DNA of 64,000 nucleotides from Myxococcota bacterium. Its GTDB lineage: Bacteria; Myxococcota_A; UBA9160; SMWR01. Shown piece by piece: positions 1 through 64,000 of the stretch. Position 1 is the stretch's first letter. Every line of letters starts with the position of its first letter. The notes under the pieces were generated by a model. It did no database searches, was not told the DNA's origin, and was given only the letters and a program-made list of their open reading frames with translations. The position numbers were made by a program, and so were the translations under genes. The stretch spans positions 4,377 to 68,376 of the forward strand of contig DATKND010000025.1 of the NCBI GenBank assembly GCA_035541475.1, written 5' to 3'.

Positions 1-1
1 G

Positions 2-1384
2 AGCGGACCCGGCCAATCGGTCTTCGACGAGCGCATGGCCTCCGAAGGACTCCTCTTCACGATCCGCACGGAGGACGGGCAGCGCATCGGCGTCTGGACC
101 GGCCGGCTCTCGGGCGTCGTGAAGGTCGTGCACGGCTTCCGCGTGCAGACGAGCCCCGTGCGCGTGGCGCTGCCGCTGCAGGCGCCGCAGGAGCCGCCCC
201 GCGAGATCGTCGCGACCTACACCGCCGCGACCACGGACCTGCCGGTGCACGCCGCCGAGATCCAGGCGGAGATCGCGCGCCAGCCGCTCGCCAGCCCGCG
301 CGACCCCGTCGCGCGCGTGCGCACGCTCTTCACGCTCGTTTCCGAGGAGATCGGCGCCGCGGCGACCGGCAGCGACGACGCCGTGCTGACGCTCGCCGCG
401 CGCGAGGGCAGCCCGCGCGGGCGCACGCTCCTGTTCACCACCCTGCTGCGCGCCGCCGGCATCCCGGCGCGCGTCGTGCAGGGGCTCGCGCTGCGCGGCG
501 CGGCGGCGGTCCCGACGGAGTGGAGCGAAGCCTGGATCGACGAGCGCTGGGTGCCGCTCTCTCCCGTCGCCGGCTTCTTCGCGGAGCGGCCCGACGGGCT
601 CGTGGCGCTCCACACCGGCGAGCAGGTCGGCATCGAGGCGACCGGCTCCGAGGCGATCGGCTGGCGCTACCACGCGCTGCGCGAGAGCCTGCGCCAGGAA
701 GAGCTGGCGGCGATGATGGTCCCGCCGAACCCGGTGCTCGCGCGCCTCTCGCTCTACCGGCTGCCGGTGCCGACGCAGGCCGCGCTGCGCGCGCTCCTGC
801 TGCTGCCGCTCGGCGCGCTGATCGTCGTGTTCTTCCGCAACGGCGTCGGCGTCGAGACCTTCGGCACCTTCATGCCGGTGCTCGTCGCGTTCGCGTTGCG
901 CGAGGCCTCGCTCGGGCGCGGACTCTTCATGGTCGCGGTGGTGGTGCTGCTCGCGATCCTGCTGCGGCTCGCGCTCGAGCGGCTGCGCCTGCTGCTGGTG
1001 CCGCGCCTCGCGGTGCTGCTCTGCGTGGTCGTGCTGGCGATCACGGGGCTGACGCTCCTCGGCACGATCGGCGGCGGCGAGCTCTACTCCGCCGTGCTCT
1101 TCCCGATGGTGATCCTCACGATGTTCGTCGAGCGCTTCACGCTCGTGATGGCGGAAGAAGGCGTGCGCCAGGCGCTCGTGCGCGCCGCGTGGACGACCCT
1201 GGTCGCGGTCGCGGTCTTCCCGACCTTCCACAGCGCGGTGGCCGAGCATCTGATGTTCGGGTTCCCCGAGCTGATCTTCGTCGTGATCGGCGTACTGATC
1301 TGGGTCGGCGGCTACACCGGATATCGCCTGCTCGACCTGCTGCGCTTCCGCGCCTTCGCGCGGGCGCCGGAGAGCCACGCGTGA
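2..1384 (+). CDS. Inactive transglutaminase-like domain fused to a 7TM membrane domain (5' end probably outside window)
   Basis: The frame is open to the window edge, with no stop upstream of ATG 35, and there is no signal or TM segment after Met35. A transglutaminase-like core (TLLFTTLLRAAGIPARVV ... WSEAWIDERWVPLSP) lacks the catalytic Cys. About 7 hydrophobic helices follow. GTGA stop/start overlap with the next gene. Confidence 0.75.
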   Translation, partial: SGPGQSVFDERMASEGLLFTIRTEDGQRIGVWTGRLSGVVKVVHGFRVQTSPVRVALPLQAPQEPPREIVATYTAATTDLPVHAAEIQAEIARQPLASPRDPVARVRTLFTLVSEEIGAAATGSDDAVLTLAAREGSPRGRTLLFTTLLRAAGIPARVVQGLALRGAAAVPTEWSEAWIDERWVPLSPVAGFFAERPDGLVALHTGEQVGIEATGSEAIGWRYHALRESLRQEELAAMMVPPNPVLARLSLYRLPVPTQAALRALLLLPLGALIVVFFRNGVGVETFGTFMPVLVAFALREASLGRGLFMVAVVVLLAILLRLALERLRLLLVPRLAVLLCVVVLAITGLTLLGTIGGGELYSAVLFPMVILTMFVERFTLVMAEEGVRQALVRAAWTTLVAVAVFPTFHSAVAEHLMFGFPELIFVVIGVLIWVGGYTGYRLLDLLRFRAFARAPESHA

Positions 1385-2337
1385 GGATCCTGCGCGCGCT
1401 GCGCCGCCACGGCGTGCTCGGCATCAACCGGCGCAACATCGACTTCACGCTCCGTTGGAACGCGCGTCGCCTCTACCCCCTCGTCGACGACAAGCTCACG
1501 ACCAAGGAGCGCTGCCAGAGCGCCGGACTCCCGGTGCCGGCGCTGCTCGCCGTGGCGCGCCACCACTTCGAGATCCCCCGCCTGCTGCGCGAGATCGCGA
1601 GCCTCGACGCCTTCGCCTTGAAGCCGTCCCACGGCGCGATGGGCAACGGCATCCTGGTCGTGCACGCGCGCTGCGGCGCGCGCTACCAGCTCGCGGGCGG
1701 ACGCCGGCTCGACGAGGACGACCTTCGCTACCACGCGGCCAGCATCATCTCGGGCCTCTACGCGCTCGGCGGTCGGATCGACGACGCCTTCGTCGAGGAG
1801 CGCATCGCGGTCCATCCGAAGCTGGAGAGCGTCGCCATCGACGGCCTGCCCGACCTGCGCGTGATCGTATTCCGCGGCGTGCCCGTGATGTCGATGACGC
1901 GGCTCCCCACGCGGCGCTCGGGCGGCCGCGCGAACCTCCACCAGGGCGCCGTCGGCGCCGGGATCGACCTCGCGAGCGGCCGCTTCATCCACGCCGTGCA
2001 GGACAACCTCCCGGTCTCGCGACACCCCGACACCGACCAGCCGCTGATCGGCCTCGAGATGCCGCACTTCGAGCAGGCGCTCGAGATCGCGGTCGCCGCC
2101 ACCGATCTGACGGGGCTCGGCTACGTCGGCGCCGACGTGGTGATCGACGCGGCGCGCGGGCCGCTGATCCTCGAGCTGAATGCGCGGCCCGGTCTCGCGA
2201 TTCAGCTCGCGAACCTCGCCGGATTGCTGCCGCGGCTCGAGGCGGTCGATGCGCGGCTCGAGCCGGGGCTCTCCCTGGCCGCGCGCATCGCGCTCGGGCG
2301 CGAGGTCGCGCAGGGCGCGCTGAGGCTCTGCGCTTGA
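1381..2337 (+). CDS. Alpha-L-glutamate ligase-like (RimK-related) ATP-grasp protein
   Basis: GTG 1381 overlaps the upstream stop. GVLGINRRNIDFTLRWNARRLYPLVDDKLTTK, FALKPSHGAMGNGILVV and LELNARPG match the ATP-grasp family that normally partners 7TM-transglutaminase proteins. Confidence 0.85.
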   Translation: MRILRALRRHGVLGINRRNIDFTLRWNARRLYPLVDDKLTTKERCQSAGLPVPALLAVARHHFEIPRLLREIASLDAFALKPSHGAMGNGILVVHARCGARYQLAGGRRLDEDDLRYHAASIISGLYALGGRIDDAFVEERIAVHPKLESVAIDGLPDLRVIVFRGVPVMSMTRLPTRRSGGRANLHQGAVGAGIDLASGRFIHAVQDNLPVSRHPDTDQPLIGLEMPHFEQALEIAVAATDLTGLGYVGADVVIDAARGPLILELNARPGLAIQLANLAGLLPRLEAVDARLEPGLSLAARIALGREVAQGALRLCA

Positions 2338-2345
2338 AGCGCGCG

Positions 2346-3662
2346 ATGCTGTGGCTGGTGCTGCTCGGCGCCGCCGGCGGGGTGCGCGCGCAGGAGAGTC
2401 CCGTGAGCACCTACGCCCTGCTCTACGACGTCCGCATCGCGCCGTCCGAGCGCGCCGCCGAAGTCGCGATCCACCTGACGGACCCGTCTCACCTCCTGCA
2501 CTGGGTGCGCTTCGACATCGACCCGAAGCGCCAGCTCGACTGGAAGGGCGACGGCCAGGTCCATGTCGAAGGCAACACCGTCGAGTGGACACCACCGAAG
2601 CTCGGCGGCGTGCTCCGCTACAGCTTCCGCATCGACCGGCTCCGCGATGCGCAGAGCTACGACGCCCGCTGCTCCGAAAACTGGGCGATCTTCCGCGGCG
2701 ACGACCTGGTGCCGCCCGCACGCGTGCGCAGCCACGCGGGCAGCGAGTCGCGCGCGCTCTTGCGCCTGCGCCTGCCGAAGGGATGGATCTCCGTCGTGCC
2801 CTGGCGGCTCGCCGCCGACGGCAGCTACGCCGTCGAGAATCCGGACCGACACTTCGACCGGCCCGTCGGCTGGATCGGGGTCGGGCGGCTGGCGGTCGCG
2901 CGTGAGACGGTGTCCGGCGTGCGGCTCGCGATCGCGGGCCCGCAGAAGCAGCGGGTGCCGCGCCTCGACCGCCTGGCACTGCTGCGCTGGACCTTGCCCG
3001 AGCTGCGCGGCGTGCTCGGCGCCTCGATGCCCGAGCGCATCGTCGTGCTCGGCGCCGGGGACCCGATGTGGCGCGGCGGACTCTCCGGTCCACACTCGAT
3101 GTTCCTGCACGCGAGCCGACCGCTGATCGACAGCGACGGCACGAGCCCCTTGCTGCACGAGCTCGTGCACGCGTCGCTCCGCATCCAGCCCGGCGAGCGC
3201 GGCGACTGGATCGTCGAGGGCGTGGCCGAGCTCTACTCGCTCGAGCTGCTGCGGCGCTCGAAGACGGTCTCGAAGCGGCGCTACGAGCACTCGCTGGCGC
3301 GGCTGGCCGAGCGCGGCAGCCACGTGCAGCAGCTCGAGGGGCCGCACTCGACGGGCGACACGACGGCGAAGGGGGCGACCGTCCTGCATGCGCTCGACCT
3401 CGAGATCCGGCAGCTATCGGGCGGCGCCGCGAGCCTCGACGGCGTCGTCCTGAAGCTCGCCGAGCAGGGCGGCACCGTGGACACGCAGCGCCTGCGCGCG
3501 CTCTCCGAGCAGGTCGCCGGCGCGAGCCTCGAGCGCTTCTTCGCGAAGAATCTCCCGTCGGCGGGCAAGGCGCCGGCAGGCGCGCCGAAGCCGGCCGCGA
3601 CCGAGCCCGAGTCGGGCCCGAGCCCGACCGAGGCTCCGCCGGGCGACGAGCCGAAGCCTTAG
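2346..3662 (+). CDS. Secreted gluzincin-like metallopeptidase with Pro/Ala-rich tail
   Basis: ATG lies 8 nt after the upstream stop. Signal peptide MLWLVLLGAAGGVRAQ. HELVH is followed by WIVEGVAE (M1-like WxxEGxA third-ligand box). Low-complexity C-terminus. Confidence 0.7.
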   Translation: MLWLVLLGAAGGVRAQESPVSTYALLYDVRIAPSERAAEVAIHLTDPSHLLHWVRFDIDPKRQLDWKGDGQVHVEGNTVEWTPPKLGGVLRYSFRIDRLRDAQSYDARCSENWAIFRGDDLVPPARVRSHAGSESRALLRLRLPKGWISVVPWRLAADGSYAVENPDRHFDRPVGWIGVGRLAVARETVSGVRLAIAGPQKQRVPRLDRLALLRWTLPELRGVLGASMPERIVVLGAGDPMWRGGLSGPHSMFLHASRPLIDSDGTSPLLHELVHASLRIQPGERGDWIVEGVAELYSLELLRRSKTVSKRRYEHSLARLAERGSHVQQLEGPHSTGDTTAKGATVLHALDLEIRQLSGGAASLDGVVLKLAEQGGTVDTQRLRALSEQVAGASLERFFAKNLPSAGKAPAGAPKPAATEPESGPSPTEAPPGDEPKP

Positions 3663-4402
3663 AACGTCGCGAGCAGCTTGCGCTGCACGATCTCGTTCAC
3701 GGAGTCGGCGACCGCGGGCACGGCCGGGTTGTTGCGCGCGCTGATCACGTCGAGGTGCGCGAAGCCGGTGAGGATCACGATGTGCTCGTCCGCCGGCGGG
3801 GTCGCGATCGAGGCGAGGTAGCGCTGGAAGGACTTCGGCTCCGGCGCGAGGCCGTTCGATCCGCCGATCGCGAGCATGGGCACGTTCACGTTCGCGTTCT
3901 GCGTGATCACGAGCGGGCCCTCGTCCGCGGGATTCTCGGCGAGCGACTCGGCCACGAGCGCGCTCGAGTCGTTGCCGTAGGAGAAGTCGAGGTTCGGCCG
4001 GCCCGACGCGAAGTACCACTCGAGTCCGTTGCCCTTGCCGACCTGGGTCAAGAAGAAGTCGGTCAGGCTCGTGACCTCGGCCTCGCGTCCGTTGTCGCGC
4101 GGAGGCGCCGTCGGATCCGCGGGATTCGAGGGCGGCCCGTTGTCGAGGATCGCGCAGCCGGGCGACACGTTCGCGGTGTTGGGCGGACAGGTCGGAAGGC
4201 TCGGATCGTCGAACTCCTTCCAGGTGCGCCGCGCGCCGCCGGGCGCCGGGCCCGCGAGATAGAACGGGGCGAAGCCCGTCAAGGTCGTCAGCGAGTTCGG
4301 ACCGTTGTCGCTGAAGCCGACCGACGCGCGGAAGGCGATCGGCGAGAAGTCGTCGTCGATGAAGAGACCGCCCACCGCCACCGCAAGGCGGCGATGCCCC
4401 AA
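3659..4402 (-). CDS. Alpha/beta-hydrolase C-terminal-like ORF, possibly a 5'-truncated remnant
   Basis: TTG-initiated 247-aa ORF. The C-terminal LTGFAHLDV (catalytic-His-like) and VPMLAIGGSNG read like the distal half of a lipase/esterase fold. There is no GxSxG nucleophile elbow and no signal peptide, and the upstream sequence is occupied by another gene. Confidence 0.4.
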   Translation of the reverse strand: MGHRRLAVAVGGLFIDDDFSPIAFRASVGFSDNGPNSLTTLTGFAPFYLAGPAPGGARRTWKEFDDPSLPTCPPNTANVSPGCAILDNGPPSNPADPTAPPRDNGREAEVTSLTDFFLTQVGKGNGLEWYFASGRPNLDFSYGNDSSALVAESLAENPADEGPLVITQNANVNVPMLAIGGSNGLAPEPKSFQRYLASIATPPADEHIVILTGFAHLDVISARNNPAVPAVADSVNEIVQRKLLATF

Positions 4403-4440
4403 CTTGTACCGCGGGCGGGAGCCGGATCAACCGGAGGCGA

Positions 4441-5586
4441 TCAGAACCCCGACTCGGCCTCCTCCTGGTCCGCCGGCGTCGGCGCGTTCTTCGGGGTCTT
4501 CGGCGGCTTGTGCGTCCACGGCCGCTGCGGGGGCTCTGCCGGCTGTTCGCTCGACGCGCCCGACGCCGGTGCGGCAGATGCCTCTTTCGCGGTCGCCTTC
4601 GCGGGCTGCGAGGGCGCGGCCGTAGTCACCTGCTGCGTCTGGTACGAGAGCTGGAGCGCGAAGCGGTACGTCGAGGAGCCGCCGAAGAGATCCTGGACCT
4701 CGATCTCGACGTCGTGCGTGCCCGCGCCATCCGCAGGCGGCTGCCACGTCACCTTGCCGTCGTCGAAGCCGACGGTCATGCCGCGCGGCCCCTTCACCAG
4801 GCGGTAGCGGAAGGTGGAGTCGCCGTCGGGGTCCTCGGTCTTCAGCGTGTAGCGGAAGATGCCGTCCGCCGAGATCGGACCCGGCTCGGACACCACGCGC
4901 GGCGGCGCGTCGACGACGGGGATCGGCGGGCTCACGACCGGCTCGCTCTCGGCGTCGCCATCGCTCGCGATCACCTCGAGCACGATCTGGTCGCCGCGGT
5001 GGAAGTGTTCACCGGAGAGTGTCGGTCCATCGACCGGCACGCTCTCGCCATTCACCATCCAGTGATAGCGGTACTCGATCTCGCCGCCATCGGGATCCGT
5101 CGCGCGCGGGGTCGCCGTGATGTCGACGCCCGCGCTGACCTTGCCCTCGGGCTGCATGCCAACCGTCACGATCGTCGGCGGCAGGTTGCCGACGCGCGCG
5201 GTCGCCGTCTGCGGAGCGCTCTCGCCGTGCTCGTCGTGCGCGACGACGGTCACCTCGATCGCGCTCTCGCGCGGGAGCTTCTCGACGTGGAGCGCCGACT
5301 TGCCCTCCGCCTCGGGCAAGGTGCGGCCGCCCGCGCGCCAGTGATAGTCGAAGCGGATCGGATCGCCGTCGGGATCGTGCGCCTGGACCTGCGCCTGCAC
5401 CGTCTCGCCCGGACGCGGGCGGCTCGGCACGAGGGTCACCTCCTCGATCACGGGCGGACTGTTCGTGGACGCGGACGCCGCGTCCCCTCCGGACGGTTTC
5501 TCCGCAGCCGGCGCGGCGGGCTCGCTGCCGCATCCCTGCAGCAGGAGCCAGCCGCACAGCGCCGCCGGCGCCACCACTCGTCGCAT
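4441..5586 (-). CDS. Lipoprotein with three tandem Ig/cadherin-like repeats and a Pro/Lys/Ala-rich tail
   Basis: ATG 5586 is preceded by GGAGGGGG. Lipobox LLLQGC. Two about 90-aa repeats share DPDG(D/G)xIx(F/Y)xYHW, and the third has DPDGDSTFRYRLVKGPRGMTV...VTWQPP (He_PIG/cadherin-like). It is the last gene of the minor-pilin operon. Confidence 0.75.
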   Translation of the reverse strand: MRRVVAPAALCGWLLLQGCGSEPAAPAAEKPSGGDAASASTNSPPVIEEVTLVPSRPRPGETVQAQVQAHDPDGDPIRFDYHWRAGGRTLPEAEGKSALHVEKLPRESAIEVTVVAHDEHGESAPQTATARVGNLPPTIVTVGMQPEGKVSAGVDITATPRATDPDGGEIEYRYHWMVNGESVPVDGPTLSGEHFHRGDQIVLEVIASDGDAESEPVVSPPIPVVDAPPRVVSEPGPISADGIFRYTLKTEDPDGDSTFRYRLVKGPRGMTVGFDDGKVTWQPPADGAGTHDVEIEVQDLFGGSSTYRFALQLSYQTQQVTTAAPSQPAKATAKEASAAPASGASSEQPAEPPQRPWTHKPPKTPKNAPTPADQEEAESGF

Positions 5587-5615
5587 GGATCCCCCTCCGC
5601 GGTCCGTGTGCCCGC

Positions 5616-8600
5616 TCAGCGCTCCCGCCACGAGCGGACCTTGATGCCGCTCGACGGGCAGGCGCCCGGGCTGTTGTTGTAGAGGCCGCCATCGCTGGTC
5701 ACGAGCACGAGCTTGTTGCCGCAGTCGGTTCCGCCACCGCCACCGCCACCGCCGCCGCCACTGCCGCTGCCCGCGGACACGCGCGGGCGCGTCGGCAGAC
5801 CGGAGCCGATCGCGATGCGGCGATCCTCCTGGGTGTTCGCGTTCGTCGGCCACACGCCGAGCGCGCAGTCGATGTCGAAGGAATAGAGATAGGAGGTGCC
5901 CGAGCCGGAGCAGATGTCCGTCGAGGCCGGGTCGCGCTGCAGGAACGAGCCGGTGAACACCTTGTTGAGGAAGATCGTGCTGTTCGAGACGAACTTCTCC
6001 GCGTCGCGGCCGACGATGTAGTAGCCCTTCTTGGTGGTGTTCATCGTCGCGCAGGGGATCGGCGAGCTCGCATCGAAGTTGGCGAGGTCGCCCTCCCCGG
6101 TGCAGGTGCCGCCGCAGTCCTCGACGATGCGGCCCGTGTACCGGTTCGGGAACGTCCCGATGGTCTCCTCTGGATCCGTGTCCTTGACCACGTAGAAGCG
6201 GTTGTTGTTCTTGCAGGCGGTCGGCATCGGCGACGCGATCGGGAACGTGCAGCCGTCGCTGTAGACCGCCGCCGAACCGATCGGATTGGCGCGCTCGCCC
6301 GCGCCGAAGGCCAGCACCAGATTGCCGTCTCGCATCGCGCCGGTCGGCGGGAAGAAGAAGCTCTGGTAGTGGACGCTGGCGCTGTACGCCCCGCCCGACA
6401 TCTCCGCCGGCGGCTCGGTCGTGGCTGCGCCGCGGAACCACAGCCGGAAGGGCCACTGCGGCTGCGCGGTGTTCTTGAAGCCGGTCGCGCCGTTGATGGT
6501 GTCGTCGCCCGGCGCCGTCACCACCCACTTCCACATGTTGCCGCCGAGGTCGCCGATGTAGATCACGTCGGCGAAGCCGTCGAAGTCGAGGTCGAAGACG
6601 GCCGGCGACGACGCGATCGAGTATCGCATCTCCGTGTAGAGCTGCTGCTCGCTGGTGGCCGCCGTCATGGTCGGCGTGGCGGTCGCGCTGAAGGCCTTCT
6701 TCGCGAGCACCTCGCCGGTGTTGATGTCCACCATGTAGATGACGCGGCCCTTCTGCGACGTCGCGACGTAGCCCGTGCCGTTGGGATCGCCTTCGATGGA
6801 GTAGCCGCCGCCGAACACCGCGACCCAGCGCTCGTAGTGATCGGCCGCGTTGTTGACGCGGACCTTCACGCGCGTGATCACGGGCTCGGACCACGTGTTG
6901 CCCATCCACGCGGTCTCGCCCGCGGTGCCCGGATTGACGCCGTTGATCGGGTCCTCGACCGGGAAGCCCCACAGGTAGCGGGGATAGGTCGTGGTCGTGG
7001 TCGCGGCGCTCGCCGGCGGGCTCGTGATGTCCATCGCGAAGTACTGCGAGCCGCCGTCGCGCAGGCCGGCCATGAGCACCGTGCGCCACTGCGCCACCAC
7101 CTTCGAGACGGCCGTCGAGTTCACCGTCGTCAGGTTGCTGCCCGAGGTGTTGCGGTTGAACCAGACGTCCGCCACGACGGGTGAGCCGTCCACGTTCACC
7201 GCCGTGCGCAGGCCGGTCACCGTCTTGACCAGGTTCTTGACCGTCTTGCGGATGGTGTAGGGCATGAAGCCCATCAGCTCCTGGCCGGTGCCGCGGTCGT
7301 AGCGCGGCGGGACGAGCGGCGTCACGCCGTCGGTGTCGACCGTCTGCCAGGTGCCGGCATGGAAGGCGTGCAGGAAGCCGTCGTTCGCGCCGGCATAGAT
7401 CACGCGCGTGCGCGTGCGGTTGGTCGTCGCGAAGGTCTGATAGGTCGCCTCGCCGATCGGCGCGTTCGGCGAGCCCACGACCACCGGGTTCGAGTGGAAG
7501 ATGTCGCCGAGGTAGAGCGGGCTGCCATTGTTGTCGACGCGCGTGGTGCAGCCCGTGGCGGCGAAGGTGCAGCCGCGCAGATTCTGGATCAGCGCGGACG
7601 CAGCGCCCGTCGTCGTGTTGTCGGGGCTGACCAGCGAGCTGTACGGCACCACGCTGAGGTCGCCGCTCACCATCCCGAACCAGGTCGCGGCGGTCGACGC
7701 GGGCGACGGAATGTTGAAGGCCGTCGGCTGCGCGAAGATCGCCGTGTTGCCGAGCTCGACGTAGAGCTTGCGGCTCGCGGGCGCGGGCATCTGGTCGGCG
7801 GCGTCCCAGTAGGCGTTCGCGGTCGTGCGCAAGGTGCCGTCGGACGGGCACGGCGGGACCGCCGTCGAGCTGACGCCGACGGCGCAGTGACCATCGGCGG
7901 TCAGGATGTCGCCGGTCTGCGAGAAGTTGAAGTCCTTCAGGTGACCTTCCCAGTACCAGGTGTTGGACGCCGGCACGAAGTAGGCGGTGTAGAAGTTCTC
8001 CGCGCTCGTCGTCCGGCTCGCCGGCACGGCGGCCGAGGTGAAGGCCTGGGCCTTGTTGAGGATGTCCTCGATCGCGGCCACCAGCGAGTCGATCATGTCC
8101 TGGGCAGACCAGGCCGCCCTGAAGAGACCGTTGCCGTTCGTAGCGGTGTGCTGGAGCAGCGCATTCGCGACCGGGTCCGTCGCGAGGCCGATCGTGTAGA
8201 CGTCGATGTGCTGGTTGCCCGTGAGATCGGGGCGGATGTCGATGTCCTGCACCGCCTTCGCGATGTCGTCGAGGTAGCCGGTGGCGTCGGTGGCCTGGAA
8301 CGGCGGGTTGCCTTCCTCGGGCGTCGAGTCCGTGCCGATGTCGAGCGCGCCGGTCAGGTCGGGCGCGTAGTCGCCGACGAGCTGGCTGCGGAAGACGGAG
8401 AAGCCCTGCGTCTCGTTGCCCGACGTGGTGAAGTTGTCACCGGACGGCTGACCGTCGGTGATGATGACGATGAAGTTCTTCTGACACGCCTGCTGCACGG
8501 GATCCGGCGGCCAGCTCGACGCCGTCGTCGTGTAGGAGCCGTCGGTCATGTTGTACTTGTAGGCGGGGAAGCGAGTCGTGCCGGTGTTGCCCGGCGCCAC

Positions 8601-9605
8601 GCCGAGCGGCCGCACCGCCGTCGTCGTCGCGGTGTCGTGCGGCATGAAATACGTCACGAGCTTGAACAGCGTCTCGCTGAGCGGCGTGCCGGTCGCCGGG
8701 TCGAGGTTGTTGATCTCGGTCTCGAGCGCGCTCCAGTTCGTGGAGTAGTCCGCGATCGGAACGCTGACGAAGCCGCCGTTCATCGCGGTCGTGAACTTCG
8801 CGATGCCGAAGCGCACCAGGTTCAGCGAGCAGCCGGGGCGGCAGTCGGGGGCGTACTGCGTGCCGTTGGTGTTGATCTGGTAGATCACATCGCGCGCGAC
8901 CTCGCGCAGCGCGGTGATGCGCGAGCGCTGGTAGAGGCCGTAGGTGGCGCCGCCGATGTAGTGCTGATCGTTCGCGGAGTTGTCGATGTCCGCGAGGATC
9001 TGCGCGCCCGTCATGCTCGTCGGGGGCGTGCCCCACGTGTAGGTCGCGGTGGTGTCGAGGTGGAACAGCCACTCGAGGTAGTCGTCGTCGATCCAGGTCG
9101 GATTGTCGTTGCTGGCGACGCCGTTGATGTTGGTGAGCTGGCCGTCGTGCCAGATCTTGCGCGTCTGGCCGCAGTACTTGCGCGTGATGTAGCCGGTGTC
9201 CGGGTCGTCCGTCGTGCTCGGGCTCGCGGTGAAGCCCGAGGTGCTGGGATCGATCACGAACCAGCAGCCGAAGCCGGGGTAGCAGTCGTAGGTGGTGTGG
9301 TTCCCCAGCTGGTCGGTGCTGGTGTTCGGGCCGTATGGGAAGGGACTCGTCGCCACGGTCGGGTTCGGCAGGACGTCGCAGCCCGCGTACGGCCAGCCCG
9401 GCGGCGGGATCGAGATCGACGCGGGGTGCCGCATGATCTCGTTCATCGAGTTCGAGTTGTCGATCATCAGCAGTACGTTCGGCGGCACGCGCGACGTGAA
9501 CAGCAAGGTGTCGTCGGCGCCGCTGGCGAGGCCGACGAGCAGGACGGCGCAGACCGTCAGGAAGGGCGCCGCGCGTCGCAGCAGCTGTCGGATGCTTCGT
9601 GCCAT
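5616..9605 (-). CDS. pilY1: Type IV pilus tip adhesin PilY1 with N-terminal vWA domain
   Basis: Signal/TM segment MARSIRQLLRRAAPFLTVCAVLLVGLASG. MIDAS-like LLMIDNSNSMNE. PilY1 beta-propeller signature DLDFDGFADVIYIGDLGGNMWKW. Sits after pilX. ORF maximum start is 9632. Confidence 0.85.
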   Translation of the reverse strand: MARSIRQLLRRAAPFLTVCAVLLVGLASGADDTLLFTSRVPPNVLLMIDNSNSMNEIMRHPASISIPPPGWPYAGCDVLPNPTVATSPFPYGPNTSTDQLGNHTTYDCYPGFGCWFVIDPSTSGFTASPSTTDDPDTGYITRKYCGQTRKIWHDGQLTNINGVASNDNPTWIDDDYLEWLFHLDTTATYTWGTPPTSMTGAQILADIDNSANDQHYIGGATYGLYQRSRITALREVARDVIYQINTNGTQYAPDCRPGCSLNLVRFGIAKFTTAMNGGFVSVPIADYSTNWSALETEINNLDPATGTPLSETLFKLVTYFMPHDTATTTAVRPLGVAPGNTGTTRFPAYKYNMTDGSYTTTASSWPPDPVQQACQKNFIVIITDGQPSGDNFTTSGNETQGFSVFRSQLVGDYAPDLTGALDIGTDSTPEEGNPPFQATDATGYLDDIAKAVQDIDIRPDLTGNQHIDVYTIGLATDPVANALLQHTATNGNGLFRAAWSAQDMIDSLVAAIEDILNKAQAFTSAAVPASRTTSAENFYTAYFVPASNTWYWEGHLKDFNFSQTGDILTADGHCAVGVSSTAVPPCPSDGTLRTTANAYWDAADQMPAPASRKLYVELGNTAIFAQPTAFNIPSPASTAATWFGMVSGDLSVVPYSSLVSPDNTTTGAASALIQNLRGCTFAATGCTTRVDNNGSPLYLGDIFHSNPVVVGSPNAPIGEATYQTFATTNRTRTRVIYAGANDGFLHAFHAGTWQTVDTDGVTPLVPPRYDRGTGQELMGFMPYTIRKTVKNLVKTVTGLRTAVNVDGSPVVADVWFNRNTSGSNLTTVNSTAVSKVVAQWRTVLMAGLRDGGSQYFAMDITSPPASAATTTTTYPRYLWGFPVEDPINGVNPGTAGETAWMGNTWSEPVITRVKVRVNNAADHYERWVAVFGGGYSIEGDPNGTGYVATSQKGRVIYMVDINTGEVLAKKAFSATATPTMTAATSEQQLYTEMRYSIASSPAVFDLDFDGFADVIYIGDLGGNMWKWVVTAPGDDTINGATGFKNTAQPQWPFRLWFRGAATTEPPAEMSGGAYSASVHYQSFFFPPTGAMRDGNLVLAFGAGERANPIGSAAVYSDGCTFPIASPMPTACKNNNRFYVVKDTDPEETIGTFPNRYTGRIVEDCGGTCTGEGDLANFDASSPIPCATMNTTKKGYYIVGRDAEKFVSNSTIFLNKVFTGSFLQRDPASTDICSGSGTSYLYSFDIDCALGVWPTNANTQEDRRIAIGSGLPTRPRVSAGSGSGGGGGGGGGGTDCGNKLVLVTSDGGLYNNSPGACPSSGIKVRSWRER

Positions 9606-9668
9606 GTTCGGATCCTCCCGCTGCCCCGTCATGCCGCCTCCTCCTCTCGGCGGGCGCAGCTCGGATGA

Positions 9669-10184
9669 CTAATCGTTGAAGGCGTTGCAGCGCTCCGCGG
9701 TGGCCTGGATGCGCGACGTCGCGCCGCCCTGCGCCACTCCCTGGGTCCGGACGTTCCAGACCGTGTAGAGGAAGATCGGTTGACCCTGCTCGATGCTGGA
9801 GCCCATCTCCTTGCAGGGCTCCGCGGCGGCGAGCATGCAGATGTTCGAGCTCGGCGCGGTGGAGTCCGGCCCGTAGGTGACGCCGTTCGGCAAGGTCGCG
9901 CTCGGGATCGGCGTGGTGAGGCAGTCGCCGACCAGGATCTGGTTCGCGAAGGAGGAGTCGTGGATCACCTTGAGGCTCGCCGCGAGCGCGGCGTCCGCAC
10001 CGTAGAGCGCGGTCTGCGACTGGCTGGTGAGGCCCGTCGTCTCGCGGTCCCGCATGACGGTGTGGAGAGACGCGAAGCCGATCAGCGCCATCGCCGTCAG
10101 CAGCAGCATGGTGATGAGCAGCGCGGCGCCGCCCTGGCGGCGCTGCGCGCGCGCTCGTGTCGTCTCGAGCATGCGTCGCCTCAT
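9669..10184 (-). CDS. pilX: PilX-like pilus assembly protein
   Basis: ATGA overlap with the pilW stop. The N-terminus RRQGGAALLITMLLLTAMALIGFASL is typical of the PilX N-terminal domain. Positioned between pilW and pilY1. Confidence 0.7.
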   Translation of the reverse strand: MRRRMLETTRARAQRRQGGAALLITMLLLTAMALIGFASLHTVMRDRETTGLTSQSQTALYGADAALAASLKVIHDSSFANQILVGDCLTTPIPSATLPNGVTYGPDSTAPSSNICMLAAAEPCKEMGSSIEQGQPIFLYTVWNVRTQGVAQGGATSRIQATAERCNAFND

Positions 10185-11173
10185 AGCGTCAGGTTCCGGA
10201 GCCGCGCGGTCGCGGTGTAGACGCGCCGGTGCTTGCCGTCCGCGACCGGGACGTTCGTCGCGCGGTTCTCGCGCGCCTGCCCGATGCCCGCGTCGGCCGG
10301 GTTGCGCGGATCGTTGGCGCGCGTGCGCGCGACCAGGTCGAAGCGGACCTCGCGCAGCTTGGTGCCGTCGACCGCGGACGTGTCGTAGTTGACCCCGGTG
10401 ACGCCGCGCATCTCGCCCGCGTCCACGATCTGGTTCGTGTTGTCGTCGTAGAACCAGGCGACCTGGAGGTCCTCGATGTCCTTCGCGAGCAGCACGCCGT
10501 CGCGCAGCAGCTGCGGCGGAGGCCCGGCGGCGATCTGGTAGATGTGAGCGGGCACGAGCCGCAGCTGCTTCGCGAAGGGCGCGGCGGTGGCATACATCGC
10601 CAGGAAGTTCACGGTGACGCTGTACGGTACGGTGATGCCGACGGCCGTGACGATCCCGCAGGCCACGCCGCGGCCGGGATTCGCGGTGTCGGTGAGGATC
10701 GCGCCGCCGCCGACGCGGAAGTCGCTGTCGTTGACGCCGTCGCCGTCCGTGTCGTACGTGGCGACGCCGTCGATGGTGACCTCGTCGAGGGCCATCGTCT
10801 TCGCGCCGGTCGCGGTCGGGTCGTCGGCGAGGCTGGTCAAGGTCGCCCCGAGCAGCTTGCCGTTGTACTGGACCTGGAGCTGGTCGGCCGGCAGGACCGC
10901 GTCGGTGTCGCTCACGAAGAGCGTGTCCGGAGCGGACGTGCTGTCCACGCCGCAGGCCGCCGCTCCGGGCGGAACCAGATAGCCGGCGTTTCGCAGGTCG
11001 CGCTCGATCAGCCGCGAGATCGCCTGCGTGTTCTGCTGTGTCTCGGAGATCTGGTCGACGACGGCGTGGGTGGCCTGCTGGTACGAGAACGTGTTGAACA
11101 CGAACAGCAGCACCACGGACAGGAGCCCGAGGCCCACGACCAGCTCGATCAGCGTGAAGCCGCGCTTCAGCAA
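10181..11173 (-). CDS. pilW: Type IV pilus minor pilin PilW
   Basis: TTG start. Prepilin leader MLKRG followed by FTLIELVV (N-terminal methylation motif). Size and operon position fit PilW. Confidence 0.8.
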   Translation of the reverse strand: MLKRGFTLIELVVGLGLLSVVLLFVFNTFSYQQATHAVVDQISETQQNTQAISRLIERDLRNAGYLVPPGAAACGVDSTSAPDTLFVSDTDAVLPADQLQVQYNGKLLGATLTSLADDPTATGAKTMALDEVTIDGVATYDTDGDGVNDSDFRVGGGAILTDTANPGRGVACGIVTAVGITVPYSVTVNFLAMYATAAPFAKQLRLVPAHIYQIAAGPPPQLLRDGVLLAKDIEDLQVAWFYDDNTNQIVDAGEMRGVTGVNYDTSAVDGTKLREVRFDLVARTRANDPRNPADAGIGQARENRATNVPVADGKHRRVYTATARLRNLTL

Positions 11174-11658
11174 CTCGGGTCACCCGTGTTGTATCGGCGC
11201 GTGCCGATGATGTGCTGCTTCGCCGTGGAGCTGCCGTCCTCGGTCCAGCTGACTTTCACCTGGACGTCGCGCAGGCAGACCGGCGCGGCGCCGATGTCCG
11301 TCACCTGCCACGTGATCGTGTAGGTGTGCTCGGTGGAGGCGGCGAGGCCGTCCGGGCGATTCACCGTGACCGTACTCGCCGGCTGGCCGGGCCAGTCGGC
11401 GCCCGGCGTCTGCCAGCCGCCCGCCGCCTGGGCCGTGGAGAGCACGCTCCACGGCAACCGGTTCGTCTGTTCGAGAAACGAGCGCGCGATCGCGGTGGCA
11501 TCGCCGGTGTGCTTGCCCTGCGAGCCCTGCTTCAGCGCCTGGAGCTGCATGACGGCGAGCGTCAGCATGCCGACGGCGAGGATCACCAGCGCGAGCATCA
11601 CCTCGATCAAGGTGAAGCCCTGCGAACCGCGCTCGTGTCGGTGGCGCGCGTCGCTCAT
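11167..11658 (-). CDS. pilV: Type IV pilus minor pilin PilV
   Basis: ATGA overlap with the upstream gene. Leader ...RGSQG followed by FTLIEVMLALVILAVG. About 160 aa. Confidence 0.8.
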   Translation of the reverse strand: MSDARHRHERGSQGFTLIEVMLALVILAVGMLTLAVMQLQALKQGSQGKHTGDATAIARSFLEQTNRLPWSVLSTAQAAGGWQTPGADWPGQPASTVTVNRPDGLAASTEHTYTITWQVTDIGAAPVCLRDVQVKVSWTEDGSSTAKQHIIGTRRYNTGDPSC

Positions 11659-12338
11659 TGCGTCCACGCGCCCGCGCCCGAGTTCCAGCGGTGCAGGCGC
11701 ACGGTCCCGAGCGGCGACATCACGATCGCGTAGTCGCGATGGCCGTTGGTGAGATAGATGGCGCCGCCGGCCGCGCCGACGTTCCCGGGGCTCCCCGGTT
11801 GATCGCAGGGCGGATTCGTGGCCGCGTTCTGCGCGAACAGTCGCGGCAGCCCGTCCGCGCCGAACATCACCCAGCTCGCGTTGGCACCTGCGGGCGTGGT
11901 GAAGCTCGAGCCCGCGGCCTGGTCGCCCGACGCGCCGGCGTCGTTCGGAGCCGCCGTGCCGTTCGCCAGCGCGGGATCCGTTCCGAAGCGGACGCCCTGC
12001 TCGAACGTGATGGTCTGCACGATCTCGCCCGCATCGATCGTGCAGTTGGACGAGCCCGCCGTGTTCCCGGTGGGGCCGTCGTTGACGATCACGGCGTCCG
12101 ATGTGATGCCCGCGAGCCCCGCCTCCACCCGGAAGGCGAGGATGAAGTTGTTGCCCGTCTGGATCGCCTGGGAGCGCGTCAGCGAGAAGGCATCGGCCAT
12201 CTCGCGCGCGGAGGACGCGACTCGCTGATCGGCCGACCAGTCCGAGACGACCGAGCTCGCCAGCGCCACCATCACGCCGATCACCGCCAACACGACGACC
12301 AGCTCGATCAGCGTCATTCCGGCACGCGCGCGGTCCAC
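11655..12338 (-). CDS. GspH/FimT(FimU)-like minor pilin
   Basis: GTG 12338 lies 6 nt after GGAGG and gives the short basic leader VDRARAG followed by MTLIELVVVLAVIG. First gene of the operon. ORF maximum start is 12380. Confidence 0.75.
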   Translation of the reverse strand: MDRARAGMTLIELVVVLAVIGVMVALASSVVSDWSADQRVASSAREMADAFSLTRSQAIQTGNNFILAFRVEAGLAGITSDAVIVNDGPTGNTAGSSNCTIDAGEIVQTITFEQGVRFGTDPALANGTAAPNDAGASGDQAAGSSFTTPAGANASWVMFGADGLPRLFAQNAATNPPCDQPGSPGNVGAAGGAIYLTNGHRDYAIVMSPLGTVRLHRWNSGAGAWTQ

Positions 12339-12534
12339 GCGGGACCTCCGACGCCCCGGCAGCGGGGCGCAATGAATCACCCCGCTGCATCGGCGCCGCC
12401 GACGGCCGACTTGAGACGCGAGCCGGCGGGACGCGGCGTCGTGCCGGTGAGTTGCGCGCGCGCTGCCGGGGAGGCGCGCGCGCAGGCGAAGCCGCAGGTA
12501 CGGACGCGTCGGGCCTCGGCGGGCCGCGCGCGTC

Positions 12535-12876
12535 TCAGTCGTGCGTGGCGGGCCGCTGCTCCTGCTCGAAGAGCCGCAGATCGAAGGCCACGTCCGGAGC
12601 CGCTCCGTAGTTGTAGCCGCGGTTGTTCAGCACGACCCAACCGGAGTCGCCCTGGCCGGATGCGGCCTGCTGCTGGAGCGCCTGCTCTTTGGCGTCGGCG
12701 AGCGCGGCATCCATCGCCTCCGGCGTGCTGCCGCCTCCGCCTCCGCATTGCGACGCCGCGGCGGGCTCTGGCTGCGACTCGCCCGCCCAGTGCGCGCGCG
12801 CGACGACGAGCGCGAGCACGGCGAAGAGACACGCCGCGCTGATCCGCAACGCGGCTCGATTCGAGATCTGGCGCAT
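12535..12876 (-). CDS. Small secreted hypothetical protein
   Basis: ATG 12876 is preceded by GGAGGA. Signal peptide MRQISNRAALRISAACLFAVLALVVARA. 113 aa. No recognisable domain. Confidence 0.6.
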   Translation of the reverse strand: MRQISNRAALRISAACLFAVLALVVARAHWAGESQPEPAAASQCGGGGGSTPEAMDAALADAKEQALQQQAASGQGDSGWVVLNNRGYNYGAAPDVAFDLRLFEQEQRPATHD

Positions 12877-13110
12877 GGATTCCTCCAACGCGGTCGCTCT
12901 CCATGGATCGGCCCGAAGAGCGTCTGGCTTGACGTGCGCGCGAGAGGCCCGTCGATGCACATGCTATGCGGCGGACCTGCGCAACGCCTGCCAGCGCATG
13001 CCGTCGCAGCCGCGAACGCGCGCAGATCGGCGAGCGGCGGCGCATTCAAGTCCGCGTCCGCGCACGCCGAATCGCTCTGCGACGGTTCGAAGGGACCGAG
13101 CTTCAGAGAG

Positions 13111-13119
13111 CCCCCCCCC
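13111..13119 (+). repeat. C9 homopolymer directly abutting the PEP-CTERM start codon
   Basis: CAGAGAG-CCCCCCCCC-ATG. Confidence 0.95.
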
Positions 13120-13992
13120 ATGCGATCCCGAATCCCCTCCCCTCGCGCGCTCGTGCGCGCCCTCTGTCTGACCGGCGCCCTCGCGCTCGGCTTCACCTCT
13201 TCCGCGCAGGCGGTGGCGATCTCGGGTCTCACGGTCTCGCTCGATGCGTCCAACACGGCGAACCTCTTCGATGACGTCGGCGCCAACGCAGAGCAGATCT
13301 CGAGCTCGGTCGCGGTGCAGTCGTCGACGGCCACCAGCTTCGTCACCCGCTACCAGGCCGGCGTCTACACGGACGCCGGCGGCAACGGCGCCGTCAACAA
13401 CACCACCACGTTGAACGCGTCCTACACGATCACGTTCAACGTCACGAACGCGGCCGGGGAGCTGTGGCGGCTAGATCTCGTGACGTCGCGCATCGGTGCG
13501 CGCACCGCCGTCGACGACGGGCAGGGCCAGTCCGCGTTCTCGCTCGGCGCGGTGACCGGCTTTCTCGGCGGCTCGGGTATGCTGACCTCCGGCTCGCTCG
13601 GCCTCGGCGCGATCGCGAACAGCCAGCAGGCCACCGCAGTCGATCTCGCGTTCAATCAGAGCGGAGCCGCGAGCATCAGCGGGTCGGGCAACGGCACGGT
13701 GACCCTGCGCTTCACCTTCGCCGCGAACGCGCAGACGATCGTCCAGGGCAACGGCGCCAACGCCCAGGGCGACGAGGCCGCGATCCGCATGGGCATCCCG
13801 GCCACGCTCAGTCAGTTCAGCGCGGGCAACTACCCCGGCCCGGGCAACCGCACCGCGGCGAACGACGGGCACTTCGTCGACCTCGATCTGCTCGACCTCG
13901 GTCCGGTTCCCGAGCCCGACACGGCGCTGATGCTGACCTTCGGGCTCGGCGTGCTCGCGATCCAGGGCCGCACGCGCCAGCGCCGCTCCTAG
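13120..13992 (+). CDS. PEP-CTERM sorting-domain protein
   Basis: Signal peptide MRSRIPSPRALVRALCLTGALALGFTSSAQA. The C-terminal VPEPDTALMLTFGLGVLAIQGRTRQRRS is a PEP motif plus TM helix plus basic tail. The body is Ser/Thr/Gly/Asn-rich. Confidence 0.85.
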   Translation: MRSRIPSPRALVRALCLTGALALGFTSSAQAVAISGLTVSLDASNTANLFDDVGANAEQISSSVAVQSSTATSFVTRYQAGVYTDAGGNGAVNNTTTLNASYTITFNVTNAAGELWRLDLVTSRIGARTAVDDGQGQSAFSLGAVTGFLGGSGMLTSGSLGLGAIANSQQATAVDLAFNQSGAASISGSGNGTVTLRFTFAANAQTIVQGNGANAQGDEAAIRMGIPATLSQFSAGNYPGPGNRTAANDGHFVDLDLLDLGPVPEPDTALMLTFGLGVLAIQGRTRQRRS

Positions 13993-14020
13993 CGATCGCC
14001 GCAACGCCTCCGGCTCGCGA

Positions 14021-14039
14021 GCGCGCCGATGCGGCGCGC
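14021..14039 (+). terminator. GC hairpin after the PEP-CTERM gene
   Basis: GCGCGCCG-ATG-CGGCGCGC is an 8-bp perfect stem 29 nt after the stop. There is no U-tract, so function as an intrinsic terminator is uncertain. Confidence 0.4.
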
Positions 14040-14053
14040 TACCGTCGAGCGCG

Positions 14054-15769
14054 ATGTACGCGGTGCACTACGGCTTTCGCGAGAAGCCGTTCGCGCTGAG
14101 CCCGGACCCCCGATACCTCTTCCTGTCCGCGTCGCACCGTGAGGTGCTTGGGCATCTCGTCTACGGGATCGAGCAGGGCGAAGGCTTCATGGCGATCTCG
14201 GGGGAGGTCGGCACGGGCAAGACCACGCTCTGCCGCACCTTGCTCGAGCGCCTCGGCTCGTCGTGCGAGATCGCCTTCCTGTTCAATCCGACGCTCGGCC
14301 CGACGGACCTGATCAAGGCGATCAACGCCGAGCTTGGGCTCTCGACCTTCGGCGACTCGCGCACCGAGCTGCTCGACGTGCTGAACACGTTCCTGCTCGA
14401 GAAGCACGCCGAAGGGCGCCGCGTGCTCGTGATCATCGACGAGGCGCAGAATCTCCCGGTCGAGACGCTCGAGCAGCTGCGGCTGCTCTCGAATCTAGAG
14501 ACCCACACGGCGAAGCTGCTCCAGATCGTGCTGATCGGGCAGCCCGAGATCGACGCCAAGCTCGACGCGCCCGAGCTGCGCCAGCTGCGACAGCGCATCG
14601 GAGTGTGGTGGCGCCTAGGACCGCTCCAACGGGACGAGACGCTCGCCTACGTCGCGCACCGGCTGCGCGTCGCGGGCGGCAGCGAGACGATCTTCAGCCC
14701 GAGCGCGATCGCGCTCGTGCACCGCCATGCGCGCGGCGTCCCTCGACTCGTGAACCTGCTCTGCGATCGCGCGCTGCTGCTCGGCTATGCCGAGGGGGCG
14801 CGCCAGATCGGGCGCGGCATCGTGACGTCGGTCGCGCGCGAGGTGCACCCGCCGCGGCGCACGCGGTCGCGACGCGGCGCCCTCCGGCTGGCGATGGCGC
14901 TGACGCTCGTCGCCCTCGGCGCGGTGGCGTGGCTCGGGCGCCCCGAGCGCGCGCCTCTCGCGAGCGCGCCTGCCGCGTCGCTCGCGCCGGTCGCGGCCGC
15001 GCCGATCCCGCTGGCGCGCGAGGCGGTGATGACCTCGCTGCCCGACCCCGCGCCCACCGGGCCTGCGGCCGTCACCGCTCCCGCGCCCGGCGCGCTGACC
15101 GGCGACGACGTCCTCGGCGCGCTCGCCGCGCTCCAGACTCCGGAACAGAGCCTCGCGGCCGCCACCCGGGCGGTCTTCGCCTTGTGGCAGATCGACGCGG
15201 CGGCGCCGAGCGGCCGCACGCTCGAGGCCGCCGACGAGGCGCTGCGCGTCGCGGGCCTCACGACGATGTCCCTGGCTCCCGGAGAGTTCGACCGCCTGCG
15301 CGAGCTCGACCTCCCGTCGCTGGTCGCGCTGCGCGCGCCGGACGGCGGCACGCGCTTCGCGCTGCTGCGACGCATCAGCGGGGGCAACGCCGATCTCGAG
15401 GGCATTGTCGCGGGCCAGAGCGTACGCGTCAGCGTGTCGGAGTGGATGCGGCACTGGACGGGCGAGGCGCTGGTCCCGTGGCGCGACTTCGCCGGTCTGC
15501 CGCCCTCGCTCGGTCCCGGCGACCAGGGCGCGCCGGTGGAGTGGCTGCAGGATGCGCTCGCGCGACTCGCGTTCTACAGCGGCGCGCGCGACGGCCGCTT
15601 CGATCCCGACACGCGCGCCGCAGTGCAATCGTTCCAGCGCGGCGCCGGCATCGAGCCCGACGGACGGGTCGGCGCGCGCACCAAGCTGGCGCTCTATCGC
15701 GCGCTGCCGGACTACGCGCTGCCGCTGCTCGCCGCGCCCGCGCACACGCCGCCCGCGTCCGGCTCCTGA
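14054..15769 (+). CDS. ExeA/GspA-like AAA ATPase with C-terminal peptidoglycan-binding domain
   Basis: The N-terminus YGFREKPFALSPDPRYLFLSASHREVL and Walker A GEVGTGKTT fit the ExeA family. A central TM segment is present. The C-terminal DGRFDPDTRAAVQSFQRGAGIEPDGRVGARTKLAL fits PG_binding_1. Confidence 0.85.
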   Translation: MYAVHYGFREKPFALSPDPRYLFLSASHREVLGHLVYGIEQGEGFMAISGEVGTGKTTLCRTLLERLGSSCEIAFLFNPTLGPTDLIKAINAELGLSTFGDSRTELLDVLNTFLLEKHAEGRRVLVIIDEAQNLPVETLEQLRLLSNLETHTAKLLQIVLIGQPEIDAKLDAPELRQLRQRIGVWWRLGPLQRDETLAYVAHRLRVAGGSETIFSPSAIALVHRHARGVPRLVNLLCDRALLLGYAEGARQIGRGIVTSVAREVHPPRRTRSRRGALRLAMALTLVALGAVAWLGRPERAPLASAPAASLAPVAAAPIPLAREAVMTSLPDPAPTGPAAVTAPAPGALTGDDVLGALAALQTPEQSLAAATRAVFALWQIDAAAPSGRTLEAADEALRVAGLTTMSLAPGEFDRLRELDLPSLVALRAPDGGTRFALLRRISGGNADLEGIVAGQSVRVSVSEWMRHWTGEALVPWRDFAGLPPSLGPGDQGAPVEWLQDALARLAFYSGARDGRFDPDTRAAVQSFQRGAGIEPDGRVGARTKLALYRALPDYALPLLAAPAHTPPASGS

Positions 15770-15771
15770 AT

Positions 15772-16791
15772 TTGGACGCGGCCACCGACTCCCCGAACGA
15801 TCGGCCTCGCGCGGCGCGCGGATCGCGCTGGGGCGCGCTGCTGCCGTGGGCCGTGTCGGCGGCCCTGCTCTTCTATCTCTTCGGCTTCGCCACCGACTGG
15901 CAGCGGCTCCGCGAGGCGACCACCCGAGCGAACCTCCCTCTCTTCCTGGCCTGCGCGAGCGCGGATCGACTGGCGTTCTTCCTGGCGTGGACGTGGCTCT
16001 CGGCCGCCGCGCTGCGGCGCTTCGTCGCCGAGGTGCCGGTCGCCTCGGTGATCGCGATCCGCGGCGGCTCGGAGCTCGTGCGGGTCGTGAGCAACCACCT
16101 GGCCGACGGCGCATTCCTGCTCGGCGTGGTTCGCCTGGCCGGGGGGCGGCTCGACGCGGTGATCGCGTGCACGCTCGTTCCGGTGGTCAGCCACTTCCTG
16201 GTGATGCTGGTGCAGATGACGATCGCGCTGCCGTTCCTGCGCGGACGCATCGTCGATCATCCGGACGTGGTCGGCGTCACGGCCGTGATGTGGGGAGTCG
16301 TCGTCGTCTGCGCCCTCGGGGTCTGGCTCTCGCGCACGCGCCGCGTGCGCTCTCCGGCGTTCGATCGGGCGTCGGCCTGGCTGGAGCGCTTCCCGCTCCG
16401 CGAGCTGCGGCCCTTCCTGTGGAGCTTCGCCGCGCTCGCGTTCTTCGACGTCCAGATCCAGTGGCTCGCGTCGCGCGCCTTCGGCGTCCCGATCGACTGG
16501 GCTGCGCTCGCCGCGCGCATCCCGATCGTCTATCTCGCCTTCCTGATCCCGTCGCTCGGCAACTTCGGCACCCGCGAGATGGCGTGGGCGAGCGCCTTCT
16601 CGGACTACGGGACGCGCGACTCGCTGATCGCCTACGCGTTCTCCGTCAACGCCGTGTTCCTGGTGGTGAACGCCCTGATCGGCGTGATGTTCCTGCGTCG
16701 CGCGCTCGATCTGATCGGCGCCGTGCGGCGCGCGCAGCGCGAGGGAGAGCCGCTGCCCCGCCCGATCCTCCACGACCCCACGGATCAGTAG
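15772..16791 (+). CDS. Flippase-like / lysylphosphatidylglycerol-synthase TM-region family membrane protein
   Basis: Polytopic membrane protein directly after the ExeA-like stop. Its end, LIPSLGNFGTREMAWASAFS ... NALIGVMFL, is typical of the LPG_synthase_TM (UPF0104) family. The start is uncertain (TTG 15772; no ATG available). Confidence 0.6.
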   Translation: MDAATDSPNDRPRAARGSRWGALLPWAVSAALLFYLFGFATDWQRLREATTRANLPLFLACASADRLAFFLAWTWLSAAALRRFVAEVPVASVIAIRGGSELVRVVSNHLADGAFLLGVVRLAGGRLDAVIACTLVPVVSHFLVMLVQMTIALPFLRGRIVDHPDVVGVTAVMWGVVVVCALGVWLSRTRRVRSPAFDRASAWLERFPLRELRPFLWSFAALAFFDVQIQWLASRAFGVPIDWAALAARIPIVYLAFLIPSLGNFGTREMAWASAFSDYGTRDSLIAYAFSVNAVFLVVNALIGVMFLRRALDLIGAVRRAQREGEPLPRPILHDPTDQ

Positions 16792-16890
16792 GGCGAGCGC
16801 GTGCGCCTCGGCGGAGGGGTGCCCGCTCCGGCACGGGCGTGTAACCTAGGGCGCCTTCTACCCTCCCCACCTGCCTCTGTGCGAGGACTC

Positions 16891-17082
16891 ATGGCGAGAA
16901 AGAGCCGCACCGCGGTGCTGAAACGCCAGCGCGAAGCGAAGAAGGCCGAGAAGGCCCTGCTCAAGCGGGAGAAGCGCGAGCTGCGGCAGGCCGAGTCTTC
17001 GAGCGAGCCGAGGGTGGCGACGGCGGAAGAGCTCGAAGGCTACGGCTTCCCCGTCGAGCCCGAGGAGCCCCAACGGCGTTGA
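16891..17082 (+). CDS. Small Lys/Arg/Glu-rich hypothetical protein
   Basis: 63-aa ORF from ATG 16891. Its Lys-rich composition (KRQREAKKAEKALLKREKRELRQ) is unexpected for random 70% GC sequence. Confidence 0.45.
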   Translation: MARKSRTAVLKRQREAKKAEKALLKREKRELRQAESSSEPRVATAEELEGYGFPVEPEEPQRR

Positions 17083-17152
17083 TCCTCGTCCTCGCCTTCC
17101 TCACCCCGGAGGCCACAACCCCGCGCCGGCCCTCTGGCGCCCTCGGAGTCGC

Positions 17153-17923
17153 GTGGCAGACGAACCGCTGATCGCCGTCTTCGTCGACTACGAGAACCTC
17201 GCCATCGGCGTGCGCCAGATGCGCAAAGGCCGCTTCCAGATGGAGCTGGTGCTGCGCCGACTGCTCGAGAAGGGGCGCATCGTCTTCAAGCGCGCCTACT
17301 GCGACTGGAGCAACTACCGCGACGCCGTGCGCGACTTCCACCACCACGGCATCGAGCTCGTCGACATCCCGCAGTCGAAGGCGTCCGGCAAGAACAGCGC
17401 CGACATCCACATGGTCGTCGATGCCCTCGACCTGTGTCACCAGAAGGCGCACATCGACCTCTTCGCGCTCGTCTCCGGCGACAGCGATTTCTCGCCGCTC
17501 GCGGCCAAGCTGAAGGAGAACGACCGGCGCGTGATCGGCTGCGGGGTGAAGGCGTCGACCTCGGACCTGCTGATCGGGAGCTGCGACGAGTTCATCTACT
17601 ACGACGATCTGATCCGGGACGAAGCGGCGCGGCCGAAGCGCCAGAAGAGCCGCACCGCCGAGCCCGAGGACGAGCGCCTCGAGGATGCCGCCGAAAAGGT
17701 GGTCGAGATCGTGCGCTCGCTCGAGCGCGACTACGACCCCGTGTGGGGATCGATGGTGAAGCAGACCATCCGCCGCGTGTACCCCGGCTTCAACGAGGGC
17801 TACTACGGCACCGCCTCCTTCGCCGAGCTGCTCGAGCGTCTCCAGAAGGAGGGCCGCATCGAGCTCGAGTTCGACGAGGGTCGCGGCAACTACGTCGTGC
17901 GATCGCCCGGCCGGAAGCGCTAG
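17153..17923 (+). CDS. NYN (LabA-like) nuclease domain protein with C-terminal OST-HTH/LOTUS domain
   Basis: IAVFVDYENL ... ALVSGDSDFSPL matches the NYN Asp-rich motifs. The C-terminal WGSMVKQTIRRVYPGFNEGYYGTASFAELLERL is OST-HTH-like. Confidence 0.8.
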   Translation: MADEPLIAVFVDYENLAIGVRQMRKGRFQMELVLRRLLEKGRIVFKRAYCDWSNYRDAVRDFHHHGIELVDIPQSKASGKNSADIHMVVDALDLCHQKAHIDLFALVSGDSDFSPLAAKLKENDRRVIGCGVKASTSDLLIGSCDEFIYYDDLIRDEAARPKRQKSRTAEPEDERLEDAAEKVVEIVRSLERDYDPVWGSMVKQTIRRVYPGFNEGYYGTASFAELLERLQKEGRIELEFDEGRGNYVVRSPGRKR

Positions 17924-18696
17924 GAGCGCGCTCCGCGGATCAGCGCGAGCTCGAGCCGGAACTCGTAGGCGCCGTGGCCGCGGATCCCGAACGCGCCTCG
18001 CACCTCGTCGGGGGCTTCGTCGAAGAGAGCCCGAAGTCCCGTGACGGCGCCCGGCGACGTGCCGATCCGCTCGACCCAGGGCTCGAACTCCTGCGTGATC
18101 GTGAAGTGCCCGAGTACCTCCGCCACGAGCCCCACCTCGCGCAGCATGTCGCACCACTGCGTCACCGTGTGATCGCGCACGTGGGACGGATCGCGAAGCA
18201 TCTCGAAGGCGTTGAGGAAGCTGTCCTGCGCGGGATCGTCGGGAGCGACCGCGTCGACCAGCAGGAACGAGCCGCCCGGAGCGAGGACGCGCGCCGCTTC
18301 TCGCAGCACCGCGCGCGGATTCGCGTAGTGGTGCGCCGAGAGCCGCGAGGTGACGCGCTCGAACGAGCCCGCCTCGAATGGGAGCTGCGAGGCGTCGGCG
18401 CGCTCGAAGCGCAGGTTCGAGAGGCCGCGCTCCGCGGTGAGACGTCGCGCGACCTCGAGCATCTCCTCGGTCAGGTCGAGCGCCACGACCTCGCGCGCGT
18501 GCGGCGCGAAGGCGGCGGCCACGTGGCCCGGACCGCAGCCGAGGTCGAGCACGCGCTCGCGCCCCGTGAGCGCCGCGGCGACCAGCATGGCGTCGAGGTC
18601 GGGACCGCCGCGGTGGACGCGGCTCACTGCGTAGGCGGCGGCGGCGCGCCCGAAGCGCTCCTGGATGCGCGACCCGATGGTGTGGCTGGCTTGCAT
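17920..18696 (-). CDS. Class I SAM-dependent methyltransferase
   Basis: SAM-binding motif VLDLGCGPGH. The acidic loop and post-I motifs fit Methyltransf_11 architecture. Confidence 0.85.
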   Translation of the reverse strand: MQASHTIGSRIQERFGRAAAAYAVSRVHRGGPDLDAMLVAAALTGRERVLDLGCGPGHVAAAFAPHAREVVALDLTEEMLEVARRLTAERGLSNLRFERADASQLPFEAGSFERVTSRLSAHHYANPRAVLREAARVLAPGGSFLLVDAVAPDDPAQDSFLNAFEMLRDPSHVRDHTVTQWCDMLREVGLVAEVLGHFTITQEFEPWVERIGTSPGAVTGLRALFDEAPDEVRGAFGIRGHGAYEFRLELALIRGARS

Positions 18697-18730
18697 GGGA
18701 CTCTCCTGCGCGACCCTCGCCGCTTGTTTC

Positions 18731-18761
18731 GTACATCAAAACTATTAATCTAAGTTAACTA
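18731..18761. promoter_or_regulatory. AT-rich divergent promoter/operator region with AGTTAACT palindrome
   Basis: GTACATCAAAACTATTAATCTAAGTTAACTA is a sharp AT-rich island in 70% GC DNA between the methyltransferase and marR. The 8-bp perfect palindrome is at 18753-18760. Confidence 0.45.
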
Positions 18762-19217
18762 ATGCCGCAAGCCCCTTCCCGCGACCGCATCGACTCCGCC
18801 ATCGGCGCGCTGCAGCGCCTGTCCGAGGTCTTCCTCGACCGCCGACGCCAGCTCGCGCGCGAGTCGGGCCTCTCCGAGGCCGAGTGGCGCCTGCTGGAGG
18901 AGATCGCGGCGGAGCGCTTCATGCCCTCGCTCTTCGCCCGGCGCCGCGAGCGCACGGCGGCGGCCGTCTCGCGGGTGCTGCGCGGGCTCGTCGACGCCGG
19001 CCTGATCGCCGCGAGCGTCGGCGAATCCGACGCGCGCCAGCGCGTGTACCGGCTCACGCCGAAGGGCCGCGAGCGCATGGCGAAGCTGCGCGAGCGGCGC
19101 GAGCGCGCGATCGCGGCGATCTGGCGCCGCTTCCCGGCGGCCGATCTCGCCGAGTTCGAGCGCCTGGCAGCCGGGCTCGCCGAGGCGCTCGAGCGCTATG
19201 CCGGCCGCCGCGAATAG
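18762..19217 (+). CDS. MarR family transcriptional regulator
   Basis: About 150 aa with a winged-HTH pattern (GLSEAEWRLLEEI ... RVYRLTPKGRE). Divergent from the methyltransferase. Confidence 0.8.
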   Translation: MPQAPSRDRIDSAIGALQRLSEVFLDRRRQLARESGLSEAEWRLLEEIAAERFMPSLFARRRERTAAAVSRVLRGLVDAGLIAASVGESDARQRVYRLTPKGRERMAKLRERRERAIAAIWRRFPAADLAEFERLAAGLAEALERYAGRRE

Positions 19218-19300
19218 GCGGTCGCGCCGCGCGGGGCGCGCGCGCCGCGGCGACTCGTCGGGCTATGCTCGGCTGCCTTCGGTCCGGAGGCGCGACGCCG

Positions 19301-20923
19301 ATGCGCTGGAATCTCGCCGATCTCTTCGAGCTCGTGGCCGACACCGTCCCGGATCGGCTCGCTCTGGCGCACGGCGCGGGCGGCGTGTCGCGCAGCTGGT
19401 CCGACGTCGAGCGCCGCACCAACACGCTCGCGCGTCATCTGACGGAGCGCCACGCGCCCGGCGACAAGCTCGCGATCTACTCCTACAACCGTCCGGAGTA
19501 CGTCGAGGCGCTGATCGGCGCGGTCAAGGCGCGGCTCGCGCCGGTGAACGTGAACTACCGCTATCGCGAGGACGAGCTCCACTACCTCTTCGACAACGCG
19601 GACGCGACCGTGGTCGTCTACGAGGCGTCGTTCGCGCCGCTCGTGGCGGGCCTGCGCCCGCGGCTCCCGAAGGTGCGCGAATGGATCGAGCTCGACGACG
19701 GCGCCTCCGGAAACGCCTTCGCGGTCCCCTACGAAGAGGTCGCCGTGGGAGACGGCGCGCGTCTCCGGATCGCGCGCAGCCCGGACGACCTGCTGCTCCT
19801 CTACACCGGCGGCACCACCGGCATGCCGAAGGGCGTGATGTGGACGCAGGCCGCCGTCTTCGAGGCGCTCGGCGGCGGCGGTATTCCGGCGCTCGGACAG
19901 CCGCCGTCGGGCTCGGTCGAGGAGCAGCGCGAGCGCATCGCGAGCGGGGGTTCGATGCGACTGCTCCCCGCCTGCCCGCTGATGCACGGCACGGGGCAGT
20001 TCACCGCGATCAACGCGCTGACCGGCGGCGGCGCGATCGTCACCTGCGACGGACACTCCTTCGATCCGGACGCGCTCTTCGCGACGGTGTCCGCGCGCGG
20101 CGTTCAGGCGATCGCGATCGTCGGAGATGCCTTCGCGAAGCCGATGCTGCGCGCGCTCGACGAGAGCCCTCGACACGATCTCTCCCCGCTCCGCCTGATC
20201 GTGTCGTCGGGCGTCATGTGGTCGCCCGCGGTGAAGCAGGGTCTGCTGCGGCACCTGCCGCAGGTGCTGCTGATGGATAGCTTCGGCTCGAGCGAGGCGG
20301 TCGGCTTCGGAACCGAGCTGACCACGAAGAGCTCGAGTGTGCGTCTCGGGCAGTTCCGCCTCGGCCCGAACTGCAAGGTGTTCACGCCCGACGGCCGCGA
20401 GGTGGAGCCGGGCAGCGGCGAAGAGGGCTTCGTCGCGCGAAGCGGCGCGATCCCGGAGGGCTACTACAAGGACGAGAAGAAGAGCGCCGAGACGTTCCGG
20501 GTGATCGGCGGGCGTCGCTGGTCGATCCCCGGCGACTGGTGCACGGTCAACGCGGACGGGACGCTCGAGCTACACGGCCGCGGGTCGGTGTGCATCAACA
20601 GCGGCGGCGAGAAGATCTTCCCCGAGGAGGTGGAGGAGACGCTGAAGCTCCATCCTTCGGTGTCGGACGCGGTGGTCGTCGGTCTGCCCGATGAGCGCTG
20701 GGGCGAGGCGGTGACGGCGCTCGTCGAGCTCCACCGCGGCGCGCGCGCCGACGTCGCGGAGCTGCGCGAGTTCGTGAAGCAACGCCTCGCCGCCTACAAG
20801 ACGCCGAAGGCGATCGCGCTCGTGCCGAGCATCGGCCGCGCGCCGTCGGGGAAGGTGGACTACAAGGCCGCCAGGAAGCGCGTTCAGGAGGCGATCGCCG
20901 CCGGCGAAGCGCCGTCCGCCTAA
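19301..20923 (+). CDS. Acyl-CoA synthetase (AMP-forming, FadD-like)
   Basis: GGAGG lies 10 nt before ATG 19301. AMP-binding motif LLYTGGTTGMPKGV. The C-terminal GEKIFPEEVE and YKTPK motifs are present. Confidence 0.9.
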   Translation: MRWNLADLFELVADTVPDRLALAHGAGGVSRSWSDVERRTNTLARHLTERHAPGDKLAIYSYNRPEYVEALIGAVKARLAPVNVNYRYREDELHYLFDNADATVVVYEASFAPLVAGLRPRLPKVREWIELDDGASGNAFAVPYEEVAVGDGARLRIARSPDDLLLLYTGGTTGMPKGVMWTQAAVFEALGGGGIPALGQPPSGSVEEQRERIASGGSMRLLPACPLMHGTGQFTAINALTGGGAIVTCDGHSFDPDALFATVSARGVQAIAIVGDAFAKPMLRALDESPRHDLSPLRLIVSSGVMWSPAVKQGLLRHLPQVLLMDSFGSSEAVGFGTELTTKSSSVRLGQFRLGPNCKVFTPDGREVEPGSGEEGFVARSGAIPEGYYKDEKKSAETFRVIGGRRWSIPGDWCTVNADGTLELHGRGSVCINSGGEKIFPEEVEETLKLHPSVSDAVVVGLPDERWGEAVTALVELHRGARADVAELREFVKQRLAAYKTPKAIALVPSIGRAPSGKVDYKAARKRVQEAIAAGEAPSA

Positions 20924-21732
20924 CGACCCTTGAAGCGCGGCGCGCGCTTCTCGCCGAACGCCTTGACCGCCTCCACGTAGTCTTCGGTGAAGGCGCCCGC
21001 GACCATTCGCTCCGCCTCCTCGTCGAGGCACGACTCGAGCGGCGCCACGAGCGCGAGATTCAGGTTCTGCTTCATGTAGCGAAGCGCGATCGGCGGACCG
21101 GCGGCGATCTGACGCGCGAGCTCCTGCGCGTCCGACGCAAGCGAGGCGTCCGGCACCACCCGGTTCGCGATCCCGAGCCGCAGACACTCGATCGCGTCGA
21201 GGCGCGCCGCCGTGAAGAGCAGCTCGCGCGCCTTCGCAGTGCCGACCAGGCGCGTCAGGAACCAGCTCGCGCCGTAATCGCCCGAGAGCCCGAGCCGCGC
21301 GTAGGCCGTGGTGACGAAGGCGCTCTCGGCGAGCACGCGCAAGTCGCAGGCGAGCGCGAGCGCGAAGCCAGCGCCCGCCGCCGGACCCGGTAGCGCGGCC
21401 AGGGTCGGCTTCGGCATGCGATGGAGCGCCGCCGGGATCTCGTGCTCGCGCCGCAACATCGCGACGCGCGGCTCGCGCTCCGTCGGCGGCCCCTGCGCCA
21501 TGACCTTCGTGTCGCCGCCTGCGCAGAAGGCGCCGCCCGAGCCGGTCAGCAGCACGCAGCCGACCTCGCGATCGTTCGCGAGCGCGGGGAGCAGCGCGCG
21601 CAGCGCGTCCTTCATGCCGAGGGTGAGCGCGTTGCGCGCGTCGGGTCGGTGCAAGGTCACGACCGCCACGCGAGCCTCGACGTGACAGAGGATCTCGTCG
21701 CTGCCCGTCTCGACCCGGCGTCGGTCGCTCAT
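20920..21732 (-). CDS. Enoyl-CoA hydratase/isomerase family protein
   Basis: GGAGG lies 5 nt before ATG 21732. Crotonase fold signature VLLTGSGGAFCAGGD. Confidence 0.9.
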   Translation of the reverse strand: MSDRRRVETGSDEILCHVEARVAVVTLHRPDARNALTLGMKDALRALLPALANDREVGCVLLTGSGGAFCAGGDTKVMAQGPPTEREPRVAMLRREHEIPAALHRMPKPTLAALPGPAAGAGFALALACDLRVLAESAFVTTAYARLGLSGDYGASWFLTRLVGTAKARELLFTAARLDAIECLRLGIANRVVPDASLASDAQELARQIAAGPPIALRYMKQNLNLALVAPLESCLDEEAERMVAGAFTEDYVEAVKAFGEKRAPRFKGR

Positions 21733-21835
21733 CGGCACCTCCGAGCGCGAGACCCTATCACGGAGCCCACGCGCGGCGCCGGGCTTGCGCGCCCTGCGCG
21801 CGAGGACCTACACCCTGCGCTCGACGGAGGAACGC

Positions 21836-22705
21836 ATGGGTTTGCCGGAACCGCCGGAGCTCGGCGCGACGGCGCTGCCGAAGGGCAGCTTCACCGGGCA
21901 GGTGGTGCTCGTGACGGGCGGCGGCACGGGGCTCGGCAAGGCGATCGCCGTCGAGTTCGCGCGGCTCGGCGCCGGCGTCGCGATCTACTCGCGCAGCGCC
22001 GAGCATCTCGAGCGCGGCCGCGAGGCGATCGAGGCCGCGGGCGCGCGCGCGCTCGCGCTGCAGGGCGATGTGCGTCAGCCCGACCAGATCGCGGCGGCAT
22101 TCGACGCGCTCGGCGCGGCCTTCGGGCTTCCCGACGTGCTCGTGAACAACGCGGCCGGGAACTTCCCCGTGCCCGCCGAGGACATGAGCGCGAACGCGTG
22201 GCGCTCCGTCGTCGACATCGTGCTGAACGGGACCTTCTTCTGCTCGCGCGAGTTCGGGCGGCGCCATCTCGCCGCGGGGCGCCCGGGCGTGATTCTCAAC
22301 GTCGGGGCGAGCTACGCGTGGACAGGAGGACCTGGCTTCGCGCACTCGGCCGCGAGCAAGGCCGGCGTGAAGAACATGACCGAGACGCTCGCGGTCGAGT
22401 GGGGCCCGTACGGAATCCGCGTGAACGGGCTCGTGCCGGGGCTCATGCCGCACGAGGACGAAGTGGCGGCGATCCGCGCGGTGCCCGAGCGCCGCAAGAG
22501 CGACGGACTGCGGAGTCCCGCCGGGCGCGTCGGCTACCCGCGCGAGCTCGGCTGGGCCGCGACGTTCCTCGCGTCTCCCTACGCGGCCTACATCAGCGGA
22601 CACACGCTCGTGGTCGACGGCGCGAACTGGCAGCGACGCGCGATGCTGATGCCCGAGTTCGTGCCGATCCGCGAGCAGCTCGGCAAGGGTCCGTTCCAGC
22701 CGTGA
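21836..22705 (+). CDS. 2,4-dienoyl-CoA reductase-like short-chain dehydrogenase
   Basis: GGAGG precedes ATG 21836. VTGGGTGLGKA, NNAAGNF, NAWRSVVDIVLNGTF and SASKAGV match the DECR-type SDR pattern. Confidence 0.8.
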   Translation: MGLPEPPELGATALPKGSFTGQVVLVTGGGTGLGKAIAVEFARLGAGVAIYSRSAEHLERGREAIEAAGARALALQGDVRQPDQIAAAFDALGAAFGLPDVLVNNAAGNFPVPAEDMSANAWRSVVDIVLNGTFFCSREFGRRHLAAGRPGVILNVGASYAWTGGPGFAHSAASKAGVKNMTETLAVEWGPYGIRVNGLVPGLMPHEDEVAAIRAVPERRKSDGLRSPAGRVGYPRELGWAATFLASPYAAYISGHTLVVDGANWQRRAMLMPEFVPIREQLGKGPFQP

Positions 22706-23517
22706 CGACGTCCGGCGCGCCCGTGCTGATCCGGATCGAGATCGAGCCGCCGCTCGCGACGCTCGTGCTCGACCGGCCGGACAAGCTCAACGCCTGGAGC
22801 TGGGAGTCGGCGCGACAGCTCGCGGCGCACGCCGACGCGCTTCGCTTCGACGACCGCGTGCGCGTCGTGCTCCTGCGCGCGGAGGGCCGCGCCTTCTGCG
22901 CCGGCGTCGACCTCGGCATGCCGTCCGACCGCATCACCGGCCGCTCGCCCGCCGAGAAGTCGCGCAACTACAACGAGCGCTTCCGCTGGGTGCACGAACG
23001 CTTCCGTGTGTTCTCCGAACTGCCGCAGCCCGTGCTGGTGGCGATCCACGGCTACTGCCTCGGCGCGGGTCTCGAGGTCGCGATGATGGGCGACGTGCGC
23101 ATCGCGGCCGACGACGCGCGCTTCGGCCTGCCCGAGTCGCGCGTCGGTGTCGGGATCGACGCGGGCGCCGACCTGCGGCTGGTGACCGAGATCGGCGCCG
23201 GCTGGACGAAGCTGCTCGCCTTCACGGGCCGCCGCATCGACGCCGAGACGGCGCTGCGCATCGGCATCGTGCAGGAGGTCGTGCCGCGCGAGGCGCTGAC
23301 CTCGCACGTGCGAGCGCTGGCCGCGGAGATCGCGGCGAACGCGCCACTCGCCGTGCAGACGATCAAGCGCACGATCAACTACCGCGCCGCGCAGGGCCTC
23401 GCGGAGGCGCTCGCCTACGAGGCCGCAAGCGCGTCTTCGCTCTTCGTGTCCGACGACATGGCGAAGGGCTACGCGGCGATGGCGGAGAAGCGGGATCCTG
23501 GCTTCGAGGGGAAATAG
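22702..23517 (+). CDS. Enoyl-CoA hydratase/isomerase family protein
   Basis: GTGA overlap with the upstream stop. LRAEGRAFCAGVDL crotonase signature. Confidence 0.85.
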   Translation: MTTSGAPVLIRIEIEPPLATLVLDRPDKLNAWSWESARQLAAHADALRFDDRVRVVLLRAEGRAFCAGVDLGMPSDRITGRSPAEKSRNYNERFRWVHERFRVFSELPQPVLVAIHGYCLGAGLEVAMMGDVRIAADDARFGLPESRVGVGIDAGADLRLVTEIGAGWTKLLAFTGRRIDAETALRIGIVQEVVPREALTSHVRALAAEIAANAPLAVQTIKRTINYRAAQGLAEALAYEAASASSLFVSDDMAKGYAAMAEKRDPGFEGK

Positions 23518-23563
23518 CGCCCAACGAGCATCGAGCTCCATCGAACCGGGTCGGCCTTCTGAA

Positions 23564-23604
23564 CTTCGCTCGCCTGCGGCTCGCTGCGCGCCGCCTTCGG
23601 CGGC
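23564..23604 (+). repeat. GC-rich intergenic repeat, copy R1 (27-nt box plus hairpin)
   Basis: CTTCGCTCGCCTGCGGCTCGCTGCGCG followed by hairpin GCCGCC-TTC-GGCGGC. Lies between convergent stops 23517 and 23608. Confidence 0.8.
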
Positions 23605-23607
23605 TTG

Positions 23608-24756
23608 CTATTCCAGCCCGAGTCTTCGCGCGATGATCACCTTCATGATCTCGTTCGTGCCCGCGTAGATCGACTGCACCGCAGCATCGGCGTAGTCGCC
23701 CGAGATCGGGTACTCGGTCATGAAGCCGTAGCCGCCGTGGAGCTGCAGGCACTCCGAGGTCAGTCGCTTCTGCAGGTCGGTGGTCCAGAACTTCGCCATG
23801 CTGACCTCGGTCACGATGTCGTCGCCGCGCACGTGCGCGGCGAGCAGCTTGTCGACGAAGGCCTGCCCGATCTCGACCTCCGCCGCGAGCTCGGCGAGCT
23901 TGAACTGCGTGTTCTGGAACGCGGCGATCGGGCGGCCGAAGGCGCGGCGCTCGCGCACGTAGGCGATCGTGTCGTCGAGGGCGCGGCGGCACGACGCCAT
24001 CGAGCTGACGCCGATACAGAGGCGCTCCTGCTGGAGCTGCGCCATCAACATCTTGAAGCCCTGCCCCTCGCGGCCGAGCCGATTCGAGACGGGCACGCGG
24101 CAGTCCTCGAAGGAGAGCTCGCTCGTGTCCTGGCCCTTCAGCCCGAGCTTTTCGAGGTTGCGGCCGCGACGGAAGCCCGGCCGGTCGCCCTCGACCAGGA
24201 TCAGGCTGATGCCGTCGTGCGGCGGACGCGCGTCCGGATCGGTCTTCGCGACGACGATCACGAGGTCGGCGATCTGGCCGTTCGAGATGAAGGTCTTGGC
24301 GCCGTTCAATACGTAGTGGTCGCCGTCGCGCAGCGCGCGCGTCTGCACGTTCGCGAGGTCGGAGCCCGTTCCCGGCTCGGTCATCGCGATGGCGAGGATG
24401 ATCTCGCCGGAGATCGCGCCGGGAAGGAAGCGCTGCTTCTGCTCGGGTGATCCGTATGCGACGAGATACGGAATGCAGATGTCGGAGTGCAGCGACATCA
24501 TCAGCGCGTGTGCGCGCACGCGCGCGAACTCCTCCATCACGATCGCGTCGAAGAGGAAATCGCCGCCCGCTCCACCGTACTCCTCGGGCGCGTGCGCGCC
24601 GAGGTATCCGGCCGCACCGACTTTCCGCCAGGTATCGCGGTCGCTCATCCGGTTGCGGTTCCACTCCGCGACCTTCGGCGCGATCTCCGCCTCGACGAAG
24701 CGCCGCACCTGACCGCGGAACAGCTCGTGCTCTTCGCTGAAGATCTCCCTGCGCAT
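23608..24756 (-). CDS. Acyl-CoA dehydrogenase
   Basis: GAGGAGG precedes ATG 24756. AMTEPGTGSDL, YVLNGAKTFISNG and QLHGGYGF motifs are present. Confidence 0.92.
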   Translation of the reverse strand: MRREIFSEEHELFRGQVRRFVEAEIAPKVAEWNRNRMSDRDTWRKVGAAGYLGAHAPEEYGGAGGDFLFDAIVMEEFARVRAHALMMSLHSDICIPYLVAYGSPEQKQRFLPGAISGEIILAIAMTEPGTGSDLANVQTRALRDGDHYVLNGAKTFISNGQIADLVIVVAKTDPDARPPHDGISLILVEGDRPGFRRGRNLEKLGLKGQDTSELSFEDCRVPVSNRLGREGQGFKMLMAQLQQERLCIGVSSMASCRRALDDTIAYVRERRAFGRPIAAFQNTQFKLAELAAEVEIGQAFVDKLLAAHVRGDDIVTEVSMAKFWTTDLQKRLTSECLQLHGGYGFMTEYPISGDYADAAVQSIYAGTNEIMKVIIARRLGLE

Positions 24757-25007
24757 GGCGCCTCCTCGCGCGGACATCGGCCGAGAGTACGGCGGTCTCG
24801 TTCCCTCCGCGCGGCGAGCTGGATCGGTCGCCGAGGAGTTCCCAAGATGAAAGTATGCGATCCCCGTGGGGCCCACATTGACAAGGGTCGGGGTGCCCTG
24901 CAGTCTCCCCGCCCGCCCCCTGCCGCACGCAAACCGCCGGCGCCCGAGCCGGCAAGACGTCGTCGCATCGCCTCCGCGCAGCGGGCAGGATTCCGCGATA
25001 CCCCCCA

Positions 25008-25775
25008 ATGAAGGCCATCGTGCTGAGCGCCGGCCAGGGGCGGCGGTTGCTGCCCCGCACTTGCCAGGTTCCAAAGTGCCTGCTCGCCCTCGACGGCGAA
25101 CGCAGCGTTCTCCAGCTCCAGCTCGAAACCCTCGCGCGCTGCGGGATCACGGAGGCGCTCGTCGTGACCGGATTCGGTGCCGAGCGGGTCCACGCCCATC
25201 TGGCCGAGCGGCGTACCCCGGGGATCCGGGTGGCGACGATCTTCAACCCGTTCTACGGCACCAGCGACAATCTGATCTCGTGCTGGCTGTCTCGAACCGC
25301 GATGAACGATGACTTCCTGCTCCTGAATGGCGATACGGTGTTCGAGGACGGTGTCCTGCTGCGCCTTCTCGGCTCGGTCCACGACCCTCTGACCGTGACC
25401 GTCGATCACAAGCGCCACTACGACGACGACGACATGAAGGTCGCGCTCGACGGGTCGGGACGAGTGATGGCGATCGGCAAGCAGCTCCCCGCGGACGCCG
25501 TCGGCGCAGAGGCAATCGGCCTGATCGCTTTCGCGGGATCGGGCCCGAAGCTCTTCATCGAAGGGCTCGAGCGCGCGGTCCGGCGACCCGATGCAAACCG
25601 CTGCTGGTACCTGTCCGTCGTACACGAGCTGGCTGAAGAAGACGGGGTGGTGGGAACGGCGTCGGTCCGCGGGCTCTGGTGGCGCGAGATCGACGCGGAC
25701 GAAGACCTCCTGCTGGCGCGCGAGGAATGGCTCGGCCGGGCCGCCCTCACGGGTCCAGTGGGGGCGCAAGCGTAG
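25008..25775 (+). CDS. Sugar-phosphate nucleotidyltransferase (LicC / IPCT-like cytidylyltransferase family)
   Basis: MKAIVLSAGQGRRLLP...PKCLL N-terminal signature. LLLNGDTVF. The C-terminal WWREIDADEDL is typical of LicC-like enzymes. Confidence 0.8.
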   Translation: MKAIVLSAGQGRRLLPRTCQVPKCLLALDGERSVLQLQLETLARCGITEALVVTGFGAERVHAHLAERRTPGIRVATIFNPFYGTSDNLISCWLSRTAMNDDFLLLNGDTVFEDGVLLRLLGSVHDPLTVTVDHKRHYDDDDMKVALDGSGRVMAIGKQLPADAVGAEAIGLIAFAGSGPKLFIEGLERAVRRPDANRCWYLSVVHELAEEDGVVGTASVRGLWWREIDADEDLLLAREEWLGRAALTGPVGAQA

Positions 25776-25877
25776 GATTTTCATCCCAGACCGAGGGGCA
25801 AAAGGTCCACCCGGGGGGCAAGCACTTGGGTTCGGACTCGTCAGGGCCGATCAACCTCGCTATTCACCGGGACCAAC

Positions 25878-25885
25878 GGGGGGGG
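25878..25885 (+). repeat. G8 homopolymer 2 nt upstream of the kdsA start
   Basis: GGGGGGGG-AA-ATGATG. Probably doubles as the SD. Confidence 0.9.
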
Positions 25886-25887
25886 AA

Positions 25888-26703
25888 ATGATGCGGGTAG
25901 GGGACATCACGATCGGTGGCGGCGCGCCGCTGGTCCTCATCTCCGGCCTGAACGTTCTCGAGACGCTCGACGGTGCGCTGTTCTGCGCCGAGGCCGTGCG
26001 AGAGATCGCGGACCGACACGGTCTGCCGGCGATCTTCAAAGCGTCCTTCGACAAGGCCAATCGCTCGAGCCGCGACTCGTATCGCGGTCCGGGGCTCGAC
26101 CTCGGCCTTCGCATGCTGGAGCAGGTGAAGGATCAGGTCGGCATCGCGGTCACGACGGACGTCCACGAGCCCGGCCAGGCAAAGATGGTCGCCGAGGTCG
26201 CGGACCTCCTTCAGGTGCCGTCGTTTCTGTCCCGCCAGACGGATCTCGTGGCGGCATGTGCGGGGACCGGTCGCCCGCTGAACATGAAGAAGGGGCAGTT
26301 CATGGGCCCCTCCGACGCCGCGCTCGCGGCGCGCAAGGCGATCAGCTTCGGCGCGAGCGGCGTGATGCTGACCGAGCGCGGCACGAGCTTCGGCTACCAC
26401 GACCTGATCGTCGACCTGCGGGGCCTCGTGCTGATGCGCGAGACGGTTCCGGTCTGCCTCGACGCGACCCACGCGACCCAGCATCCGGGCGCCGGCCGGG
26501 GCGCGAGCAGCGGCGACCGCCGCTTCGTGTCCCCGCTGGCGCGGGCCGCCGCCGCGGTCGGGGTGGACGCGCTCTTCATCGAGACGCACCCCGAGCCGGA
26601 GAAGGCGCCCTGCGATGGGGCCTGCCAGATCCGCCCCGCGGACCTCGACCGCCTCGTCGCGGACGTGTGCGCGATCCGAGGCGTCCTCGAGACCCGACGC
26701 TAG
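25888..26703 (+). CDS. kdsA: 3-deoxy-8-phosphooctulonate (Kdo-8-P) synthase
   Basis: Collinear with E. coli KdsA: GLNVLE, FKASFDKANRSS..SYRGPG, TDVHEP, QVPSFLSRQTDL, DATHATQ, FIETHPEP..APCDG. The Asn in GLNVLE suggests the metal-independent class. Confidence 0.92.
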   Translation: MMRVGDITIGGGAPLVLISGLNVLETLDGALFCAEAVREIADRHGLPAIFKASFDKANRSSRDSYRGPGLDLGLRMLEQVKDQVGIAVTTDVHEPGQAKMVAEVADLLQVPSFLSRQTDLVAACAGTGRPLNMKKGQFMGPSDAALAARKAISFGASGVMLTERGTSFGYHDLIVDLRGLVLMRETVPVCLDATHATQHPGAGRGASSGDRRFVSPLARAAAAVGVDALFIETHPEPEKAPCDGACQIRPADLDRLVADVCAIRGVLETRR

Positions 26704-26763
26704 GCGGGTGATCGCACCGCTCCAGCGCCTCGCGACCTCGCGGCGCTCGAGCGCGGGCCGCGC

Positions 26764-27564
26764 GTGAAGGTCGAAGACTTCTCCGTCCTGATCCTCGCCG
26801 GCCGGCGCGGACCTCACGACGCGCTGGCGGAGAGCCGCGGCGCGACGCACCGCGCGCTGCTTCCGGTCGACGGCATCCCGATGCTCGTACGCGTCGTGCG
26901 GACCTTGCGAGCCGCAGGGCTGGAGCGGATCCACGTGAGCATCGACTCGCCCGAGCTGCTCGAGGCGGAGCCGGAGCTCGCGGCGCTCCATCGCGAGAGC
27001 GCGCTCGAGATCGATCGCAGCGAGGGCTCTCCGTCGCGCAGCGTCGCCTCCGCGCTCGCCCCGGACGCGATGCTGCCCTGCCTCGTCACGACGGCCGATC
27101 ACGCCCTCCTCACGCCCGAGATGGTCCGACACTTTCTCGGAGAGGCGTGCCGCTCGTCGGCCGATCTGCTGATCGGGATGGTGGCGGCGTCGGTCGTGCA
27201 GCGCGCGTACCCCGAGACTCGCCGCACCTATCTGCGGCTGCGCGGTGAGGCGTGGTCCGGCGCCAATCTGTTCGCCTTTCGCACACCGCGCGCGCGGCGC
27301 GTCGCCGACTTCTACGTCCGCGCGGAGCGCTTCCGCAAGCAGCCGTGGCGACTCGTCGCCGCGCTCGGTCCGTCACTGCTGCTCCTCTACGGACTGCGGC
27401 GCCTGGATCTCGACGGCGCGCTGGCGCGAGGCTCGCCGCGACTCGGCGCGCAAGTCGCCGCAGTGCACATGCCGCAGGCCGAGGCCGCGATCGATGTCGA
27501 CCGCGAGGGCGATCTCGTGCTCGCCGAGAGGATCTTGCGCGACCGCGCGGCGATCGCTCGCTAG
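26764..27564 (+). CDS. MobA-like (NTP_transf_3) nucleotidyltransferase
   Basis: GTG start. SVLILAGRRG ... ALLPVDGIPMLVRVV N-terminal pattern of MobA-like nucleotidyltransferases. Substrate unknown. Confidence 0.65.
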   Translation: MKVEDFSVLILAGRRGPHDALAESRGATHRALLPVDGIPMLVRVVRTLRAAGLERIHVSIDSPELLEAEPELAALHRESALEIDRSEGSPSRSVASALAPDAMLPCLVTTADHALLTPEMVRHFLGEACRSSADLLIGMVAASVVQRAYPETRRTYLRLRGEAWSGANLFAFRTPRARRVADFYVRAERFRKQPWRLVAALGPSLLLLYGLRRLDLDGALARGSPRLGAQVAAVHMPQAEAAIDVDREGDLVLAERILRDRAAIAR

Positions 27565-28556
27565 AGCGCTCGCGCCTCGCCTTCGGCGCGAAAGCGTCCG
27601 CTCCCCGGGTCGAGTCCGCGCGCGCGCAGCGTGAATCGCGGCTTGCCTGCGTCGGACGCGACGTCGATCAGGTGATACTGCGCGCGCTTGCCCGGCTTCG
27701 AGCCGACGTCCGATGCCGAGCACGCGCACACCACCGGGATCTCGCCGTGCGGCCCGGGCAGCGACGCGAAGCGCTGTCGGTGGAGGTGACCGTGCAGCAC
27801 GAGCTCGGCGCCCGCGCGCGCAAGCACCGCAGCGAGCGCCGGTGCGTCCCACAGCGCGCGTCGCCAGGACACCATCCCAGGCACCGGCGCGTGGTGCACG
27901 AGCACGACGCGCACGAGCCCGCGCTCGCGAAGCGCGACGAGCGCCGACTCGAGACGTTCGAGCTGCGCCGCACCGAGCGAGCCGCCGGCGACGAGGGGCG
28001 GCGTCGGATGCGCCGAGCTGAGCCCGACCAGCGCGAGCGGACCGCGCACGCGCACGCTCGGAAAGCCCGACGCGGGATCCACGCGATCGCGCCACTCCGC
28101 GTCGGGACGCAGCCATTCGCTCCACAGCGACCAGGAGCTCTCGCGCGGCACACCGACGTACGCATCGTGATTGCCCGGCACCAGGCTGACCCGCTCGGGA
28201 TCGCCGATCCGCTCGAGCCAGCGGCGCGCGCTCGCGAACTCCTCGACGAGCGAGATGTTCGTCAGATCGCCCGTCACCGCGACGTGATCGGGCGCCTGCG
28301 CGTGCAGATCCTCGATCAGCGCCTCGACGACTTCGGGGCGGTGCACGTGACATCGGTGCAGGCGCCACGAGAGCCAGCCGAGCGCGCGCTTCCCGAGCAG
28401 CGGCAGCGGACTGCGCGGCGCGACCGGCGTCGCGTGCAGGTCGGAGAGATGCGCGAGCGTGTAGATGGCGTCCTCCGCGAGGTCGGCGAACCTAACCCAG
28501 CGCACTCCGCTGTGATACGGTCGCCGGCGCCCATGTCCGCGCCGCCGCGAGAACAC
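27561..28556 (-). CDS. Metallophosphoesterase (calcineurin-like)
   Basis: HLSDLH, TGDLTN, GNHD and LVHHAP / HGHLH motifs appear in the canonical order. The start is ambiguous (GTG 28556 or GTG 28505). Confidence 0.8.
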   Translation of the reverse strand: MFSRRRGHGRRRPYHSGVRWVRFADLAEDAIYTLAHLSDLHATPVAPRSPLPLLGKRALGWLSWRLHRCHVHRPEVVEALIEDLHAQAPDHVAVTGDLTNISLVEEFASARRWLERIGDPERVSLVPGNHDAYVGVPRESSWSLWSEWLRPDAEWRDRVDPASGFPSVRVRGPLALVGLSSAHPTPPLVAGGSLGAAQLERLESALVALRERGLVRVVLVHHAPVPGMVSWRRALWDAPALAAVLARAGAELVLHGHLHRQRFASLPGPHGEIPVVCACSASDVGSKPGKRAQYHLIDVASDAGKPRFTLRARGLDPGSGRFRAEGEARAL

Positions 28557-29711
28557 CGTCGGCCCGGCGCCGCCGAATCCGCCGCGATCGGCTGGATCCT
28601 CGAGAGCGACGCGCGAGAGCGATCGGGCGCCGAGCTCTCGACCTTCGGGCTCACGCCGGGCGAGCGCATGCGCCGCTCGCTGGCCCGCGCGGGCTGCGCG
28701 CCTCGCCGCGTCGACGACGACTCGCTACCCGCGCTCGCACCGTGCGATCGCGTGGCCCTGCTGCGCGCCGATCGCATCCTCGACGAGCGGCTCGTGCGCG
28801 CGCTCGTCCACGCGCCCGACACCTGGCTGGAAGACGAGGCGCTCGGCCCGCTCGGCGCGCAGGTCGTCGCGCAGGATGCGGCGGCGGCGGCGGCGGCGCT
28901 GCGCGGCTGCGCGCGCGCGCCAGGAGGCCTGCGCCGCGTGACGCCCGACGCGCTGGTGCCCGCGTGGCGAGCCGAGCTCCGCAAGAGCGAGCCGCCGTGG
29001 GTCTGCGACGTCCGGCCCGAGCGCGCGCGAGAGATCGAGCGCCGCATCTTCGATGCGTCCTACAAGGGCGCCACCGATCTCGTGACGAAGTGGGTCTGGC
29101 CGATTCCGGCGCGCGCCGTCACGCGCTGGTGTGCCGAGCGCGGCATCTCGCCGAATGCGGTCACGCTCGCGAGCTGGGTGCTCGCCCTCGCCGTGATCGC
29201 TCTCTTCGCGAAGGGTGCCTTCGCGCTCGGGCTGCTGCTCGCCTGGCTCATGACCTTCCTCGACACCGTCGACGGAAAGCTCGCGCGCGTGACGCTCACC
29301 TCGAGTCGCCTCGGGAGCGTGCTCGACCACGGACTCGATCTCCTGCATCCGCCGTTCTGGTACCTGGCGTGGAGCCACGGGCTCGCCGTCCCGTCACCCG
29401 TCGCGACCGCCGTGGCGGTCGGTGGCTACGTCGTCGGCCGCGCGCTCGAAGGCGCCTTCCTCGCGCGCTTTCGCATCGAAGCGCACTCGTGGCGCCCGAT
29501 CGACGCGCTCTTTCGCACGATCACCGCGCGCCGCAACCCGAACCTGATCCTGCTCTCGGTCGGCGCCGCGTGCGGGCGACCCGATCTCGGCCTCGTGATG
29601 GTGGCGCTCTGGACGGTCGTCTCGGTCGGCTTCCACTCGCTGCGGCTCGCTCAGGCCTTTGCGGCAGCGCGGCGCGGCGAGGCCGTTGTCGGCTGGGACG
29701 CTTCGCGATGA
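28533..29711 (+). CDS. CDP-alcohol phosphatidyltransferase family protein with about 130-aa N-terminal cytosolic extension
   Basis: DTVDGKLARVTLTSSRLGSVLDHGLDLLHP fits D-x2-DG-x2-AR...G-x3-D-x3-D, followed by multiple TM helices. The N-extension (FGLTPGERMRRSLARAG) resembles a degenerate nucleotidyltransferase-like domain. The start is uncertain (ATG 28533; alternative ATG 28668). Confidence 0.8.
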   Translation: MSAPPREHRRPGAAESAAIGWILESDARERSGAELSTFGLTPGERMRRSLARAGCAPRRVDDDSLPALAPCDRVALLRADRILDERLVRALVHAPDTWLEDEALGPLGAQVVAQDAAAAAAALRGCARAPGGLRRVTPDALVPAWRAELRKSEPPWVCDVRPERAREIERRIFDASYKGATDLVTKWVWPIPARAVTRWCAERGISPNAVTLASWVLALAVIALFAKGAFALGLLLAWLMTFLDTVDGKLARVTLTSSRLGSVLDHGLDLLHPPFWYLAWSHGLAVPSPVATAVAVGGYVVGRALEGAFLARFRIEAHSWRPIDALFRTITARRNPNLILLSVGAACGRPDLGLVMVALWTVVSVGFHSLRLAQAFAAARRGEAVVGWDASR

Positions 29712-30766
29712 CGCGCGGCCTGCGAGCGCGCGCCGGCGCGCTCGCGGCGCTGGCGCTCGCGCGAGCCGCCCTCGCGGACGGCGCGCCGCCACTCGTCGAT
29801 CCCGCCGCAAAGCGACCCGTCGGTGCGTCGGCCTCGGAGTACTGGGATCTCGTCGCCTCGTTCGAGGGCGGCGTCTGCGTGACCGCGCGCTTCACGATCT
29901 TCGATGAAGGCGCTGGCCGTCATAGCGCGGCCGCCTTCGGCCATTTCTTGCGATCGGACGCCCCGCCGGTCGCATTCCAGAACGGGCGTCGCGACGGGCG
30001 CTGGCGGCTCTCGCCGGACGGACGCCGAATCGAGATCGGCTCGAGCCTGCTCGCGCTGTCGGACACCGCGCGCCACTTCGAGGTCGACAACGACAAACGC
30101 GGCGTGAAGGTGTTCCTCGACTGGAGCACGGACGCCAGCGCGCAGAGCGTGCCGGCTTCGGCGCTGCCGGACTCCTACGCCGTCGACTTGCTCCAGCTCG
30201 CGAGCCCCGTGCGCGCGTCTATACAGGTCGGTGGGATGGCGTCGCCGCTGCGGCTCTCGGGCACGCTGAGCTTGACCCACACGTCGATGTCGGTCGCCGA
30301 GGACGAGCGGGTGCTGCGCCGAACCGACGTGGCCAGCATCGATCCGGACTCGGGCGCCTACCTCCTCGATCTCCTCGACCCCGCGGGCAAACGCTTCTCC
30401 TGGATCTTCGTGAGAGCGGAAGGAGCCTCCGCGCTAACGCGCTCGGGCCTCGATCCACGCTTCGAAAGCGGAGGCGAGAAGAGCGGTTATCCGATTGCGT
30501 CGGGTCTCGTGATCGACCGCGGCGAGGTGCAGGGCCGGATCGCCGTGAAGCCCCCGCGCCTCGAAGTCGACCCGCTGGCCACACTTCCGGCGCCCCTGCG
30601 GATGTTGTACTCCTTGCGCCGTCGTCCGCACCGAAGCTGGGCCGAATCGAGCTACGAGCTCTCGTGGGTGCCCGGGCCGGAGCACCCCGCGGTCCGGGTC
30701 GCGGGCGACGCGATCGCAACGTTCTCCTTCCTCGACGCTCTGCCCCCCGACGAGATCCGACCCTGA
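29708..30766 (+). CDS. Secreted hypothetical protein (possibly lipocalin/CrtC-AttH-like)
   Basis: ATGA overlap with the upstream stop. Signal peptide MTRGLRARAGALAALALARAALA. The fold guess is weak and rests only on the SEYWDL...F.IFDEG pattern. Confidence 0.6.
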   Translation: MTRGLRARAGALAALALARAALADGAPPLVDPAAKRPVGASASEYWDLVASFEGGVCVTARFTIFDEGAGRHSAAAFGHFLRSDAPPVAFQNGRRDGRWRLSPDGRRIEIGSSLLALSDTARHFEVDNDKRGVKVFLDWSTDASAQSVPASALPDSYAVDLLQLASPVRASIQVGGMASPLRLSGTLSLTHTSMSVAEDERVLRRTDVASIDPDSGAYLLDLLDPAGKRFSWIFVRAEGASALTRSGLDPRFESGGEKSGYPIASGLVIDRGEVQGRIAVKPPRLEVDPLATLPAPLRMLYSLRRRPHRSWAESSYELSWVPGPEHPAVRVAGDAIATFSFLDALPPDEIRP

Positions 30767-30792
30767 GCCCCCGGCGACCCGGAGGTCCCAAC

Positions 30793-31746
30793 GTGCGAGT
30801 GGGCGTCCTCAACAACCTGAAGGCGGGCCGCAACCGCAAGCAGGTCTCCCGCGTCCTCGACGTGCTGCGCCGCTATCCGGACGTCGCGCACGTGGAGACC
30901 GAGAGCGTGCGCGATCTGCCCGAAGCGCTCGTCGAGCTGACGCGGCGCGAGGTCGATCTGCTCGTCGTCAACGGCGGCGACGGCACGCTCCAGTACGTGC
31001 TGACGGAGCTCCTCGGCAGCGCCGACCTGCCTTCGCTTCGCTTCGTCGCGCCGCTGCGGGGAGGTCGCACCAACATGACCGCCTCCGATCTCGGCGCGGA
31101 CCCGCGACACGGGCGCGGTCTCGTGTCGCTGCTCGACGCGCTCGCCGCCGGCCGCCTCGACGAGCGCCTGGTGGCGCGCCCGGTGCTGCGCGTCGCGTCG
31201 TCGCGTCGTTCGGGCGTGCAATACGGGATGTTCTTCGGCGCCGGCATGATCCAGCGCGCGGTGGCGCTCGTGCACCGCACCTTCCCGCCCGGGCAGCAAG
31301 GCGTCTTCGGCGCGGGAATCGTGACCGGTGCGCTGATCACCCGGGCCTTCACCAATCCGAGCGACGGCATCCTCACGCCCGACAAGGCGGTCGTGCACGT
31401 GGACGGTCATCCGCTCCGCCACTCGGAGTTCTACCTGCTGATCGCGTCCACCCTCTCGCATCTCTTCCTCGGCATGCGGCCCTTCTGGGGCGACGGCGCC
31501 GGCGGCGTGCGTCTGACCGGCATCTCGAGCCGTCCCCGGCGCAGCATCGTCGCGGCGCCCGGGATCCTGCGCGGGCGCCCGCGGGCATTCGTCACGCCGG
31601 AGAACGGCTACGAGAGCGCGAACGCGCACCGCGCGCAGATCGCGATGGCCTGCGGCTTCACGATCGACGGGGAGATCTTCGCGCCGGAGCCGGACGAACA
31701 GGTCGAGCTCTCCGCCGACCGGAGACTCGCGTTCGTCCGCGCCTGA
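30793..31746 (+). CDS. Diacylglycerol-kinase catalytic-domain lipid kinase (YegS/BmrU-like)
   Basis: GGAGG lies 7 nt before GTG 30793. VGVLNNLKAGRN and the VVNGGDGT signature are present. Confidence 0.8.
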   Translation: MRVGVLNNLKAGRNRKQVSRVLDVLRRYPDVAHVETESVRDLPEALVELTRREVDLLVVNGGDGTLQYVLTELLGSADLPSLRFVAPLRGGRTNMTASDLGADPRHGRGLVSLLDALAAGRLDERLVARPVLRVASSRRSGVQYGMFFGAGMIQRAVALVHRTFPPGQQGVFGAGIVTGALITRAFTNPSDGILTPDKAVVHVDGHPLRHSEFYLLIASTLSHLFLGMRPFWGDGAGGVRLTGISSRPRRSIVAAPGILRGRPRAFVTPENGYESANAHRAQIAMACGFTIDGEIFAPEPDEQVELSADRRLAFVRA

Positions 31747-31747
31747 A

Positions 31748-31872
31748 TGCCGGGCCTTCGCGCTCGCTCTTCGCTCGCGCTCGGGCTACCGGCCTTCGCT
31801 CGGCAAGCCTTTGCGATCTCCGCTCGGCTACGCCTCGCTGCGCGTCGGCCGACTTTGCGGTCGGCCTCCTTG
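31748..31872 (+). repeat. GC-rich intergenic repeat, copy R2 (expanded long variant)
   Basis: GCCGGGCCTTCGC, then three CTTCGC(G)CTCG sub-repeats, then GCTCGGCTACGCCTCGCTGCGCGTCGGCCGAC-TTTGCG-GTCGGCCTCCTTGC. Both ends match copy R5. Confidence 0.8.
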
Positions 31873-31874
31873 CG

Positions 31875-32843
31875 GTGACGAGGGATAGCGGCCTCGCCGC
31901 CCTCGTTCGCGACGAGCTCGTGCGCCCTGCGCCGGCGTCCGCGCAGGCCTTCGCCGAGGAGCTGCGCCGACGCCACGGCGCGTCGCTCGCCGGTGTCCTC
32001 TTCTACGGCTCCTGCCTGCGGCGCGGCAGCGACGAGGGCGTGCTCGACTTCTACGCGCTCGTCGACGACTACCGCGGCGCCTACCGCTCGCACGCGCTGC
32101 GGCTCGCCAACGCCGCGCTGCCGCCGAACGTCTTCTATCTCGAGCTGCCCCGCGGCGACACGAGGCTGCGCGCGAAGTACGCGGTCTTCTCGCTACGCGA
32201 CTTCGCGCGCGCGGTGCAGCTCACGTCGCTGCGCACGGGCACGTGGGCGCGCTTCTGCCAGCCGACGGTGTGCGCGCACGCGCGCGACGACGCTGCGCTC
32301 GCGGCGCTAGTCGATTCGCTGTGCGCGGCCGTCGAGAGCGCCGTGCTGCGCGGGCTGGCGCTGCTGCCGGGCGAAGGGGACGTGCGCGACGTGACGCCCG
32401 AGCCGCTGTGGCTCGGGCTCTTCCGGGACACATATGCCTCGGAGCTGCGTCCCGAGAGCGATGCAGGACCGCGCGCGATCTACGCCGCCGATCCTCCCCG
32501 CTACGCGCGCGCCCTCGCGGCCGCGCTGGACGCGCTGGCGCGAGAGGGCCAAGTTCGCGTGCTCGAGACGGCGGTCGAGCGCTGGCGCGTCGCGTGTCCG
32601 CCCGGGTCGCTCGCGTCCGCGCGTCGGCGCGCCGCGCTGCGGCGGCCGCTGGCGAAGGCCGCCGCCACCGTGCAGCTGCTGAAGAGCGCGCTCACCTTCG
32701 GCGACTGGCTGCCCTACGCGCTCTGGAAGCTCGAACGACACACGGGCACGCGGCTCGAGCCGAGCGAGCGACAGCGACGACACCCTCTCGTGTTCGGGTG
32801 GCCGCTGATCGCCCGCGTGCTCTGGAAGCGCGAGCTGAGATAG
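31875..32843 (+). CDS. Tam41/Mmp37-like protein (putative CDP-diacylglycerol synthase of the mitochondrial type)
   Basis: VLFYGSCLRRGSDEGVLDFYALVDD, PPNVFYLELP....LRAKYAVFSLRDF and TWARFCQP parallel the Tam41 blocks FGYGSGVF / IDFIFGV.D / VYFNPF...IKYGV / W..LY.AGRL.KP. This is a recollection-based match, not a search result. Confidence 0.5.
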   Translation: MTRDSGLAALVRDELVRPAPASAQAFAEELRRRHGASLAGVLFYGSCLRRGSDEGVLDFYALVDDYRGAYRSHALRLANAALPPNVFYLELPRGDTRLRAKYAVFSLRDFARAVQLTSLRTGTWARFCQPTVCAHARDDAALAALVDSLCAAVESAVLRGLALLPGEGDVRDVTPEPLWLGLFRDTYASELRPESDAGPRAIYAADPPRYARALAAALDALAREGQVRVLETAVERWRVACPPGSLASARRRAALRRPLAKAAATVQLLKSALTFGDWLPYALWKLERHTGTRLEPSERQRRHPLVFGWPLIARVLWKRELR

Positions 32844-32845
32844 CA

Positions 32846-32888
32846 AACGCCCGAAGGGCGCGCGCCAGCGAGCCGCAGGCGAGCGAAG
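32846..32888 (-). repeat. GC-rich intergenic repeat, copy R3 (reverse orientation)
   Basis: The reverse complement reads CTTCGCTCGCCTGCGGCTCGCTGGCGCG plus hairpin CGCCC-TTC-GGGCG. Lies between convergent stops 32843 and 32912. Confidence 0.8.
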
Positions 32889-32911
32889 CATCGGAGCAGG
32901 GGAGCTCCGAG

Positions 32912-33394
32912 CTACAACGGGCGGCGCGCCGGACGGCCCTCGCGGTCGAGCGCGGCCGACACCCCGGAGACGACGCCCTTCACGATCTGGACGACGTCGT
33001 GGACGTCGCCATCGATCAGGCGCAGCAGGCGCGCGGCCAGCGCACGCTCGGCGCGCGCGGTCGCGGCGCGACCTTCGTCGGTCAGCTCGAGGCGGATCCC
33101 GCGGCGGTCGGTCGGCACCGGCACGCGGCGCAGCAGGCCCGCCTGCTCGAGACCGTCGACGAGCGAGGTCAGGGTCGGGCGCGAGACCCCGACCGCGTTG
33201 GCCAGCTCGCTCGCGCGCTGCGAGCCGCCGAACGCCGAAACCAGGAGGCGGTACTGCGGGAGGCTGATGCCCGTCGACTGGCAGGTCTGCTCCGCGACCC
33301 GCGCCAGTCGCGCCAGGAGCCGGATGCCCGCCGTGAAGTCGACCGTGTCGGGCTCGGGTCGGATCGAGGGAACAGGGCGCGTGAGCAGGCTCAT
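32912..33394 (-). CDS. MarR family transcriptional regulator
   Basis: GGAGG precedes ATG 33394. ISLPQYRLLVSAF...ASELANAVGVSRPTLTSLVDGLEQAGLLRR...DRRGIRLELT is a winged HTH. Confidence 0.85.
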   Translation of the reverse strand: MSLLTRPVPSIRPEPDTVDFTAGIRLLARLARVAEQTCQSTGISLPQYRLLVSAFGGSQRASELANAVGVSRPTLTSLVDGLEQAGLLRRVPVPTDRRGIRLELTDEGRAATARAERALAARLLRLIDGDVHDVVQIVKGVVSGVSAALDREGRPARRPL

Positions 33395-33511
33395 CGTGAA
33401 CCTCCGAAGCCAGCGGAGCCCGATTATATGACCGTCTCGCCCGATCTGACTACCCCTCAGATGAGGCCGGTCGAGTGTCCCGAGCGCCGGAGTGCAGCGT
33501 CCGCCGCTACC

Positions 33512-34321
33512 GTGGCGCGCGTGCAGGTGGTTCTCCTGACGGGCGCCTCCCAGGGCATCGGCGCGGCGACCGCCCGTCGCCTCGCGGCGCGGGGGCTCGA
33601 GGTCTACGGAACCAGCCGGCGCCCCGAGCGGCTGCCAGAGAGCGCACCGCCGATCCACTGGATCGGGATGGACGTGCGCGACGACGCGTCGGTACAGCAG
33701 GGTGTGTCGGATGCGCTCCAGCGCGCGGGCCGCCTCGATGGGCTCGTCTGCAATGCGGGCTTCGGGATCTTCGGCAGTGTCGAGGAGGTGTCGCTCGCTG
33801 ACGCGCAGTCGCAGTTCGAGACGAACTTCTTCGGCGTGCTGCGCTGCGTGCGCGCGGCCGTGCCGCATCTGCGCAAGCAGGGGAGCGGACGCGTGGTGCT
33901 GGTCGGATCACTGGCCGGGCGCGCGCCCATTCCCTTCCAGTCGCACTACTCCGCTTCCAAGGCGGCGATCGACTCGCTCGCGCAGTCGCTCCACAACGAG
34001 CTCCATGGCAGCGGCGTCCACGTGTCGCTCGTCGAGCCGGGCGACATCCACACCGGCTTCAACGACGAGATCGACTTCTCCTCCGCGGACGCCTCGCCCT
34101 ACGGCGCACGCATCGCGCGCTGCCGCGAGGTGATCGAGCGCTCGCTCGTCGATGCGCCGCCCGCGGACCGCGTCGCGCGGGCGGTCGAGCGCGCGCTCTG
34201 CGACGCGAGGCCGCGCTTCCGCTACGCCGTCGGACGCGAGGCGCCGCTCGTCGCCGTCGGGCGTCGCCTGCTGCCCGAGCGGCTGCTGCTGCGCCTGCTG
34301 CGCGGTCACTTCGGAATCTAA
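33512..34321 (+). CDS. Short-chain dehydrogenase/reductase
   Basis: [17 protein letters not shown] and YSASKAA motifs. The start is uncertain (in-frame ATG 33428/33461, GTG 33512/33521). Confidence 0.85.
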
Positions 34322-34391
34322 AGGGTCGCGTGCTAGGGTCCGCCTCTTTCCCACCGCGCGCGCGGTGCGCTCCGAGGAGCAGGAACCTTCG

Positions 34392-35588
34392 ATGGGCAAC
34401 AAGGTGTTCGTGGTCGGAGTCGGCATGACGAAGTTCGAGAAGCCGGGCTCGCGCCAGTGGGACTATCCGGACATGGCCGAGGAGGCCGGCAAGAAGGCGC
34501 TCGCCGACGCCGGCATCCCGTACGACCAGATCGAGCAGGCGGTCGCCGGCTACTGCTACGGCGACTCCACCTGCGGCGAGCGCGCCGTCTACACGCTCGG
34601 ACTGACCGGCATCCCCATCTACAACGTGAACAACAACTGCTCCACCGGCTCGACCGCGCTCTTCATGGCGAAGCAGTTCGTGCAGGGCGGCCTCGCCGAC
34701 TGCGTGCTCGCGATCGGCTTCGAGAAGATGGAAAAGGGCTCGCTCGGCATCAAATACACCGACCGCACGAACCCGATGGACAAGCACGCGAAGCTGATGA
34801 TCGAGACGCGCGGCTTCGCCAAGGCGCCCGCCGCCGCGCAGTTCTTCGGCAACGCGGGCCGCGAGCACATGGAGCGCTACGGCACGAAGCCGGAGCACTT
34901 CGCGAAGATCGGCTGGAAGAACCACAAGCACTCGGTGAACAACCCGTACTCGCAGTTCCAGGACGAGTACTCGCTGGAGGACATCCTGAAGGCGCCGATG
35001 GTGTACGAGCCGCTCACCAAGCTGCAGTGCTGCCCGACCTCAGACGGCGCGGCCGCGGCGATCCTCGCCAGCGAGTCGTTCGTGCGAAAGCACAACCTCC
35101 AGAACCAGGCGGTCGAGATCATCGGCCAGGCGATGACGACCGACTTCGCGAGCACCTTCGATACGAAGAGCGCGATCAAGCTGGTCGGCGCCGACATGAC
35201 GAAGAAGGCCGCGCAGAAGGTCTACGAGCAGGCGGGCATCGGGCCGGAGAACGTGGACGTGGTCGAGCTGCACGACTGCTTCTCGTGCAACGAGATGGTG
35301 ACCTACGAGGCGCTCGGCCTCTGTCCGGAAGGCAAGGGCGGCGAATTCGTCGACTCCGGCGCCAACACCTACGGCGGTCGGGTGGTCGTGAACCCGTCGG
35401 GCGGCCTGATCTCGAAGGGCCATCCGCTCGGCGCGACCGGTCTCGCGCAGTGCTCGGAGCTCGTGTGGCAGCTGCGGGGAAAGGCCGAGAAGCGCCAGGT
35501 GCCGGGAGCCAAGGTGGCCCTCCAGCACAACCTCGGCCTCGGCGGCGCGGCGGTCGTCACCGCGTACCGCAAGGCGAATCTCGCCTAG
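34392..35588 (+). CDS. SCPx-type (SCP2-thiolase) 3-ketoacyl-CoA thiolase
   Basis: GAGGAG is upstream. Long identical strings shared with the animal SCPx thiolase domain as I recall it: [103 protein letters not shown]. There is no SCP2 lipid-transfer domain. Confidence 0.9.
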
Positions 35589-35597
35589 CGAGATTCG

Positions 35598-35636
35598 CCG
35601 CGCAGCGAGCCGGAGGCGAGCGAAGATCGAGCGAGC
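35598..35636 (-). repeat. GC-rich intergenic repeat, copy R4 (reverse orientation)
   Basis: The reverse complement reads CTTCGCTCGCCTCCGGCTCGCTGCGCGG. Lies between convergent stops 35588 and 35647. Confidence 0.75.
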
Positions 35637-35646
35637 GGGCGCGGCT

Positions 35647-37044
35647 TCACGGCGCGCCATCGACGTAGCCGAGCGCGCGAAGGGCCTGCCGCTCCTCCGC
35701 GCTCGGCGCCGCGATCTCCGGCCAGGGTCCGCGGTACTCGCGCGCGGACGTGTCGCGCTCGATGCGCTCGAGCATGCGCGCCGCGCGCGCGGGCTCGTCG
35801 GCGACGCGATTGGCCGTCTCGCCGGGGTCGGCGCGCAGGTCGTAGAGCTCGTTCGATGCGTCGCTCGAGCGGATGAACTTCCAGCCGTCCTCGTAGAGCG
35901 CCGTGCGGATGCGCGCGAAGCGGGCGCCGTAGGGCGCGAGCAGATCCTTCGGCCGCGTGTAGCGGAGCTCCGCCATGGGCAGCGCGTCCGCCGGCGCGGG
36001 AAAGCGCGCCGCGAAGCGCGCGCCGAGCGGCGCGGGCAACGCCGCCGCGACGAGCCGCGGCAACTCCGTCAGCGACACCACTCCGTCGATCGCGCGACCT
36101 TCTCTCTGCCGCGGCCGCTTCAGCAGCAGCGGCACCCACAGAGCGGTGTCGTAGACGTCCTTCGAGTGCTCGACCAGGCCGTGCTCGCCGAGGTACTCGC
36201 CGTGATCGGAGGTCACCACGACGAGCGCGTCGTCGAAGCGGCGCTGCTCGCGCAAGCGCGCGAGCAGCGCGCCGAGCCCGCGGTCCGCATTCGCGACGCC
36301 CGTGTCGTACTGCGTCACCACGCGCTTCACCAGCTCCGGATCGCTCGCGCCACGACCCATCACCGCGCCGACGAGCTCGTCGAGCAGCGCGGACGGATCC
36401 TCGGGATCGGGCGCCGCCAGCCACATGCGCCCGCCCGGCTGCGACACGTTGTAGGGTCGGTGCGCGTCCATCAGGTTCACGAACAGGAAGAGCGGGCGCG
36501 CCGGGTCGCGGGCCTCGAGGCGCTCGAAGGTCCGGTGCGCGACGTGATGCCAGTCGTTCTCGCCGAGCGGCAGCACGTCCCAGCTCTCGAATCCCCGCGA
36601 CAGACCCGAGCGCGGGCCGAGGTAGACCGGATTCGCGACGACGCCGCGCGTCTCGTAGCCCTCGTCGGCGAACGCCTCGGCCAGGGTGAGGAGCTCGCCG
36701 CGCAGCGGCGTCGCGTCGACGAGGATCCCGCTCTTCGCGTCGAAACGCGCCTCCGCGCCGTGCTCGAAGGGCGTGAGCCCCGTGAAGAGCGACGCATGAC
36801 TCGGGAGCGTCCATGGGGCGCTCGCGCGCGCGCCGGTGTAGCGATCAGCCGTGCGGGCGAGCGCGTCGAGATGAGGCGAGGTCGGCGGCGCGTAGCCGTA
36901 GGCGCCGAGGTGATCGGCGCGCACGGTGTCGAGCACGACCATCACGACGTCGGGCGGGCGCGATCGGCTGCAGCCCGTGCCGAGCGCGAGCAGCATGGCC
37001 GCGGTCGCCGCGAGCCGCGAGCCGATTCGCCAGGGGCGCGACAC
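35647..37044 (-). CDS. Sulfatase (arylsulfatase family) lipoprotein
   Basis: Lipobox LALGTGC. VVLDTVRADHLGAYGY and the formylglycine site SAPWTLPSHASLFTG are present. Confidence 0.88.
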   Translation of the reverse strand: MSRPWRIGSRLAATAAMLLALGTGCSRSRPPDVVMVVLDTVRADHLGAYGYAPPTSPHLDALARTADRYTGARASAPWTLPSHASLFTGLTPFEHGAEARFDAKSGILVDATPLRGELLTLAEAFADEGYETRGVVANPVYLGPRSGLSRGFESWDVLPLGENDWHHVAHRTFERLEARDPARPLFLFVNLMDAHRPYNVSQPGGRMWLAAPDPEDPSALLDELVGAVMGRGASDPELVKRVVTQYDTGVANADRGLGALLARLREQRRFDDALVVVTSDHGEYLGEHGLVEHSKDVYDTALWVPLLLKRPRQREGRAIDGVVSLTELPRLVAAALPAPLGARFAARFPAPADALPMAELRYTRPKDLLAPYGARFARIRTALYEDGWKFIRSSDASNELYDLRADPGETANRVADEPARAARMLERIERDTSAREYRGPWPEIAAPSAEERQALRALGYVDGAP

Positions 37045-37053
37045 GCGGGGAGA

Positions 37054-37617
37054 CTACAGCGCGTCCTGCGCCGGAGGGGCCGATCCGAGCAGCGACTCGT
37101 ACGACCCGGCCAGACACGCCTCGGGCGCGATGCCGAGCTCGGCGAGCAGCCGATCCACCGCGGCGCGCTGCTCCGATTCCGCGCCGGGCGAGCCGTCGAA
37201 CACGGCCTCGAGCTCCAGGAACGAGCCGAGACCTTCGACGCGATCGAGGTGGATGCGCACGTTGCGCCAGAGCAGCACCTCGCGGCGCTTCCGCACCGTG
37301 CGCACGACCCCGAGGATCTCGCCGAGCAGCGCGCGCGTGCCTTCGCCGTCGCGGACCTCGATTACGCGGTAGTCGGATCTCCGCACGCCCGGCCGGTCGG
37401 GCCGCAGATACGGGATCAGCTCCGCGCGGCCGCTCGAGGTCTCGCGCAGCTTCAAGCGACCGCGCGCCGTCGCGAAGTAGGTGTCGACCTGCGCCTCGTC
37501 GGCATGCGGGCTCGCGCCGAGCCGCAGCGCCGCGGCGCGCGCGGCCGCGAGGTCTCCGCAGCGCGCCTTGATCTCGAGGTTCGCGCATGCTTGCGGCGCG
37601 TTCCGACCCGATGCCAT
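37054..37617 (-). CDS. CYTH domain protein (class IV adenylate cyclase / triphosphate tunnel metalloenzyme)
   Basis: GGAGGGG precedes ATG 37617. NLEIKARC start motif and RLKLRE, WRNVRIHLDRVEGLGSFLELE blocks are typical of CyaB-like CYTH proteins. Confidence 0.75.
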   Translation of the reverse strand: MASGRNAPQACANLEIKARCGDLAAARAAALRLGASPHADEAQVDTYFATARGRLKLRETSSGRAELIPYLRPDRPGVRRSDYRVIEVRDGEGTRALLGEILGVVRTVRKRREVLLWRNVRIHLDRVEGLGSFLELEAVFDGSPGAESEQRAAVDRLLAELGIAPEACLAGSYESLLGSAPPAQDAL

Positions 37618-37713
37618 GCTGCCCCTCCGGCGCGGAGGCCGCCGCGCACGCGATCGAGGTCCGTACTGCGCGCCGACTCGAGCTCCCACGCCCGCCGCGA
37701 GGATCCGCGTCTC

Positions 37714-39090
37714 GTGGCGCCGCGCAAGGCCGTCTACGCGACCGGCGACTTCACGGTCAACGCATTCCTGTCGCTGCTCGCGATCGTCTACGTGTCGTAC
37801 TTCCTGACGCAGGTGGCCGGCCTGCGCCCCGAGCTCGCCGGCGCCGTGCAGATCGTGGGACGCTGTGTCGACGCGGTCAGCGACCCCCTGATGGGCCGCA
37901 TCTCGGATCGCTGCCGCTGGAAGGCGGGCCGGCGCCGGCCCTTCTTCCTGCTCGGCGCCCTGCCCTTCGGCCTGTTCTTCGCCCTGCTGTGGTTGGACCT
38001 CGGCGGCGCCTCGCAGGCCGAGCTCTTCGCCTACTACACCGCGATGTTCATACTCGGCTCGCTGGCGATGACGACGGTGTCGGTTCCGTACCTGGCTCTG
38101 CTGCCGGAGATGGCGATCGGCTACGACGCGCGCACGTCGCTCAACACCTGGCGCAACGCCGGCGCCGTGCTCGGCGTGTTCGCGGCGGTGGTGTTCCGTC
38201 CCATCGCCAACGCGCTCGGCGGCGGACCCGCGGGCTTCGGCGCCGCCGGCGCGCTCTTCGGAGTCTTCTTCGCGCTGCCGTGGCTCGCGATCCATCGCAT
38301 CAGCTGGGAGCGGCCCGAGTTCCAAGAGCGCGTCCCGCAAATGAGCTTCCGAGACGGCCTGCGCCTGCTGCTCGGCCACGCGACCTTTCGCCGTCTCACG
38401 GGCATGTACCTCTGCGGGCGCGTCAGCATGGACCTGATCAGCGCCATGCTGATCCTCTACTTCACCCACTACCTCGGCCGCAGCAGCGACTTCGAGTGGA
38501 TGATGCTCTGCTTCCTGTCGACGGTGCTGCTCTCGCTGCCCATATGGCTGGCGCTGGCACGCCGCTTCGAGAAGGCCACGGTCTTCACGCTCGGCACACT
38601 GTGGTGGACGGTCGCCCAGCTGGCGCTCCTGATGGTGCGGCCCGACTGGCCACGCGCGTGGGTCTTCGCCTTCGCGCCGGTGATCGGCTTCGGCTACGCG
38701 GTCGTCGACCTGATGCCGTGGTCGATGATCGGCGAGGTTGTGGACGAGGACGAACTCGCGAGCGGCGAGCGCCGCGAGGGCATCTACAACGGCTTCTTCA
38801 TGTTCGTGCGCAAGGTGGCGGGCGCGTCGGGCGTCATGCTGGCGATGTTGGTTCTCGGCCGGCTCGGCTATCACCAGGGCGACGTGCAGCCGCCCGCGGC
38901 CGTCGAGGCGATCCGCTGGCTGGCGACCATCGTCCCCGCCGCGCTGCTCCTGCTCTCGGCCGGGTTCGCACGCGGCTATCCGCTGACGCGCGCAGAGCAC
39001 GTGCGGATCCTGGCGCTCCTCGCCGAGCGCGCGCCTCAACCAAACGTCGCGAAGAGCGCCTCGTCGATCAGCGCACGCACCGCGGGGTGA
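37714..39090 (+). CDS. MFS transporter, glycoside-pentoside-hexuronide (GPH) cation symporter family
   Basis: GTG 37714 gives ...KAVYATGDFTVNAF. AVSDPLMGRISDR is the GPH signature. About 12 TM helices. Confidence 0.85.
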   Translation: MAPRKAVYATGDFTVNAFLSLLAIVYVSYFLTQVAGLRPELAGAVQIVGRCVDAVSDPLMGRISDRCRWKAGRRRPFFLLGALPFGLFFALLWLDLGGASQAELFAYYTAMFILGSLAMTTVSVPYLALLPEMAIGYDARTSLNTWRNAGAVLGVFAAVVFRPIANALGGGPAGFGAAGALFGVFFALPWLAIHRISWERPEFQERVPQMSFRDGLRLLLGHATFRRLTGMYLCGRVSMDLISAMLILYFTHYLGRSSDFEWMMLCFLSTVLLSLPIWLALARRFEKATVFTLGTLWWTVAQLALLMVRPDWPRAWVFAFAPVIGFGYAVVDLMPWSMIGEVVDEDELASGERREGIYNGFFMFVRKVAGASGVMLAMLVLGRLGYHQGDVQPPAAVEAIRWLATIVPAALLLLSAGFARGYPLTRAEHVRILALLAERAPQPNVAKSASSISARTAG

Positions 39091-40478
39091 CGCGGAAAGG
39101 TGACGTGCCCGCCCTGGTACCACTCGATGCGCGGGCGCTCCCAGTGGTGCCAGAGATCGCGCACCTGATCGGCGGGCACCAGGCGGTCGGCGATCGCGGC
39201 GAAGAGGTAGCGGCGCTCGCGTGGGACGCGCGGCGGGAACGCGAGCGGCGAGACCACGCGCAGGATCTCGTCCATGTGGTGCTCCTCGATGCCGTGGAGC
39301 GCCGCCTCGAGCAGCTGCACCGGAGGTCCGTGGCGGAAGTAGAGCCGCGTGAAGTCGACCGCGGGGATCCCGGCGATCGCGCAGGCCAGATCGCGCTCGA
39401 GCGCGGCGAGCAGCGACGCGTTGTAGCCGCCGAGCGAGAGTCCGAAGACGCCGATCTCGCGCGCGCCCTCCGCGCGCAGCCACGAGACGATGCGCCGCAG
39501 GTCCCAGATCGCCTGGGTCTGCGCGTGGATCGTGTCGAGGATGTCGCCGGAGAGATAGCCGTCGCCGCTGCGCCGGCCCTTGGCGCGTGGCCCGTGCAGA
39601 GGGAGCACGGGGAGCAGCAGGTTCAGGCCGTGCTGGCGCGCCAGCCACTCCGGGCGGAACGCCAGCAGGTCGATCATCGGGCTTCCCATCTGGTAGCCGT
39701 GGATGCACACCAGCCAGGGTCGCTGCGGATTGCGGCGCACGACCCAGGCGTGCGCCGTCCGGTTCGCGCGGTAGTCGAGCCAGCGATCGCGCCCGGGCTC
39801 GCCGGCGCGCGGCTCGTAGCCGCTCTCGAAGCGAAGCCGCTCGTACTCGATGCCGCGCACGCGCGCGCCGGAGATCTGCACGTCGGAGAGAGGTGGCGGC
39901 GTCTCGTGGTAGCCGCCCGGCTTCTCGAGCCATCCCGCCGCGGCGAAGCGCGCACGCGCCTCCTCGATTTCGCCGCGGATGCGCGCGAGCTCGTCGCCGG
40001 CCGGGATGCCGACGCCGATCTGGAGGGTCGAGAGGATCGCCTCGTCACACGCGATCTCGGCGGCGAGCGCGAGCGACGGCTCGGGGCGCGGCACGTCGGC
40101 CGGATGCGGCTCGAGTCGCAGTGTGTGCCAGCCGGCCGCGACGAAGCCCGCGGCCGAGAGCGCGCAGAACGCGAGCCCGCTGAAGAAGCCGACGAACACG
40201 AAGGCCGGCAGTCCGAACACGAAGCCGAGCACGCCGCCGAGCGCGGCGAACTGCGAGGTGCGCAGGTCGCCCGGCCAGAGGAGCATCGCGACGCCCGACC
40301 CGAGCAGCAGACAGCCGGGCAGCACCGAGAAGAGGAAGCCCGCGACGCCGTGGCCCGGCGCGTTCCACAGCCACACGAGTCCGCCGACGAGCGGAATCCA
40401 CGCCTCGGGCGGCATGCGCACGGGCCGCAGCACACCGCGTCCGACCTGCGCGTCCGAGCGCGCTTCCGACACCGCCAC
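39036..40478 (-). CDS. Membrane-anchored alpha/beta hydrolase
   Basis: GGAGGAAG lies 5 nt before GTG 40478. The N-terminal about 100 aa has about 4 TM helices. Nucleophile elbow GLSLGG. The C-terminus has an Asp/His-containing region. Confidence 0.75.
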   Translation of the reverse strand: MAVSEARSDAQVGRGVLRPVRMPPEAWIPLVGGLVWLWNAPGHGVAGFLFSVLPGCLLLGSGVAMLLWPGDLRTSQFAALGGVLGFVFGLPAFVFVGFFSGLAFCALSAAGFVAAGWHTLRLEPHPADVPRPEPSLALAAEIACDEAILSTLQIGVGIPAGDELARIRGEIEEARARFAAAGWLEKPGGYHETPPPLSDVQISGARVRGIEYERLRFESGYEPRAGEPGRDRWLDYRANRTAHAWVVRRNPQRPWLVCIHGYQMGSPMIDLLAFRPEWLARQHGLNLLLPVLPLHGPRAKGRRSGDGYLSGDILDTIHAQTQAIWDLRRIVSWLRAEGAREIGVFGLSLGGYNASLLAALERDLACAIAGIPAVDFTRLYFRHGPPVQLLEAALHGIEEHHMDEILRVVSPLAFPPRVPRERRYLFAAIADRLVPADQVRDLWHHWERPRIEWYQGGHVTFPRHPAVRALIDEALFATFG

Positions 40479-40562
40479 GCGACTTCCTCCCGTCCTGCGA
40501 GCCGGACCGCGCGACGATACCCTGCGCGCGCGCGCGCGGAAACCGCGCGAGGGGATTCGAGG

Positions 40563-41864
40563 ATGGGCCGCGCTCGCCGCTTCGCCGCGTCGCTGTGGGT
40601 CGCGCTCGCCGCATCGGCCCGCGTGGTGGCTGCCGAGCCCGCCGCGGAGAGCCCCGCGCTCGACGCGCTCGTCGCGCAGACCCTGCCGGACGTGCGCGCC
40701 TGGCGTCGCGACCTGCACGCGCACCCCGAGCTGTCGAACCGCGAGGTCCGCACCGCGAAGCTCGTGGCGAAGGAGCTTCGCGCGCGAGGCTACGAGGTGC
40801 GGACCGGGGTGGCACAGACCGGTGTGATCGGAGTGCTGCGCCGCGGGCCCGGCCCCGTCGTCGCGCTGCGTGCGGACATGGACGCGCTGCCCGTCACCGA
40901 GGAGACCGGACTGCCCTTCGCGTCCAAGGAGCGCTCGACTTACGAAGGCCACGAGGTCGGCGTGATGCACGCCTGCGGCCACGATGCGCACACGGCGATG
41001 CTGCTCGGTGTCGCGACGGTGCTCGCGGCGCTGCGAGGCGATCTCGGCGGAACCGTCTTGCTGATCTTCCAGCCGGCCGAGGAAGGCGCGCCTCGGGGCG
41101 AGCGAGGCGGCGCGAAGCGGATGCTCGAGGAAGGCGCCTTCGACGCGCCGCGACCCGACGCGGTGTTCGCACTGCACGTGACCGCGGAGCTGCCGGTCGG
41201 TCACATCGGCATCCGCTCGGGCGCCGCGACCGCGAGCAGCGACCGCCTCATGATCCGCGTGAAGGGGCGCCAGAGCCACGCGGCCGCTCCCTGGCAGGGC
41301 GTCGATCCGATCGCGACGGCGTCGCGCATCGTGCTCGCGCTCGAAGCGCTGCCCGCGCGCGAGGTCGACGCGCGCATTCCCTCGGTGGTGTCGATCGGCT
41401 CCTTCCAGGGCGGCGTGCGCAACAACATCATCCCGGACGACGTGGAGCTCCAGGGCACGATCCGTTCGCTCGATCCGCAGCAGCGCGCGGCGCTGCACGA
41501 GAAGGTCCGCCGCAGCGCGCAGGGCATCGCGCAGGCGTCGGGCGCCGAGGCCGAAGTCGTGATCGACGAGGGCAACCCGATGGTGTGGAACGATCCGGCG
41601 CTGCTCGCGCGCATGCGGCCCGCGCTCGAGCGCGCGGCGCAGGTCGAGGAGATGCTCCCCTGGACGGCCTCCGAGGACTTCGCGTTCTACGCAGAGCAGG
41701 TCCCGGGGCTCTTCTTCTGGCTCGGCGTGCGCGACCCCGGCGTCGCCGCGGCCGACGCCGCGCAGATCCACACGCCGCGGTTCGACCTCGACGAGGCGGC
41801 GCTGCCGGTCGGCGTGCGCGCGATGTCGGAGCTCGCGCTGGCCTTCCTGCACCGATCGCCGTAG
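40563..41864 (+). CDS. M20D family amidohydrolase (aminoacylase/hippurate hydrolase-like), secreted
   Basis: Signal peptide MGRARRFAASLWVALAASARVVA. LHAHPELS, MHACGHDAH and FQPAEEG motifs are present. Confidence 0.88.
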   Translation: MGRARRFAASLWVALAASARVVAAEPAAESPALDALVAQTLPDVRAWRRDLHAHPELSNREVRTAKLVAKELRARGYEVRTGVAQTGVIGVLRRGPGPVVALRADMDALPVTEETGLPFASKERSTYEGHEVGVMHACGHDAHTAMLLGVATVLAALRGDLGGTVLLIFQPAEEGAPRGERGGAKRMLEEGAFDAPRPDAVFALHVTAELPVGHIGIRSGAATASSDRLMIRVKGRQSHAAAPWQGVDPIATASRIVLALEALPAREVDARIPSVVSIGSFQGGVRNNIIPDDVELQGTIRSLDPQQRAALHEKVRRSAQGIAQASGAEAEVVIDEGNPMVWNDPALLARMRPALERAAQVEEMLPWTASEDFAFYAEQVPGLFFWLGVRDPGVAAADAAQIHTPRFDLDEAALPVGVRAMSELALAFLHRSP

Positions 41865-41901
41865 CGAATTCGCGAAGGCGCCGGTGTTAGACTCGCTCGC
41901 C

Positions 41902-44286
41902 ATGGCGAGCGCGCTCCAGGGGCCGCTGCGCGACGAGCCGACCTGGCCCGCGATCGGTGTCGCAGGACCGTCGCGCGTCCTCTTCCTGTGCGACAGCTCG
42001 AGCCGGCTCGAGCAGCGCCTGCTCGAGGCGTGGGTCGCGCGCCACCGACCGGACGGCGCGGACTGCGAGTGCGTCGCCATCCCGCCCTCGCGCCGCCGGC
42101 GCGAGATCTCGCAGCACCCGCTCGAGGCGCGCATCGCGGCCGCCGGCGACGACCTCGTGCTCGCGCCACTGCGCGTCGCGTGGCTGCCGCGCAAGCGCGA
42201 CGGCGTGCGCGCGGCGCGCTTCTCCGATCTGCTGAAGCTCGGCGACCCGCGCGATCCGTCCTGGCTGCGCCAGCACGTGATCCTGCGCCGCGAGCGCGAC
42301 CGCTGCCGCGTCGTCGCCGGCGAGCCCGCGCCGCTCTCCGAGCTGCGCGCGCGCTGGCAGGCCGCTTCCCGCGCGGGCGCGGAGTCCGCCTCGCTCGCGG
42401 ACTACGTGTCGCGACAGGCCGCGCTCGCGCTCGAGCGCGCCGAGCGGCGGCTTCGCGGCGCGCGCTACAAGGTCCCGCGCCTGGTACACGAGGACATCCT
42501 CGGGCGCCCGGCCTTCCGCGGCGGCCTGGCCCTCCTGGCGCGCGAGCAGCGGCGAAGCTCCGCGAGCGTGGCCCGCGAGGCCGCGCGCGACCTGCGCGAG
42601 ATCGCGGCGACGCACAGCACCTTCGTGATCGACCTCGCCGCGCAGCTGATCCGCATGATGTACACGCGCGGCTACGGCGAGTCGCTGCACTACGACCGGG
42701 AGAAGCTGGCGCGCGTCCAGTCCCTGGCGCAGCGTCACCCCGTGGTGTTGCTTCCGACCCACAAGTCGAATCTCGACCACCTCGTGCTCCAGTACATGCT
42801 CTACGAGAACGGCCACCCGCCGAACCACACGGCCGGCGGCATCAACATGAACTTCTTCCCGGTCGGCCCGCTGGTGCGGCGCAGCGGCGTCTTCTTCATC
42901 CGGCGGAGCTTCAAGGACGACGCCGTCTACAAGTTCGTGCTGCGCCACTACATCGACTACCTGATCGAGAAGCGCTTCTCGCTCGAGTGGTACATCGAGG
43001 GCGGTCGCTCGCGCTCCGGCAAGCTGCTGCCGCCCCGCTTCGGCCTGCTCGCCTACGTGGTCGACGCCTATCGCCGCGGCCGGAGCGACGACGTCGTGCT
43101 GATCCCCGTGTCGATCGCCTACGACCAGATCAGCGACGTGCCCGACTACGCCGCCGAGCAGTCGGGCGCGGCCAAGCAGCGCGAGAGCTTCGGCTGGTTC
43201 CTGCGCTTCCTGCGGCGGCTCGGCCGCCGCTACGGCGAGATCCACATCTCGTTCGGCGAGCCGCTGTCGCTGGCGAAGGCGCTCGGCCCTCCCGATCCGC
43301 AGGCGTCGCCCGACCCCGACGAGCAGAGCCTCGCGCTCCAGAAGCTCGCCTTCGAGGTGTGCCTGCGCATCAACCAGGTCACTCCGATCACGCCGATCTC
43401 GCTGGTCGCGCTCGCGGTGCTCGGCGCGGCCGACCGCGCGCAGACGGTCGAAGACGTGCGCGCGCGCCTCGCGAACCTGCTCTACGACGTCGCGCGCCGG
43501 CAGCTCCCCGTCACGAACGGCGCGGAGCTCGAGACACGCGAGGGCGTCGAGCGTGTGCTCGAGGCGCTCGTCGAGAACGGCGTGGTGACCCGCTTCGACG
43601 AGGGCAGCGAGCGCGTCTACCTGATCGGGCCCGACCAGCAGCTCGCCGCGGCCTACTACCGCAACACCATCATCCACTTCTTCGTGAACCCGGCGATCGG
43701 CGAGCTGGCGCTGCTGCGCGCGGCGGAGGCGGGCGGCGCAGACGCCGCGGGCGAGTTCTTCCGCGCCGCGATGCAGCTCCGCGATCTGCTGAAGTTCGAG
43801 TTCTTCTTCGCGGACAAGGAGATCTTCCGCGGCGAGCTGCGGCGCGAGCTGGCCGAGCGCGATCCGCACTGGGAGGACGCGCTGCGCGGCGGCCCCGATC
43901 CGATCCAGCGCCTGGTGCGGAGCTTCCGACCGTTCAACTCGCACCGCGTGCTGCGACCCTTCTTCGAGGCCTACCGCGTCGTCGCGGATCTGCTCGCGCG
44001 CCAGGACCCGGCTGCGCCGCTCGACCGCGCGCGCTTCCTCGCGGCGTGCATGGGCGTCGGGCGGCAGTACCACCTGCAAGGGCGCCTGCACTCGACGGCG
44101 TCGATCTCGCGCGTGCTGTTCGAGAACGCGCTGCGACTGGCGGAGAACCGCGCGCTGCTCGAGCCGGGTCAGCCCGAGCTCGCGCGCTGGCGCAGCGCGT
44201 TCGCCGACGAGATCCGCGGCTGGCTCCGCCGGATCGACGCCATCGACGCGCTGGCGGCGAGCCGCCGCGCGGGCCTGATCCACTGA
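41902..44286 (+). CDS. plsB: Glycerol-3-phosphate acyltransferase
   Basis: About 795 aa. H(X4)D box LPTHKSNLDHL, FFIRRSF and YIEGGRSRSGKLL..RFGLL blocks are collinear with PlsB. Alternative start GTG 41884. Confidence 0.9.
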   Translation: MASALQGPLRDEPTWPAIGVAGPSRVLFLCDSSSRLEQRLLEAWVARHRPDGADCECVAIPPSRRRREISQHPLEARIAAAGDDLVLAPLRVAWLPRKRDGVRAARFSDLLKLGDPRDPSWLRQHVILRRERDRCRVVAGEPAPLSELRARWQAASRAGAESASLADYVSRQAALALERAERRLRGARYKVPRLVHEDILGRPAFRGGLALLAREQRRSSASVAREAARDLREIAATHSTFVIDLAAQLIRMMYTRGYGESLHYDREKLARVQSLAQRHPVVLLPTHKSNLDHLVLQYMLYENGHPPNHTAGGINMNFFPVGPLVRRSGVFFIRRSFKDDAVYKFVLRHYIDYLIEKRFSLEWYIEGGRSRSGKLLPPRFGLLAYVVDAYRRGRSDDVVLIPVSIAYDQISDVPDYAAEQSGAAKQRESFGWFLRFLRRLGRRYGEIHISFGEPLSLAKALGPPDPQASPDPDEQSLALQKLAFEVCLRINQVTPITPISLVALAVLGAADRAQTVEDVRARLANLLYDVARRQLPVTNGAELETREGVERVLEALVENGVVTRFDEGSERVYLIGPDQQLAAAYYRNTIIHFFVNPAIGELALLRAAEAGGADAAGEFFRAAMQLRDLLKFEFFFADKEIFRGELRRELAERDPHWEDALRGGPDPIQRLVRSFRPFNSHRVLRPFFEAYRVVADLLARQDPAAPLDRARFLAACMGVGRQYHLQGRLHSTASISRVLFENALRLAENRALLEPGQPELARWRSAFADEIRGWLRRIDAIDALAASRRAGLIH

Positions 44287-44293
44287 TGACTTA

Positions 44294-44358
44294 GCCGGGC
44301 CTTCGCTCGGCTTCGCCTCGCTGCGCGTCGGCCGACTCGGTCGAGTCGGCCTCCTTGC
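44294..44358 (+). repeat. GC-rich intergenic repeat, copy R5 (long variant)
   Basis: GCCGGGCCTTCGCTCGGCTTCGCCTCGCTGCGCGTCGGCCGACTCG-GT-CGAGTCGGCCTCCTTGC. Fills the gap between convergent stops 44286 and 44358. Confidence 0.8.
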
Positions 44359-45302
44359 TAGAAGCGGTACTCGCCGCGCAGGCCGAGCGTCGGCGTCGTC
44401 TGGTAACCCTTGTCGAGCGTGTGGCCGCCGTTCTTGTCCTGGATCGTCAGATCGCCCGCCGCGAGGACGCCCGCAAAGCCTTCGAGCGAGAGCTGATCCA
44501 TCGGCCGGAAGGTCAGCCGCGCATAGACCGGAGCCCCGGTGTCCTCGCCAACGCCCTTGCTGTTGCCGTCGTGGTCGTCCATCCGGAAGCGGCGGCGCTG
44601 GTACTGCGCGCCGAGCCCGAGATCGACCTCCTTGGAGATGTTCCAGATCAGCTCGGGTCCGAGACCCGTGCGGCCGCCGAGGTCGGAGATGCCGAGCTTG
44701 AAGGTGAGCGGATCCGCGAAGTGCCAGCGCACGATCGGAATCGGGATCAAGCCGGGGTCGTCCTCGATCTGGCTCATGATGCCGAGCCCTGCGCCGAGGG
44801 TCAGATCCTTGTTCGGCGTCCACACGGCGCCTGCGAGACCGCCGCCCGTGAAGCCGTTGTTGAAGGCCGCCGCGCCTTCGCCCGAGAGCCGGAAGACCGG
44901 CCCCCCGATCAAGGTCCAGTGCTCGTTCATCTTGTAGTCGAGCAGACCGAGCAAGGTGTAGGTGTTGATGTTCTCCCAGCCCGCCGGCCGGATGTTGTCG
45001 GAGAAGTCGTAGGCGCCGAGCGAGTAGATGAAGCGCGGAGTGAAGCCGACGCTGTCGCTCAGCTTGAAGCGGCCCCCGATCGAGGCCTGGAAGTTGTCGA
45101 TCGATACGTTCGAGCCGCCGACGTTCTTGATGTGGCTCTCGAAGACGTGGTCGTAGCCGGCTCGGAGCGCGAAGTTGTGGTCGCTCGGCTCCTGGGGCTC
45201 CACTTCTTCGACGTCCACGGTCTGGGCCGCTGCGACGAGCGGCGCGGCGAGAGCCGCCACGGCGAAGAGCGACTGGACCCAACGATCGAAACGACGCGAC
45301 AT
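44358..45302 (-). CDS. Outer-membrane beta-barrel protein
   Basis: GGAGGG precedes ATG 45302. Signal peptide ...AALAAPLVAAAQT. Alternating-hydrophobicity strands. C-terminal GLRGEYRF ends in an aromatic residue. Confidence 0.75.
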   Translation of the reverse strand: MSRRFDRWVQSLFAVAALAAPLVAAAQTVDVEEVEPQEPSDHNFALRAGYDHVFESHIKNVGGSNVSIDNFQASIGGRFKLSDSVGFTPRFIYSLGAYDFSDNIRPAGWENINTYTLLGLLDYKMNEHWTLIGGPVFRLSGEGAAAFNNGFTGGGLAGAVWTPNKDLTLGAGLGIMSQIEDDPGLIPIPIVRWHFADPLTFKLGISDLGGRTGLGPELIWNISKEVDLGLGAQYQRRRFRMDDHDGNSKGVGEDTGAPVYARLTFRPMDQLSLEGFAGVLAAGDLTIQDKNGGHTLDKGYQTTPTLGLRGEYRF

Positions 45303-45430
45303 CGCGATCCCTCCGGTGGAAACGGGGCAGCCCCCGAGGCGGCGCACGGTAGTCGAGCGCGAGCGCGCCGTCTATGCGCGAATCGCCCCAGTCCGTGGCG
45401 GAGATGTCGCGAAATCCCGGCGCCGGCCGG

Positions 45431-45928
45431 CTAACTGCGCGACGTACCAGCCTCGCGCGTCATCTGCTCCGCGAGCGCGTTGAGGTCATCGGCGAGGTCG
45501 TGGAAAGCGAAGCCGCGGCGCAGCCGCACGCGCGCGGACAGATCGCCCGCGATCAGCGAGGCCAGCATGCGCCGGAAGGCAACCACCGGGCCGACCAGGC
45601 GGTGACACCAGATCAGCGTCATGAACGCGATCAGCACCGCGTACGCGACGGCGATCACCGCGGCGACGGTGAGGAAGTCGCTCGTCTGCGCGCGCAGCAA
45701 CGACTCGAGCGCGGGCGCCTCGGCGGCGTGCTGGAAGGCCTCGAACAAACGGCCGTAGGCGGCGCGCGCGTAGGCCGCGAGCCCGACGCCCACAGCGCCC
45801 GTCACGAGCAGGATCGCGATCGGCAGCTCGAGCTGGAGCGAGCGCTCGATCGAGAGGTTCATCGCGTGCCGGCGCCCCGGGCGCCGCGGCGTCGTGGAAG
45901 TCGTGGAGATCGCCGTGGCCTCGACCAT
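45431..45928 (-). CDS. Two-TM protein with a HAMP domain and no output domain
   Basis: GGAGGAAG precedes ATG 45928. Two TM helices are followed by HRLVGPVVAFRRMLASLIAGDLSARV...FHDLADDLNALAEQM (HAMP). The protein ends about 10 aa later. Confidence 0.65.
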   Translation of the reverse strand: MVEATAISTTSTTPRRPGRRHAMNLSIERSLQLELPIAILLVTGAVGVGLAAYARAAYGRLFEAFQHAAEAPALESLLRAQTSDFLTVAAVIAVAYAVLIAFMTLIWCHRLVGPVVAFRRMLASLIAGDLSARVRLRRGFAFHDLADDLNALAEQMTREAGTSRS

Positions 45929-46102
45929 CGCTTCCTCCTGTCGTCGCACTCTCTTCGGCAGAACCGCCTCGCGGGCGTAGCCAACGGGCGCAGCGACGCC
46001 CGCTCGAGGCAGGTCGCTCGAGGCCGGGCGGCGGCCTACGGTACGCGGCCGTCGCGCGGCCGGACTGCTCGCTCGCGTCGGGCGCGCGCAGAGGAGACGC
46101 AG

Positions 46103-46861
46103 ATGAGCGGCGGGTCGAGGCTGGAGGGCAGGCGCGCGCTGGTGACGGGCGGATCGCGCGGCATCGGGCGCGCGATCGCGTTGGCCTTCGCAGCGGAGGG
46201 CGCGGACGTCGCGATCGGCTATCGCCGCGAGCACGAGTCCGCGCAGCAGACCGTCGACGCGCTGTGCGCGCGCGGCCGCAAGGCCTTCGCGAAGGCGGCC
46301 GACGTGCGCGACGCCGTCGCCGTGCGCGCGCTCGTGGCGGAGAGCCGCGACGCGCTCGGCGGTCTCGACATCGTCGTCGCGAACGCGGGTGTGCCGACGC
46401 GCTTCGAGCCGCTCGAGCAGGTCGACCCTTCCTACTGGCAGCGCGTCATCGACATCGACCTGCACGGCGTCTTCCACACCTTGCACGCGGCGCTTCCGAT
46501 CTTGCAGGCGCAGGGCCACGGCGTGGTCCTCACGGTCTCGTCGGTGGCGGCCGACCTGTGCGGGCCCTTCGGCGGTCCGTACGTCGCGGCGAAGGCGGCG
46601 GTCAACGCGCTCACGCGCGTGATCGCGCGCGAGAACGCGGCGAAGGGGATCCGCTGCAACGTGATTGCGCCCGGTCTGATCGCGACCGACATCGCCGACG
46701 GCATGGTCGCCTATCACGGCGACGCGCTCGTGAAGGCGATCCCGATGCGGCGTATGGGCAGCGCCGACGAGGTGGCGCGGCTCGCCGTATACCTGGCGTC
46801 GGACGACGCCGTGTGGATCACGGGAAAGATCTTTCGCATCGACGGCGGGCAATTCATATGA
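46103..46861 (+). CDS. SDR family oxidoreductase (FabG-like)
   Basis: GAGGAG precedes ATG 46103. LVTGGSRGIGRA, NAGV and YVAAKAA motifs are present. Confidence 0.88.
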   Translation: MSGGSRLEGRRALVTGGSRGIGRAIALAFAAEGADVAIGYRREHESAQQTVDALCARGRKAFAKAADVRDAVAVRALVAESRDALGGLDIVVANAGVPTRFEPLEQVDPSYWQRVIDIDLHGVFHTLHAALPILQAQGHGVVLTVSSVAADLCGPFGGPYVAAKAAVNALTRVIARENAAKGIRCNVIAPGLIATDIADGMVAYHGDALVKAIPMRRMGSADEVARLAVYLASDDAVWITGKIFRIDGGQFI

Positions 46862-46864
46862 CGT

Positions 46865-46930
46865 GAGGCGGAGCAGAGGCCGCCCTGCGGCGGCCATCTG
46901 TTCCTCCTCGGGCGCACTCTGCTCCGCCTC
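46865..46930 (+). terminator. Nested inverted repeat after the FabG-like gene
   Basis: The outer 14-bp perfect arms are GAGGCGGAGCAGAG and CTCTGCTCCGCCTC. They enclose the inner hairpin GGCCGCC-CTGC-GGCGGCC. It starts 4 nt after the stop. Confidence 0.5.
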
Positions 46931-46944
46931 GGCGGGTCCCCGAC

Positions 46945-46974
46945 TTGACCCTTGGACGCTTTTCGCTCTAGATT
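46945..46974 (+). promoter_or_regulatory. Sigma-70-like promoter for the intein-containing radical SAM gene
   Basis: TTGACC, an 18-nt spacer, then TAGATT. The -10 element ends 9 nt before ATG 46984, and there is no SD in between. Confidence 0.4.
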
Positions 46975-46983
46975 CGCCTCGTA

Positions 46984-49077
46984 ATGGAGCCTCCCGACCG
47001 CCCGCCGACGCCTCGCGGGCGGCTGATCGCGCGCGGCTCCGCGGACAACCCGGCCAACCGATTCGAGCGCCTGCGCGTCGTCGCCGACGCAGAGATCGAG
47101 CCGCCGCGCGACGACGACACGGGCGAGCCGGCACCCGTCCCGACGCTCTACCTGCGCGATCCCACTCGCACCCTGCTCGCGCACAACGACAGCCCCGACC
47201 TCGGCTTCGACACGAGCCTGAATCCGTACCGCGGGTGCTCCCACGGCTGCTCGTATTGCCTGGATCCCAAGACGCCCGTGCTCTACGCCGACTTCATCTG
47301 GCGCCCGCTCGGGAACGTCCAGGTGGGCGACGTGCTCGCCGGGTTCGACGAGCATGCGCCGCCGGGCGTGTATCGGAAGCTGCGACCGGCGCGGGTCGAG
47401 GCGGTGTGGTGGTCGCGCAAGCCCACCCTGCGGTTGATCACGCGCAACACCGAGGTGCGAACGACGGCCGAGCACCGCTGGCTGCAGGGCCGCATGTTCC
47501 GATGGTCGCGCACCGACCGGCTCGCGCCGGGCCGCAAGTTGCGCCACATGCCGATCGTCGCGAGCGAGATCGAGGACGACGACTACCGCGCTGGCTATCT
47601 CGCCGGTCTCTCGCTCGGCGACGGAACTTTCCGCTACCAGCCCGGCGGGCGCAGCGACAAGAAGGGATTTCCCGCGGCGTACTGGCGCGTCGCGACGATC
47701 GACCGCGAGCCGCTCGAGAGAATCGTCGCGTACCTCGAGCAACTCTCGATCTCTGCATGGATCCGGCCGTTCGATGCCGGAGTGCGGACGACATCGCCGA
47801 TGTGGAAGGTGGAGATCCGGTCGCTCGCGAAGCTCGAGATCGTGAGCAAGCTGCTCTTCGTCGAACGAGAGAGCCGAAGCTATCGCCGCGGCTTCGTCGC
47901 AGGCTTCTTCGATGCGGAGGGTCACAACGGGACCTCGCTCCGCATGTCGCAGGTCGACCTGTCGGTGCTCGAACGCGTGACCGCCTACGCCCGTTCCCTC
48001 GGCTTCGAGCTCGGTCTGGAGCGACGCGACGGAAGAGCCAGCACGCTTCGTCTGCCCGGCTGGCTGACCGATCGCATCCGGTTCTTCTCGGTGCTCCAGC
48101 CCGCCATCCGTCGCAAGCGCGAGGCGCTATTCGGGCGCGTGCCGTTCCTCGACCCCGAGCCGATCGAGGCGATCGAGCGGGGCCCGACGAGCGAGGTCGT
48201 GGACATCCAGACCTCGACCGGGACGTTCTATGCTGGAGGCCTCTCGACGCATAACTGTTTCGCACGACCCACCCACGAGTACCTCGGCTTCTCCGCCGGT
48301 CTCGACTTCGAGACGCGCATCCTCGTCAAGGAGGACGCGCCCGAGCTGCTCCGTCGGGCGCTCTCCTCGCCGCGCTGGGAGCCGCGCGTGGTGGCGCTCT
48401 CGGGTGTCACCGACGCCTATCAACCCGTCGAGGCGAAGCTGCGCCTCACCCGCCGCTGCCTCGAGGTCTTCGCCGAGTTCCGGAACCCCGTCACGATCAT
48501 CACGAAGAGCGCGCTCGTCGCGCGCGATGCCGATCTGCTCGCGGAGCTCGCGCGCCACCACGCCGCGTCGGTGCACATCTCCGTGACGAGCCTCGACGAC
48601 TCGCTGCGCCGCGTCCTCGAACCGCGCGCCTCGTCGCCGCGCAGCCGACTTGCGGCGATCGAGACGCTGGCGGCGGCCGGCGTGCCGGTCGGCGTGATCT
48701 GCGCGCCGGTGATCCCCGCCGTGAACGACTCCGAGATCCCGGCGGTCCTCGACGCCGCGGCGAGGGCCGGCGCGCGCGGGGCCGGCTGGGTGATGCTGCG
48801 GCTGCCCCACGGCCTGAAGGAGCTCTTCGAGTCCTGGCTCGAGCGTCACTTCCCGGAGCGCAAGGAGCGCGTGTTGTCGCTCCTCCGCGAGGCGGGCGGC
48901 GGCGCGCTCTACGACTCGCGCTTCCACACGCGGCAGCGAGGCAGCGGTGTCTACGCCGAGCAGATTCGGTCGCTCTTCGAGCTCGCTCGGCGTCGCGCGG
49001 GGCTCGCGAACGAGCGCACTCCGCTCTCCACCGCCGCGTTTCGCCGGCCGGCATCGGCGCAACTCCCGCTGCTCTGA
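46984..49077 (+). CDS. PA0069/SplB-like (COG1533) radical SAM protein, interrupted by an intein
   Basis: N-extein: RGSADNPANRF...NDSPDLGFDTSLNPYRGCSHGCSY. C-extein: CFARPTHEYLGFSAGLDFETRILVK... Joined, they give the family motif GCxHGCxYC(F/Y)ARP. The spliced length of 364 aa is typical of the family. Confidence 0.88.
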   Translation: MEPPDRPPTPRGRLIARGSADNPANRFERLRVVADAEIEPPRDDDTGEPAPVPTLYLRDPTRTLLAHNDSPDLGFDTSLNPYRGCSHGCSYCLDPKTPVLYADFIWRPLGNVQVGDVLAGFDEHAPPGVYRKLRPARVEAVWWSRKPTLRLITRNTEVRTTAEHRWLQGRMFRWSRTDRLAPGRKLRHMPIVASEIEDDDYRAGYLAGLSLGDGTFRYQPGGRSDKKGFPAAYWRVATIDREPLERIVAYLEQLSISAWIRPFDAGVRTTSPMWKVEIRSLAKLEIVSKLLFVERESRSYRRGFVAGFFDAEGHNGTSLRMSQVDLSVLERVTAYARSLGFELGLERRDGRASTLRLPGWLTDRIRFFSVLQPAIRRKREALFGRVPFLDPEPIEAIERGPTSEVVDIQTSTGTFYAGGLSTHNCFARPTHEYLGFSAGLDFETRILVKEDAPELLRRALSSPRWEPRVVALSGVTDAYQPVEAKLRLTRRCLEVFAEFRNPVTIITKSALVARDADLLAELARHHAASVHISVTSLDDSLRRVLEPRASSPRSRLAAIETLAAAGVPVGVICAPVIPAVNDSEIPAVLDAAARAGARGAGWVMLRLPHGLKELFESWLERHFPERKERVLSLLREAGGGALYDSRFHTRQRGSGVYAEQIRSLFELARRRAGLANERTPLSTAAFRRPASAQLPLL
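47257..48255 (+). mobile_element. Intein (333 aa) with LAGLIDADG homing endonuclease domain
   Basis: Block A CLDPKTPV (Cys1). Block B TTAEHRWL. LAGLIDADG motifs YLAGLSLGDG (47596-47625) and FVAGFFDAEGH (47893-47925). Block F VVDIQTSTGTFYAGG. Block G LSTHN followed by a +1 Cys. Confidence 0.88.
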
Positions 49078-49162
49078 CTCCGCTCCGCGACCCTGCTACC
49101 GTGCGCGCGTGCCGCGAGTCGACGTTGCCTCTGGCGCGTATCGTCACCGGACGGCGTAGCCG

Positions 49163-51140
<1,978 letters not shown>

Positions 51141-51147
51141 GGAGCGC

Positions 51148-52383
51148 ATGGCGAAGCTGTTCATCGAGGATCTCGACCTGCGCGGGAAGCGCGTGCTCAT
51201 GCGCGTCGACTTCAACGTGCCGACGAAGGACGGCCGGGTCGAGAACGACAAGCGCCTGCGCGCGTCGCTGCCCTCGATCCGCTACGCGCTCGAGCGCGGC
51301 GCGAGCCTCGTGCTGATGAGCCACCTCGGCCGGCCCGACGGCAAGAAGGTCGCGAAGTACTCGCTGCGGCCGGTGGCGGAGCAGCTCTCCCTGCTGCTCG
51401 GCCGACCGGTGAAGTTCCTCGAGGACTGCGTCGGCCCCGACGTCGAGAAGAGCTGCGCCGCGCTGAAACCGGGTGAGGTCGCGCTGCTCGAGAACCTGCG
51501 CTTCCACATCGAGGAGGAGGGCAAGGTCAAGCAGAAGGACGGCACGTCGGTAAAGGCCGATCCGGAGGCGTTGAAGGCCTTCCGCGCGTCGCTCTCGAAG
51601 CTCGGCGACGTCTACGTGAACGACGCCTTCGGGACCGCGCACCGGGCGCACTCGTCGATGACGGGCATCTCGCTCGCGCAACGCGCCGCGGGCTACCTGA
51701 TGAAGCGGGAGCTCGACTTCCTCGGCGACGCGGTCGAGAAGCCGCAGCGACCGTTCGTCGCGATCCTCGGCGGCGCCAAGGTCTCCGGAAAGATCGACGT
51801 GATCTCCGCGCTGCTGCCGAAGGTCGATACGCTCCTGATCGGCGGCGGGATGGCCTTCACGTTCTACAAGGCGATGGGCAAGCCGATCGGCCGTTCGCTC
51901 GTCGAGGACGACCGCATCGAGATGGCGCGCGAGCTGCTCGCGCGCGCGGGCGACAAGCTGGTGCTGCCGGTCGATGTCGTCGTCACCGACGCGCTCGATC
52001 TCGAGGCGCGCAAAGTCGGAACCTTGCGGACGCTGGCCTGGGACCGGATCGGACCGACCGACATCGGCGTCGACATCGGCGAGGCGACGCGCGCGAAGTT
52101 CGCGGACCTCGTGAGGCGCGCGAAGACGGTGGTGTGGAACGGTCCGATGGGCGTCTTCGAGATCGAGGCTACGGCACGCGGGACGCTCGCGGTCGCGAGC
52201 GCGCTCGCCGACGCGACTGCACACGGCGCGGTGACGGTGGTCGGCGGCGGCGACTCGGTATCCGCGATCGAGCAGGCGGGGCTCGCCGAGAAGGTGACCC
52301 ACGTCTCCACCGGCGGAGGCGCCTCGCTCGAGTTCCTCGAGGGCAAGGATCTGCCCGGCGTCCGCTATCTCAGCGAGAAATAG
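51148..52383 (+). CDS. pgk: Phosphoglycerate kinase
   Basis: GGAG is upstream. RVDFNVP, SHLGRP and FGTAHRAH motifs are present. Confidence 0.95.
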   Translation: MAKLFIEDLDLRGKRVLMRVDFNVPTKDGRVENDKRLRASLPSIRYALERGASLVLMSHLGRPDGKKVAKYSLRPVAEQLSLLLGRPVKFLEDCVGPDVEKSCAALKPGEVALLENLRFHIEEEGKVKQKDGTSVKADPEALKAFRASLSKLGDVYVNDAFGTAHRAHSSMTGISLAQRAAGYLMKRELDFLGDAVEKPQRPFVAILGGAKVSGKIDVISALLPKVDTLLIGGGMAFTFYKAMGKPIGRSLVEDDRIEMARELLARAGDKLVLPVDVVVTDALDLEARKVGTLRTLAWDRIGPTDIGVDIGEATRAKFADLVRRAKTVVWNGPMGVFEIEATARGTLAVASALADATAHGAVTVVGGGDSVSAIEQAGLAEKVTHVSTGGGASLEFLEGKDLPGVRYLSEK

Positions 52384-52424
52384 CCGCAGGGCCGCTCCGC
52401 GCGGTCGTCGGCGCAGGAGTTTCC

Positions 52425-53480
52425 ATGAAGGCGCTGGTGTATCGAGGACCCGGCAAGAAGGCCTGGGAGGACGTCCCGCCGCCGCGCATCCGCCGCCCCA
52501 CCGACGCGGTCGTCCGGATCGACACGACGACGATCTGCGGAACCGACCTCCACATCCTGAAGGGCGACGTCCCGGCGGTGACACCGGGGCGCGTCCTCGG
52601 ACACGAGGGGGTCGGCGTCGTCACGGAGGCCGGGAGCGAGGTGACGTCGTTTCGCGTCGGGGACCGCGTGCTCGTCTCCTGCATCAAGTCGTGCGGGCGC
52701 TGCCCCTTCTGCAAGCAGTCGCTCCAGTCGCACTGCCTCGGAGACGAGGGCGCGGCGGGCATCGGCTGGATCTTCGGCCACCTGATCGACGGCACGCAGG
52801 CCGAGTTCGTGCGCGTCCCGTATGCCGACACGTCGCTCCACGCGGTGCCTCCGAACGTCAGCAACCGGCAGGCCGTGATGCTCTCCGACATCCTGCCGAC
52901 CGGATTCGAGATCGGCGTGCAGTACGGGCGGACGAAGCCGGGCGACGTGGTCGCCGTCATCGGTGCGGGCCCGATCGGACTCTCGGTGATGATGACGGCG
53001 GGGCTCTATGGCGCTTCGAAGATCATCGCGATCGATCTCGACGAGAACCGCATCGAGCAGGCGCGGCGATTCGGCGCGACCGCCGGCGTGCGCGCTTCGG
53101 ATGCGGATTGGAAGAAGAAGGTGCTGGCGATGACCGACGGCCTCGGCGTCGACGTCGCGGTCGAAGCGGTCGGCGTTCCCTCAACGTTCGAGATGGCGAC
53201 CGAGATCGTGCGCCCCGGCGGCCACGTCGCGAACGTCGGAGTCCACGGTAAGCCGGCCACGCTGCGGCTGCAGGACCTGTGGATCCAGAACATCACCATC
53301 AGCACGGGTCTCGTGAACACCAACACGACGCCGATGCTCCTTCGTCTCGTCGCCGAGGGCCGGCTCGACGTGGAGAAGTTCGCGAGCCACCACTTCGCGC
53401 TCGACGACATGCTCGCCGCCTACGACACCTTCGGGCGCGCCGCGGAGACGAAGGCGCTGAAGGTCGTCATCGAGCGCTAG
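52425..53480 (+). CDS. Zinc-dependent alcohol dehydrogenase family protein
   Basis: AGGAG is upstream. ICGTDLH, GHEGVG, structural-zinc Cys cluster C..CGRC..C and GAGPIG Rossmann motif are present. Confidence 0.9.
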   Translation: MKALVYRGPGKKAWEDVPPPRIRRPTDAVVRIDTTTICGTDLHILKGDVPAVTPGRVLGHEGVGVVTEAGSEVTSFRVGDRVLVSCIKSCGRCPFCKQSLQSHCLGDEGAAGIGWIFGHLIDGTQAEFVRVPYADTSLHAVPPNVSNRQAVMLSDILPTGFEIGVQYGRTKPGDVVAVIGAGPIGLSVMMTAGLYGASKIIAIDLDENRIEQARRFGATAGVRASDADWKKKVLAMTDGLGVDVAVEAVGVPSTFEMATEIVRPGGHVANVGVHGKPATLRLQDLWIQNITISTGLVNTNTTPMLLRLVAEGRLDVEKFASHHFALDDMLAAYDTFGRAAETKALKVVIER

Positions 53481-53513
53481 GAGGCTCGGCGACCGAGCGA
53501 AGGAGACCTCGCC

Positions 53514-54008
53514 ATGCCGCATCCTCGAATCGCCCGCGCTCTGCCCGCGCTCGTCCTCGTCGCGTCGCTCCTTGCGCCGAGCGCGCGAGCCGAGCTCACT
53601 ACCTGGGACCAGGCGCAGGTCACCGCGCTCGGGAAGGAGTTGGTTCAGGCCACCAACGCGCTGTACGAGACCTTCCGGAAGCAGCCGCCGCCGTCGGTCG
53701 GATCGATGCAGGGCGATTCCTACCAGCGGCTCAAGCAGTTCGTGCGGCTGCTCCACGTCGTGTCGCAGGAGTTCGCGGGGTCGCTCGAGAAGGGCGAGGG
53801 ACGGGTGGAGACGCTCACCATCTTCGACAACCTGATGCAGCTCGCGCGCAGCGCCCGTGACGAGGCCGCCAGGGTCTTCGTCGCGCACGACGTCTCGGAG
53901 CGGGCGTCCGCGGTGCGCCAGGTGCTGAACCGGCTCGGTCCCTACTACGACCCCGACTTCCCCATTCTCGCTCCGCATCCGAACATCGAGCCCGGCGCGG
54001 CGCGATAG
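53514..54008 (+). CDS. Secreted hypothetical protein
   Basis: AAGGAG is upstream. Signal peptide ...LVLVASLLAPSARA. Helical body with no recognisable domain. Confidence 0.65.
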   Translation: MPHPRIARALPALVLVASLLAPSARAELTTWDQAQVTALGKELVQATNALYETFRKQPPPSVGSMQGDSYQRLKQFVRLLHVVSQEFAGSLEKGEGRVETLTIFDNLMQLARSARDEAARVFVAHDVSERASAVRQVLNRLGPYYDPDFPILAPHPNIEPGAAR

Positions 54009-54439
54009 TGACCGCCCCCGTTGGCCGCGGGCTGCAGCGAGCCCGACTGCGGTGAGCCATCTGGCCGACCTTGGAGATGGGCCCGGTTCACTGGACTCTA
54101 CGCGGATCCCGCTCGACCGGCTGACCTTGATTCGCTGGCGCCGCGTCGTCACGGACGTCATGCGCTCCGAGGTCGGCGGTCGCGTGAAGCTGATGTTAGG
54201 CGCGCTGTTCGCGCTGCCGCTCGCGGTCAACGGACTGAACGCATCCTCACCAGGGATGGGCCCCGTCGCCACGGGCGTCGTGATGCGTCCGTCGGCGTTC
54301 ATCCTCCTTGGCATCGGCGTCTAGATCTGCTGGAACGGCGCCCATGCGCTGCTGGCGAGCGCCTTCCGGGGCGCGATTCGATGGCGCTGCGTTGCACATG
54401 CCATCGTCACTCCGGCGAGGAGGGAAATCAGGACGCTGG

Positions 54440-54458
54440 GCGGAGAGGACGGGATTCG
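54440..54458 (-). other. tRNA-Ser 3'-end-like fragment (T-loop to discriminator), no full tRNA
   Basis: The minus strand reads TCGAATCCCGTCCTCTCCG, which is a T-loop, a T-stem 3' strand, an acceptor 3' strand complementary to GGAGAGG, and G73. The 5' T-stem strand does not pair, and no D or anticodon arm or 5' acceptor is found upstream. Confidence 0.35.
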
Positions 54459-54590
54459 AGCCGCAGGCTCGCTCCCCAACGAGCTACCGTGGTCGCGATC
54501 CGCGAGCCGACACCAGGAAGGCGCCACCGGAGTCGCGTACGACTTCACGCTGACTCAGCCGGCTCTCGGCAGGTTGAAGGAGTGAGAGCT

Positions 54591-55040
54591 TTGGACACGG
54601 CTGTCCTCAGCGCGCTGTCGGCGATCCTCGGCTCGGCCGTGGGTGGATCGGCCACGTTTGCGACCGCCTGGCTGACACAACGAACCGAGGGTCGACGCGC
54701 ATCCATCGAAGGCGAGATCCGCAAGCGGGAGGGTCTCTACGTCGAGTTCATCGCCGAAGCCTCGAAGCTTCTGATGGAGGTTCTCGATCATCAGTTCGAG
54801 AGCCCACAGCGGCTGTATCCGCTCTATTCCATCCTCAACAGGATCCGGCTCCGCTCCTCCGCGGAGGTCCTGGCCGCCGCCGACGATGCGATCACTGAGA
54901 TTCTCGAGCGGTGCTTCGGTCCCAATATCTCGCCCGAGGAGCTCCGCAAGGTCGTGCTCGACCGTCCAACCGATCCGCTCAAGGCATTCAGCGAAGCGTG
55001 CCGAGTCGAGCTCAGAACTCTCGAACGCCGAATGCCTTGA
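54591..55040 (+). CDS. Hypothetical membrane-anchored protein
   Basis: AAGGAG lies 8 nt before TTG 54591. N-terminal TM segment AVLSALSAILGSAVGGSATFATAWL followed by a helical, Lys/Glu/Ile-containing body. Lies in a lower-GC stretch. Confidence 0.45.
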   Translation: MDTAVLSALSAILGSAVGGSATFATAWLTQRTEGRRASIEGEIRKREGLYVEFIAEASKLLMEVLDHQFESPQRLYPLYSILNRIRLRSSAEVLAAADDAITEILERCFGPNISPEELRKVVLDRPTDPLKAFSEACRVELRTLERRMP

Positions 55041-55556
55041 ACCCTGTCGCGGCTCGAGGAGCAACTGCTCGCCGACGACTGACGATTCCCCGTGGCTCCA
55101 CGCGGTCTACCGGGGCGGCCGCGCGATCGGGATGGCTCATGATATGGGCGTGATCCATGTTCGGCACCATCATTGCCGGCCGCACCGGCGCGGCCTTCGC
55201 CTCGCAGGTCGGCCGTGGTGCTCTCGATCGTCCTTATCATCGGCTTGCGGGCTACTCACTCGTCTACGACGTGCTCGGGATCAAATGATGGCTACTGCGC
55301 CGGTCGCCGGCAGCGCGCACAGGTCCCGGACTGCGCCGCCACTACGGCTTGAGTCCATCCGCGAACCGGTCGCCGACGGCACGACCGAAGCCCGTGTCGC
55401 AGCGATGAGTCGCGCGATGGGGCAGCTCGCGGCCCGGATCGCGATGGAGATCCGCGATGTGCTGGCGAGCCTCAGAACGACGGCCCCCGGTCGTCCCGTA
55501 CACGATCATCACCGGCCGGTTCTCGCCGTCGGCCACTGGATCATCTCGGGCGAGGG

Positions 55557-57662
55557 ATGATCGTCTCGGCCGGTCGCAGCTTCCCGCTCGGTGCCACTCC
55601 CGTCGAGGGCGGGGTCAACTTCTGCGTCTTCTCCAGCGGCGCCAGTCGGTTGGAGCTCCTGCTCTTCGATGATGCCGGTGACGCCGAGCCGACCGAGGTG
55701 ATCCGGCTCGATCCCGACCTCCACCGGACCTATCACTACTGGCACGCCTTCGTGTCGGGCCTCGGTCCCGGCCAGGTCTATGCGTACCGCGCGATCGGAC
55801 CCTTCGATCCGGCGCGCGGCCTTCGCTTCGATCCCGAGAAGCTCCTGCTCGATCCCTACGGCCGCGCCGTCGCGGTGCCGAGCAGTTACGATCGCAAAGC
55901 AGCGAGGCACCCGGGCAACAACACCGCAGTGGGCATGCGGAGTGTGGTCGTCGACCCCGACGTCTACGACTGGGAGGGCGACGCTCCGCTGCGACGGCCC
56001 TTCGCCAGCACCGTGATCTACGAGATGCACGTCGCCGGCTTCACGCGGCACCCGAGCTCGGGCGTTTCACCCGCCACGCGAGGGACGTATGCCGGGATGA
56101 TCGAGAAGATCCCCTATCTACGGGATCTCGGGGTCACCGCGGTCGAGCTCCTGCCGGTGTTCCAGTTCGACCCGCAGGACTGCCCGCCCGACCTGGTCAA
56201 CTACTGGGGGTACTCTCCGGTCTCGTTCTTCGCTCCGCATGCCGGCTACAGCTCGCGACGGGATCCGCTCGCCTGCGTCGACGAGTTCCGCGACCTCGTG
56301 AAAGCGCTCCACCGCGCAGGGATCGAGGTGATCCTCGACGTCGTGTACAACCACACCGCCGAAGGCGACCACGGAGGGCCAACGCTCTCCCTTCGCGGCC
56401 TCGACAACGCGAGGTACTACATCCTCGAGGCCGACCGCGCGCGCTATGCGAACTTCGCCGGCACCGGCAATACCTTGAATGCCAACGAGTCGGTGGTTCG
56501 GCGCATGATCCTCGACAGCCTGCGCTACTGGGTGGCCCACATGCACGTCGACGGCTTCCGCTTCGACCTCGCCTCGGTTCTGACACGCGACGAGACCGGG
56601 CGCCCGCTGGAGCGTCCTCCGGTGCTCTGGGACATCCAGTCCGATCCCGTCCTGGCGGGAACCAAACTCATCGCCGAGGCGTGGGACGCCGCCGGTCTCT
56701 ACCAGGTGGGCAGCTTCATCGGCGATACGTGGCAGGAGTGGAACGGGAGGTTTCGCGACGACGTCCGCCGCTTCCTGAAATCGGACGACGACAGCGTGGT
56801 GGCCTTCGCCTACCGCTGCTTCGGCAGCCCCGATCTCTACGGGCACGAAGAGCGCGGACCGGAACAGAGCATCAACTTCGTCACTTGTCACGACGGCTTC
56901 ACGCTGAACGACCTGGTCAGCTACAACGACAAGCACAACGATGCCAACGGGGAGGGCGGTCGCGACGGCTCCGACACCAATCTGAGCTGGAACTGCGGCA
57001 TCGAAGGGCCCACGGACGACCCGGCCATCGAACGGCTGCGCGCACTTCAAGTGAAGAACTTCCTGGCCACCACGCTGTTGGCGGTTGGCACGCCCATGCT
57101 GTCGATGGGCGACGAGATCCGGCGGACGCAGCGAGGCAACAACAACGCGTACTGCCAGGACAACGAGATCAGCTGGTTCGACTGGACTCTCGTCGAGAAA
57201 CACCGCGACCTCCATCGATTCGTGAAGACGCTCGTCTCCCAACGACTGGTGATCAGCCGCGAGCTGGGTGTTCAGGACCTGAGCCTGAACGAGCTCTTGA
57301 GGGAGGGCGAGATCCAGCTTCACGGTGTCCGCTTGAACGCGCCCGACCGGAGCCGCGAGTCGCACAGCTTCGCCGTTACGGTTCGCTCCCGACGTCGGGT
57401 CGGGACGATCCACGCCATGTTCAATGCCTACTGGGAGCCGCTGGTCTTCGAGCTGCCACCCGTGATCCCGGGCCATCCGCCCTGGCGGCGGTGGATCGAC
57501 ACCTACCAGGACGCGCCGAACGACATCCACGAGCTGGCTTTCGGGCCTCCGGTGCAGGGCCCGACCTACACGGTTCAGGCGCGGTCAATCGTCACGTTGT
57601 TTGCCGAAGGCACGGGCGCGACGTCGGGTGGCAGATCCGTGCTGCAGCGGCGAACGACTTGA
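55557..57662 (+). CDS. glgX: Glycogen debranching enzyme
   Basis: N-terminus FPLGATPVEGGVNFCVFSS. GH13 blocks NYWGYSP, DVVYNHT, DGFRFDL, AEAWD and FVTCHDGFTLND are present. Confidence 0.92.
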   Translation: MIVSAGRSFPLGATPVEGGVNFCVFSSGASRLELLLFDDAGDAEPTEVIRLDPDLHRTYHYWHAFVSGLGPGQVYAYRAIGPFDPARGLRFDPEKLLLDPYGRAVAVPSSYDRKAARHPGNNTAVGMRSVVVDPDVYDWEGDAPLRRPFASTVIYEMHVAGFTRHPSSGVSPATRGTYAGMIEKIPYLRDLGVTAVELLPVFQFDPQDCPPDLVNYWGYSPVSFFAPHAGYSSRRDPLACVDEFRDLVKALHRAGIEVILDVVYNHTAEGDHGGPTLSLRGLDNARYYILEADRARYANFAGTGNTLNANESVVRRMILDSLRYWVAHMHVDGFRFDLASVLTRDETGRPLERPPVLWDIQSDPVLAGTKLIAEAWDAAGLYQVGSFIGDTWQEWNGRFRDDVRRFLKSDDDSVVAFAYRCFGSPDLYGHEERGPEQSINFVTCHDGFTLNDLVSYNDKHNDANGEGGRDGSDTNLSWNCGIEGPTDDPAIERLRALQVKNFLATTLLAVGTPMLSMGDEIRRTQRGNNNAYCQDNEISWFDWTLVEKHRDLHRFVKTLVSQRLVISRELGVQDLSLNELLREGEIQLHGVRLNAPDRSRESHSFAVTVRSRRRVGTIHAMFNAYWEPLVFELPPVIPGHPPWRRWIDTYQDAPNDIHELAFGPPVQGPTYTVQARSIVTLFAEGTGATSGGRSVLQRRTT

Positions 57663-57812
57663 CGATCCGGCATGGCAGACTCTCCTTCACCGAGTGGGGT
57701 CGGGCCTCTCGAGAAGCCACGCTCCCTGCCTATCCGATCGCTGCCCTCGATCCGGGCCGCCGACGCGATCGACCGAATCGAGGACTCGGCGCGCTGCACG
57801 TCGAAGGCCGGC

Positions 57813-57848
57813 GGTTCGGCGGATCAGGGAGGGTTCGGCGGATCAGGG
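57813..57848. repeat. 17-bp direct repeat (19-bp period) spanning the L,D-transpeptidase stop codon
   Basis: GGTTCGGCGGATCAGGG occurs at 57813-57829 and again at 57832-57848. Confidence 0.9.
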
Positions 57849-59507
57849 CGGGTAGGGATAGCCGCCGGCGAGGGCCCGCTCGAGCGATGCGTCGTACCCG
57901 TAGATGTCGTCGAAGAACGAGATCGTGCCGTCGTGACGCGCGATCGCGGTCGTGTAGAAGATCACGACGGGTACGGGCGGGGCAACGCGCACCGACGTCT
58001 CGCTCGTCGCACCCATGGCGGCGGCGATTTGTTCGGTCGTCCACTCCGCGGCGTCGCGCAAAACCCACGCCGCTAGCGCCGCGGGTTCCGCGACGCGCAC
58101 GCAGCCATGGCTGAAGTCGCGGCGGCTCTTCTCGAACGCCTGCCGCGCCGGAGTGTCATGCAGGTACACGCTGTGCGAGTTGGGGAACACGAACTTGACG
58201 CGGCCGAGCGCGTTCCGCGCGCCTGGCCGCTGGCGCAGCTCCGCCGTGCCCGCGGCCAGGAGGTCCACGCTCGCTGGATTCGCAGGCAGAACGCCCTGCG
58301 GGCCCACGATCTCCATGTCCTGCGCCTCGAGGTAACCGAGTCCCCGCCGTAGCTTCGGCAGGATCTCGTGCACGGTGATGCTGCGGGGAACGTTCCAGTA
58401 CGGCGCAAAGACGACGGTCTGGAGCGCGCCCGTGAAGACGGGTGTCTGCGTGCGGAGGGCGCGGCCGACTACGACGCGCATCTCGAGCGCGGGCCTGCTG
58501 TCAGGACCGACGTCGTCGAAGGCGAAGAGCTCGAACGCGGGGATGTCCACGAACACGACGCGCCCGTGCGCGAGCGACGGGATCCAGCGCAGCCTCTCGA
58601 GCGCGAGCTGGATCTGCCGGACTCGCTGCGCGGGTGGCACGCGGAGCGCGCGCGCAGTCTCCGCACCGATCACGCCGTCCGGTATCAAGCCGTGGCGGGC
58701 CTGGAATCGCTTCACTGCGTCGACGAGGTCGCCATCGTAGACCCGGTGTCCGTCGTCCACCGGGGCGCTGAAGTCTCCGAGCGCCGCGAGCCAGCGCTCG
58801 AGCGCGGGCACCCCGTCGTACGCGTCGCCCGGCCGGAGGGGCGGCTTCACGTCGATGGGGACCGCCGTCGGATCGTTCGATAGCCGCTGGAAGCGCGCGA
58901 GCTGCTCGACTAGCAGGCGGTTCTGCGAGAAGGCCGGGGGCGCGTTCGCGACCGTCTCGGCGATGCGGTCGTCGCGCACCGCCGCGGTGACGAGCTCCGC
59001 GAGATCGTACTTCTTGGGGTCGATGTCGAGGCCGAACTCGAGGTTCTTCGGGTTCACCTTCCCGATGTGCAGGTCGGAGACGAAGCGCACGAAGCCGACC
59101 GTGAGGCCGGTGTCGAACCGGGCGAGATCGTCCGGGCTCGCCGAAGCGCCCGACGCGAGCGCGCGCTGGCGCTCCGCGAGCCATGCGGCGTCGTAGTCGC
59201 GAGGGTCGAGGCCCGGCGCGCCCGCAGCCCCGAGCGCGTCGATCGCCGCACCCGCCTGCTTCGTGGGTGTGTCGCCGTCGAGCCATAGCGGCGCGAAGGA
59301 GCGCGGCTCGTAGATGCCGAGGACGATGTGCTGGTAGTCCGGGAATCGCGGCCAGCGCAGCTCGGGGTTGCGCGACTCGCGAACGATCGCCTCGATGCGC
59401 GCCGCAACCGGCTCGGGCTGCGCCCAAACCGCGCTCGCCGCACTGACGACGACGAGCGCAAGGGCCGCTCCCATGGGCCCGCGCGTGCTCCAACGCCTCC
59501 GTTTCAC
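57843..59507 (-). CDS. L,D-transpeptidase (YcbB-like) with PG-binding domain
   Basis: Signal peptide (V)KRRRWSTRGPMGAALALVVVSAASAVWA. PG_binding-like VKRFQARHGLIPDGVIGAET. YkuD catalytic SHGCVRV. Start alternatives are 59474, 59588 and 59690. Confidence 0.85.
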   Translation of the reverse strand: MKRRRWSTRGPMGAALALVVVSAASAVWAQPEPVAARIEAIVRESRNPELRWPRFPDYQHIVLGIYEPRSFAPLWLDGDTPTKQAGAAIDALGAAGAPGLDPRDYDAAWLAERQRALASGASASPDDLARFDTGLTVGFVRFVSDLHIGKVNPKNLEFGLDIDPKKYDLAELVTAAVRDDRIAETVANAPPAFSQNRLLVEQLARFQRLSNDPTAVPIDVKPPLRPGDAYDGVPALERWLAALGDFSAPVDDGHRVYDGDLVDAVKRFQARHGLIPDGVIGAETARALRVPPAQRVRQIQLALERLRWIPSLAHGRVVFVDIPAFELFAFDDVGPDSRPALEMRVVVGRALRTQTPVFTGALQTVVFAPYWNVPRSITVHEILPKLRRGLGYLEAQDMEIVGPQGVLPANPASVDLLAAGTAELRQRPGARNALGRVKFVFPNSHSVYLHDTPARQAFEKSRRDFSHGCVRVAEPAALAAWVLRDAAEWTTEQIAAAMGATSETSVRVAPPVPVVIFYTTAIARHDGTISFFDDIYGYDASLERALAGGYPYPP

Positions 59508-59747
59508 TCCGTCTCGATCTCCCGGCTTCGAAACGCGCGCCCCGAGGTGTCCCGCGGTGCGCGCGGATTCGACATATAGGATGGTCATCTCGCCGCCCTC
59601 GACTTGTGCATGCACCTGCGCGACGCGGTAACCGATCCCGATCAGGGCTTTGGCTAGCTCGGCCCCCTTCCTGGTGAAGAGCAACGCCATCCGCTGTCCG
59701 AACGCAGGTCGCTCCTCGACGGATAGCCGCGGCTTGCGAGAGGCGCT

Positions 59748-61595
59748 TCAGCGAACCCCGGCGTGCTCGTAGAGGATGCGGCGGACCTCCTCGATCGTCT
59801 CGGGTGTCGCCTGCGTCGAGTGGCTCGAGCCGAGCACCACGAGCTCCGACTCCACCGGCTCGATGTGCGCGCTCTGGTAGCGCACGACGCCGTCGTCGCC
59901 CGTCTCGATCGGCGCGGTACTCACCGGGATGATCGAGTGCGCGTGGACGCCCGGCGCGATCGGCAGTGAAGCCAGCGTGCGCAGGTCCGGATTCGACCAG
60001 TCCATGTTGTCGATCGACGTCGGGAACGCGAAGGGCCTGCGGAAGATGCGTTCGGTCTTGTCGAGCGTCGCGAGCTCGAGCGACAGCTCGGCCAGCGAGG
60101 ACGGCGCGTTCACCAATCTGCGCGCGAACATTCCGAGCCAGTTCTCGGCCAGGAAGCTGCCGCGGTGGGGCGTGGCGATGAAGATCACCCGCGTGACGAA
60201 CGGCAGCGGCTCGAAGAATGCTGCGCTCTCGAGCAGCGCGCGGGTCCTGCGGCTCATCGACACGTCCTCGAACTTCCGATCGGTCCACGCTGCCCAGAAG
60301 GCGTTGCCGCTCGACACGACCATCGCTTTCGCAAGCAGCCCGCCCTGGCTGTGGCCCACGACGACCATCTGTCGCAGCGCCGGATCCTTGCCTTCGGGAT
60401 CGAGATCGTGCACCGCCTTCTGGAGTGCCTCGCGCATCTCTGCGGCGGACTGGAGCACTGGATCTCCGCTGTTGTAGACGAAGAACCAGAGCTGGAAGCG
60501 CGTAGCGATGCGCGGGTCACCGACCAGCTCGTTTGCCATCTCCGCCCAGCGCGCGGGGCTCGACAGGGTTCCGTGGACGAGCAGGACGGGGATCCGGCCC
60601 GGCCGATAGGGGTTGAGAAAGCCCAGCCCGTGGGTCCGTGAGACTCCGGCGAGCCGGAGATCCGAGCGCCTGAAGCCCGCGATCTCGAAGTCCCAGATCG
60701 GCGCGCCCTCCAGGCGATACGCGAGCGCGGCCGAAGGGTCGGACTCGAGCGGCACCGTCGCCGATCCGACCGTGATCGCGCCTGTCTCGTCGGCGTCGTA
60801 GAACTCGAGCGTGCCGTGCGCGCGAGAGAGATCCGGGGCGAGCTCTTCGAGGCGCACGAACGCGGTGACCGGAACCTTCGACCATGGCGGCAGCCATGGA
60901 TCTCCGCTGCCGTCCTTCGCGGGTTCGATGCTCGCGGCGAGTGCGACGCCGGCTCCGGGTCGCCAGTATCGATTGCGCAGGCCGCGGATCTCGAGATCGC
61001 CCAGCGCGACGGGATGCGCGATGCGATAGCCGCCGTAGCGGAACTCCTCCTCGGCGGCGCTGAGGACGAAAGTGCCGAACGGCATCTGCACCCGGCGCGG
61101 CGAGGGGTCGAGCTCGGTGCCGCGACTGGACCTGGCGAGTGCGAGCCCCTTCGCGATCCCTCGGTCGTAGATTTCGAGGACGAAGTGCGTCCGCGAGTCG
61201 TAGGGATTGAGCGGCGTACTGGGTGGCGCGGCGGGAAACACGTAGGCGTACGCACAGACGGCGGCCGCGAGATACTCGCCCCGGTCGCCGCTCTTGCGCG
61301 CGGTCGCGTACCACAGTTCGGCGAGCGCCAGGAGCCGCTCGTGCTCGTCGGGCCCGCCGAGTCCGGCGCGTAGCTTCTCGAGCGCCTTGCGGGGATCGTC
61401 CTCGTAAAGGGTGGAGAGGCCCAGGCGCGCGAGGATCTGGTACGAGAGCGCGCTGGGCGCGTCGCCCGTGACCGCGTTCTCGCCGAGGATCCGATCGACC
61501 TCGCTGAGCGAGGCGCGCCGGATGCCGACCGGCGTCGCGCAGCCGAGCGCGAAGATCAGGAGCGCAAGCGAGAACGCGACGCGTGCGTGCTGCAC
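59748..61595 (-). CDS. Lipoprotein alpha/beta hydrolase (esterase/lipase-like)
   Basis: GTG start. Lipobox LIFALGC. The C-terminal half has VLLVHG and the nucleophile GHSQGG. Confidence 0.8.
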   Translation of the reverse strand: MQHARVAFSLALLIFALGCATPVGIRRASLSEVDRILGENAVTGDAPSALSYQILARLGLSTLYEDDPRKALEKLRAGLGGPDEHERLLALAELWYATARKSGDRGEYLAAAVCAYAYVFPAAPPSTPLNPYDSRTHFVLEIYDRGIAKGLALARSSRGTELDPSPRRVQMPFGTFVLSAAEEEFRYGGYRIAHPVALGDLEIRGLRNRYWRPGAGVALAASIEPAKDGSGDPWLPPWSKVPVTAFVRLEELAPDLSRAHGTLEFYDADETGAITVGSATVPLESDPSAALAYRLEGAPIWDFEIAGFRRSDLRLAGVSRTHGLGFLNPYRPGRIPVLLVHGTLSSPARWAEMANELVGDPRIATRFQLWFFVYNSGDPVLQSAAEMREALQKAVHDLDPEGKDPALRQMVVVGHSQGGLLAKAMVVSSGNAFWAAWTDRKFEDVSMSRRTRALLESAAFFEPLPFVTRVIFIATPHRGSFLAENWLGMFARRLVNAPSSLAELSLELATLDKTERIFRRPFAFPTSIDNMDWSNPDLRTLASLPIAPGVHAHSIIPVSTAPIETGDDGVVRYQSAHIEPVESELVVLGSSHSTQATPETIEEVRRILYEHAGVR

Positions 61596-61605
61596 ACGGC
61601 TCCCA

Positions 61606-61630
61606 CTTCAGACCTTCAGACCTTCAGGAC
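61606..61630. repeat. 8-bp tandem repeat CTTCAGAC x2 plus CTTCAGGAC
   Basis: On the minus strand it places TGA at 61608-61610, 61616-61618 and 61624-61626, one in each reading frame. Confidence 0.9.
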
Positions 61631-62190
61631 GACGCGCCCGTCGATCGCTCCAGCGCGCATCTGGTCGAAGACCGCGTTGATCTGCTCGAGCTTCTCGCTG
61701 GAGAAATGACATTGGACCTTGCCCTCGCCCGCAAACGCCAGCGCCTCCATCAGATCCAGCCGCGTGCCGACGATCGAGCCGCGGATCGTCTTCCGGTTGA
61801 GCACCGTGTCGAAGATGGAGAGCGGGAAGGTTCCCGGCGGCAGTCCGACCAGCGCCATCGTGCCCCGCCTTTCCCAGCATGGCGACCGCCTGCTCGAAGG
61901 CTCGGGGCGACACAGCCGTGACCAGCACGCCGTCGGCGCCGCCGCATGCCCGCTGCACCTCCGCCACCGCATCCTGGGTCGTCGCGTCGAGCGCCAGATC
62001 CGCGCCCATCTTTCGCGCCAGCTCGAGCTTGCCGGCGGCGACGTCCACGGCGATCACGTGAAGTCCCATGGCCTTGGCGTACTGCACCGCGAGGTGGCCG
62101 AGTCCTCCGATCCCGGACACCACGACGGTGTCGCCGTGTCGCGTGTCGGTCTCCTTGAGCCCCTTGTAGACGGTCACGCCGGTCGCTCGA
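61616..62190 (-). pseudogene. AdhP-like zinc alcohol dehydrogenase remnant: N-terminally truncated and frameshifted
   Basis: Homology begins at TGVTVYKGLK (about residue 150 of AdhP-type enzymes), directly against the ABC-2 stop codon. GIGGLGHLAVQYAKAMG...AVAMLGK lies in one frame. [11 protein letters not shown]...IFDTVLN...GSIVGTR...GRVVLKV lies in another. The switch is at about 61862-61877. Confidence 0.8.
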
Positions 62191-62194
62191 AACC

Positions 62195-63316
62195 TCACGC
62201 GAGGCTCACCGAGCGGCGGAAGCGCGCGAGCGCGCCGGCGAAGGCGACGCTGCCGATCGCGACGAGCGCGCAGAACTGCGGCCACACCACATCGAGGCCG
62301 GCGCCGCGGTAGAGGATCGACTGGGCCAGGCTCACGAAGTGCGTGGTCGGAGCGGCCAGCATGAGGGTCCGCACTACCTCGGGCATGCTCTCGCGCGGCG
62401 TGATCGATCCCGAGAGCAGCTGGAACGGCAGCACCACGAGGATCACGAGCAGGGCGAGCTGCGGCATGCTGCGCACCATCGTCGCGAGCAGGATGCCGAT
62501 CGAGGTCGTCGAGAACAGGTGGAGCACGGTTCCGAGCAGGAAGAGCGCGACCGAGCCCGCGATCGGAACGCCGAGCCAGCCCTGTACCACGATCCGAAGC
62601 GACAGCGCCGCCGCGACGAGGATCACGAGACCGTTCGCCCACACCTTGGCGGTCATGATCTGGAACGGCGAGAGCGGCATCACCATCAGGTGCTCGAGCG
62701 TGCCGTGCTCGCGCTCGCGAATCAGAGCGGCGCCGGTCAGGATGATGGAGATCAGGGTGACCTGGTTCAACACCTCCATGACGCCGCCGAACCACACCCC
62801 GTCGAGGTTCGGGTTGAACATCACGCGCGTGACGAGCTTGATCGGAGGCTCCTTTGCCTTGCCGCTCTGGCGCAAGAACTTCTCCAGTTCGCCCTGCACG
62901 ATGCGCTGGATGTAGCCCGCGCCGATGTAGGCCTGGGTCATCTGCGTGGCATCGATGTTCACCTGGATCTCGGGATACTTCCCTTCGAGCACGTCCCGCT
63001 CGAAGTCGGGCGGGATGTCGAGCACGAAGGTATAGAGCCCCGAGTCGAGGCCGGGGTCGAGCTCGGCCGAAGGGATCCGGGCCGGTGTCTTGAAGCGCGG
63101 TGGGTAGAAGGAGGTGATGATGCGCTCCGAGAGCTGCGAGCGGTCGTGGTCCACGACCGCGATCGGTGCGTTGCGGAGCTCCTGCGAGGCGGCCTTCGCG
63201 GCCGTGTAGACCATGAGCGAGAACGTGACGGTGACGAGGCCGAGCAGGACCGGGTCGTGCCAGAGGCTCCGCAGCTCCTTCACGCCCAGGCGCCAGATCT
63301 TCCAGAAGTCGCTCAC
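62195..63316 (-). CDS. ABC-2 type transporter permease (YbhR/YhhJ-like)
   Basis: GTG 63316 lies 2 nt after the upstream stop. One N-terminal TM helix, a large loop, then six C-terminal TM helices, the usual ABC-2 membrane-domain pattern. Confidence 0.85.
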   Translation of the reverse strand: MSDFWKIWRLGVKELRSLWHDPVLLGLVTVTFSLMVYTAAKAASQELRNAPIAVVDHDRSQLSERIITSFYPPRFKTPARIPSAELDPGLDSGLYTFVLDIPPDFERDVLEGKYPEIQVNIDATQMTQAYIGAGYIQRIVQGELEKFLRQSGKAKEPPIKLVTRVMFNPNLDGVWFGGVMEVLNQVTLISIILTGAALIREREHGTLEHLMVMPLSPFQIMTAKVWANGLVILVAAALSLRIVVQGWLGVPIAGSVALFLLGTVLHLFSTTSIGILLATMVRSMPQLALLVILVVLPFQLLSGSITPRESMPEVVRTLMLAAPTTHFVSLAQSILYRGAGLDVVWPQFCALVAIGSVAFAGALARFRRSVSLA

Positions 63317-63318
63317 GG

Positions 63319-64000
63319 CTAGCGCCCCTGCTTGCGCAGCAGCGCGAGGCTGATCAGCAGATAGGCCGGGACGAACATCGCGATCGCGAGCATCTGTGGC
63401 AGGAGCTCGTGGAACGCGAGCCCCTTGGAGAAGGCGCCCCGGCACAGCGTGATGAAGTAGGAGGCGGGGAAGATCTGGCCGACGAAGGCGCCCGGGCCCT
63501 CGAGCGACGAGACCGGGCGGGTGAGGCCGGAGAACGAGATCGTCGGCACCATGGTGAGGATGGCGGCGGAGGCGACGGCGGCGACCTGCGTGTTCGTGAA
63601 GCTCGAGAACACGAGGCCCATCGCCGTGGTCGCCGCCACGTAGAGCAGCGCGCCGAGCGTGAGCCCGAGGAAGCTTCCCTTGACGGGCACGCCGAAGACG
63701 AAGGCGGCCAGCGCGACGAGCGAGAGGTAGCTCAGCATCGCGAGAGCCACGTAGGGGAGCTGCTTGCCGAGCAGGAACTCGAGGCGGGTCACCGGCGTGA
63801 CGTACAGGTTCGTGATCGAGCCGAGCTCCTTCTCGCGCACGACGCCGAGCGCGGTGAGCATGGCGGGTAGCATGACGAGCAAGAGCGGGATCACCGCCGG
63901 CACCATCGCGACGATGCTCGCGAAGCCCTGGTTGTAGCGGTAGCGGAGCTCGAGATCGGCGTACGTCGAATCCGTCGGCAGCTCCTTTTGGACACCTCGC
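63319..64000 (-). CDS. ABC-2 type transporter permease (YbhS-like), 5' end outside window
   Basis: The frame stays open to the window edge (...RYRYNQGFASIVAMVPAVIPLLL...). Multi-TM ABC-2 pattern. Paired with the downstream permease. Confidence 0.8.
   Translation of the reverse strand, partial: RGVQKELPTDSTYADLELRYRYNQGFASIVAMVPAVIPLLLVMLPAMLTALGVVREKELGSITNLYVTPVTRLEFLLGKQLPYVALAMLSYLSLVALAAFVFGVPVKGSFLGLTLGALLYVAATTAMGLVFSSFTNTQVAAVASAAILTMVPTISFSGLTRPVSSLEGPGAFVGQIFPASYFITLCRGAFSKGLAFHELLPQMLAIAMFVPAYLLISLALLRKQGR

Follow-up and report, generated by a model that had tools for sequence, protein, structure and literature searches.

Sequence, profile and structural comparisons lead us to favour the view that a 322-residue protein encoded in a 64-kb stretch of DNA from an uncultured Myxococcota-type genome ("the window", by which we mean the whole stretch that was analysed) is a Tam41-like enzyme of the CpgC family, which would act after a CpgB-like lipid kinase to make a CDP-lipid, probably CDP-ceramide. 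The original prediction had seen in this protein a putative mitochondrial-type CDP-diacylglycerol synthase that, together with a neighbouring soluble kinase, could convert diacylglycerol (or a similar lipid alcohol) to phosphatidate and then to CDP-diacylglycerol. The kinship with Tam41 and the pairing with a kinase come out of the present analysis strengthened, but phosphatidate as the substrate does not: the genes around the protein and around its relatives correspond to those of the ceramide-diphosphoglycerate (CPG2) pathway of Caulobacter, and point instead to ceramide-1-phosphate. The genes discussed are collected in Table 1.

Table 1. Genes of the cluster and their assignment (positions in the window)
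Feature	Position	Strand	Basis or remark
CpgD-like cytidylyltransferase, candidate CTP:phosphoglycerate cytidylyltransferase	25008..25775	+	PF00483, PF12804
KdsA (Kdo-8-phosphate synthase)	25888..26703	+	NCBIfam equivalogs
CC_1153-like MobA/CofC-type nucleotidyltransferase	26764..27564	+	PF12804 E 2.2e-13, weak CofC match
CC_1158-like metallophosphoesterase	27561..28505 (start alternatively 28556)	-	PF00149 E 2.3e-14
CpgA-like CDP-alcohol phosphatidyltransferase, membrane protein, N-terminal cytoplasmic extension	28533..29711	+	PF01066
Protein without assigned function, 352 aa, signal-peptide-like N-terminus	29708..30766	+	between transferase and kinase
CpgB-like soluble lipid kinase (DAGK_cat), probably ceramide kinase	30793..31746	+	PF00781
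CpgC-family, Tam41-superfamily putative lipid-phosphate cytidylyltransferase, 322 aa	31875..32843	+	model, profile, hhalign
Short-chain dehydrogenase (SDR), downstream of divergent MarR gene	33512..34321	+	NCBIfam

The protein and its family

The open reading frame of the putative cytidylyltransferase starts with GTG, and its GC content at third codon positions (0.90) is typical for real genes of this window (71% GC overall). All four motif blocks on which the original prediction was based are present in the translation, namely FYGS (residues 43-46), LDFYALVDD (57-65), VFYLELP...LRAKYAV (86-104) and TWARFCQP (123-130), and they are the best-conserved stretches of a large family, with 1392 matches at E<=1e-3 and 1520 clusters at 50% identity. 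A profile scan of genomes with one alignment (A1) finds relatives in 506 species-level genomes, a second and wider alignment (A2) being too diverse for such a scan; for the window protein itself (P0001) no entry was found in the contig index. Among 124 diverse members of the family, eight positions never vary (G45, D58, K101, R126, Q129, E190, R192 and E194). Three parts make up the protein: a nucleotidyltransferase domain, a domain resembling a winged helix, and a C-terminal region rich in basic and aromatic residues. Judged by composition, the last 78 residues carry a net charge of +12 and seven aromatics and include no transmembrane segment.

Relationship to Tam41

The link to Tam41 is visible only through a wide profile and through structure, direct sequence searches being blank: at E<=1 the protein is without a match in either Pfam or NCBIfam, and in the PDB neither a phmmer search with the single sequence nor one with a narrow 26-sequence profile gives a match. 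By contrast, when the profile of the 124 relatives (A2) is run against all PDB sequences, the Tam41 entries 6ig2 and 6ig4 are its sole significant matches (E 9e-5). The same enzyme comes first with the AlphaFold2 model of the protein (pLDDT 88, pTM 0.85), whose best Foldseek match in the PDB is Tam41 of S. pombe (6ig2_C, E 1.5e-7, TM 0.45/0.51), followed by another Tam41 entry (6ig4_A, E 1.7e-6). The superpositions on Tam41 structures extend over about 280 columns with TM scores of 0.45-0.54 and 14-15% identity, while the next fold family, that of the aminoglycoside nucleotidyltransferases, follows at E ~6e-4 and TM ~0.25-0.3. As to PF09139, the family model to which the original prediction would have assigned the protein, it matches 19 of the 124 relatives (E<=0.01), one of which (P0163) exceeds the gathering score (34.3 bits against 24), but it recognises neither the window protein nor any of 31 alphaproteobacterial family members. 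The kinship with Tam41 is thus upheld by structure and by the wide profile, and not by the Pfam model as far as the protein itself is concerned.

At the level of residues, the S. pombe Tam41 positions opposite the family-invariant G45/S46, D58, K101, R126, P130, E190, R192 and E194 are identical or conservatively replaced, so that the two proteins have in common the equivalents of YGS, D, K-Y, R-F-x-x-P and Y-x-x-[DE]-x-R-...-E, in addition to the combination of a nucleotidyltransferase and a winged-helix fold. The nucleotidyltransferase motif of the window protein contains a single acidic residue, D58, followed by F59/Y60, two of the three canonical acidic residues being missing; Tam41 also has a single acidic residue in this motif, and uses basic residues to position CTP (PMC11646218). 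Three basic residues of the window protein (K101, R126 and R192) are invariant in its family and are aligned to K and R in S. pombe Tam41. The residues common with Tam41 are the very ones that are invariant in the family, which argues for the same chemistry. Tam41 binds the membrane peripherally via its basic C-terminal segment (PMC7018664), and with a C-terminal region that is basic in composition the window protein may likewise be a peripheral-membrane nucleotidyltransferase. The differences are that PF09139 is unmatched by the window protein, that the TM score is only moderate (about 0.5), that the Tam41 residues covered by the profile alignment do not extend to a C-terminal block (TFGDWLPYALWKLERHTG...ERQRRHP) of strong conservation, and that the substrate, phosphatidate in Tam41, is probably ceramide-1-phosphate here.

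From the profile and the model together, the protein is best described as a distant bacterial relative of mitochondrial Tam41, and the CpgC family as a whole is probably a branch of the Tam41/Mmp37 superfamily that has diverged in bacteria. Bacterial Tam41 enzymes as such are already known in the literature (PMC11646218). The usual bacterial enzyme CdsA is an integral membrane protein with a fold unrelated to Tam41 (PMC7018664), and would share with the window protein only the type of reaction proposed for the latter, that is, lipid phosphate and CTP giving CDP-lipid and pyrophosphate; no cdsA was found among the window open reading frames scanned. Yeast Tam41 partly rescues a conditional E. 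coli cdsA mutant.

The neighbouring kinase

The pairing noted in the original prediction is robust. The kinase is a clear member of the DAGK_cat family (PF00781, E 3.2e-8, 33.6 bits against a cut-off of 23.6), lacks a transmembrane segment, and ends 128 bp before the putative cytidylyltransferase gene; a PDB sequence search with it was blank at E<=0.01. Of 83 related loci, 79 have such a kinase directly before the family gene. Roseomonas and Qipengyuania show this gene order too, the genes overlapping by 4 bp, and in some proteins (P0221/P0510) the DAGK_cat kinase and the family are fused into a single chain. At one locus (L086) the arrangement is compactly reduced to two genes, one for a CDP-alcohol transferase and one for a kinase::family fusion, with which the proposed chain from kinase to cytidylyltransferase to CDP-alcohol transferase is consistent, the last of these being also present upstream in the window, as the original prediction had stated. 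It shares 31% identity with the kinase at the CpgB position in Roseomonas, and the window kinase is probably a ceramide kinase. In CP070734 (L001/L009) there is no cluster, and only a short kinase-like match stands before the gene; the gene calls there look fragmentary.

Correspondence with the Caulobacter ceramide-diphosphoglycerate genes

The Caulobacter CPG2 genes given in PMC11324152 and its S1 Text fall into six families, and the window has a homologue of each (CpgD, CC_1153, CC_1158, CpgA, CpgB and CpgC). A tblastn search of the window with the proteins of a Roseomonas sphingolipid cluster gives identities of 51% for CpgA, 43% for CC_1158, 41% for CC_1153 and 50% for CpgD, the Roseomonas counterpart of the last being annotated as "phosphocholine cytidylyltransferase family". 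The Roseomonas protein at the CpgC position is 36% identical to ours (E 1.4e-27), and hhalign joins our family to the positional CpgC orthologues from alphaproteobacterial sphingolipid clusters (Roseomonas and Erythrobacteraceae) over their full length (probability 100, E 1.4e-78, 302 columns). Caulobacter CC_1161 itself was compared by its primer-derived ends only (6 and 8 residues): "VAAELS" and "WRERRQAA*" both agree with the ends of the family proteins. CpgC (CC_1161/CCNA_01219) and the window protein each directly follow a CpgB-type kinase within the six-family gene set. The window cluster differs from the CpgC locus in having an extra 352-residue protein and kdsA alongside, and in the absence of ceramide synthesis genes from the 64 kb.

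In Caulobacter, cpgB and cpgC are both needed for ceramide phosphoglycerate, and deletion of cpgC leaves ceramide phosphate in place while ceramide phosphoglycerate is lost (PMC9393093). CpgB is a demonstrated ceramide kinase (PMC12275187, PMC9393093), and CpgA is required solely for the second phosphoglycerate (PMC9393093, PMC11324152), its proposed donor being CDP-glycerate made by CpgD (PMC12275187, PMC11324152). The idea of a Tam41-like cytidylyl transfer for CpgC is not new, since it was proposed in print in 2024; a report of that year assigns IPR015222 (Tam41) to homologues of CC_1161 and places such homologues in delta-proteobacteria as well (PMC11324152).

The substrate, and alternative readings

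The substrate is probably ceramide-1-phosphate, because of the match with the CPG2 gene set and because relatives of the protein adjoin ceramide synthesis genes: in 19-22 of the 83 loci, mostly from Binatia, spt, cerR and a putative ceramide synthase gene lie 2-5 kb downstream of the family gene, and in the Roseomonas cluster these genes are surrounded by spt and by genes for an ACP, an SDR, a fatty acyl-AMP ligase and LptFG paralogues. In the 64-kb window itself, no genes for spt, ACP, cerR, ceramide synthase, LptFG paralogues or ELM1 were found.

Among the alternatives, the one that we would place first, although we think it improbable, keeps the protein in the CpgC family and denies it a CDP-lipid product: it might attach (phospho)glycerate directly, make an AMP- or GMP-lipid from ATP or GTP, or nucleotidylate the head group. 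In the original Caulobacter model CpgC indeed adds glycerate to ceramide phosphate (PMC9393093), and the mechanism of CpgC is still called unidentified in PMC12275187, as was also the case as of May 2026. The nucleotide specificity is not readable from sequence, and one protein (P0132), in which a CC_1153-like NTP_transf_3 nucleotidyltransferase is fused to our family, shows close cooperation with a head-group-activating enzyme. However, Olea-Ozuna et al. (PMC11324152) considered that adding glycerate directly would be unfavourable in energetic terms, the invariance of the residues common with Tam41 argues for the chemistry of that enzyme, and the kinase fusion encoded beside a CDP-alcohol transferase (L086) suits a CDP-lipid donor.

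The reading of the original prediction itself, with a true Tam41-type CDP-diacylglycerol synthase, a diacylglycerol kinase and a supply of CDP-diacylglycerol to the neighbouring transferase without CdsA, appears to us about equally improbable, or marginally more so. It can appeal to the Tam41 fold and conserved residues, to the report that a Firmicutes Tam41 makes CDP-diacylglycerol (Kimura 2022, as cited in PMC11646218), and to the name "phosphatidate cytidylyltransferase" that some database entries give to relatives of the protein. The best NCBIfam matches of the transferase (PF01066, E 2.6e-9) are moreover archaetidylinositol-phosphate and PIP synthases, which use CDP-archaeol or CDP-diacylglycerol. 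A glycerolipid substrate is possible in this lineage, because the window is devoid of sphingolipid synthesis genes and the glycerol-3-phosphate acyltransferase PlsB is encoded 9 kb from the gene. Against it we would set the separation of the family from PF09139 proper, the correspondence of the entire six-gene set with the Caulobacter genes, the spt, cerR and ceramide synthase neighbours of the relatives, and in Caulobacter the activity of CpgB and the phenotype of the cpgC deletion. The pair is therefore probably not a bypass of CdsA for bulk phospholipid. Finally, the two missing acidic residues could be taken as the mark of a degenerate nucleotidyltransferase fold serving as a non-catalytic scaffold or regulator, which we regard as very improbable given that the active enzyme Tam41 has lost them too (PMC11646218) and that the 124 diverse members have a set of polar and charged residues in common without exception.

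A possible pathway

With the protein as a Tam41-like member of the CpgC family, the following order of events seems to us somewhat more probable than otherwise. The CpgB-like kinase would use ATP to phosphorylate a lipid alcohol, most probably ceramide, to ceramide-1-phosphate; the Tam41-like enzyme would then move CMP from CTP onto this product, giving the CDP-lipid (CDP-ceramide) and pyrophosphate; and a hydroxyl group of a head group of (phospho)glycerate type would displace the CMP, in a reaction catalysed by the CDP-alcohol phosphatidyltransferase encoded in the cluster or by a related enzyme. A second phosphoglycerate may be added or trimmed by the metallophosphoesterase and the two nucleotidyltransferases (CpgD-like and CofC-like), and the pathway would end with an anionic phosphosphingolipid destined for the outer membrane. 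We infer from the comparisons above that the chemistry is a cytidylyl transfer, that CTP is the nucleotide used, that the lipid of this organism is a ceramide, and how the later steps are ordered.

The transferase, read from its translation, carries the canonical motif DxxDGxxARx8Gx3Dx3D, and its pairing with a phosphoesterase recalls the PgsA/PIP synthase route with its phosphatase; the window cluster could parallel that route in passing through a phosphorylated intermediate that is then dephosphorylated. PgsA and PIP synthase depend on CDP-diacylglycerol, however, whereas Caulobacter CpgA acts for the second phosphoglycerate, with CDP-glycerate as its proposed donor. That the kinase and the Tam41-like enzyme make CDP-ceramide which is used directly by the clustered CDP-alcohol transferase, in Myxococcota and Binatia, is a more tentative proposal, to which we would give slightly less than an even chance.

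If such a pathway exists, CDP-ceramide would be the sphingolipid counterpart of CDP-diacylglycerol, a liponucleotide without demonstration in any organism (no paper using the term "CDP-ceramide" was found in the literature library searched), and several hundred uncultured species would have a Kennedy-type CDP-lipid route to anionic phosphosphingolipids, beside lipopolysaccharide genes. The conversion of ceramide phosphate by CpgC is the unsolved step of the Caulobacter pathway, the products of which, ceramide (di)phosphoglycerates, allow that bacterium to live without lipid A and are proposed to be the target of polymyxin there (PMC12275187, PMC9393093, PMC11324152). To what was already proposed, our analysis adds structural and residue-level indications, from alignments and a predicted model, of a Tam41-like cytidylyl transfer; fusions that link the kinase and a head-group nucleotidyltransferase to the Tam41-like enzyme; and the presence of the six-gene CPG2 set in uncultured Myxococcota as well as in Binatia.

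Other genes of the cluster

The remaining members of the cluster are conserved to different degrees. Counterparts of the CC_1153-like nucleotidyltransferase occur in 63 of the 83 loci and those of the metallophosphoesterase in 59; the CpgD-like protein, which matches LicC (1jyk, E 5e-8), has homologues in 19. The 352-residue protein is found in 51 loci, with no counterpart in the Roseomonas cluster; profile searches of Pfam, NCBIfam and the PDB were all blank for it, and its single-sequence AlphaFold model is unusable (pLDDT 33). A scan of the cluster for promoters and terminators gave nothing informative.

KdsA passes the equivalog cut-offs of both NF003543 (343.6 bits, cut-off 242) and TIGR01362 (329 bits, cut-off 314), lies within 10 kb of the family gene in 27 of the 83 loci, and is probably a housekeeping lipopolysaccharide gene outside the pathway. 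A Kdo-type head group derived from this adjacent gene was considered and rejected, since KdsA scores as a housekeeping enzyme and nothing else speaks for such a head group. Lastly, the SDR gives 209 bits with the model of the 3-ketodihydrosphingosine reductase KdsR (NF049977), below the cut-off of 400 and behind generic SDR models; homologues of it are found downstream in 35 of the 83 loci, and a link with sphingoid-base synthesis is possible, as a lead only.

Identity of the target and its relationship to Tam41

We think that the best-supported identity of the 322-aa protein studied here (the target) is that of a CpgC-type enzyme of an anionic sphingolipid pathway. The third-codon-position GC of its gene is 0.90, the value expected of a real gene in this window of about 71% GC. 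The four Tam41-like motif blocks and the adjoining DAGK_cat kinase of the original prediction are both borne out, the blocks being found in the translation (residues 43-46, 57-65, 86-104 and 123-130) and the kinase, which is without a hydrophobic segment, scoring above the Pfam cut-off. Homologues are numerous (of the candidates that were scored, 1392 at E<=1e-3; in an exhaustive search, 1520 clusters at 50% identity, of which 551 at E<=1e-30); where their source names them they are "hypothetical", and none carries a precomputed Pfam domain.

The assignment to the Tam41 family, made by eye in that prediction, stands at the superfamily level and falls for PF09139 itself: the HMM search that it proposed leaves the target without a match even at E<=1, as do all Pfam and NCBIfam families, and PDB searches with the single sequence and with a 26-sequence profile gave nothing relevant. 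The structural comparison, also proposed there, came out in its favour. AlphaFold2, given the family alignment, produced a model (pLDDT 88, pTM 0.85) that has Schizosaccharomyces pombe Tam41 as its best PDB matches (6ig2_C, E 1.5e-7; 6ig4_A, E 1.7e-6; about 280 columns aligned, TM 0.45-0.54); aminoglycoside nucleotidyltransferases come next (E about 6e-4, TM about 0.25). Run against the whole PDB sequence set, a profile drawn from 124 diverse members of the family matched only Tam41 (E 9e-5). PF09139 is matched at E<=0.01 by 19 of the 124, among which P0163 exceeds the gathering score of 24 bits with 34.3 bits. These three independent results establish the Tam41 relationship; the target almost certainly belongs to this superfamily, and is outside PF09139 as that family now stands defined.

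Residues invariant in the family (G45/S46, D58, K101, R126, P130, E190, R192 and E194) fall, in the profile alignment, on identical or conservative Tam41 residues, in the motifs YGS, MIDF, IKYGV, GRFQKP and YLGDIR..AE. Conserved residues as well as fold are established here. Like Tam41, which has a single acidic residue in its nucleotidyltransferase (NTase) motif (PMC11646218), the family has only one, and the basic, aromatic C-terminal 78 residues of the target (net charge +12, seven aromatics, no transmembrane segment) resemble in composition the basic, membrane-binding C-terminus described for Tam41 (PMC7018664).

Correspondence with known sphingolipid clusters

A tblastn search of a plasmid collection found target homologues in cultured bacteria, again beside a "diacylglycerol kinase family protein". 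One of these loci, on a Roseomonas mucosa megaplasmid, is a complete bacterial sphingolipid cluster, with a PLP-dependent aminotransferase (Spt), an acyl carrier protein, an SDR, a fatty acyl-AMP ligase, two LptF/LptG paralogues, an ELM1/GtrOC1 glycosyltransferase, two NTP transferases, a metallophosphoesterase and, in this order, a CDP-alcohol transferase, the DAG-kinase-family gene and the target homologue. It matches the Caulobacter crescentus region in which spt comes after CC_1159 (CpgA, CDP-alcohol transferase), CC_1160 (CpgB, shown to be a ceramide kinase) and CC_1161 (CpgC). Ceramide diphosphoglycerate requires these three together with the phosphoesterase CC_1158, the CofC-like nucleotidyltransferase CC_1153 and CC_1152 (CpgD, CTP:phosphoglycerate cytidylyltransferase), six genes in all (PMC9393093; PMC11324152; PMC12275187). 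With the Roseomonas proteins as queries, homologues of each of the six were found in the window (see table).

When the Myxococcota family was compared, profile against profile, with 31 proteins from alphaproteobacteria, the probability was 100 (E 1.4e-78, 302 aligned columns). CC_1161 was compared at its ends only, rebuilt from published cloning and deletion primers ("MSRLR...VAAELS" and "...WRERRQAA*"); these carry the terminal signatures of the family (N-terminal "LVAAELA"; C-terminal "WRLRRRGAVR*" or "WRKRRAQR*"), in matches that are short but consistent. The target very probably belongs to the CpgC family.

Features of the window and their matches to Roseomonas proteins
Feature	Position	Strand	Remarks
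7TM-transglutaminase protein, then "sugar-transfer associated" ATP-grasp protein	2-2337	+	
Type IV pilus tip and minor-pilin cluster	5616-12317	-	1338-aa PilY1-domain protein, then several small proteins, two with N-terminal methylation motifs
Beta-oxidation-type block	19301-24756		acyl-CoA synthetase, two enoyl-CoA hydratases, SDR, acyl-CoA dehydrogenase
CpgD-like	25008-25709		50% identity
kdsA	25888-26703	+	bona fide; between two head-group nucleotidyltransferase genes
CC_1153-like	26770-27528		41% identity
Phosphoesterase, CC_1158-like	27582-28463	-	43% identity
CpgA-like	28965-29678		51% identity
352-aa protein	29708-30766	+	no assigned family
DAGK_cat kinase ORF	30793-31746		
Kinase, CpgB-like match	30934-31704		31% identity
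Kinase-target spacer	31747-31874		128 bp
Target ORF	31875-32843	+	GTG start, 322 aa; from mechanical ORF list
Target, CpgC-like match	31875-32789		36% identity, E 1.4e-27
MarR gene	32912-33394	-	divergent
SDR	33512-34321	+	209 bits to KdsR model
PlsB-type glycerol-3-phosphate acyltransferase	41884-44286	+	892 bits to NF002886
PA0069/Rv2578c-family radical SAM protein	46984-49077	+	split by intein with LAGLIDADG homing-endonuclease domains

Gene neighbourhood and fusions

We collected 83 loci (80 fetched from the 506 species-level genomes encoding a relative, and three by contig look-up; two contigs are present twice), nearly all from MAGs labelled Myxococcota, Deltaproteobacteria or Candidatus Binatia, with a few that bear other labels. 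Local tblastn with the window proteins, within 10 kb of the family gene, found the DAGK_cat kinase immediately upstream in 79/83 loci, a MobA/CofC-like nucleotidyltransferase in 63, a metallophosphoesterase in 59, the 352-aa protein in 51, the CDP-alcohol transferase in 50 and KdsA in 27. In seven loci the nucleotidyltransferase, kinase and Tam41-like genes alone stand side by side. In 19-22 of the 83, mostly in Binatia, the family gene is followed at 2-5 kb by homologues of Spt, of a CerR-type SDR and of a 385-aa protein, which we take for the ceramide synthase.

Fusions are established as well as synteny. DAGK_cat is fused to the family domain in P0221 and P0510, on two different contigs, and at locus L086 (3135-6378) a 662-aa protein of this kind follows a CDP-alcohol transferase gene in a two-gene unit; P0132 joins NTP_transf_3 to the family domain. 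Neighbourhood and fusions together are evidence that kinase, Tam41-like protein and nucleotidyltransferase work together.

At locus L087 (7364-9148) a fusion of NTP_transf_3 to the family domain (594 aa) lies downstream of ketoacyl synthase and polyketide cyclase-like genes. The kinase-target spacer is unusually long, the gap being at most 8 bp, or a 4-bp overlap, in the related loci inspected; it holds a short GC-rich hairpin (GGCCGAC-TTTGCG-GTCGGCC) directly 5' of the GTG start.

Proposed pathway and lipid substrate

We infer the chemistry, nucleotide and acceptor of the target step as follows. A lipid alcohol would be phosphorylated by the CpgB-like kinase; the Tam41-like enzyme, which its basic C-terminus would hold at the membrane, would use CTP to place CMP on the lipid phosphate, giving a CDP-lipid and pyrophosphate; a CDP-alcohol phosphatidyltransferase (that of the cluster carries the canonical DxxDGxxARx8Gx3Dx3D motif) would exchange CMP for a head-group hydroxyl; and the phosphoesterase and the two nucleotidyltransferases, CpgD-like and CofC-like, would elaborate the head group. 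In Caulobacter, others have shown that ceramide phosphoglycerate depends on both cpgB and cpgC and that ceramide phosphate is retained when cpgC is deleted. Formation of a CDP-lipid by the target is, in our opinion, rather probable.

As to the lipid, we lean towards ceramide in this organism. The original prediction was of a possible conversion of diacylglycerol, or a similar lipid alcohol, to phosphatidate and then to CDP-DAG, and the window does encode a PlsB-type acyltransferase and holds none of the spt, ACP, cerR, ceramide synthase or LptFG-paralogue genes within its 64 kb. In Sphingomonadales genes of this kind are scattered, so that their absence from the window does not refute ceramide, and the SDR downstream of the target matches, below threshold (cut-off 400 bits), the NCBIfam model of 3-ketodihydrosphingosine reductase (KdsR), a lead towards sphingolipids. 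Weighing these points, we consider the diacylglycerol route unlikely.

Homologues of CC_1161 were reported to carry InterPro IPR015222 (Tam41/Mmp37) (PMC11324152), and CDP-DAG synthase activity is already on record for bacterial Tam41 enzymes (PMC11646218). In the literature searched, we found no report of CpgC activity and no use of the term "CDP-ceramide"; the CpgC step was still termed unidentified in May 2026. Our finding is no new kind of system: it strengthens an existing hypothesis and eases its testing. It lies in Myxococcota and Binatia, outside the set of alpha-, beta- and gamma-proteobacterial genomes for which clusters were mapped in 2024 (PMC11324152).

Other features of the region

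The kdsA gene in the window, and the ELM1/GtrOC1-type glycosyltransferase, MsbA-like ABC transporter and LptF/LptG genes beside the cluster in related loci (L002, L003, L004 and others), suggest that the lipid pathway is co-organised with lipopolysaccharide genes; the ELM1 protein of these loci often bears a second, fused domain and has a length of about 700 aa. PlsB and the beta-oxidation-type block flank the cluster, in a region generally rich in lipid metabolism genes.

The SDR gene lies downstream of the MarR gene and has a homologue downstream of the family gene in 35/83 loci. The conserved 352-aa protein, whose gene separates those of the CDP-alcohol transferase and kinase, has a signal-peptide-like N-terminus, is mostly beta-strand in a poor model and drew no match in Pfam, NCBIfam or a PDB profile search; it is missing from the Roseomonas and Caulobacter-type clusters. 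NCBIfam matches of the radical SAM product include "intein-containing Rv2578c family radical SAM protein".

Follow-up and report, generated by a model that had tools for sequence, protein, structure and literature searches.

A predicted class 1 intein with a nested LAGLIDADG endonuclease at the third cluster cysteine of a PA0069-family radical SAM protein

The 64-kb stretch of Myxococcota DNA analyzed here (hereafter the window; 64,000 nucleotides) is high in GC and carries a chromosomal PA0069-family (COG1533) radical SAM gene whose cluster-binding motif is interrupted, immediately before its third cysteine, by an insert of 333 residues. This insert is probably a selfish mobile element, namely a canonical class 1 intein equipped with an apparently intact LAGLIDADG endonuclease, and a regulatory role is unnecessary to account for the data. 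The observation from which our analysis started, made in a sequence-only reading of the window, is confirmed, and its interpretation is partly supported. The motif, profile, fold, and junction evidence for an intein lies far beyond chance.

The reading frame of the precursor is continuous, with zero frameshifts and zero internal stops. The ORF list and the translation give a 697-residue protein with the 333-residue insert exactly where the sequence-only reading had placed it, at 47257..48255 between GCSHGCSY and CFARPTHEY, with CLDPKTPV starting at precursor residue 92 and CFARPTHEY at residue 425. Conceptual removal of the insert leaves a full-length radical SAM protein of 364 residues that belongs to the PA0069 family, as had been proposed: the spliced sequence scores 460.3 bits and the precursor 441.7 bits against NCBIfam NF033668, both above the curated whole-protein cut-off of 360 bits. 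NCBIfam grades this family as a 'hypothetical equivalog' and assigns it no reaction. The extein also matches NF038135 (Rv2578c) at 228 bits. The CX3CX2C motif is contiguous only after conceptual splicing (C85-SHG-C89-SY-C92); in the precursor, Cys1 of the intein occupies the third motif position and generates a pseudo-motif, C85-x3-C89-x2-Cys1. The junction separates the -1 Tyr from the third Cys, and the +1 nucleophile is thus indeed the third Cys of CX3CX2C. The calculated masses are 78.1 kDa for the precursor, 40.1 kDa for the extein, and 38.0 kDa for the intein.

Table 1. Features of the intein-interrupted gene, in window coordinates (residue numbers of splicing and endonuclease motifs refer to the intein).
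Feature	Position	Strand	Basis or remark
PA0069-family radical SAM precursor gene, intein-interrupted	46984..49077	+	ORF list; 697 aa plus stop
N-extein, aa 1-91, ending in GCSHGCSY	46984..47256	+	Pfam Radical_SAM profile begins here in the spliced sequence
Cluster ligand Cys85	47236-47238	+	Within N-extein
Cluster ligand Cys89	47248-47250	+	Within N-extein; Tyr91 is the -1 residue
Intein, 333 aa, class 1 (Cys1 ... His-Asn)	47257..48255	+	999 nt, cleanly absent from empty alleles L053 and L054
Block A with predicted catalytic Cys1, CLDPKTPVLYADF	47257..47295	+	C1, L9, D12 at least 99% conserved; Cys1 in 124/124 homologous inteins
Block B TxxH, T70-A-E-H73	47464..47475	+	T70, H73 at least 99% conserved in 120 full-length homologues
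Nested LAGLIDADG homing-endonuclease domain, about residues 106-290	47572..48126	+	Pfam LAGLIDADG_3, Hom_end; 1dq3 and I-DmoI by sequence and fold
LAGLIDADG motif 1, GYLAGLSLGDG, residues 113-123, predicted catalytic Asp122	47593..47625	+	G121, D122 at least 99% conserved
LAGLIDADG motif 2, GFVAGFFDAEG, residues 212-222, predicted catalytic Glu221	47890..47922	+	D219, E221, G222 at least 99% conserved
Block F, EVVDIQTSTGTFYA, residues 313-326, Asp316	48193..48234	+	V314, D316, I317, T319 at least 99% conserved
Block G, GGLSTHN, residues 327-333, penultimate His332 and terminal Asn333	48235..48255	+	HN in 124/124
+1 Cys, predicted splicing nucleophile and third Cys of CX3CX2C	48256..48258	+	Intein-free homologues: C-x3-C-x-Y-C-[FY]-A-R-P
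C-extein, CFARPTHEY... to stop, remainder of the radical SAM barrel	48256..49077	+	Pfam Radical_SAM, precursor residues 447-590; NF033668, residues 424-694

All the intein hallmarks named in the sequence-only reading are present in the insert, which matches Pfam, NF038136, and Foldseek entries. Cys1, TxxH, the block F Asp, His-Asn, Cys+1, and the precise in-frame insertion are together the sequence features of a class 1 intein. Over its full length, the insert aligns with the part of NF038136 that represents the intein (profile positions 76-334; E 1.2e-14), and profile position 335 coincides with Cys+1. Among about 120 clusters at 60-78% identity, the junction residues Cys1, His-Asn, and Cys+1 are invariant, and conservation at T70, H73, and D316 reaches at least 99%. 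Collinear inserts devoid of splicing residues were sought and none was found, as all 124 homologous inserts, which were extracted with the +1 Cys defining the C-terminal junction, keep Cys1, HN, and the +1 Cys. In a motif scan of the top 120 homologues, a Cys directly follows HN in 119, and in the remaining one (P0081) it was confirmed by inspection. A class 3 intein is ruled out by the absence of the WCT triplet and the presence of Cys1, and a BIL domain by the +1 Cys, the nested endonuclease, and the empty alleles. A tBLASTn search with the intein returned no second copy in the 64-kb window, and no Rfam family was found there at gathering thresholds.

Searched on its own, the insert matches the Pfam families LAGLIDADG_3 (E 6.5e-10) and Hom_end (E 2e-7). 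It contains two LAGLIDADG motifs, both ending in a conserved acidic residue (D122 and E221), and, as judged from its sequence, the double-motif endonuclease is apparently intact. The AF2 model of the intein (pLDDT 85, pTM 0.82) displays a Hint fold, and its best Foldseek matches are intein structures (1dq3, 7qss, 7qst, 1ef0, and 1vde), with E values ranging from 9e-12, obtained for PI-PfuI, to 1e-9. Foldseek comparison with the listed I-DmoI chains also recovers the pseudo-dimeric alpha-beta-beta-alpha-beta-beta-alpha fold, with target-normalised TM-scores of 0.54-0.68, mostly at least 0.6, and rmsd values of 3.9-6.1 Å. Sequence searches against the PDB give weak matches, with an E value of 3e-4 for 1dq3 (phmmer) and of about 0.6 for I-DmoI.

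A survey of homologues found empty, mini, and full-length alleles at this site. Intein-free homologues with a contiguous CX3CX2C number 115, and the six nearest extein homologues (80-89% amino acid identity) are all without intein. Syntenic intein-free alleles have flanks of 86-93% nucleotide identity, and their BLASTN alignments with the window break at 47258/48256 (L054) and 47259/48254 (L053); these breaks were placed by BLASTN, a global MAFFT nucleotide alignment having positioned the gap wrongly. The empty allele L054 keeps the gene order SDR - rSAM - alpha/beta hydrolase, with an M20 peptidase and GPAT upstream. A candidate homing target can be derived from L053 and L054, the empty site of L053 reading TACCGAGGCTGCTCCCACGGGTGCTCGTAC up to the insertion point and TGCTTCGCGCGGCCGACTCACGAGTACCTCGGC beyond it, and the target DNA is conserved between alleles. 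Mini-inteins of 142-158 residues occupy the same site (P0130, P0131, P0180, and P0213) and are missing the endonuclease segment alone.

Mean pairwise identity is 65% for the endonuclease, 65% for the Hint domain, and 66% for the extein, an equal divergence that points to purifying selection on the endonuclease. Some pairs have inteins that are 93% identical and exteins that are 74% identical, and others show the reverse (64% vs 87%), a mismatch suggestive of lateral movement. Intein and extein distances are correlated (r = 0.73) and the GC3 of the intein (87%) is close to that of the host (90-92%), so that inheritance looks mostly vertical from the sequences and a recent homing event would be hypothetical for the window copy. 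Recent foreign acquisition is ruled out by the same GC3 values. The PA0069-family intein allele is found in at least 120 metagenomic protein clusters, and its architecture and junctions recur in about 20 species-representative genomes with a readable junction; the carriers are Myxococcota, 'Deltaproteobacteria', Binatia, Gemmatimonadota, Latescibacterota, and Eiseniibacteriota MAGs, and not Actinobacteria. The allele is plentiful in soil and groundwater metagenomes, and annotation is silent on the intein: the sole named example, P0021, is called just 'PA0069 family radical SAM protein' in RefSeq. Protein lengths and domain calls in this family are therefore misleading.

How class 1 inteins splice, and what blocks A, B, F, and G contribute, is established (PMC10663303). 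Following the class 1 pathway, translation would yield a 78-kDa precursor, in which an N-S acyl shift at Cys1 would be followed by trans-thioesterification, passing the N-extein to Cys+1. Cyclisation of Asn333 would free the 38-kDa intein, and an S-N shift would re-form the peptide bond to produce the 40-kDa enzyme, whose contiguous C85-x3-C89-x2-C92 motif could bind the [4Fe-4S]/SAM cluster. The normal site would be expected to receive its Fe-S cluster only once splicing has occurred. That the enzyme cannot bind a cluster before splicing, and that splicing and cluster assembly compete for one thiol, are inferences of the sequence-only reading; the precursor retains the pseudo-motif. For homing, the endonuclease presumably cuts the conserved intein-free motif DNA and the intein is copied in, which would account for the mixture of full-length, mini, and empty alleles. 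An invariant metal ligand at the +1 position, together with strongly conserved adjoining DNA, would favor the site by making target mutation or imprecise deletion hard for the host. We found no published splicing or endonuclease activity for any PA0069-family intein.

Could the insert instead be a fixed, non-splicing domain or a decaying intein remnant, the 697-residue protein being functional, or a pseudogene, without excision? The intein composition is nearly ameliorated to that of the host, which fits a long residence. However, this reading is highly improbable: this copy retains the nucleophiles and the terminal His-Asn, which are invariant in all 124 extracted homologues, T70, H73, and D316 are conserved at 99% or above in the 120 full-length ones, the insert would keep 333 residues between the second and third cluster ligands, frameshifts and stops are absent, and the site also exists in empty and mini forms, which matches the intein life cycle. 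Still further from plausible is an assembly or gene-calling artefact, in which a chimeric contig would have fused homing-endonuclease and radical SAM genes. It is effectively refuted by the identical architecture and junctions in at least 120 independent protein clusters and some 20 species-representative genomes, by the continuous frame, and by flanks that are both collinear with intein-free contigs.

A conditional intein, gated by the four junction cysteines (Cys85, Cys89, Cys1, and Cys+1), is a less remote alternative, and one that we nevertheless consider unlikely. Under oxidising or metal-imbalanced conditions, the first acyl shift would be prevented by a Cys89(-3)-Cys1 or Cys1-Cys+1 disulfide or by Zn or Fe-S binding at the pseudo-motif C-x3-C-x2-Cys1, and the oxygen-labile radical SAM enzyme would mature only under reducing, Fe-S-competent conditions. 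Every allele has the Cys(-3)-x-x-Cys1 arrangement, the window having it as C89-S-Y-C1, that is, with the Cys -3 and Cys1 by which reviews define a redox trap, and 88 of the 116 closest representative relatives listed also have a Cys at -3. MoaA is a radical SAM enzyme. In the P. abyssi MoaA intein, a native Cys-3:Cys1 disulfide stops splicing until it is reduced, and the host enzyme is oxygen-sensitive, according to two reviews (Callahan et al. 2011, via PMC10663303 and PMC3922620); the latter also describes a working Cys-3 redox trap engineered into the Ssp DnaE intein. By analogy, the disulfide of the redox-controlled MoaA intein suggests that an interplay between Fe-S chemistry and splicing may lie at Cys1 rather than at Cys+1. 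However, the Cys at -3 is imposed by the host motif, and its presence is not evidence of selection for regulation; the absence of the intein from the nearest relatives (80-89% extein identity) marks it as dispensable, and the conserved endonuclease argues for selfish maintenance. With its obligatory Cys(-3)-x-x-Cys1, the junction could accommodate conditional splicing, which is compatible with a selfish intein although the selfish reading does not need it.

Relatives of the intein, surveyed as the best 150 of 2,437 matches, extend this arrangement to other proteins. The nearest listed relatives are inserted ahead of the final Cys of C-x3-C-x2-C or C-xn-C-x2-C, in hosts that include PA0069, Rv2578c, SPL, B12-radical SAM, QueE-like, DUF5131, DUF1848, and other radical SAM proteins, and they also occupy metal-binding Cys outside the radical SAM families. 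Across host families, the DNA shared at the insertion sites is limited to the motif codons (TGY...TGY..TWY/TGY TWY, the slash here and below marking the junction), which leaves a single endonuclease specificity across families unsupported. A joint reading, which we regard as doubtful, is that of a coherent, apparently undescribed LAGLIDADG intein lineage specialised on metal-ligand Cys, crossing non-homologous hosts and splicing conditionally on redox or Fe-S/Zn status. In such a lineage, the +1 Cys would always land as the final Cys of a C-x2-C knuckle, mostly as the third cluster ligand in the CX3CX2C motif of radical SAM proteins and further in Cas4-type Fe-S motifs and Zn ribbons. If so, the four-Cys junction would gate the maturation of oxygen-labile enzymes post-translationally. 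The occupation of the same Cys by the nearest listed relatives across many radical SAM families, including phage QueE-like genes, is the Fe-S counterpart of P-loop clustering. It supplies natural precursors whose Cys(-3), Cys1, and Cys+1 double as Fe-S ligands, a test bed for cross-control between splicing, Fe-S, and redox. The window locus alone is of small importance, as one further intein at a catalytic residue. Our literature search found no paper on intein clustering at Fe-S/Zn Cys knuckles, nor any on inteins that interrupt the cluster motif of radical SAM proteins; where 'intein' and 'radical SAM' appeared together, this was incidental.

An intein at a radical SAM cluster Cys is not new in kind, as it is already annotated in the sister Rv2578c family. 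The sequence-only reading, which was not aware of a description of this insertion site, must be revised on this point: the identical site, C-x3-C-x-Y/C-F-A-R, is curated in NF038136, where the intein likewise separates the second Cys from the third in the motif of a COG1533 host, and RefSeq gives the product name 'intein-containing Rv2578c family radical SAM protein' to Nesterenkonia, Microbacterium, Isoptericola, and other proteins, many from cultured Actinobacteria. SplB/COG1533 is moreover listed with 48 inteins in Novikova et al. 2016 (PMC4760082). The Rv2578c inteins, too, belong to class 1, carry a LAGLIDADG domain, and include mini variants of 163-188 residues; we read their junctions in Nesterenkonia, Acidimicrobiia, and 120 database proteins, named members having GCLHQCVY/C...SHN/CFARK. 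The window protein scores only 317.8 bits against NF038136, below its cut-off of 700, and is therefore a sister case outside that family, with a PA0069-family host; its intein is just 29-32% identical to those of actinobacterial Rv2578c proteins.

Among inteins of known structure, PI-PfuI, PI-SceI, and the Tli and Pho VMA inteins resemble the window intein in combining a Hint domain with a nested double-LAGLIDADG endonuclease, and I-DmoI matches the predicted fold of its endonuclease domain, although sequence identity to all of these is only 11-20%. The hosts of the solved inteins are ribonucleotide reductase and V-ATPase, with insertion sites unlike that of the window and none at a metal-ligand Cys. 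The P. abyssi MoaA intein, compared here by the reviews' description only, shares with the window intein the Cys at -3, Cys1, and an oxygen-sensitive radical SAM host. However, MoaA belongs to another radical SAM family in an archaeal host, and redox control, demonstrated for MoaA according to those reviews, is hypothetical for the window. The P-loop/ATPase clustering described in Novikova et al. 2016 likewise places related inteins at an equivalent cofactor motif of non-orthologous hosts; where that motif is the P-loop, the group to which the window intein belongs occupies an Fe-S/Zn cysteine knuckle.

The 333-aa insert is, with high confidence, a LAGLIDADG intein lying inside the cluster motif of a radical SAM protein. 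The translated 697-aa ORF has CLDPKTPV from residue 92 and CFARPTHEY from residue 425 on; the coordinates and length assigned to the insert by the sequence-only reading match this translation exactly, and each motif named there is found in it. Conceptual removal of the insert leaves 364 aa, with the junction ...YRGCSHGCSY-CFARPTHEY..., and the calculated masses are 78.1 kDa for the precursor, 40.1 kDa for the ligated exteins and 38.0 kDa for the insert. Against the NCBIfam model NF033668, 'PA0069 family radical SAM protein', the spliced sequence reaches 460.3 bits where the cut-off is 360; against Pfam Radical_SAM it reaches 75 bits, in an alignment that starts at profile position 2 and takes in the cluster motif. 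The insert alone, in the LAGLIDADG HMM search suggested by the sequence-only reading, matches Pfam LAGLIDADG_3 (E 6.5e-10) and Hom_end (E 2e-7). The closest PDB fold matches of its AlphaFold2 model, made from 16 homologues (mean pLDDT 85, pTM 0.82), are endonuclease-containing inteins (PI-PfuI, 1dq3, E 9e-12), with the Tli and Pho VMA inteins and PI-SceI also among the top matches; a phmmer search of PDB sequences points to 1dq3 too, but weakly (E 3e-4). The central domain aligns with the I-DmoI chains listed at target-normalised TM-scores of 0.54-0.68, mostly at least 0.6.

Features of the precursor gene, its intein and the surrounding genes
Feature	Window position	Strand	Residues
Precursor radical SAM ORF, 697 aa	46984..49077	+	
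333-aa insert	47257..48255	+	
Cys1			
T70-A-E-H73 (block B TxxH)			intein 70-73
GYLAGLSLGDG			intein 113-123
GFVAGFFDAEG			intein 212-222
EVVDIQTSTGTFYA			intein 313-326
GGLSTHN			intein 327-333
Cys+1			first C-extein residue
M20 peptidase (C-terminal part of ORF)	37587-41861		
PlsB-like glycerol-3-phosphate acyltransferase (GPAT)	41887-44283		
Signal-peptide protein, no Pfam match	44361-45347	-	
SDR	about 46100-46858		
Alpha/beta hydrolase	49163-49879		
GAPDH	about 50080-51137		
PGK	51148-52380		

An insert occupies the identical spot in all 120 best precursor homologues (60-78% identity, 663-728 aa). In 119 of them a motif scan recovers 321-335 aa starting with Cys, ending in HN and followed by Cys, and the remaining one, P0081, was confirmed by inspection. 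Conservation across the 120 full-length inteins is at least 99% at C1, T70, H73, D316, H332 and N333 and at the LAGLIDADG acidic residues D122 and E221. Both occupied and empty alleles, for which a survey had been proposed, exist at this site. The spliced extein, used as query, retrieved 115 proteins that lack the intein and in which C-x3-C-x-Y-C-[FY]-A-R-P is contiguous; the six closest relatives of the window extein (80-89% identity) are all among them. In four further homologues (P0130, P0131, P0180 and P0213) the same site holds a mini-intein of 142-158 aa, with blocks A, B, F and G kept and the LAGLIDADG domain alone cleanly deleted; these mini-inteins could offer compact splicing domains of natural origin whose junction has Cys(-3), Cys1 and Cys+1. 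L053 and L054, two contigs that lack the intein, align collinearly with the window to either side of it (74-93% nucleotide identity); the alignment breaks at 47258/48256 in L054 and at 47259/48254 in L053. Alleles of all three kinds, full-length, mini and empty, make up the life cycle classically described for inteins with homing endonucleases. A domain insertion, the reading that collinear inserts devoid of splicing residues would have favored, is rejected given the conserved splicing residues, the empty and mini alleles and the syntenic breaks at the junctions; no such inserts were seen among the homologues. A separate 283-aa protein from a Myxococcota MAG, P0135, annotated as PA0069 family and 90% identical to the window C-extein, begins MGGVFHGCAYCFARP and lacks the N-terminal 80 residues and first cluster Cys; the gene call is probably truncated or wrongly started.

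Mean pairwise identities over the 120 occupied alleles are 65% (Hint domain), 65% (endonuclease) and 66% (exteins), so that purifying selection on the endonuclease is about as strong as on the host enzyme. The correlation of intein with extein distances (r = 0.73) points to co-divergence that is mostly vertical; mismatches in both directions (P0028/P0056, inteins 93% vs exteins 74% identical; P0019/P0027, 64% vs 87%) indicate lateral replacement. Amelioration of the intein to the high-GC host is nearly complete (GC 67.7% vs 72.8% for the exteins; GC3 87% vs 90-92%). Around the insertion point the alleles show strong DNA conservation, TAYCGNGGNTGY...CACGGNTGY...TAY / TGYTWCGCNCGNCC...CACGARTACCTCGG (slashes in motifs mark splice junctions), which suits a homing-endonuclease target. 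Two peptide patterns searched among GTDB species representatives returned 52 loci. The PA0069-type alleles most like the window's come from MAGs of Myxococcota, 'Deltaproteobacteria', Candidatus Binatia, Latescibacterota, Gemmatimonadota and Eiseniibacteriota, the nearest (intein identity 74%) being from a Myxococcota MAG. On that allele and the Myxococcota protein P0135, the window (70% GC) probably belongs to the same phylum.

The intein sits in a housekeeping neighbourhood (window 37587-52380), whose order of M20 peptidase - GPAT - ... - SDR - radical SAM - alpha/beta hydrolase is repeated in the intein-free L054. The window is 70% GC, with long spurious ORFs overlapping on both strands, so that an ORF list by itself is a poor guide here. 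Across all 64 kb, Rfam gives no match at the gathering threshold. An unrelated 1,338-aa ORF at 5619-9632 (-) has a PilY1 beta-propeller domain (type IV pilus-associated).

In the precursor, cluster ligands two and three are separated by 333 residues, and the +1 nucleophile is, by sequence, the third ligand, as the sequence-only reading had it. That reading also held the precursor unable to bind its cluster before splicing, which is an inference, and its competition of splicing and cluster assembly for one thiol is at most putative. A C85-x3-C89-x2-Cys1 pseudo-motif is still present in the precursor, with the intein nucleophile in third place. In solved structures the intein termini are close to each other, and four thiols probably converge at the junction. 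Could splicing have a regulatory role? For the pair of Cys(-3) and Cys1, the best documented parallel is the P. abyssi MoaA intein; according to reviews, these two native residues form a disulfide there, and splicing is held up until it is reduced, which is read as shielding an oxygen-labile enzyme (PMC10663303, PMC3922620). By analogy, similar control may be envisaged for the window intein; however, the Cys at -3 is dictated by the host motif and close relatives do without the intein, and a regulatory role is therefore possible but unneeded, and we consider it unlikely.

The insertion site itself had been thought undescribed in this family, which overstated its novelty: the same site is occupied in the sister Rv2578c family, as covered by the NCBIfam 'exception' model NF038136, 'intein-containing Rv2578c family radical SAM protein', the product name also borne by the actinobacterial proteins in RefSeq/UniRef. 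Positions 76-334 of this model align with the window intein end to end, and position 335 with the +1 Cys. A search with a Nesterenkonia precursor listed 120 proteins, all with a C1...HN/C insert at C-x3-C-x-Y/C-F-A-R, as full-length inteins (341-352 aa) or as mini-inteins (163-188 aa) among the matches listed; many come from cultured Nesterenkonia, Isoptericola, Microbacterium, Cellulomonas, Agromyces, Cryobacterium and Leifsonia. The one RefSeq-named example on the PA0069 side, P0021, carries the plain name 'PA0069 family radical SAM protein'. SplB/COG1533, with 48 inteins, all actinobacterial, was counted among the commonest bacterial intein hosts by Novikova et al. 2016 (PMC4760082), where the radical SAM/Fe-S motif goes unmentioned. 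The window protein differs in belonging to the sister PA0069 family: it scores 317.8 bits on NF038136, below the cut-off of 700, and is not a member, and the actinobacterial inteins are merely 29-32% identical to its own. An intein at the radical SAM site is thus of a known kind, of which the PA0069-family case is a further member.

The intein by itself, searched exhaustively with HMMER against 1.84 billion representatives, gave 2,437 matches at E <= 1e-3, and junctions were inspected in the best 150. Cys stands at -3 in 88 of the 116 readable N-junctions of these 150, matches that are not phylogenetically independent; the 88 include 49 with canonical C-x3-C-x2/ and 25 with C-xn-C-x2/. The conceptually spliced hosts form 25 BLAST clusters and comprise PA0069 and Rv2578c, the spore-photoproduct-lyase family, B12-binding radical SAM and several further Radical_SAM families, DUF1848, DUF5131 (megacluster 5-2 per RadicalSAM.org), Cas4/PD-(D/E)XK nucleases (C-x2-C-x5-C), an SF2 helicase with the junction within a C-x2-C ... 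C-x2-C cysteine motif, and a DnaG-type CHC2 zinc finger. At genome loci, QueE-like hosts occur in Poribacteria (L035, L037-L040, L042-L045, L048), Nitrospirae (L047) and Acidimicrobiia (L050) and on viral contigs (L056, L061, L062); the inteins of all these are 19-31% identical and hold the same motif position (CNLRCxW/CDTPF or CDS...), with some of the genes on phage contigs. Viral contigs also carry related inteins in other radical SAM genes. In the viral L058 and L059 (3001-3969), the junction IHGCDIN/C...VHN/CSYCDKV of a radical SAM-like host places the intein before the second, not third, Cys of C-x3-C-x2-C. Further genome-locus hosts come from cyanobacteria, Armatimonadota, Bathyarchaeota and Nitrososphaerota. 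In the cyanobacterium Dapis sp. BLCC M172 (L020, near 3001), the fifth intein codon is an in-frame stop (CLAP*TLI), which marks either decay of this copy or an error in sequencing; the orthologous inteins of Trichodesmium and Okeania (L017-L019) are intact. Four long proteins (P0317, P0366, P0381, P0382; 1,220-1,833 aa) have 5-6 separate stretches matching the intein, which suggests several inteins per host; the +1 residue is Cys in P0382 and Ser or Thr in the other three. In uncharacterised hosts without a Pfam match (P0254-P0256, P0261), the zinc-ribbon-like site CPDCG...x17...GGGW/CFKKKGGCGA looks like a metal-ligand cysteine outside the radical SAM superfamily.

The inteins of DUF5131 and DUF1848 hosts (50-56% identical to the window intein) and of cyanobacterial and Armatimonadota radical SAM hosts (44-46%) are closer to it than the same-site Rv2578c inteins. 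Conversely, PA0069 hosts in a Steroidobacteraceae MAG (L030, 604-1650) and a proteobacterial MAG (L036, 3001-4044) carry an actinobacterial-type intein, 46-52% identical to Acidimicrobiia and Nesterenkonia inteins vs ~30% to the window's; two intein lineages therefore share one site in the PA0069 family. Taken together, these relationships imply jumps between host families. A single endonuclease specificity across families is not shown, since the target DNA they share is limited to the motif codons. The locus alone is modest, and recurrence at Fe-S and Zn-ligand cysteines lifts its significance somewhat: no description of inteins clustering at radical SAM or metal-ligand cysteines was found in the literature searched, and recurrence of this lineage there is apparently undescribed so far. 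Such clustering parallels that of inteins at P-loops, reported by Novikova et al. 2016 (PMC4760082).
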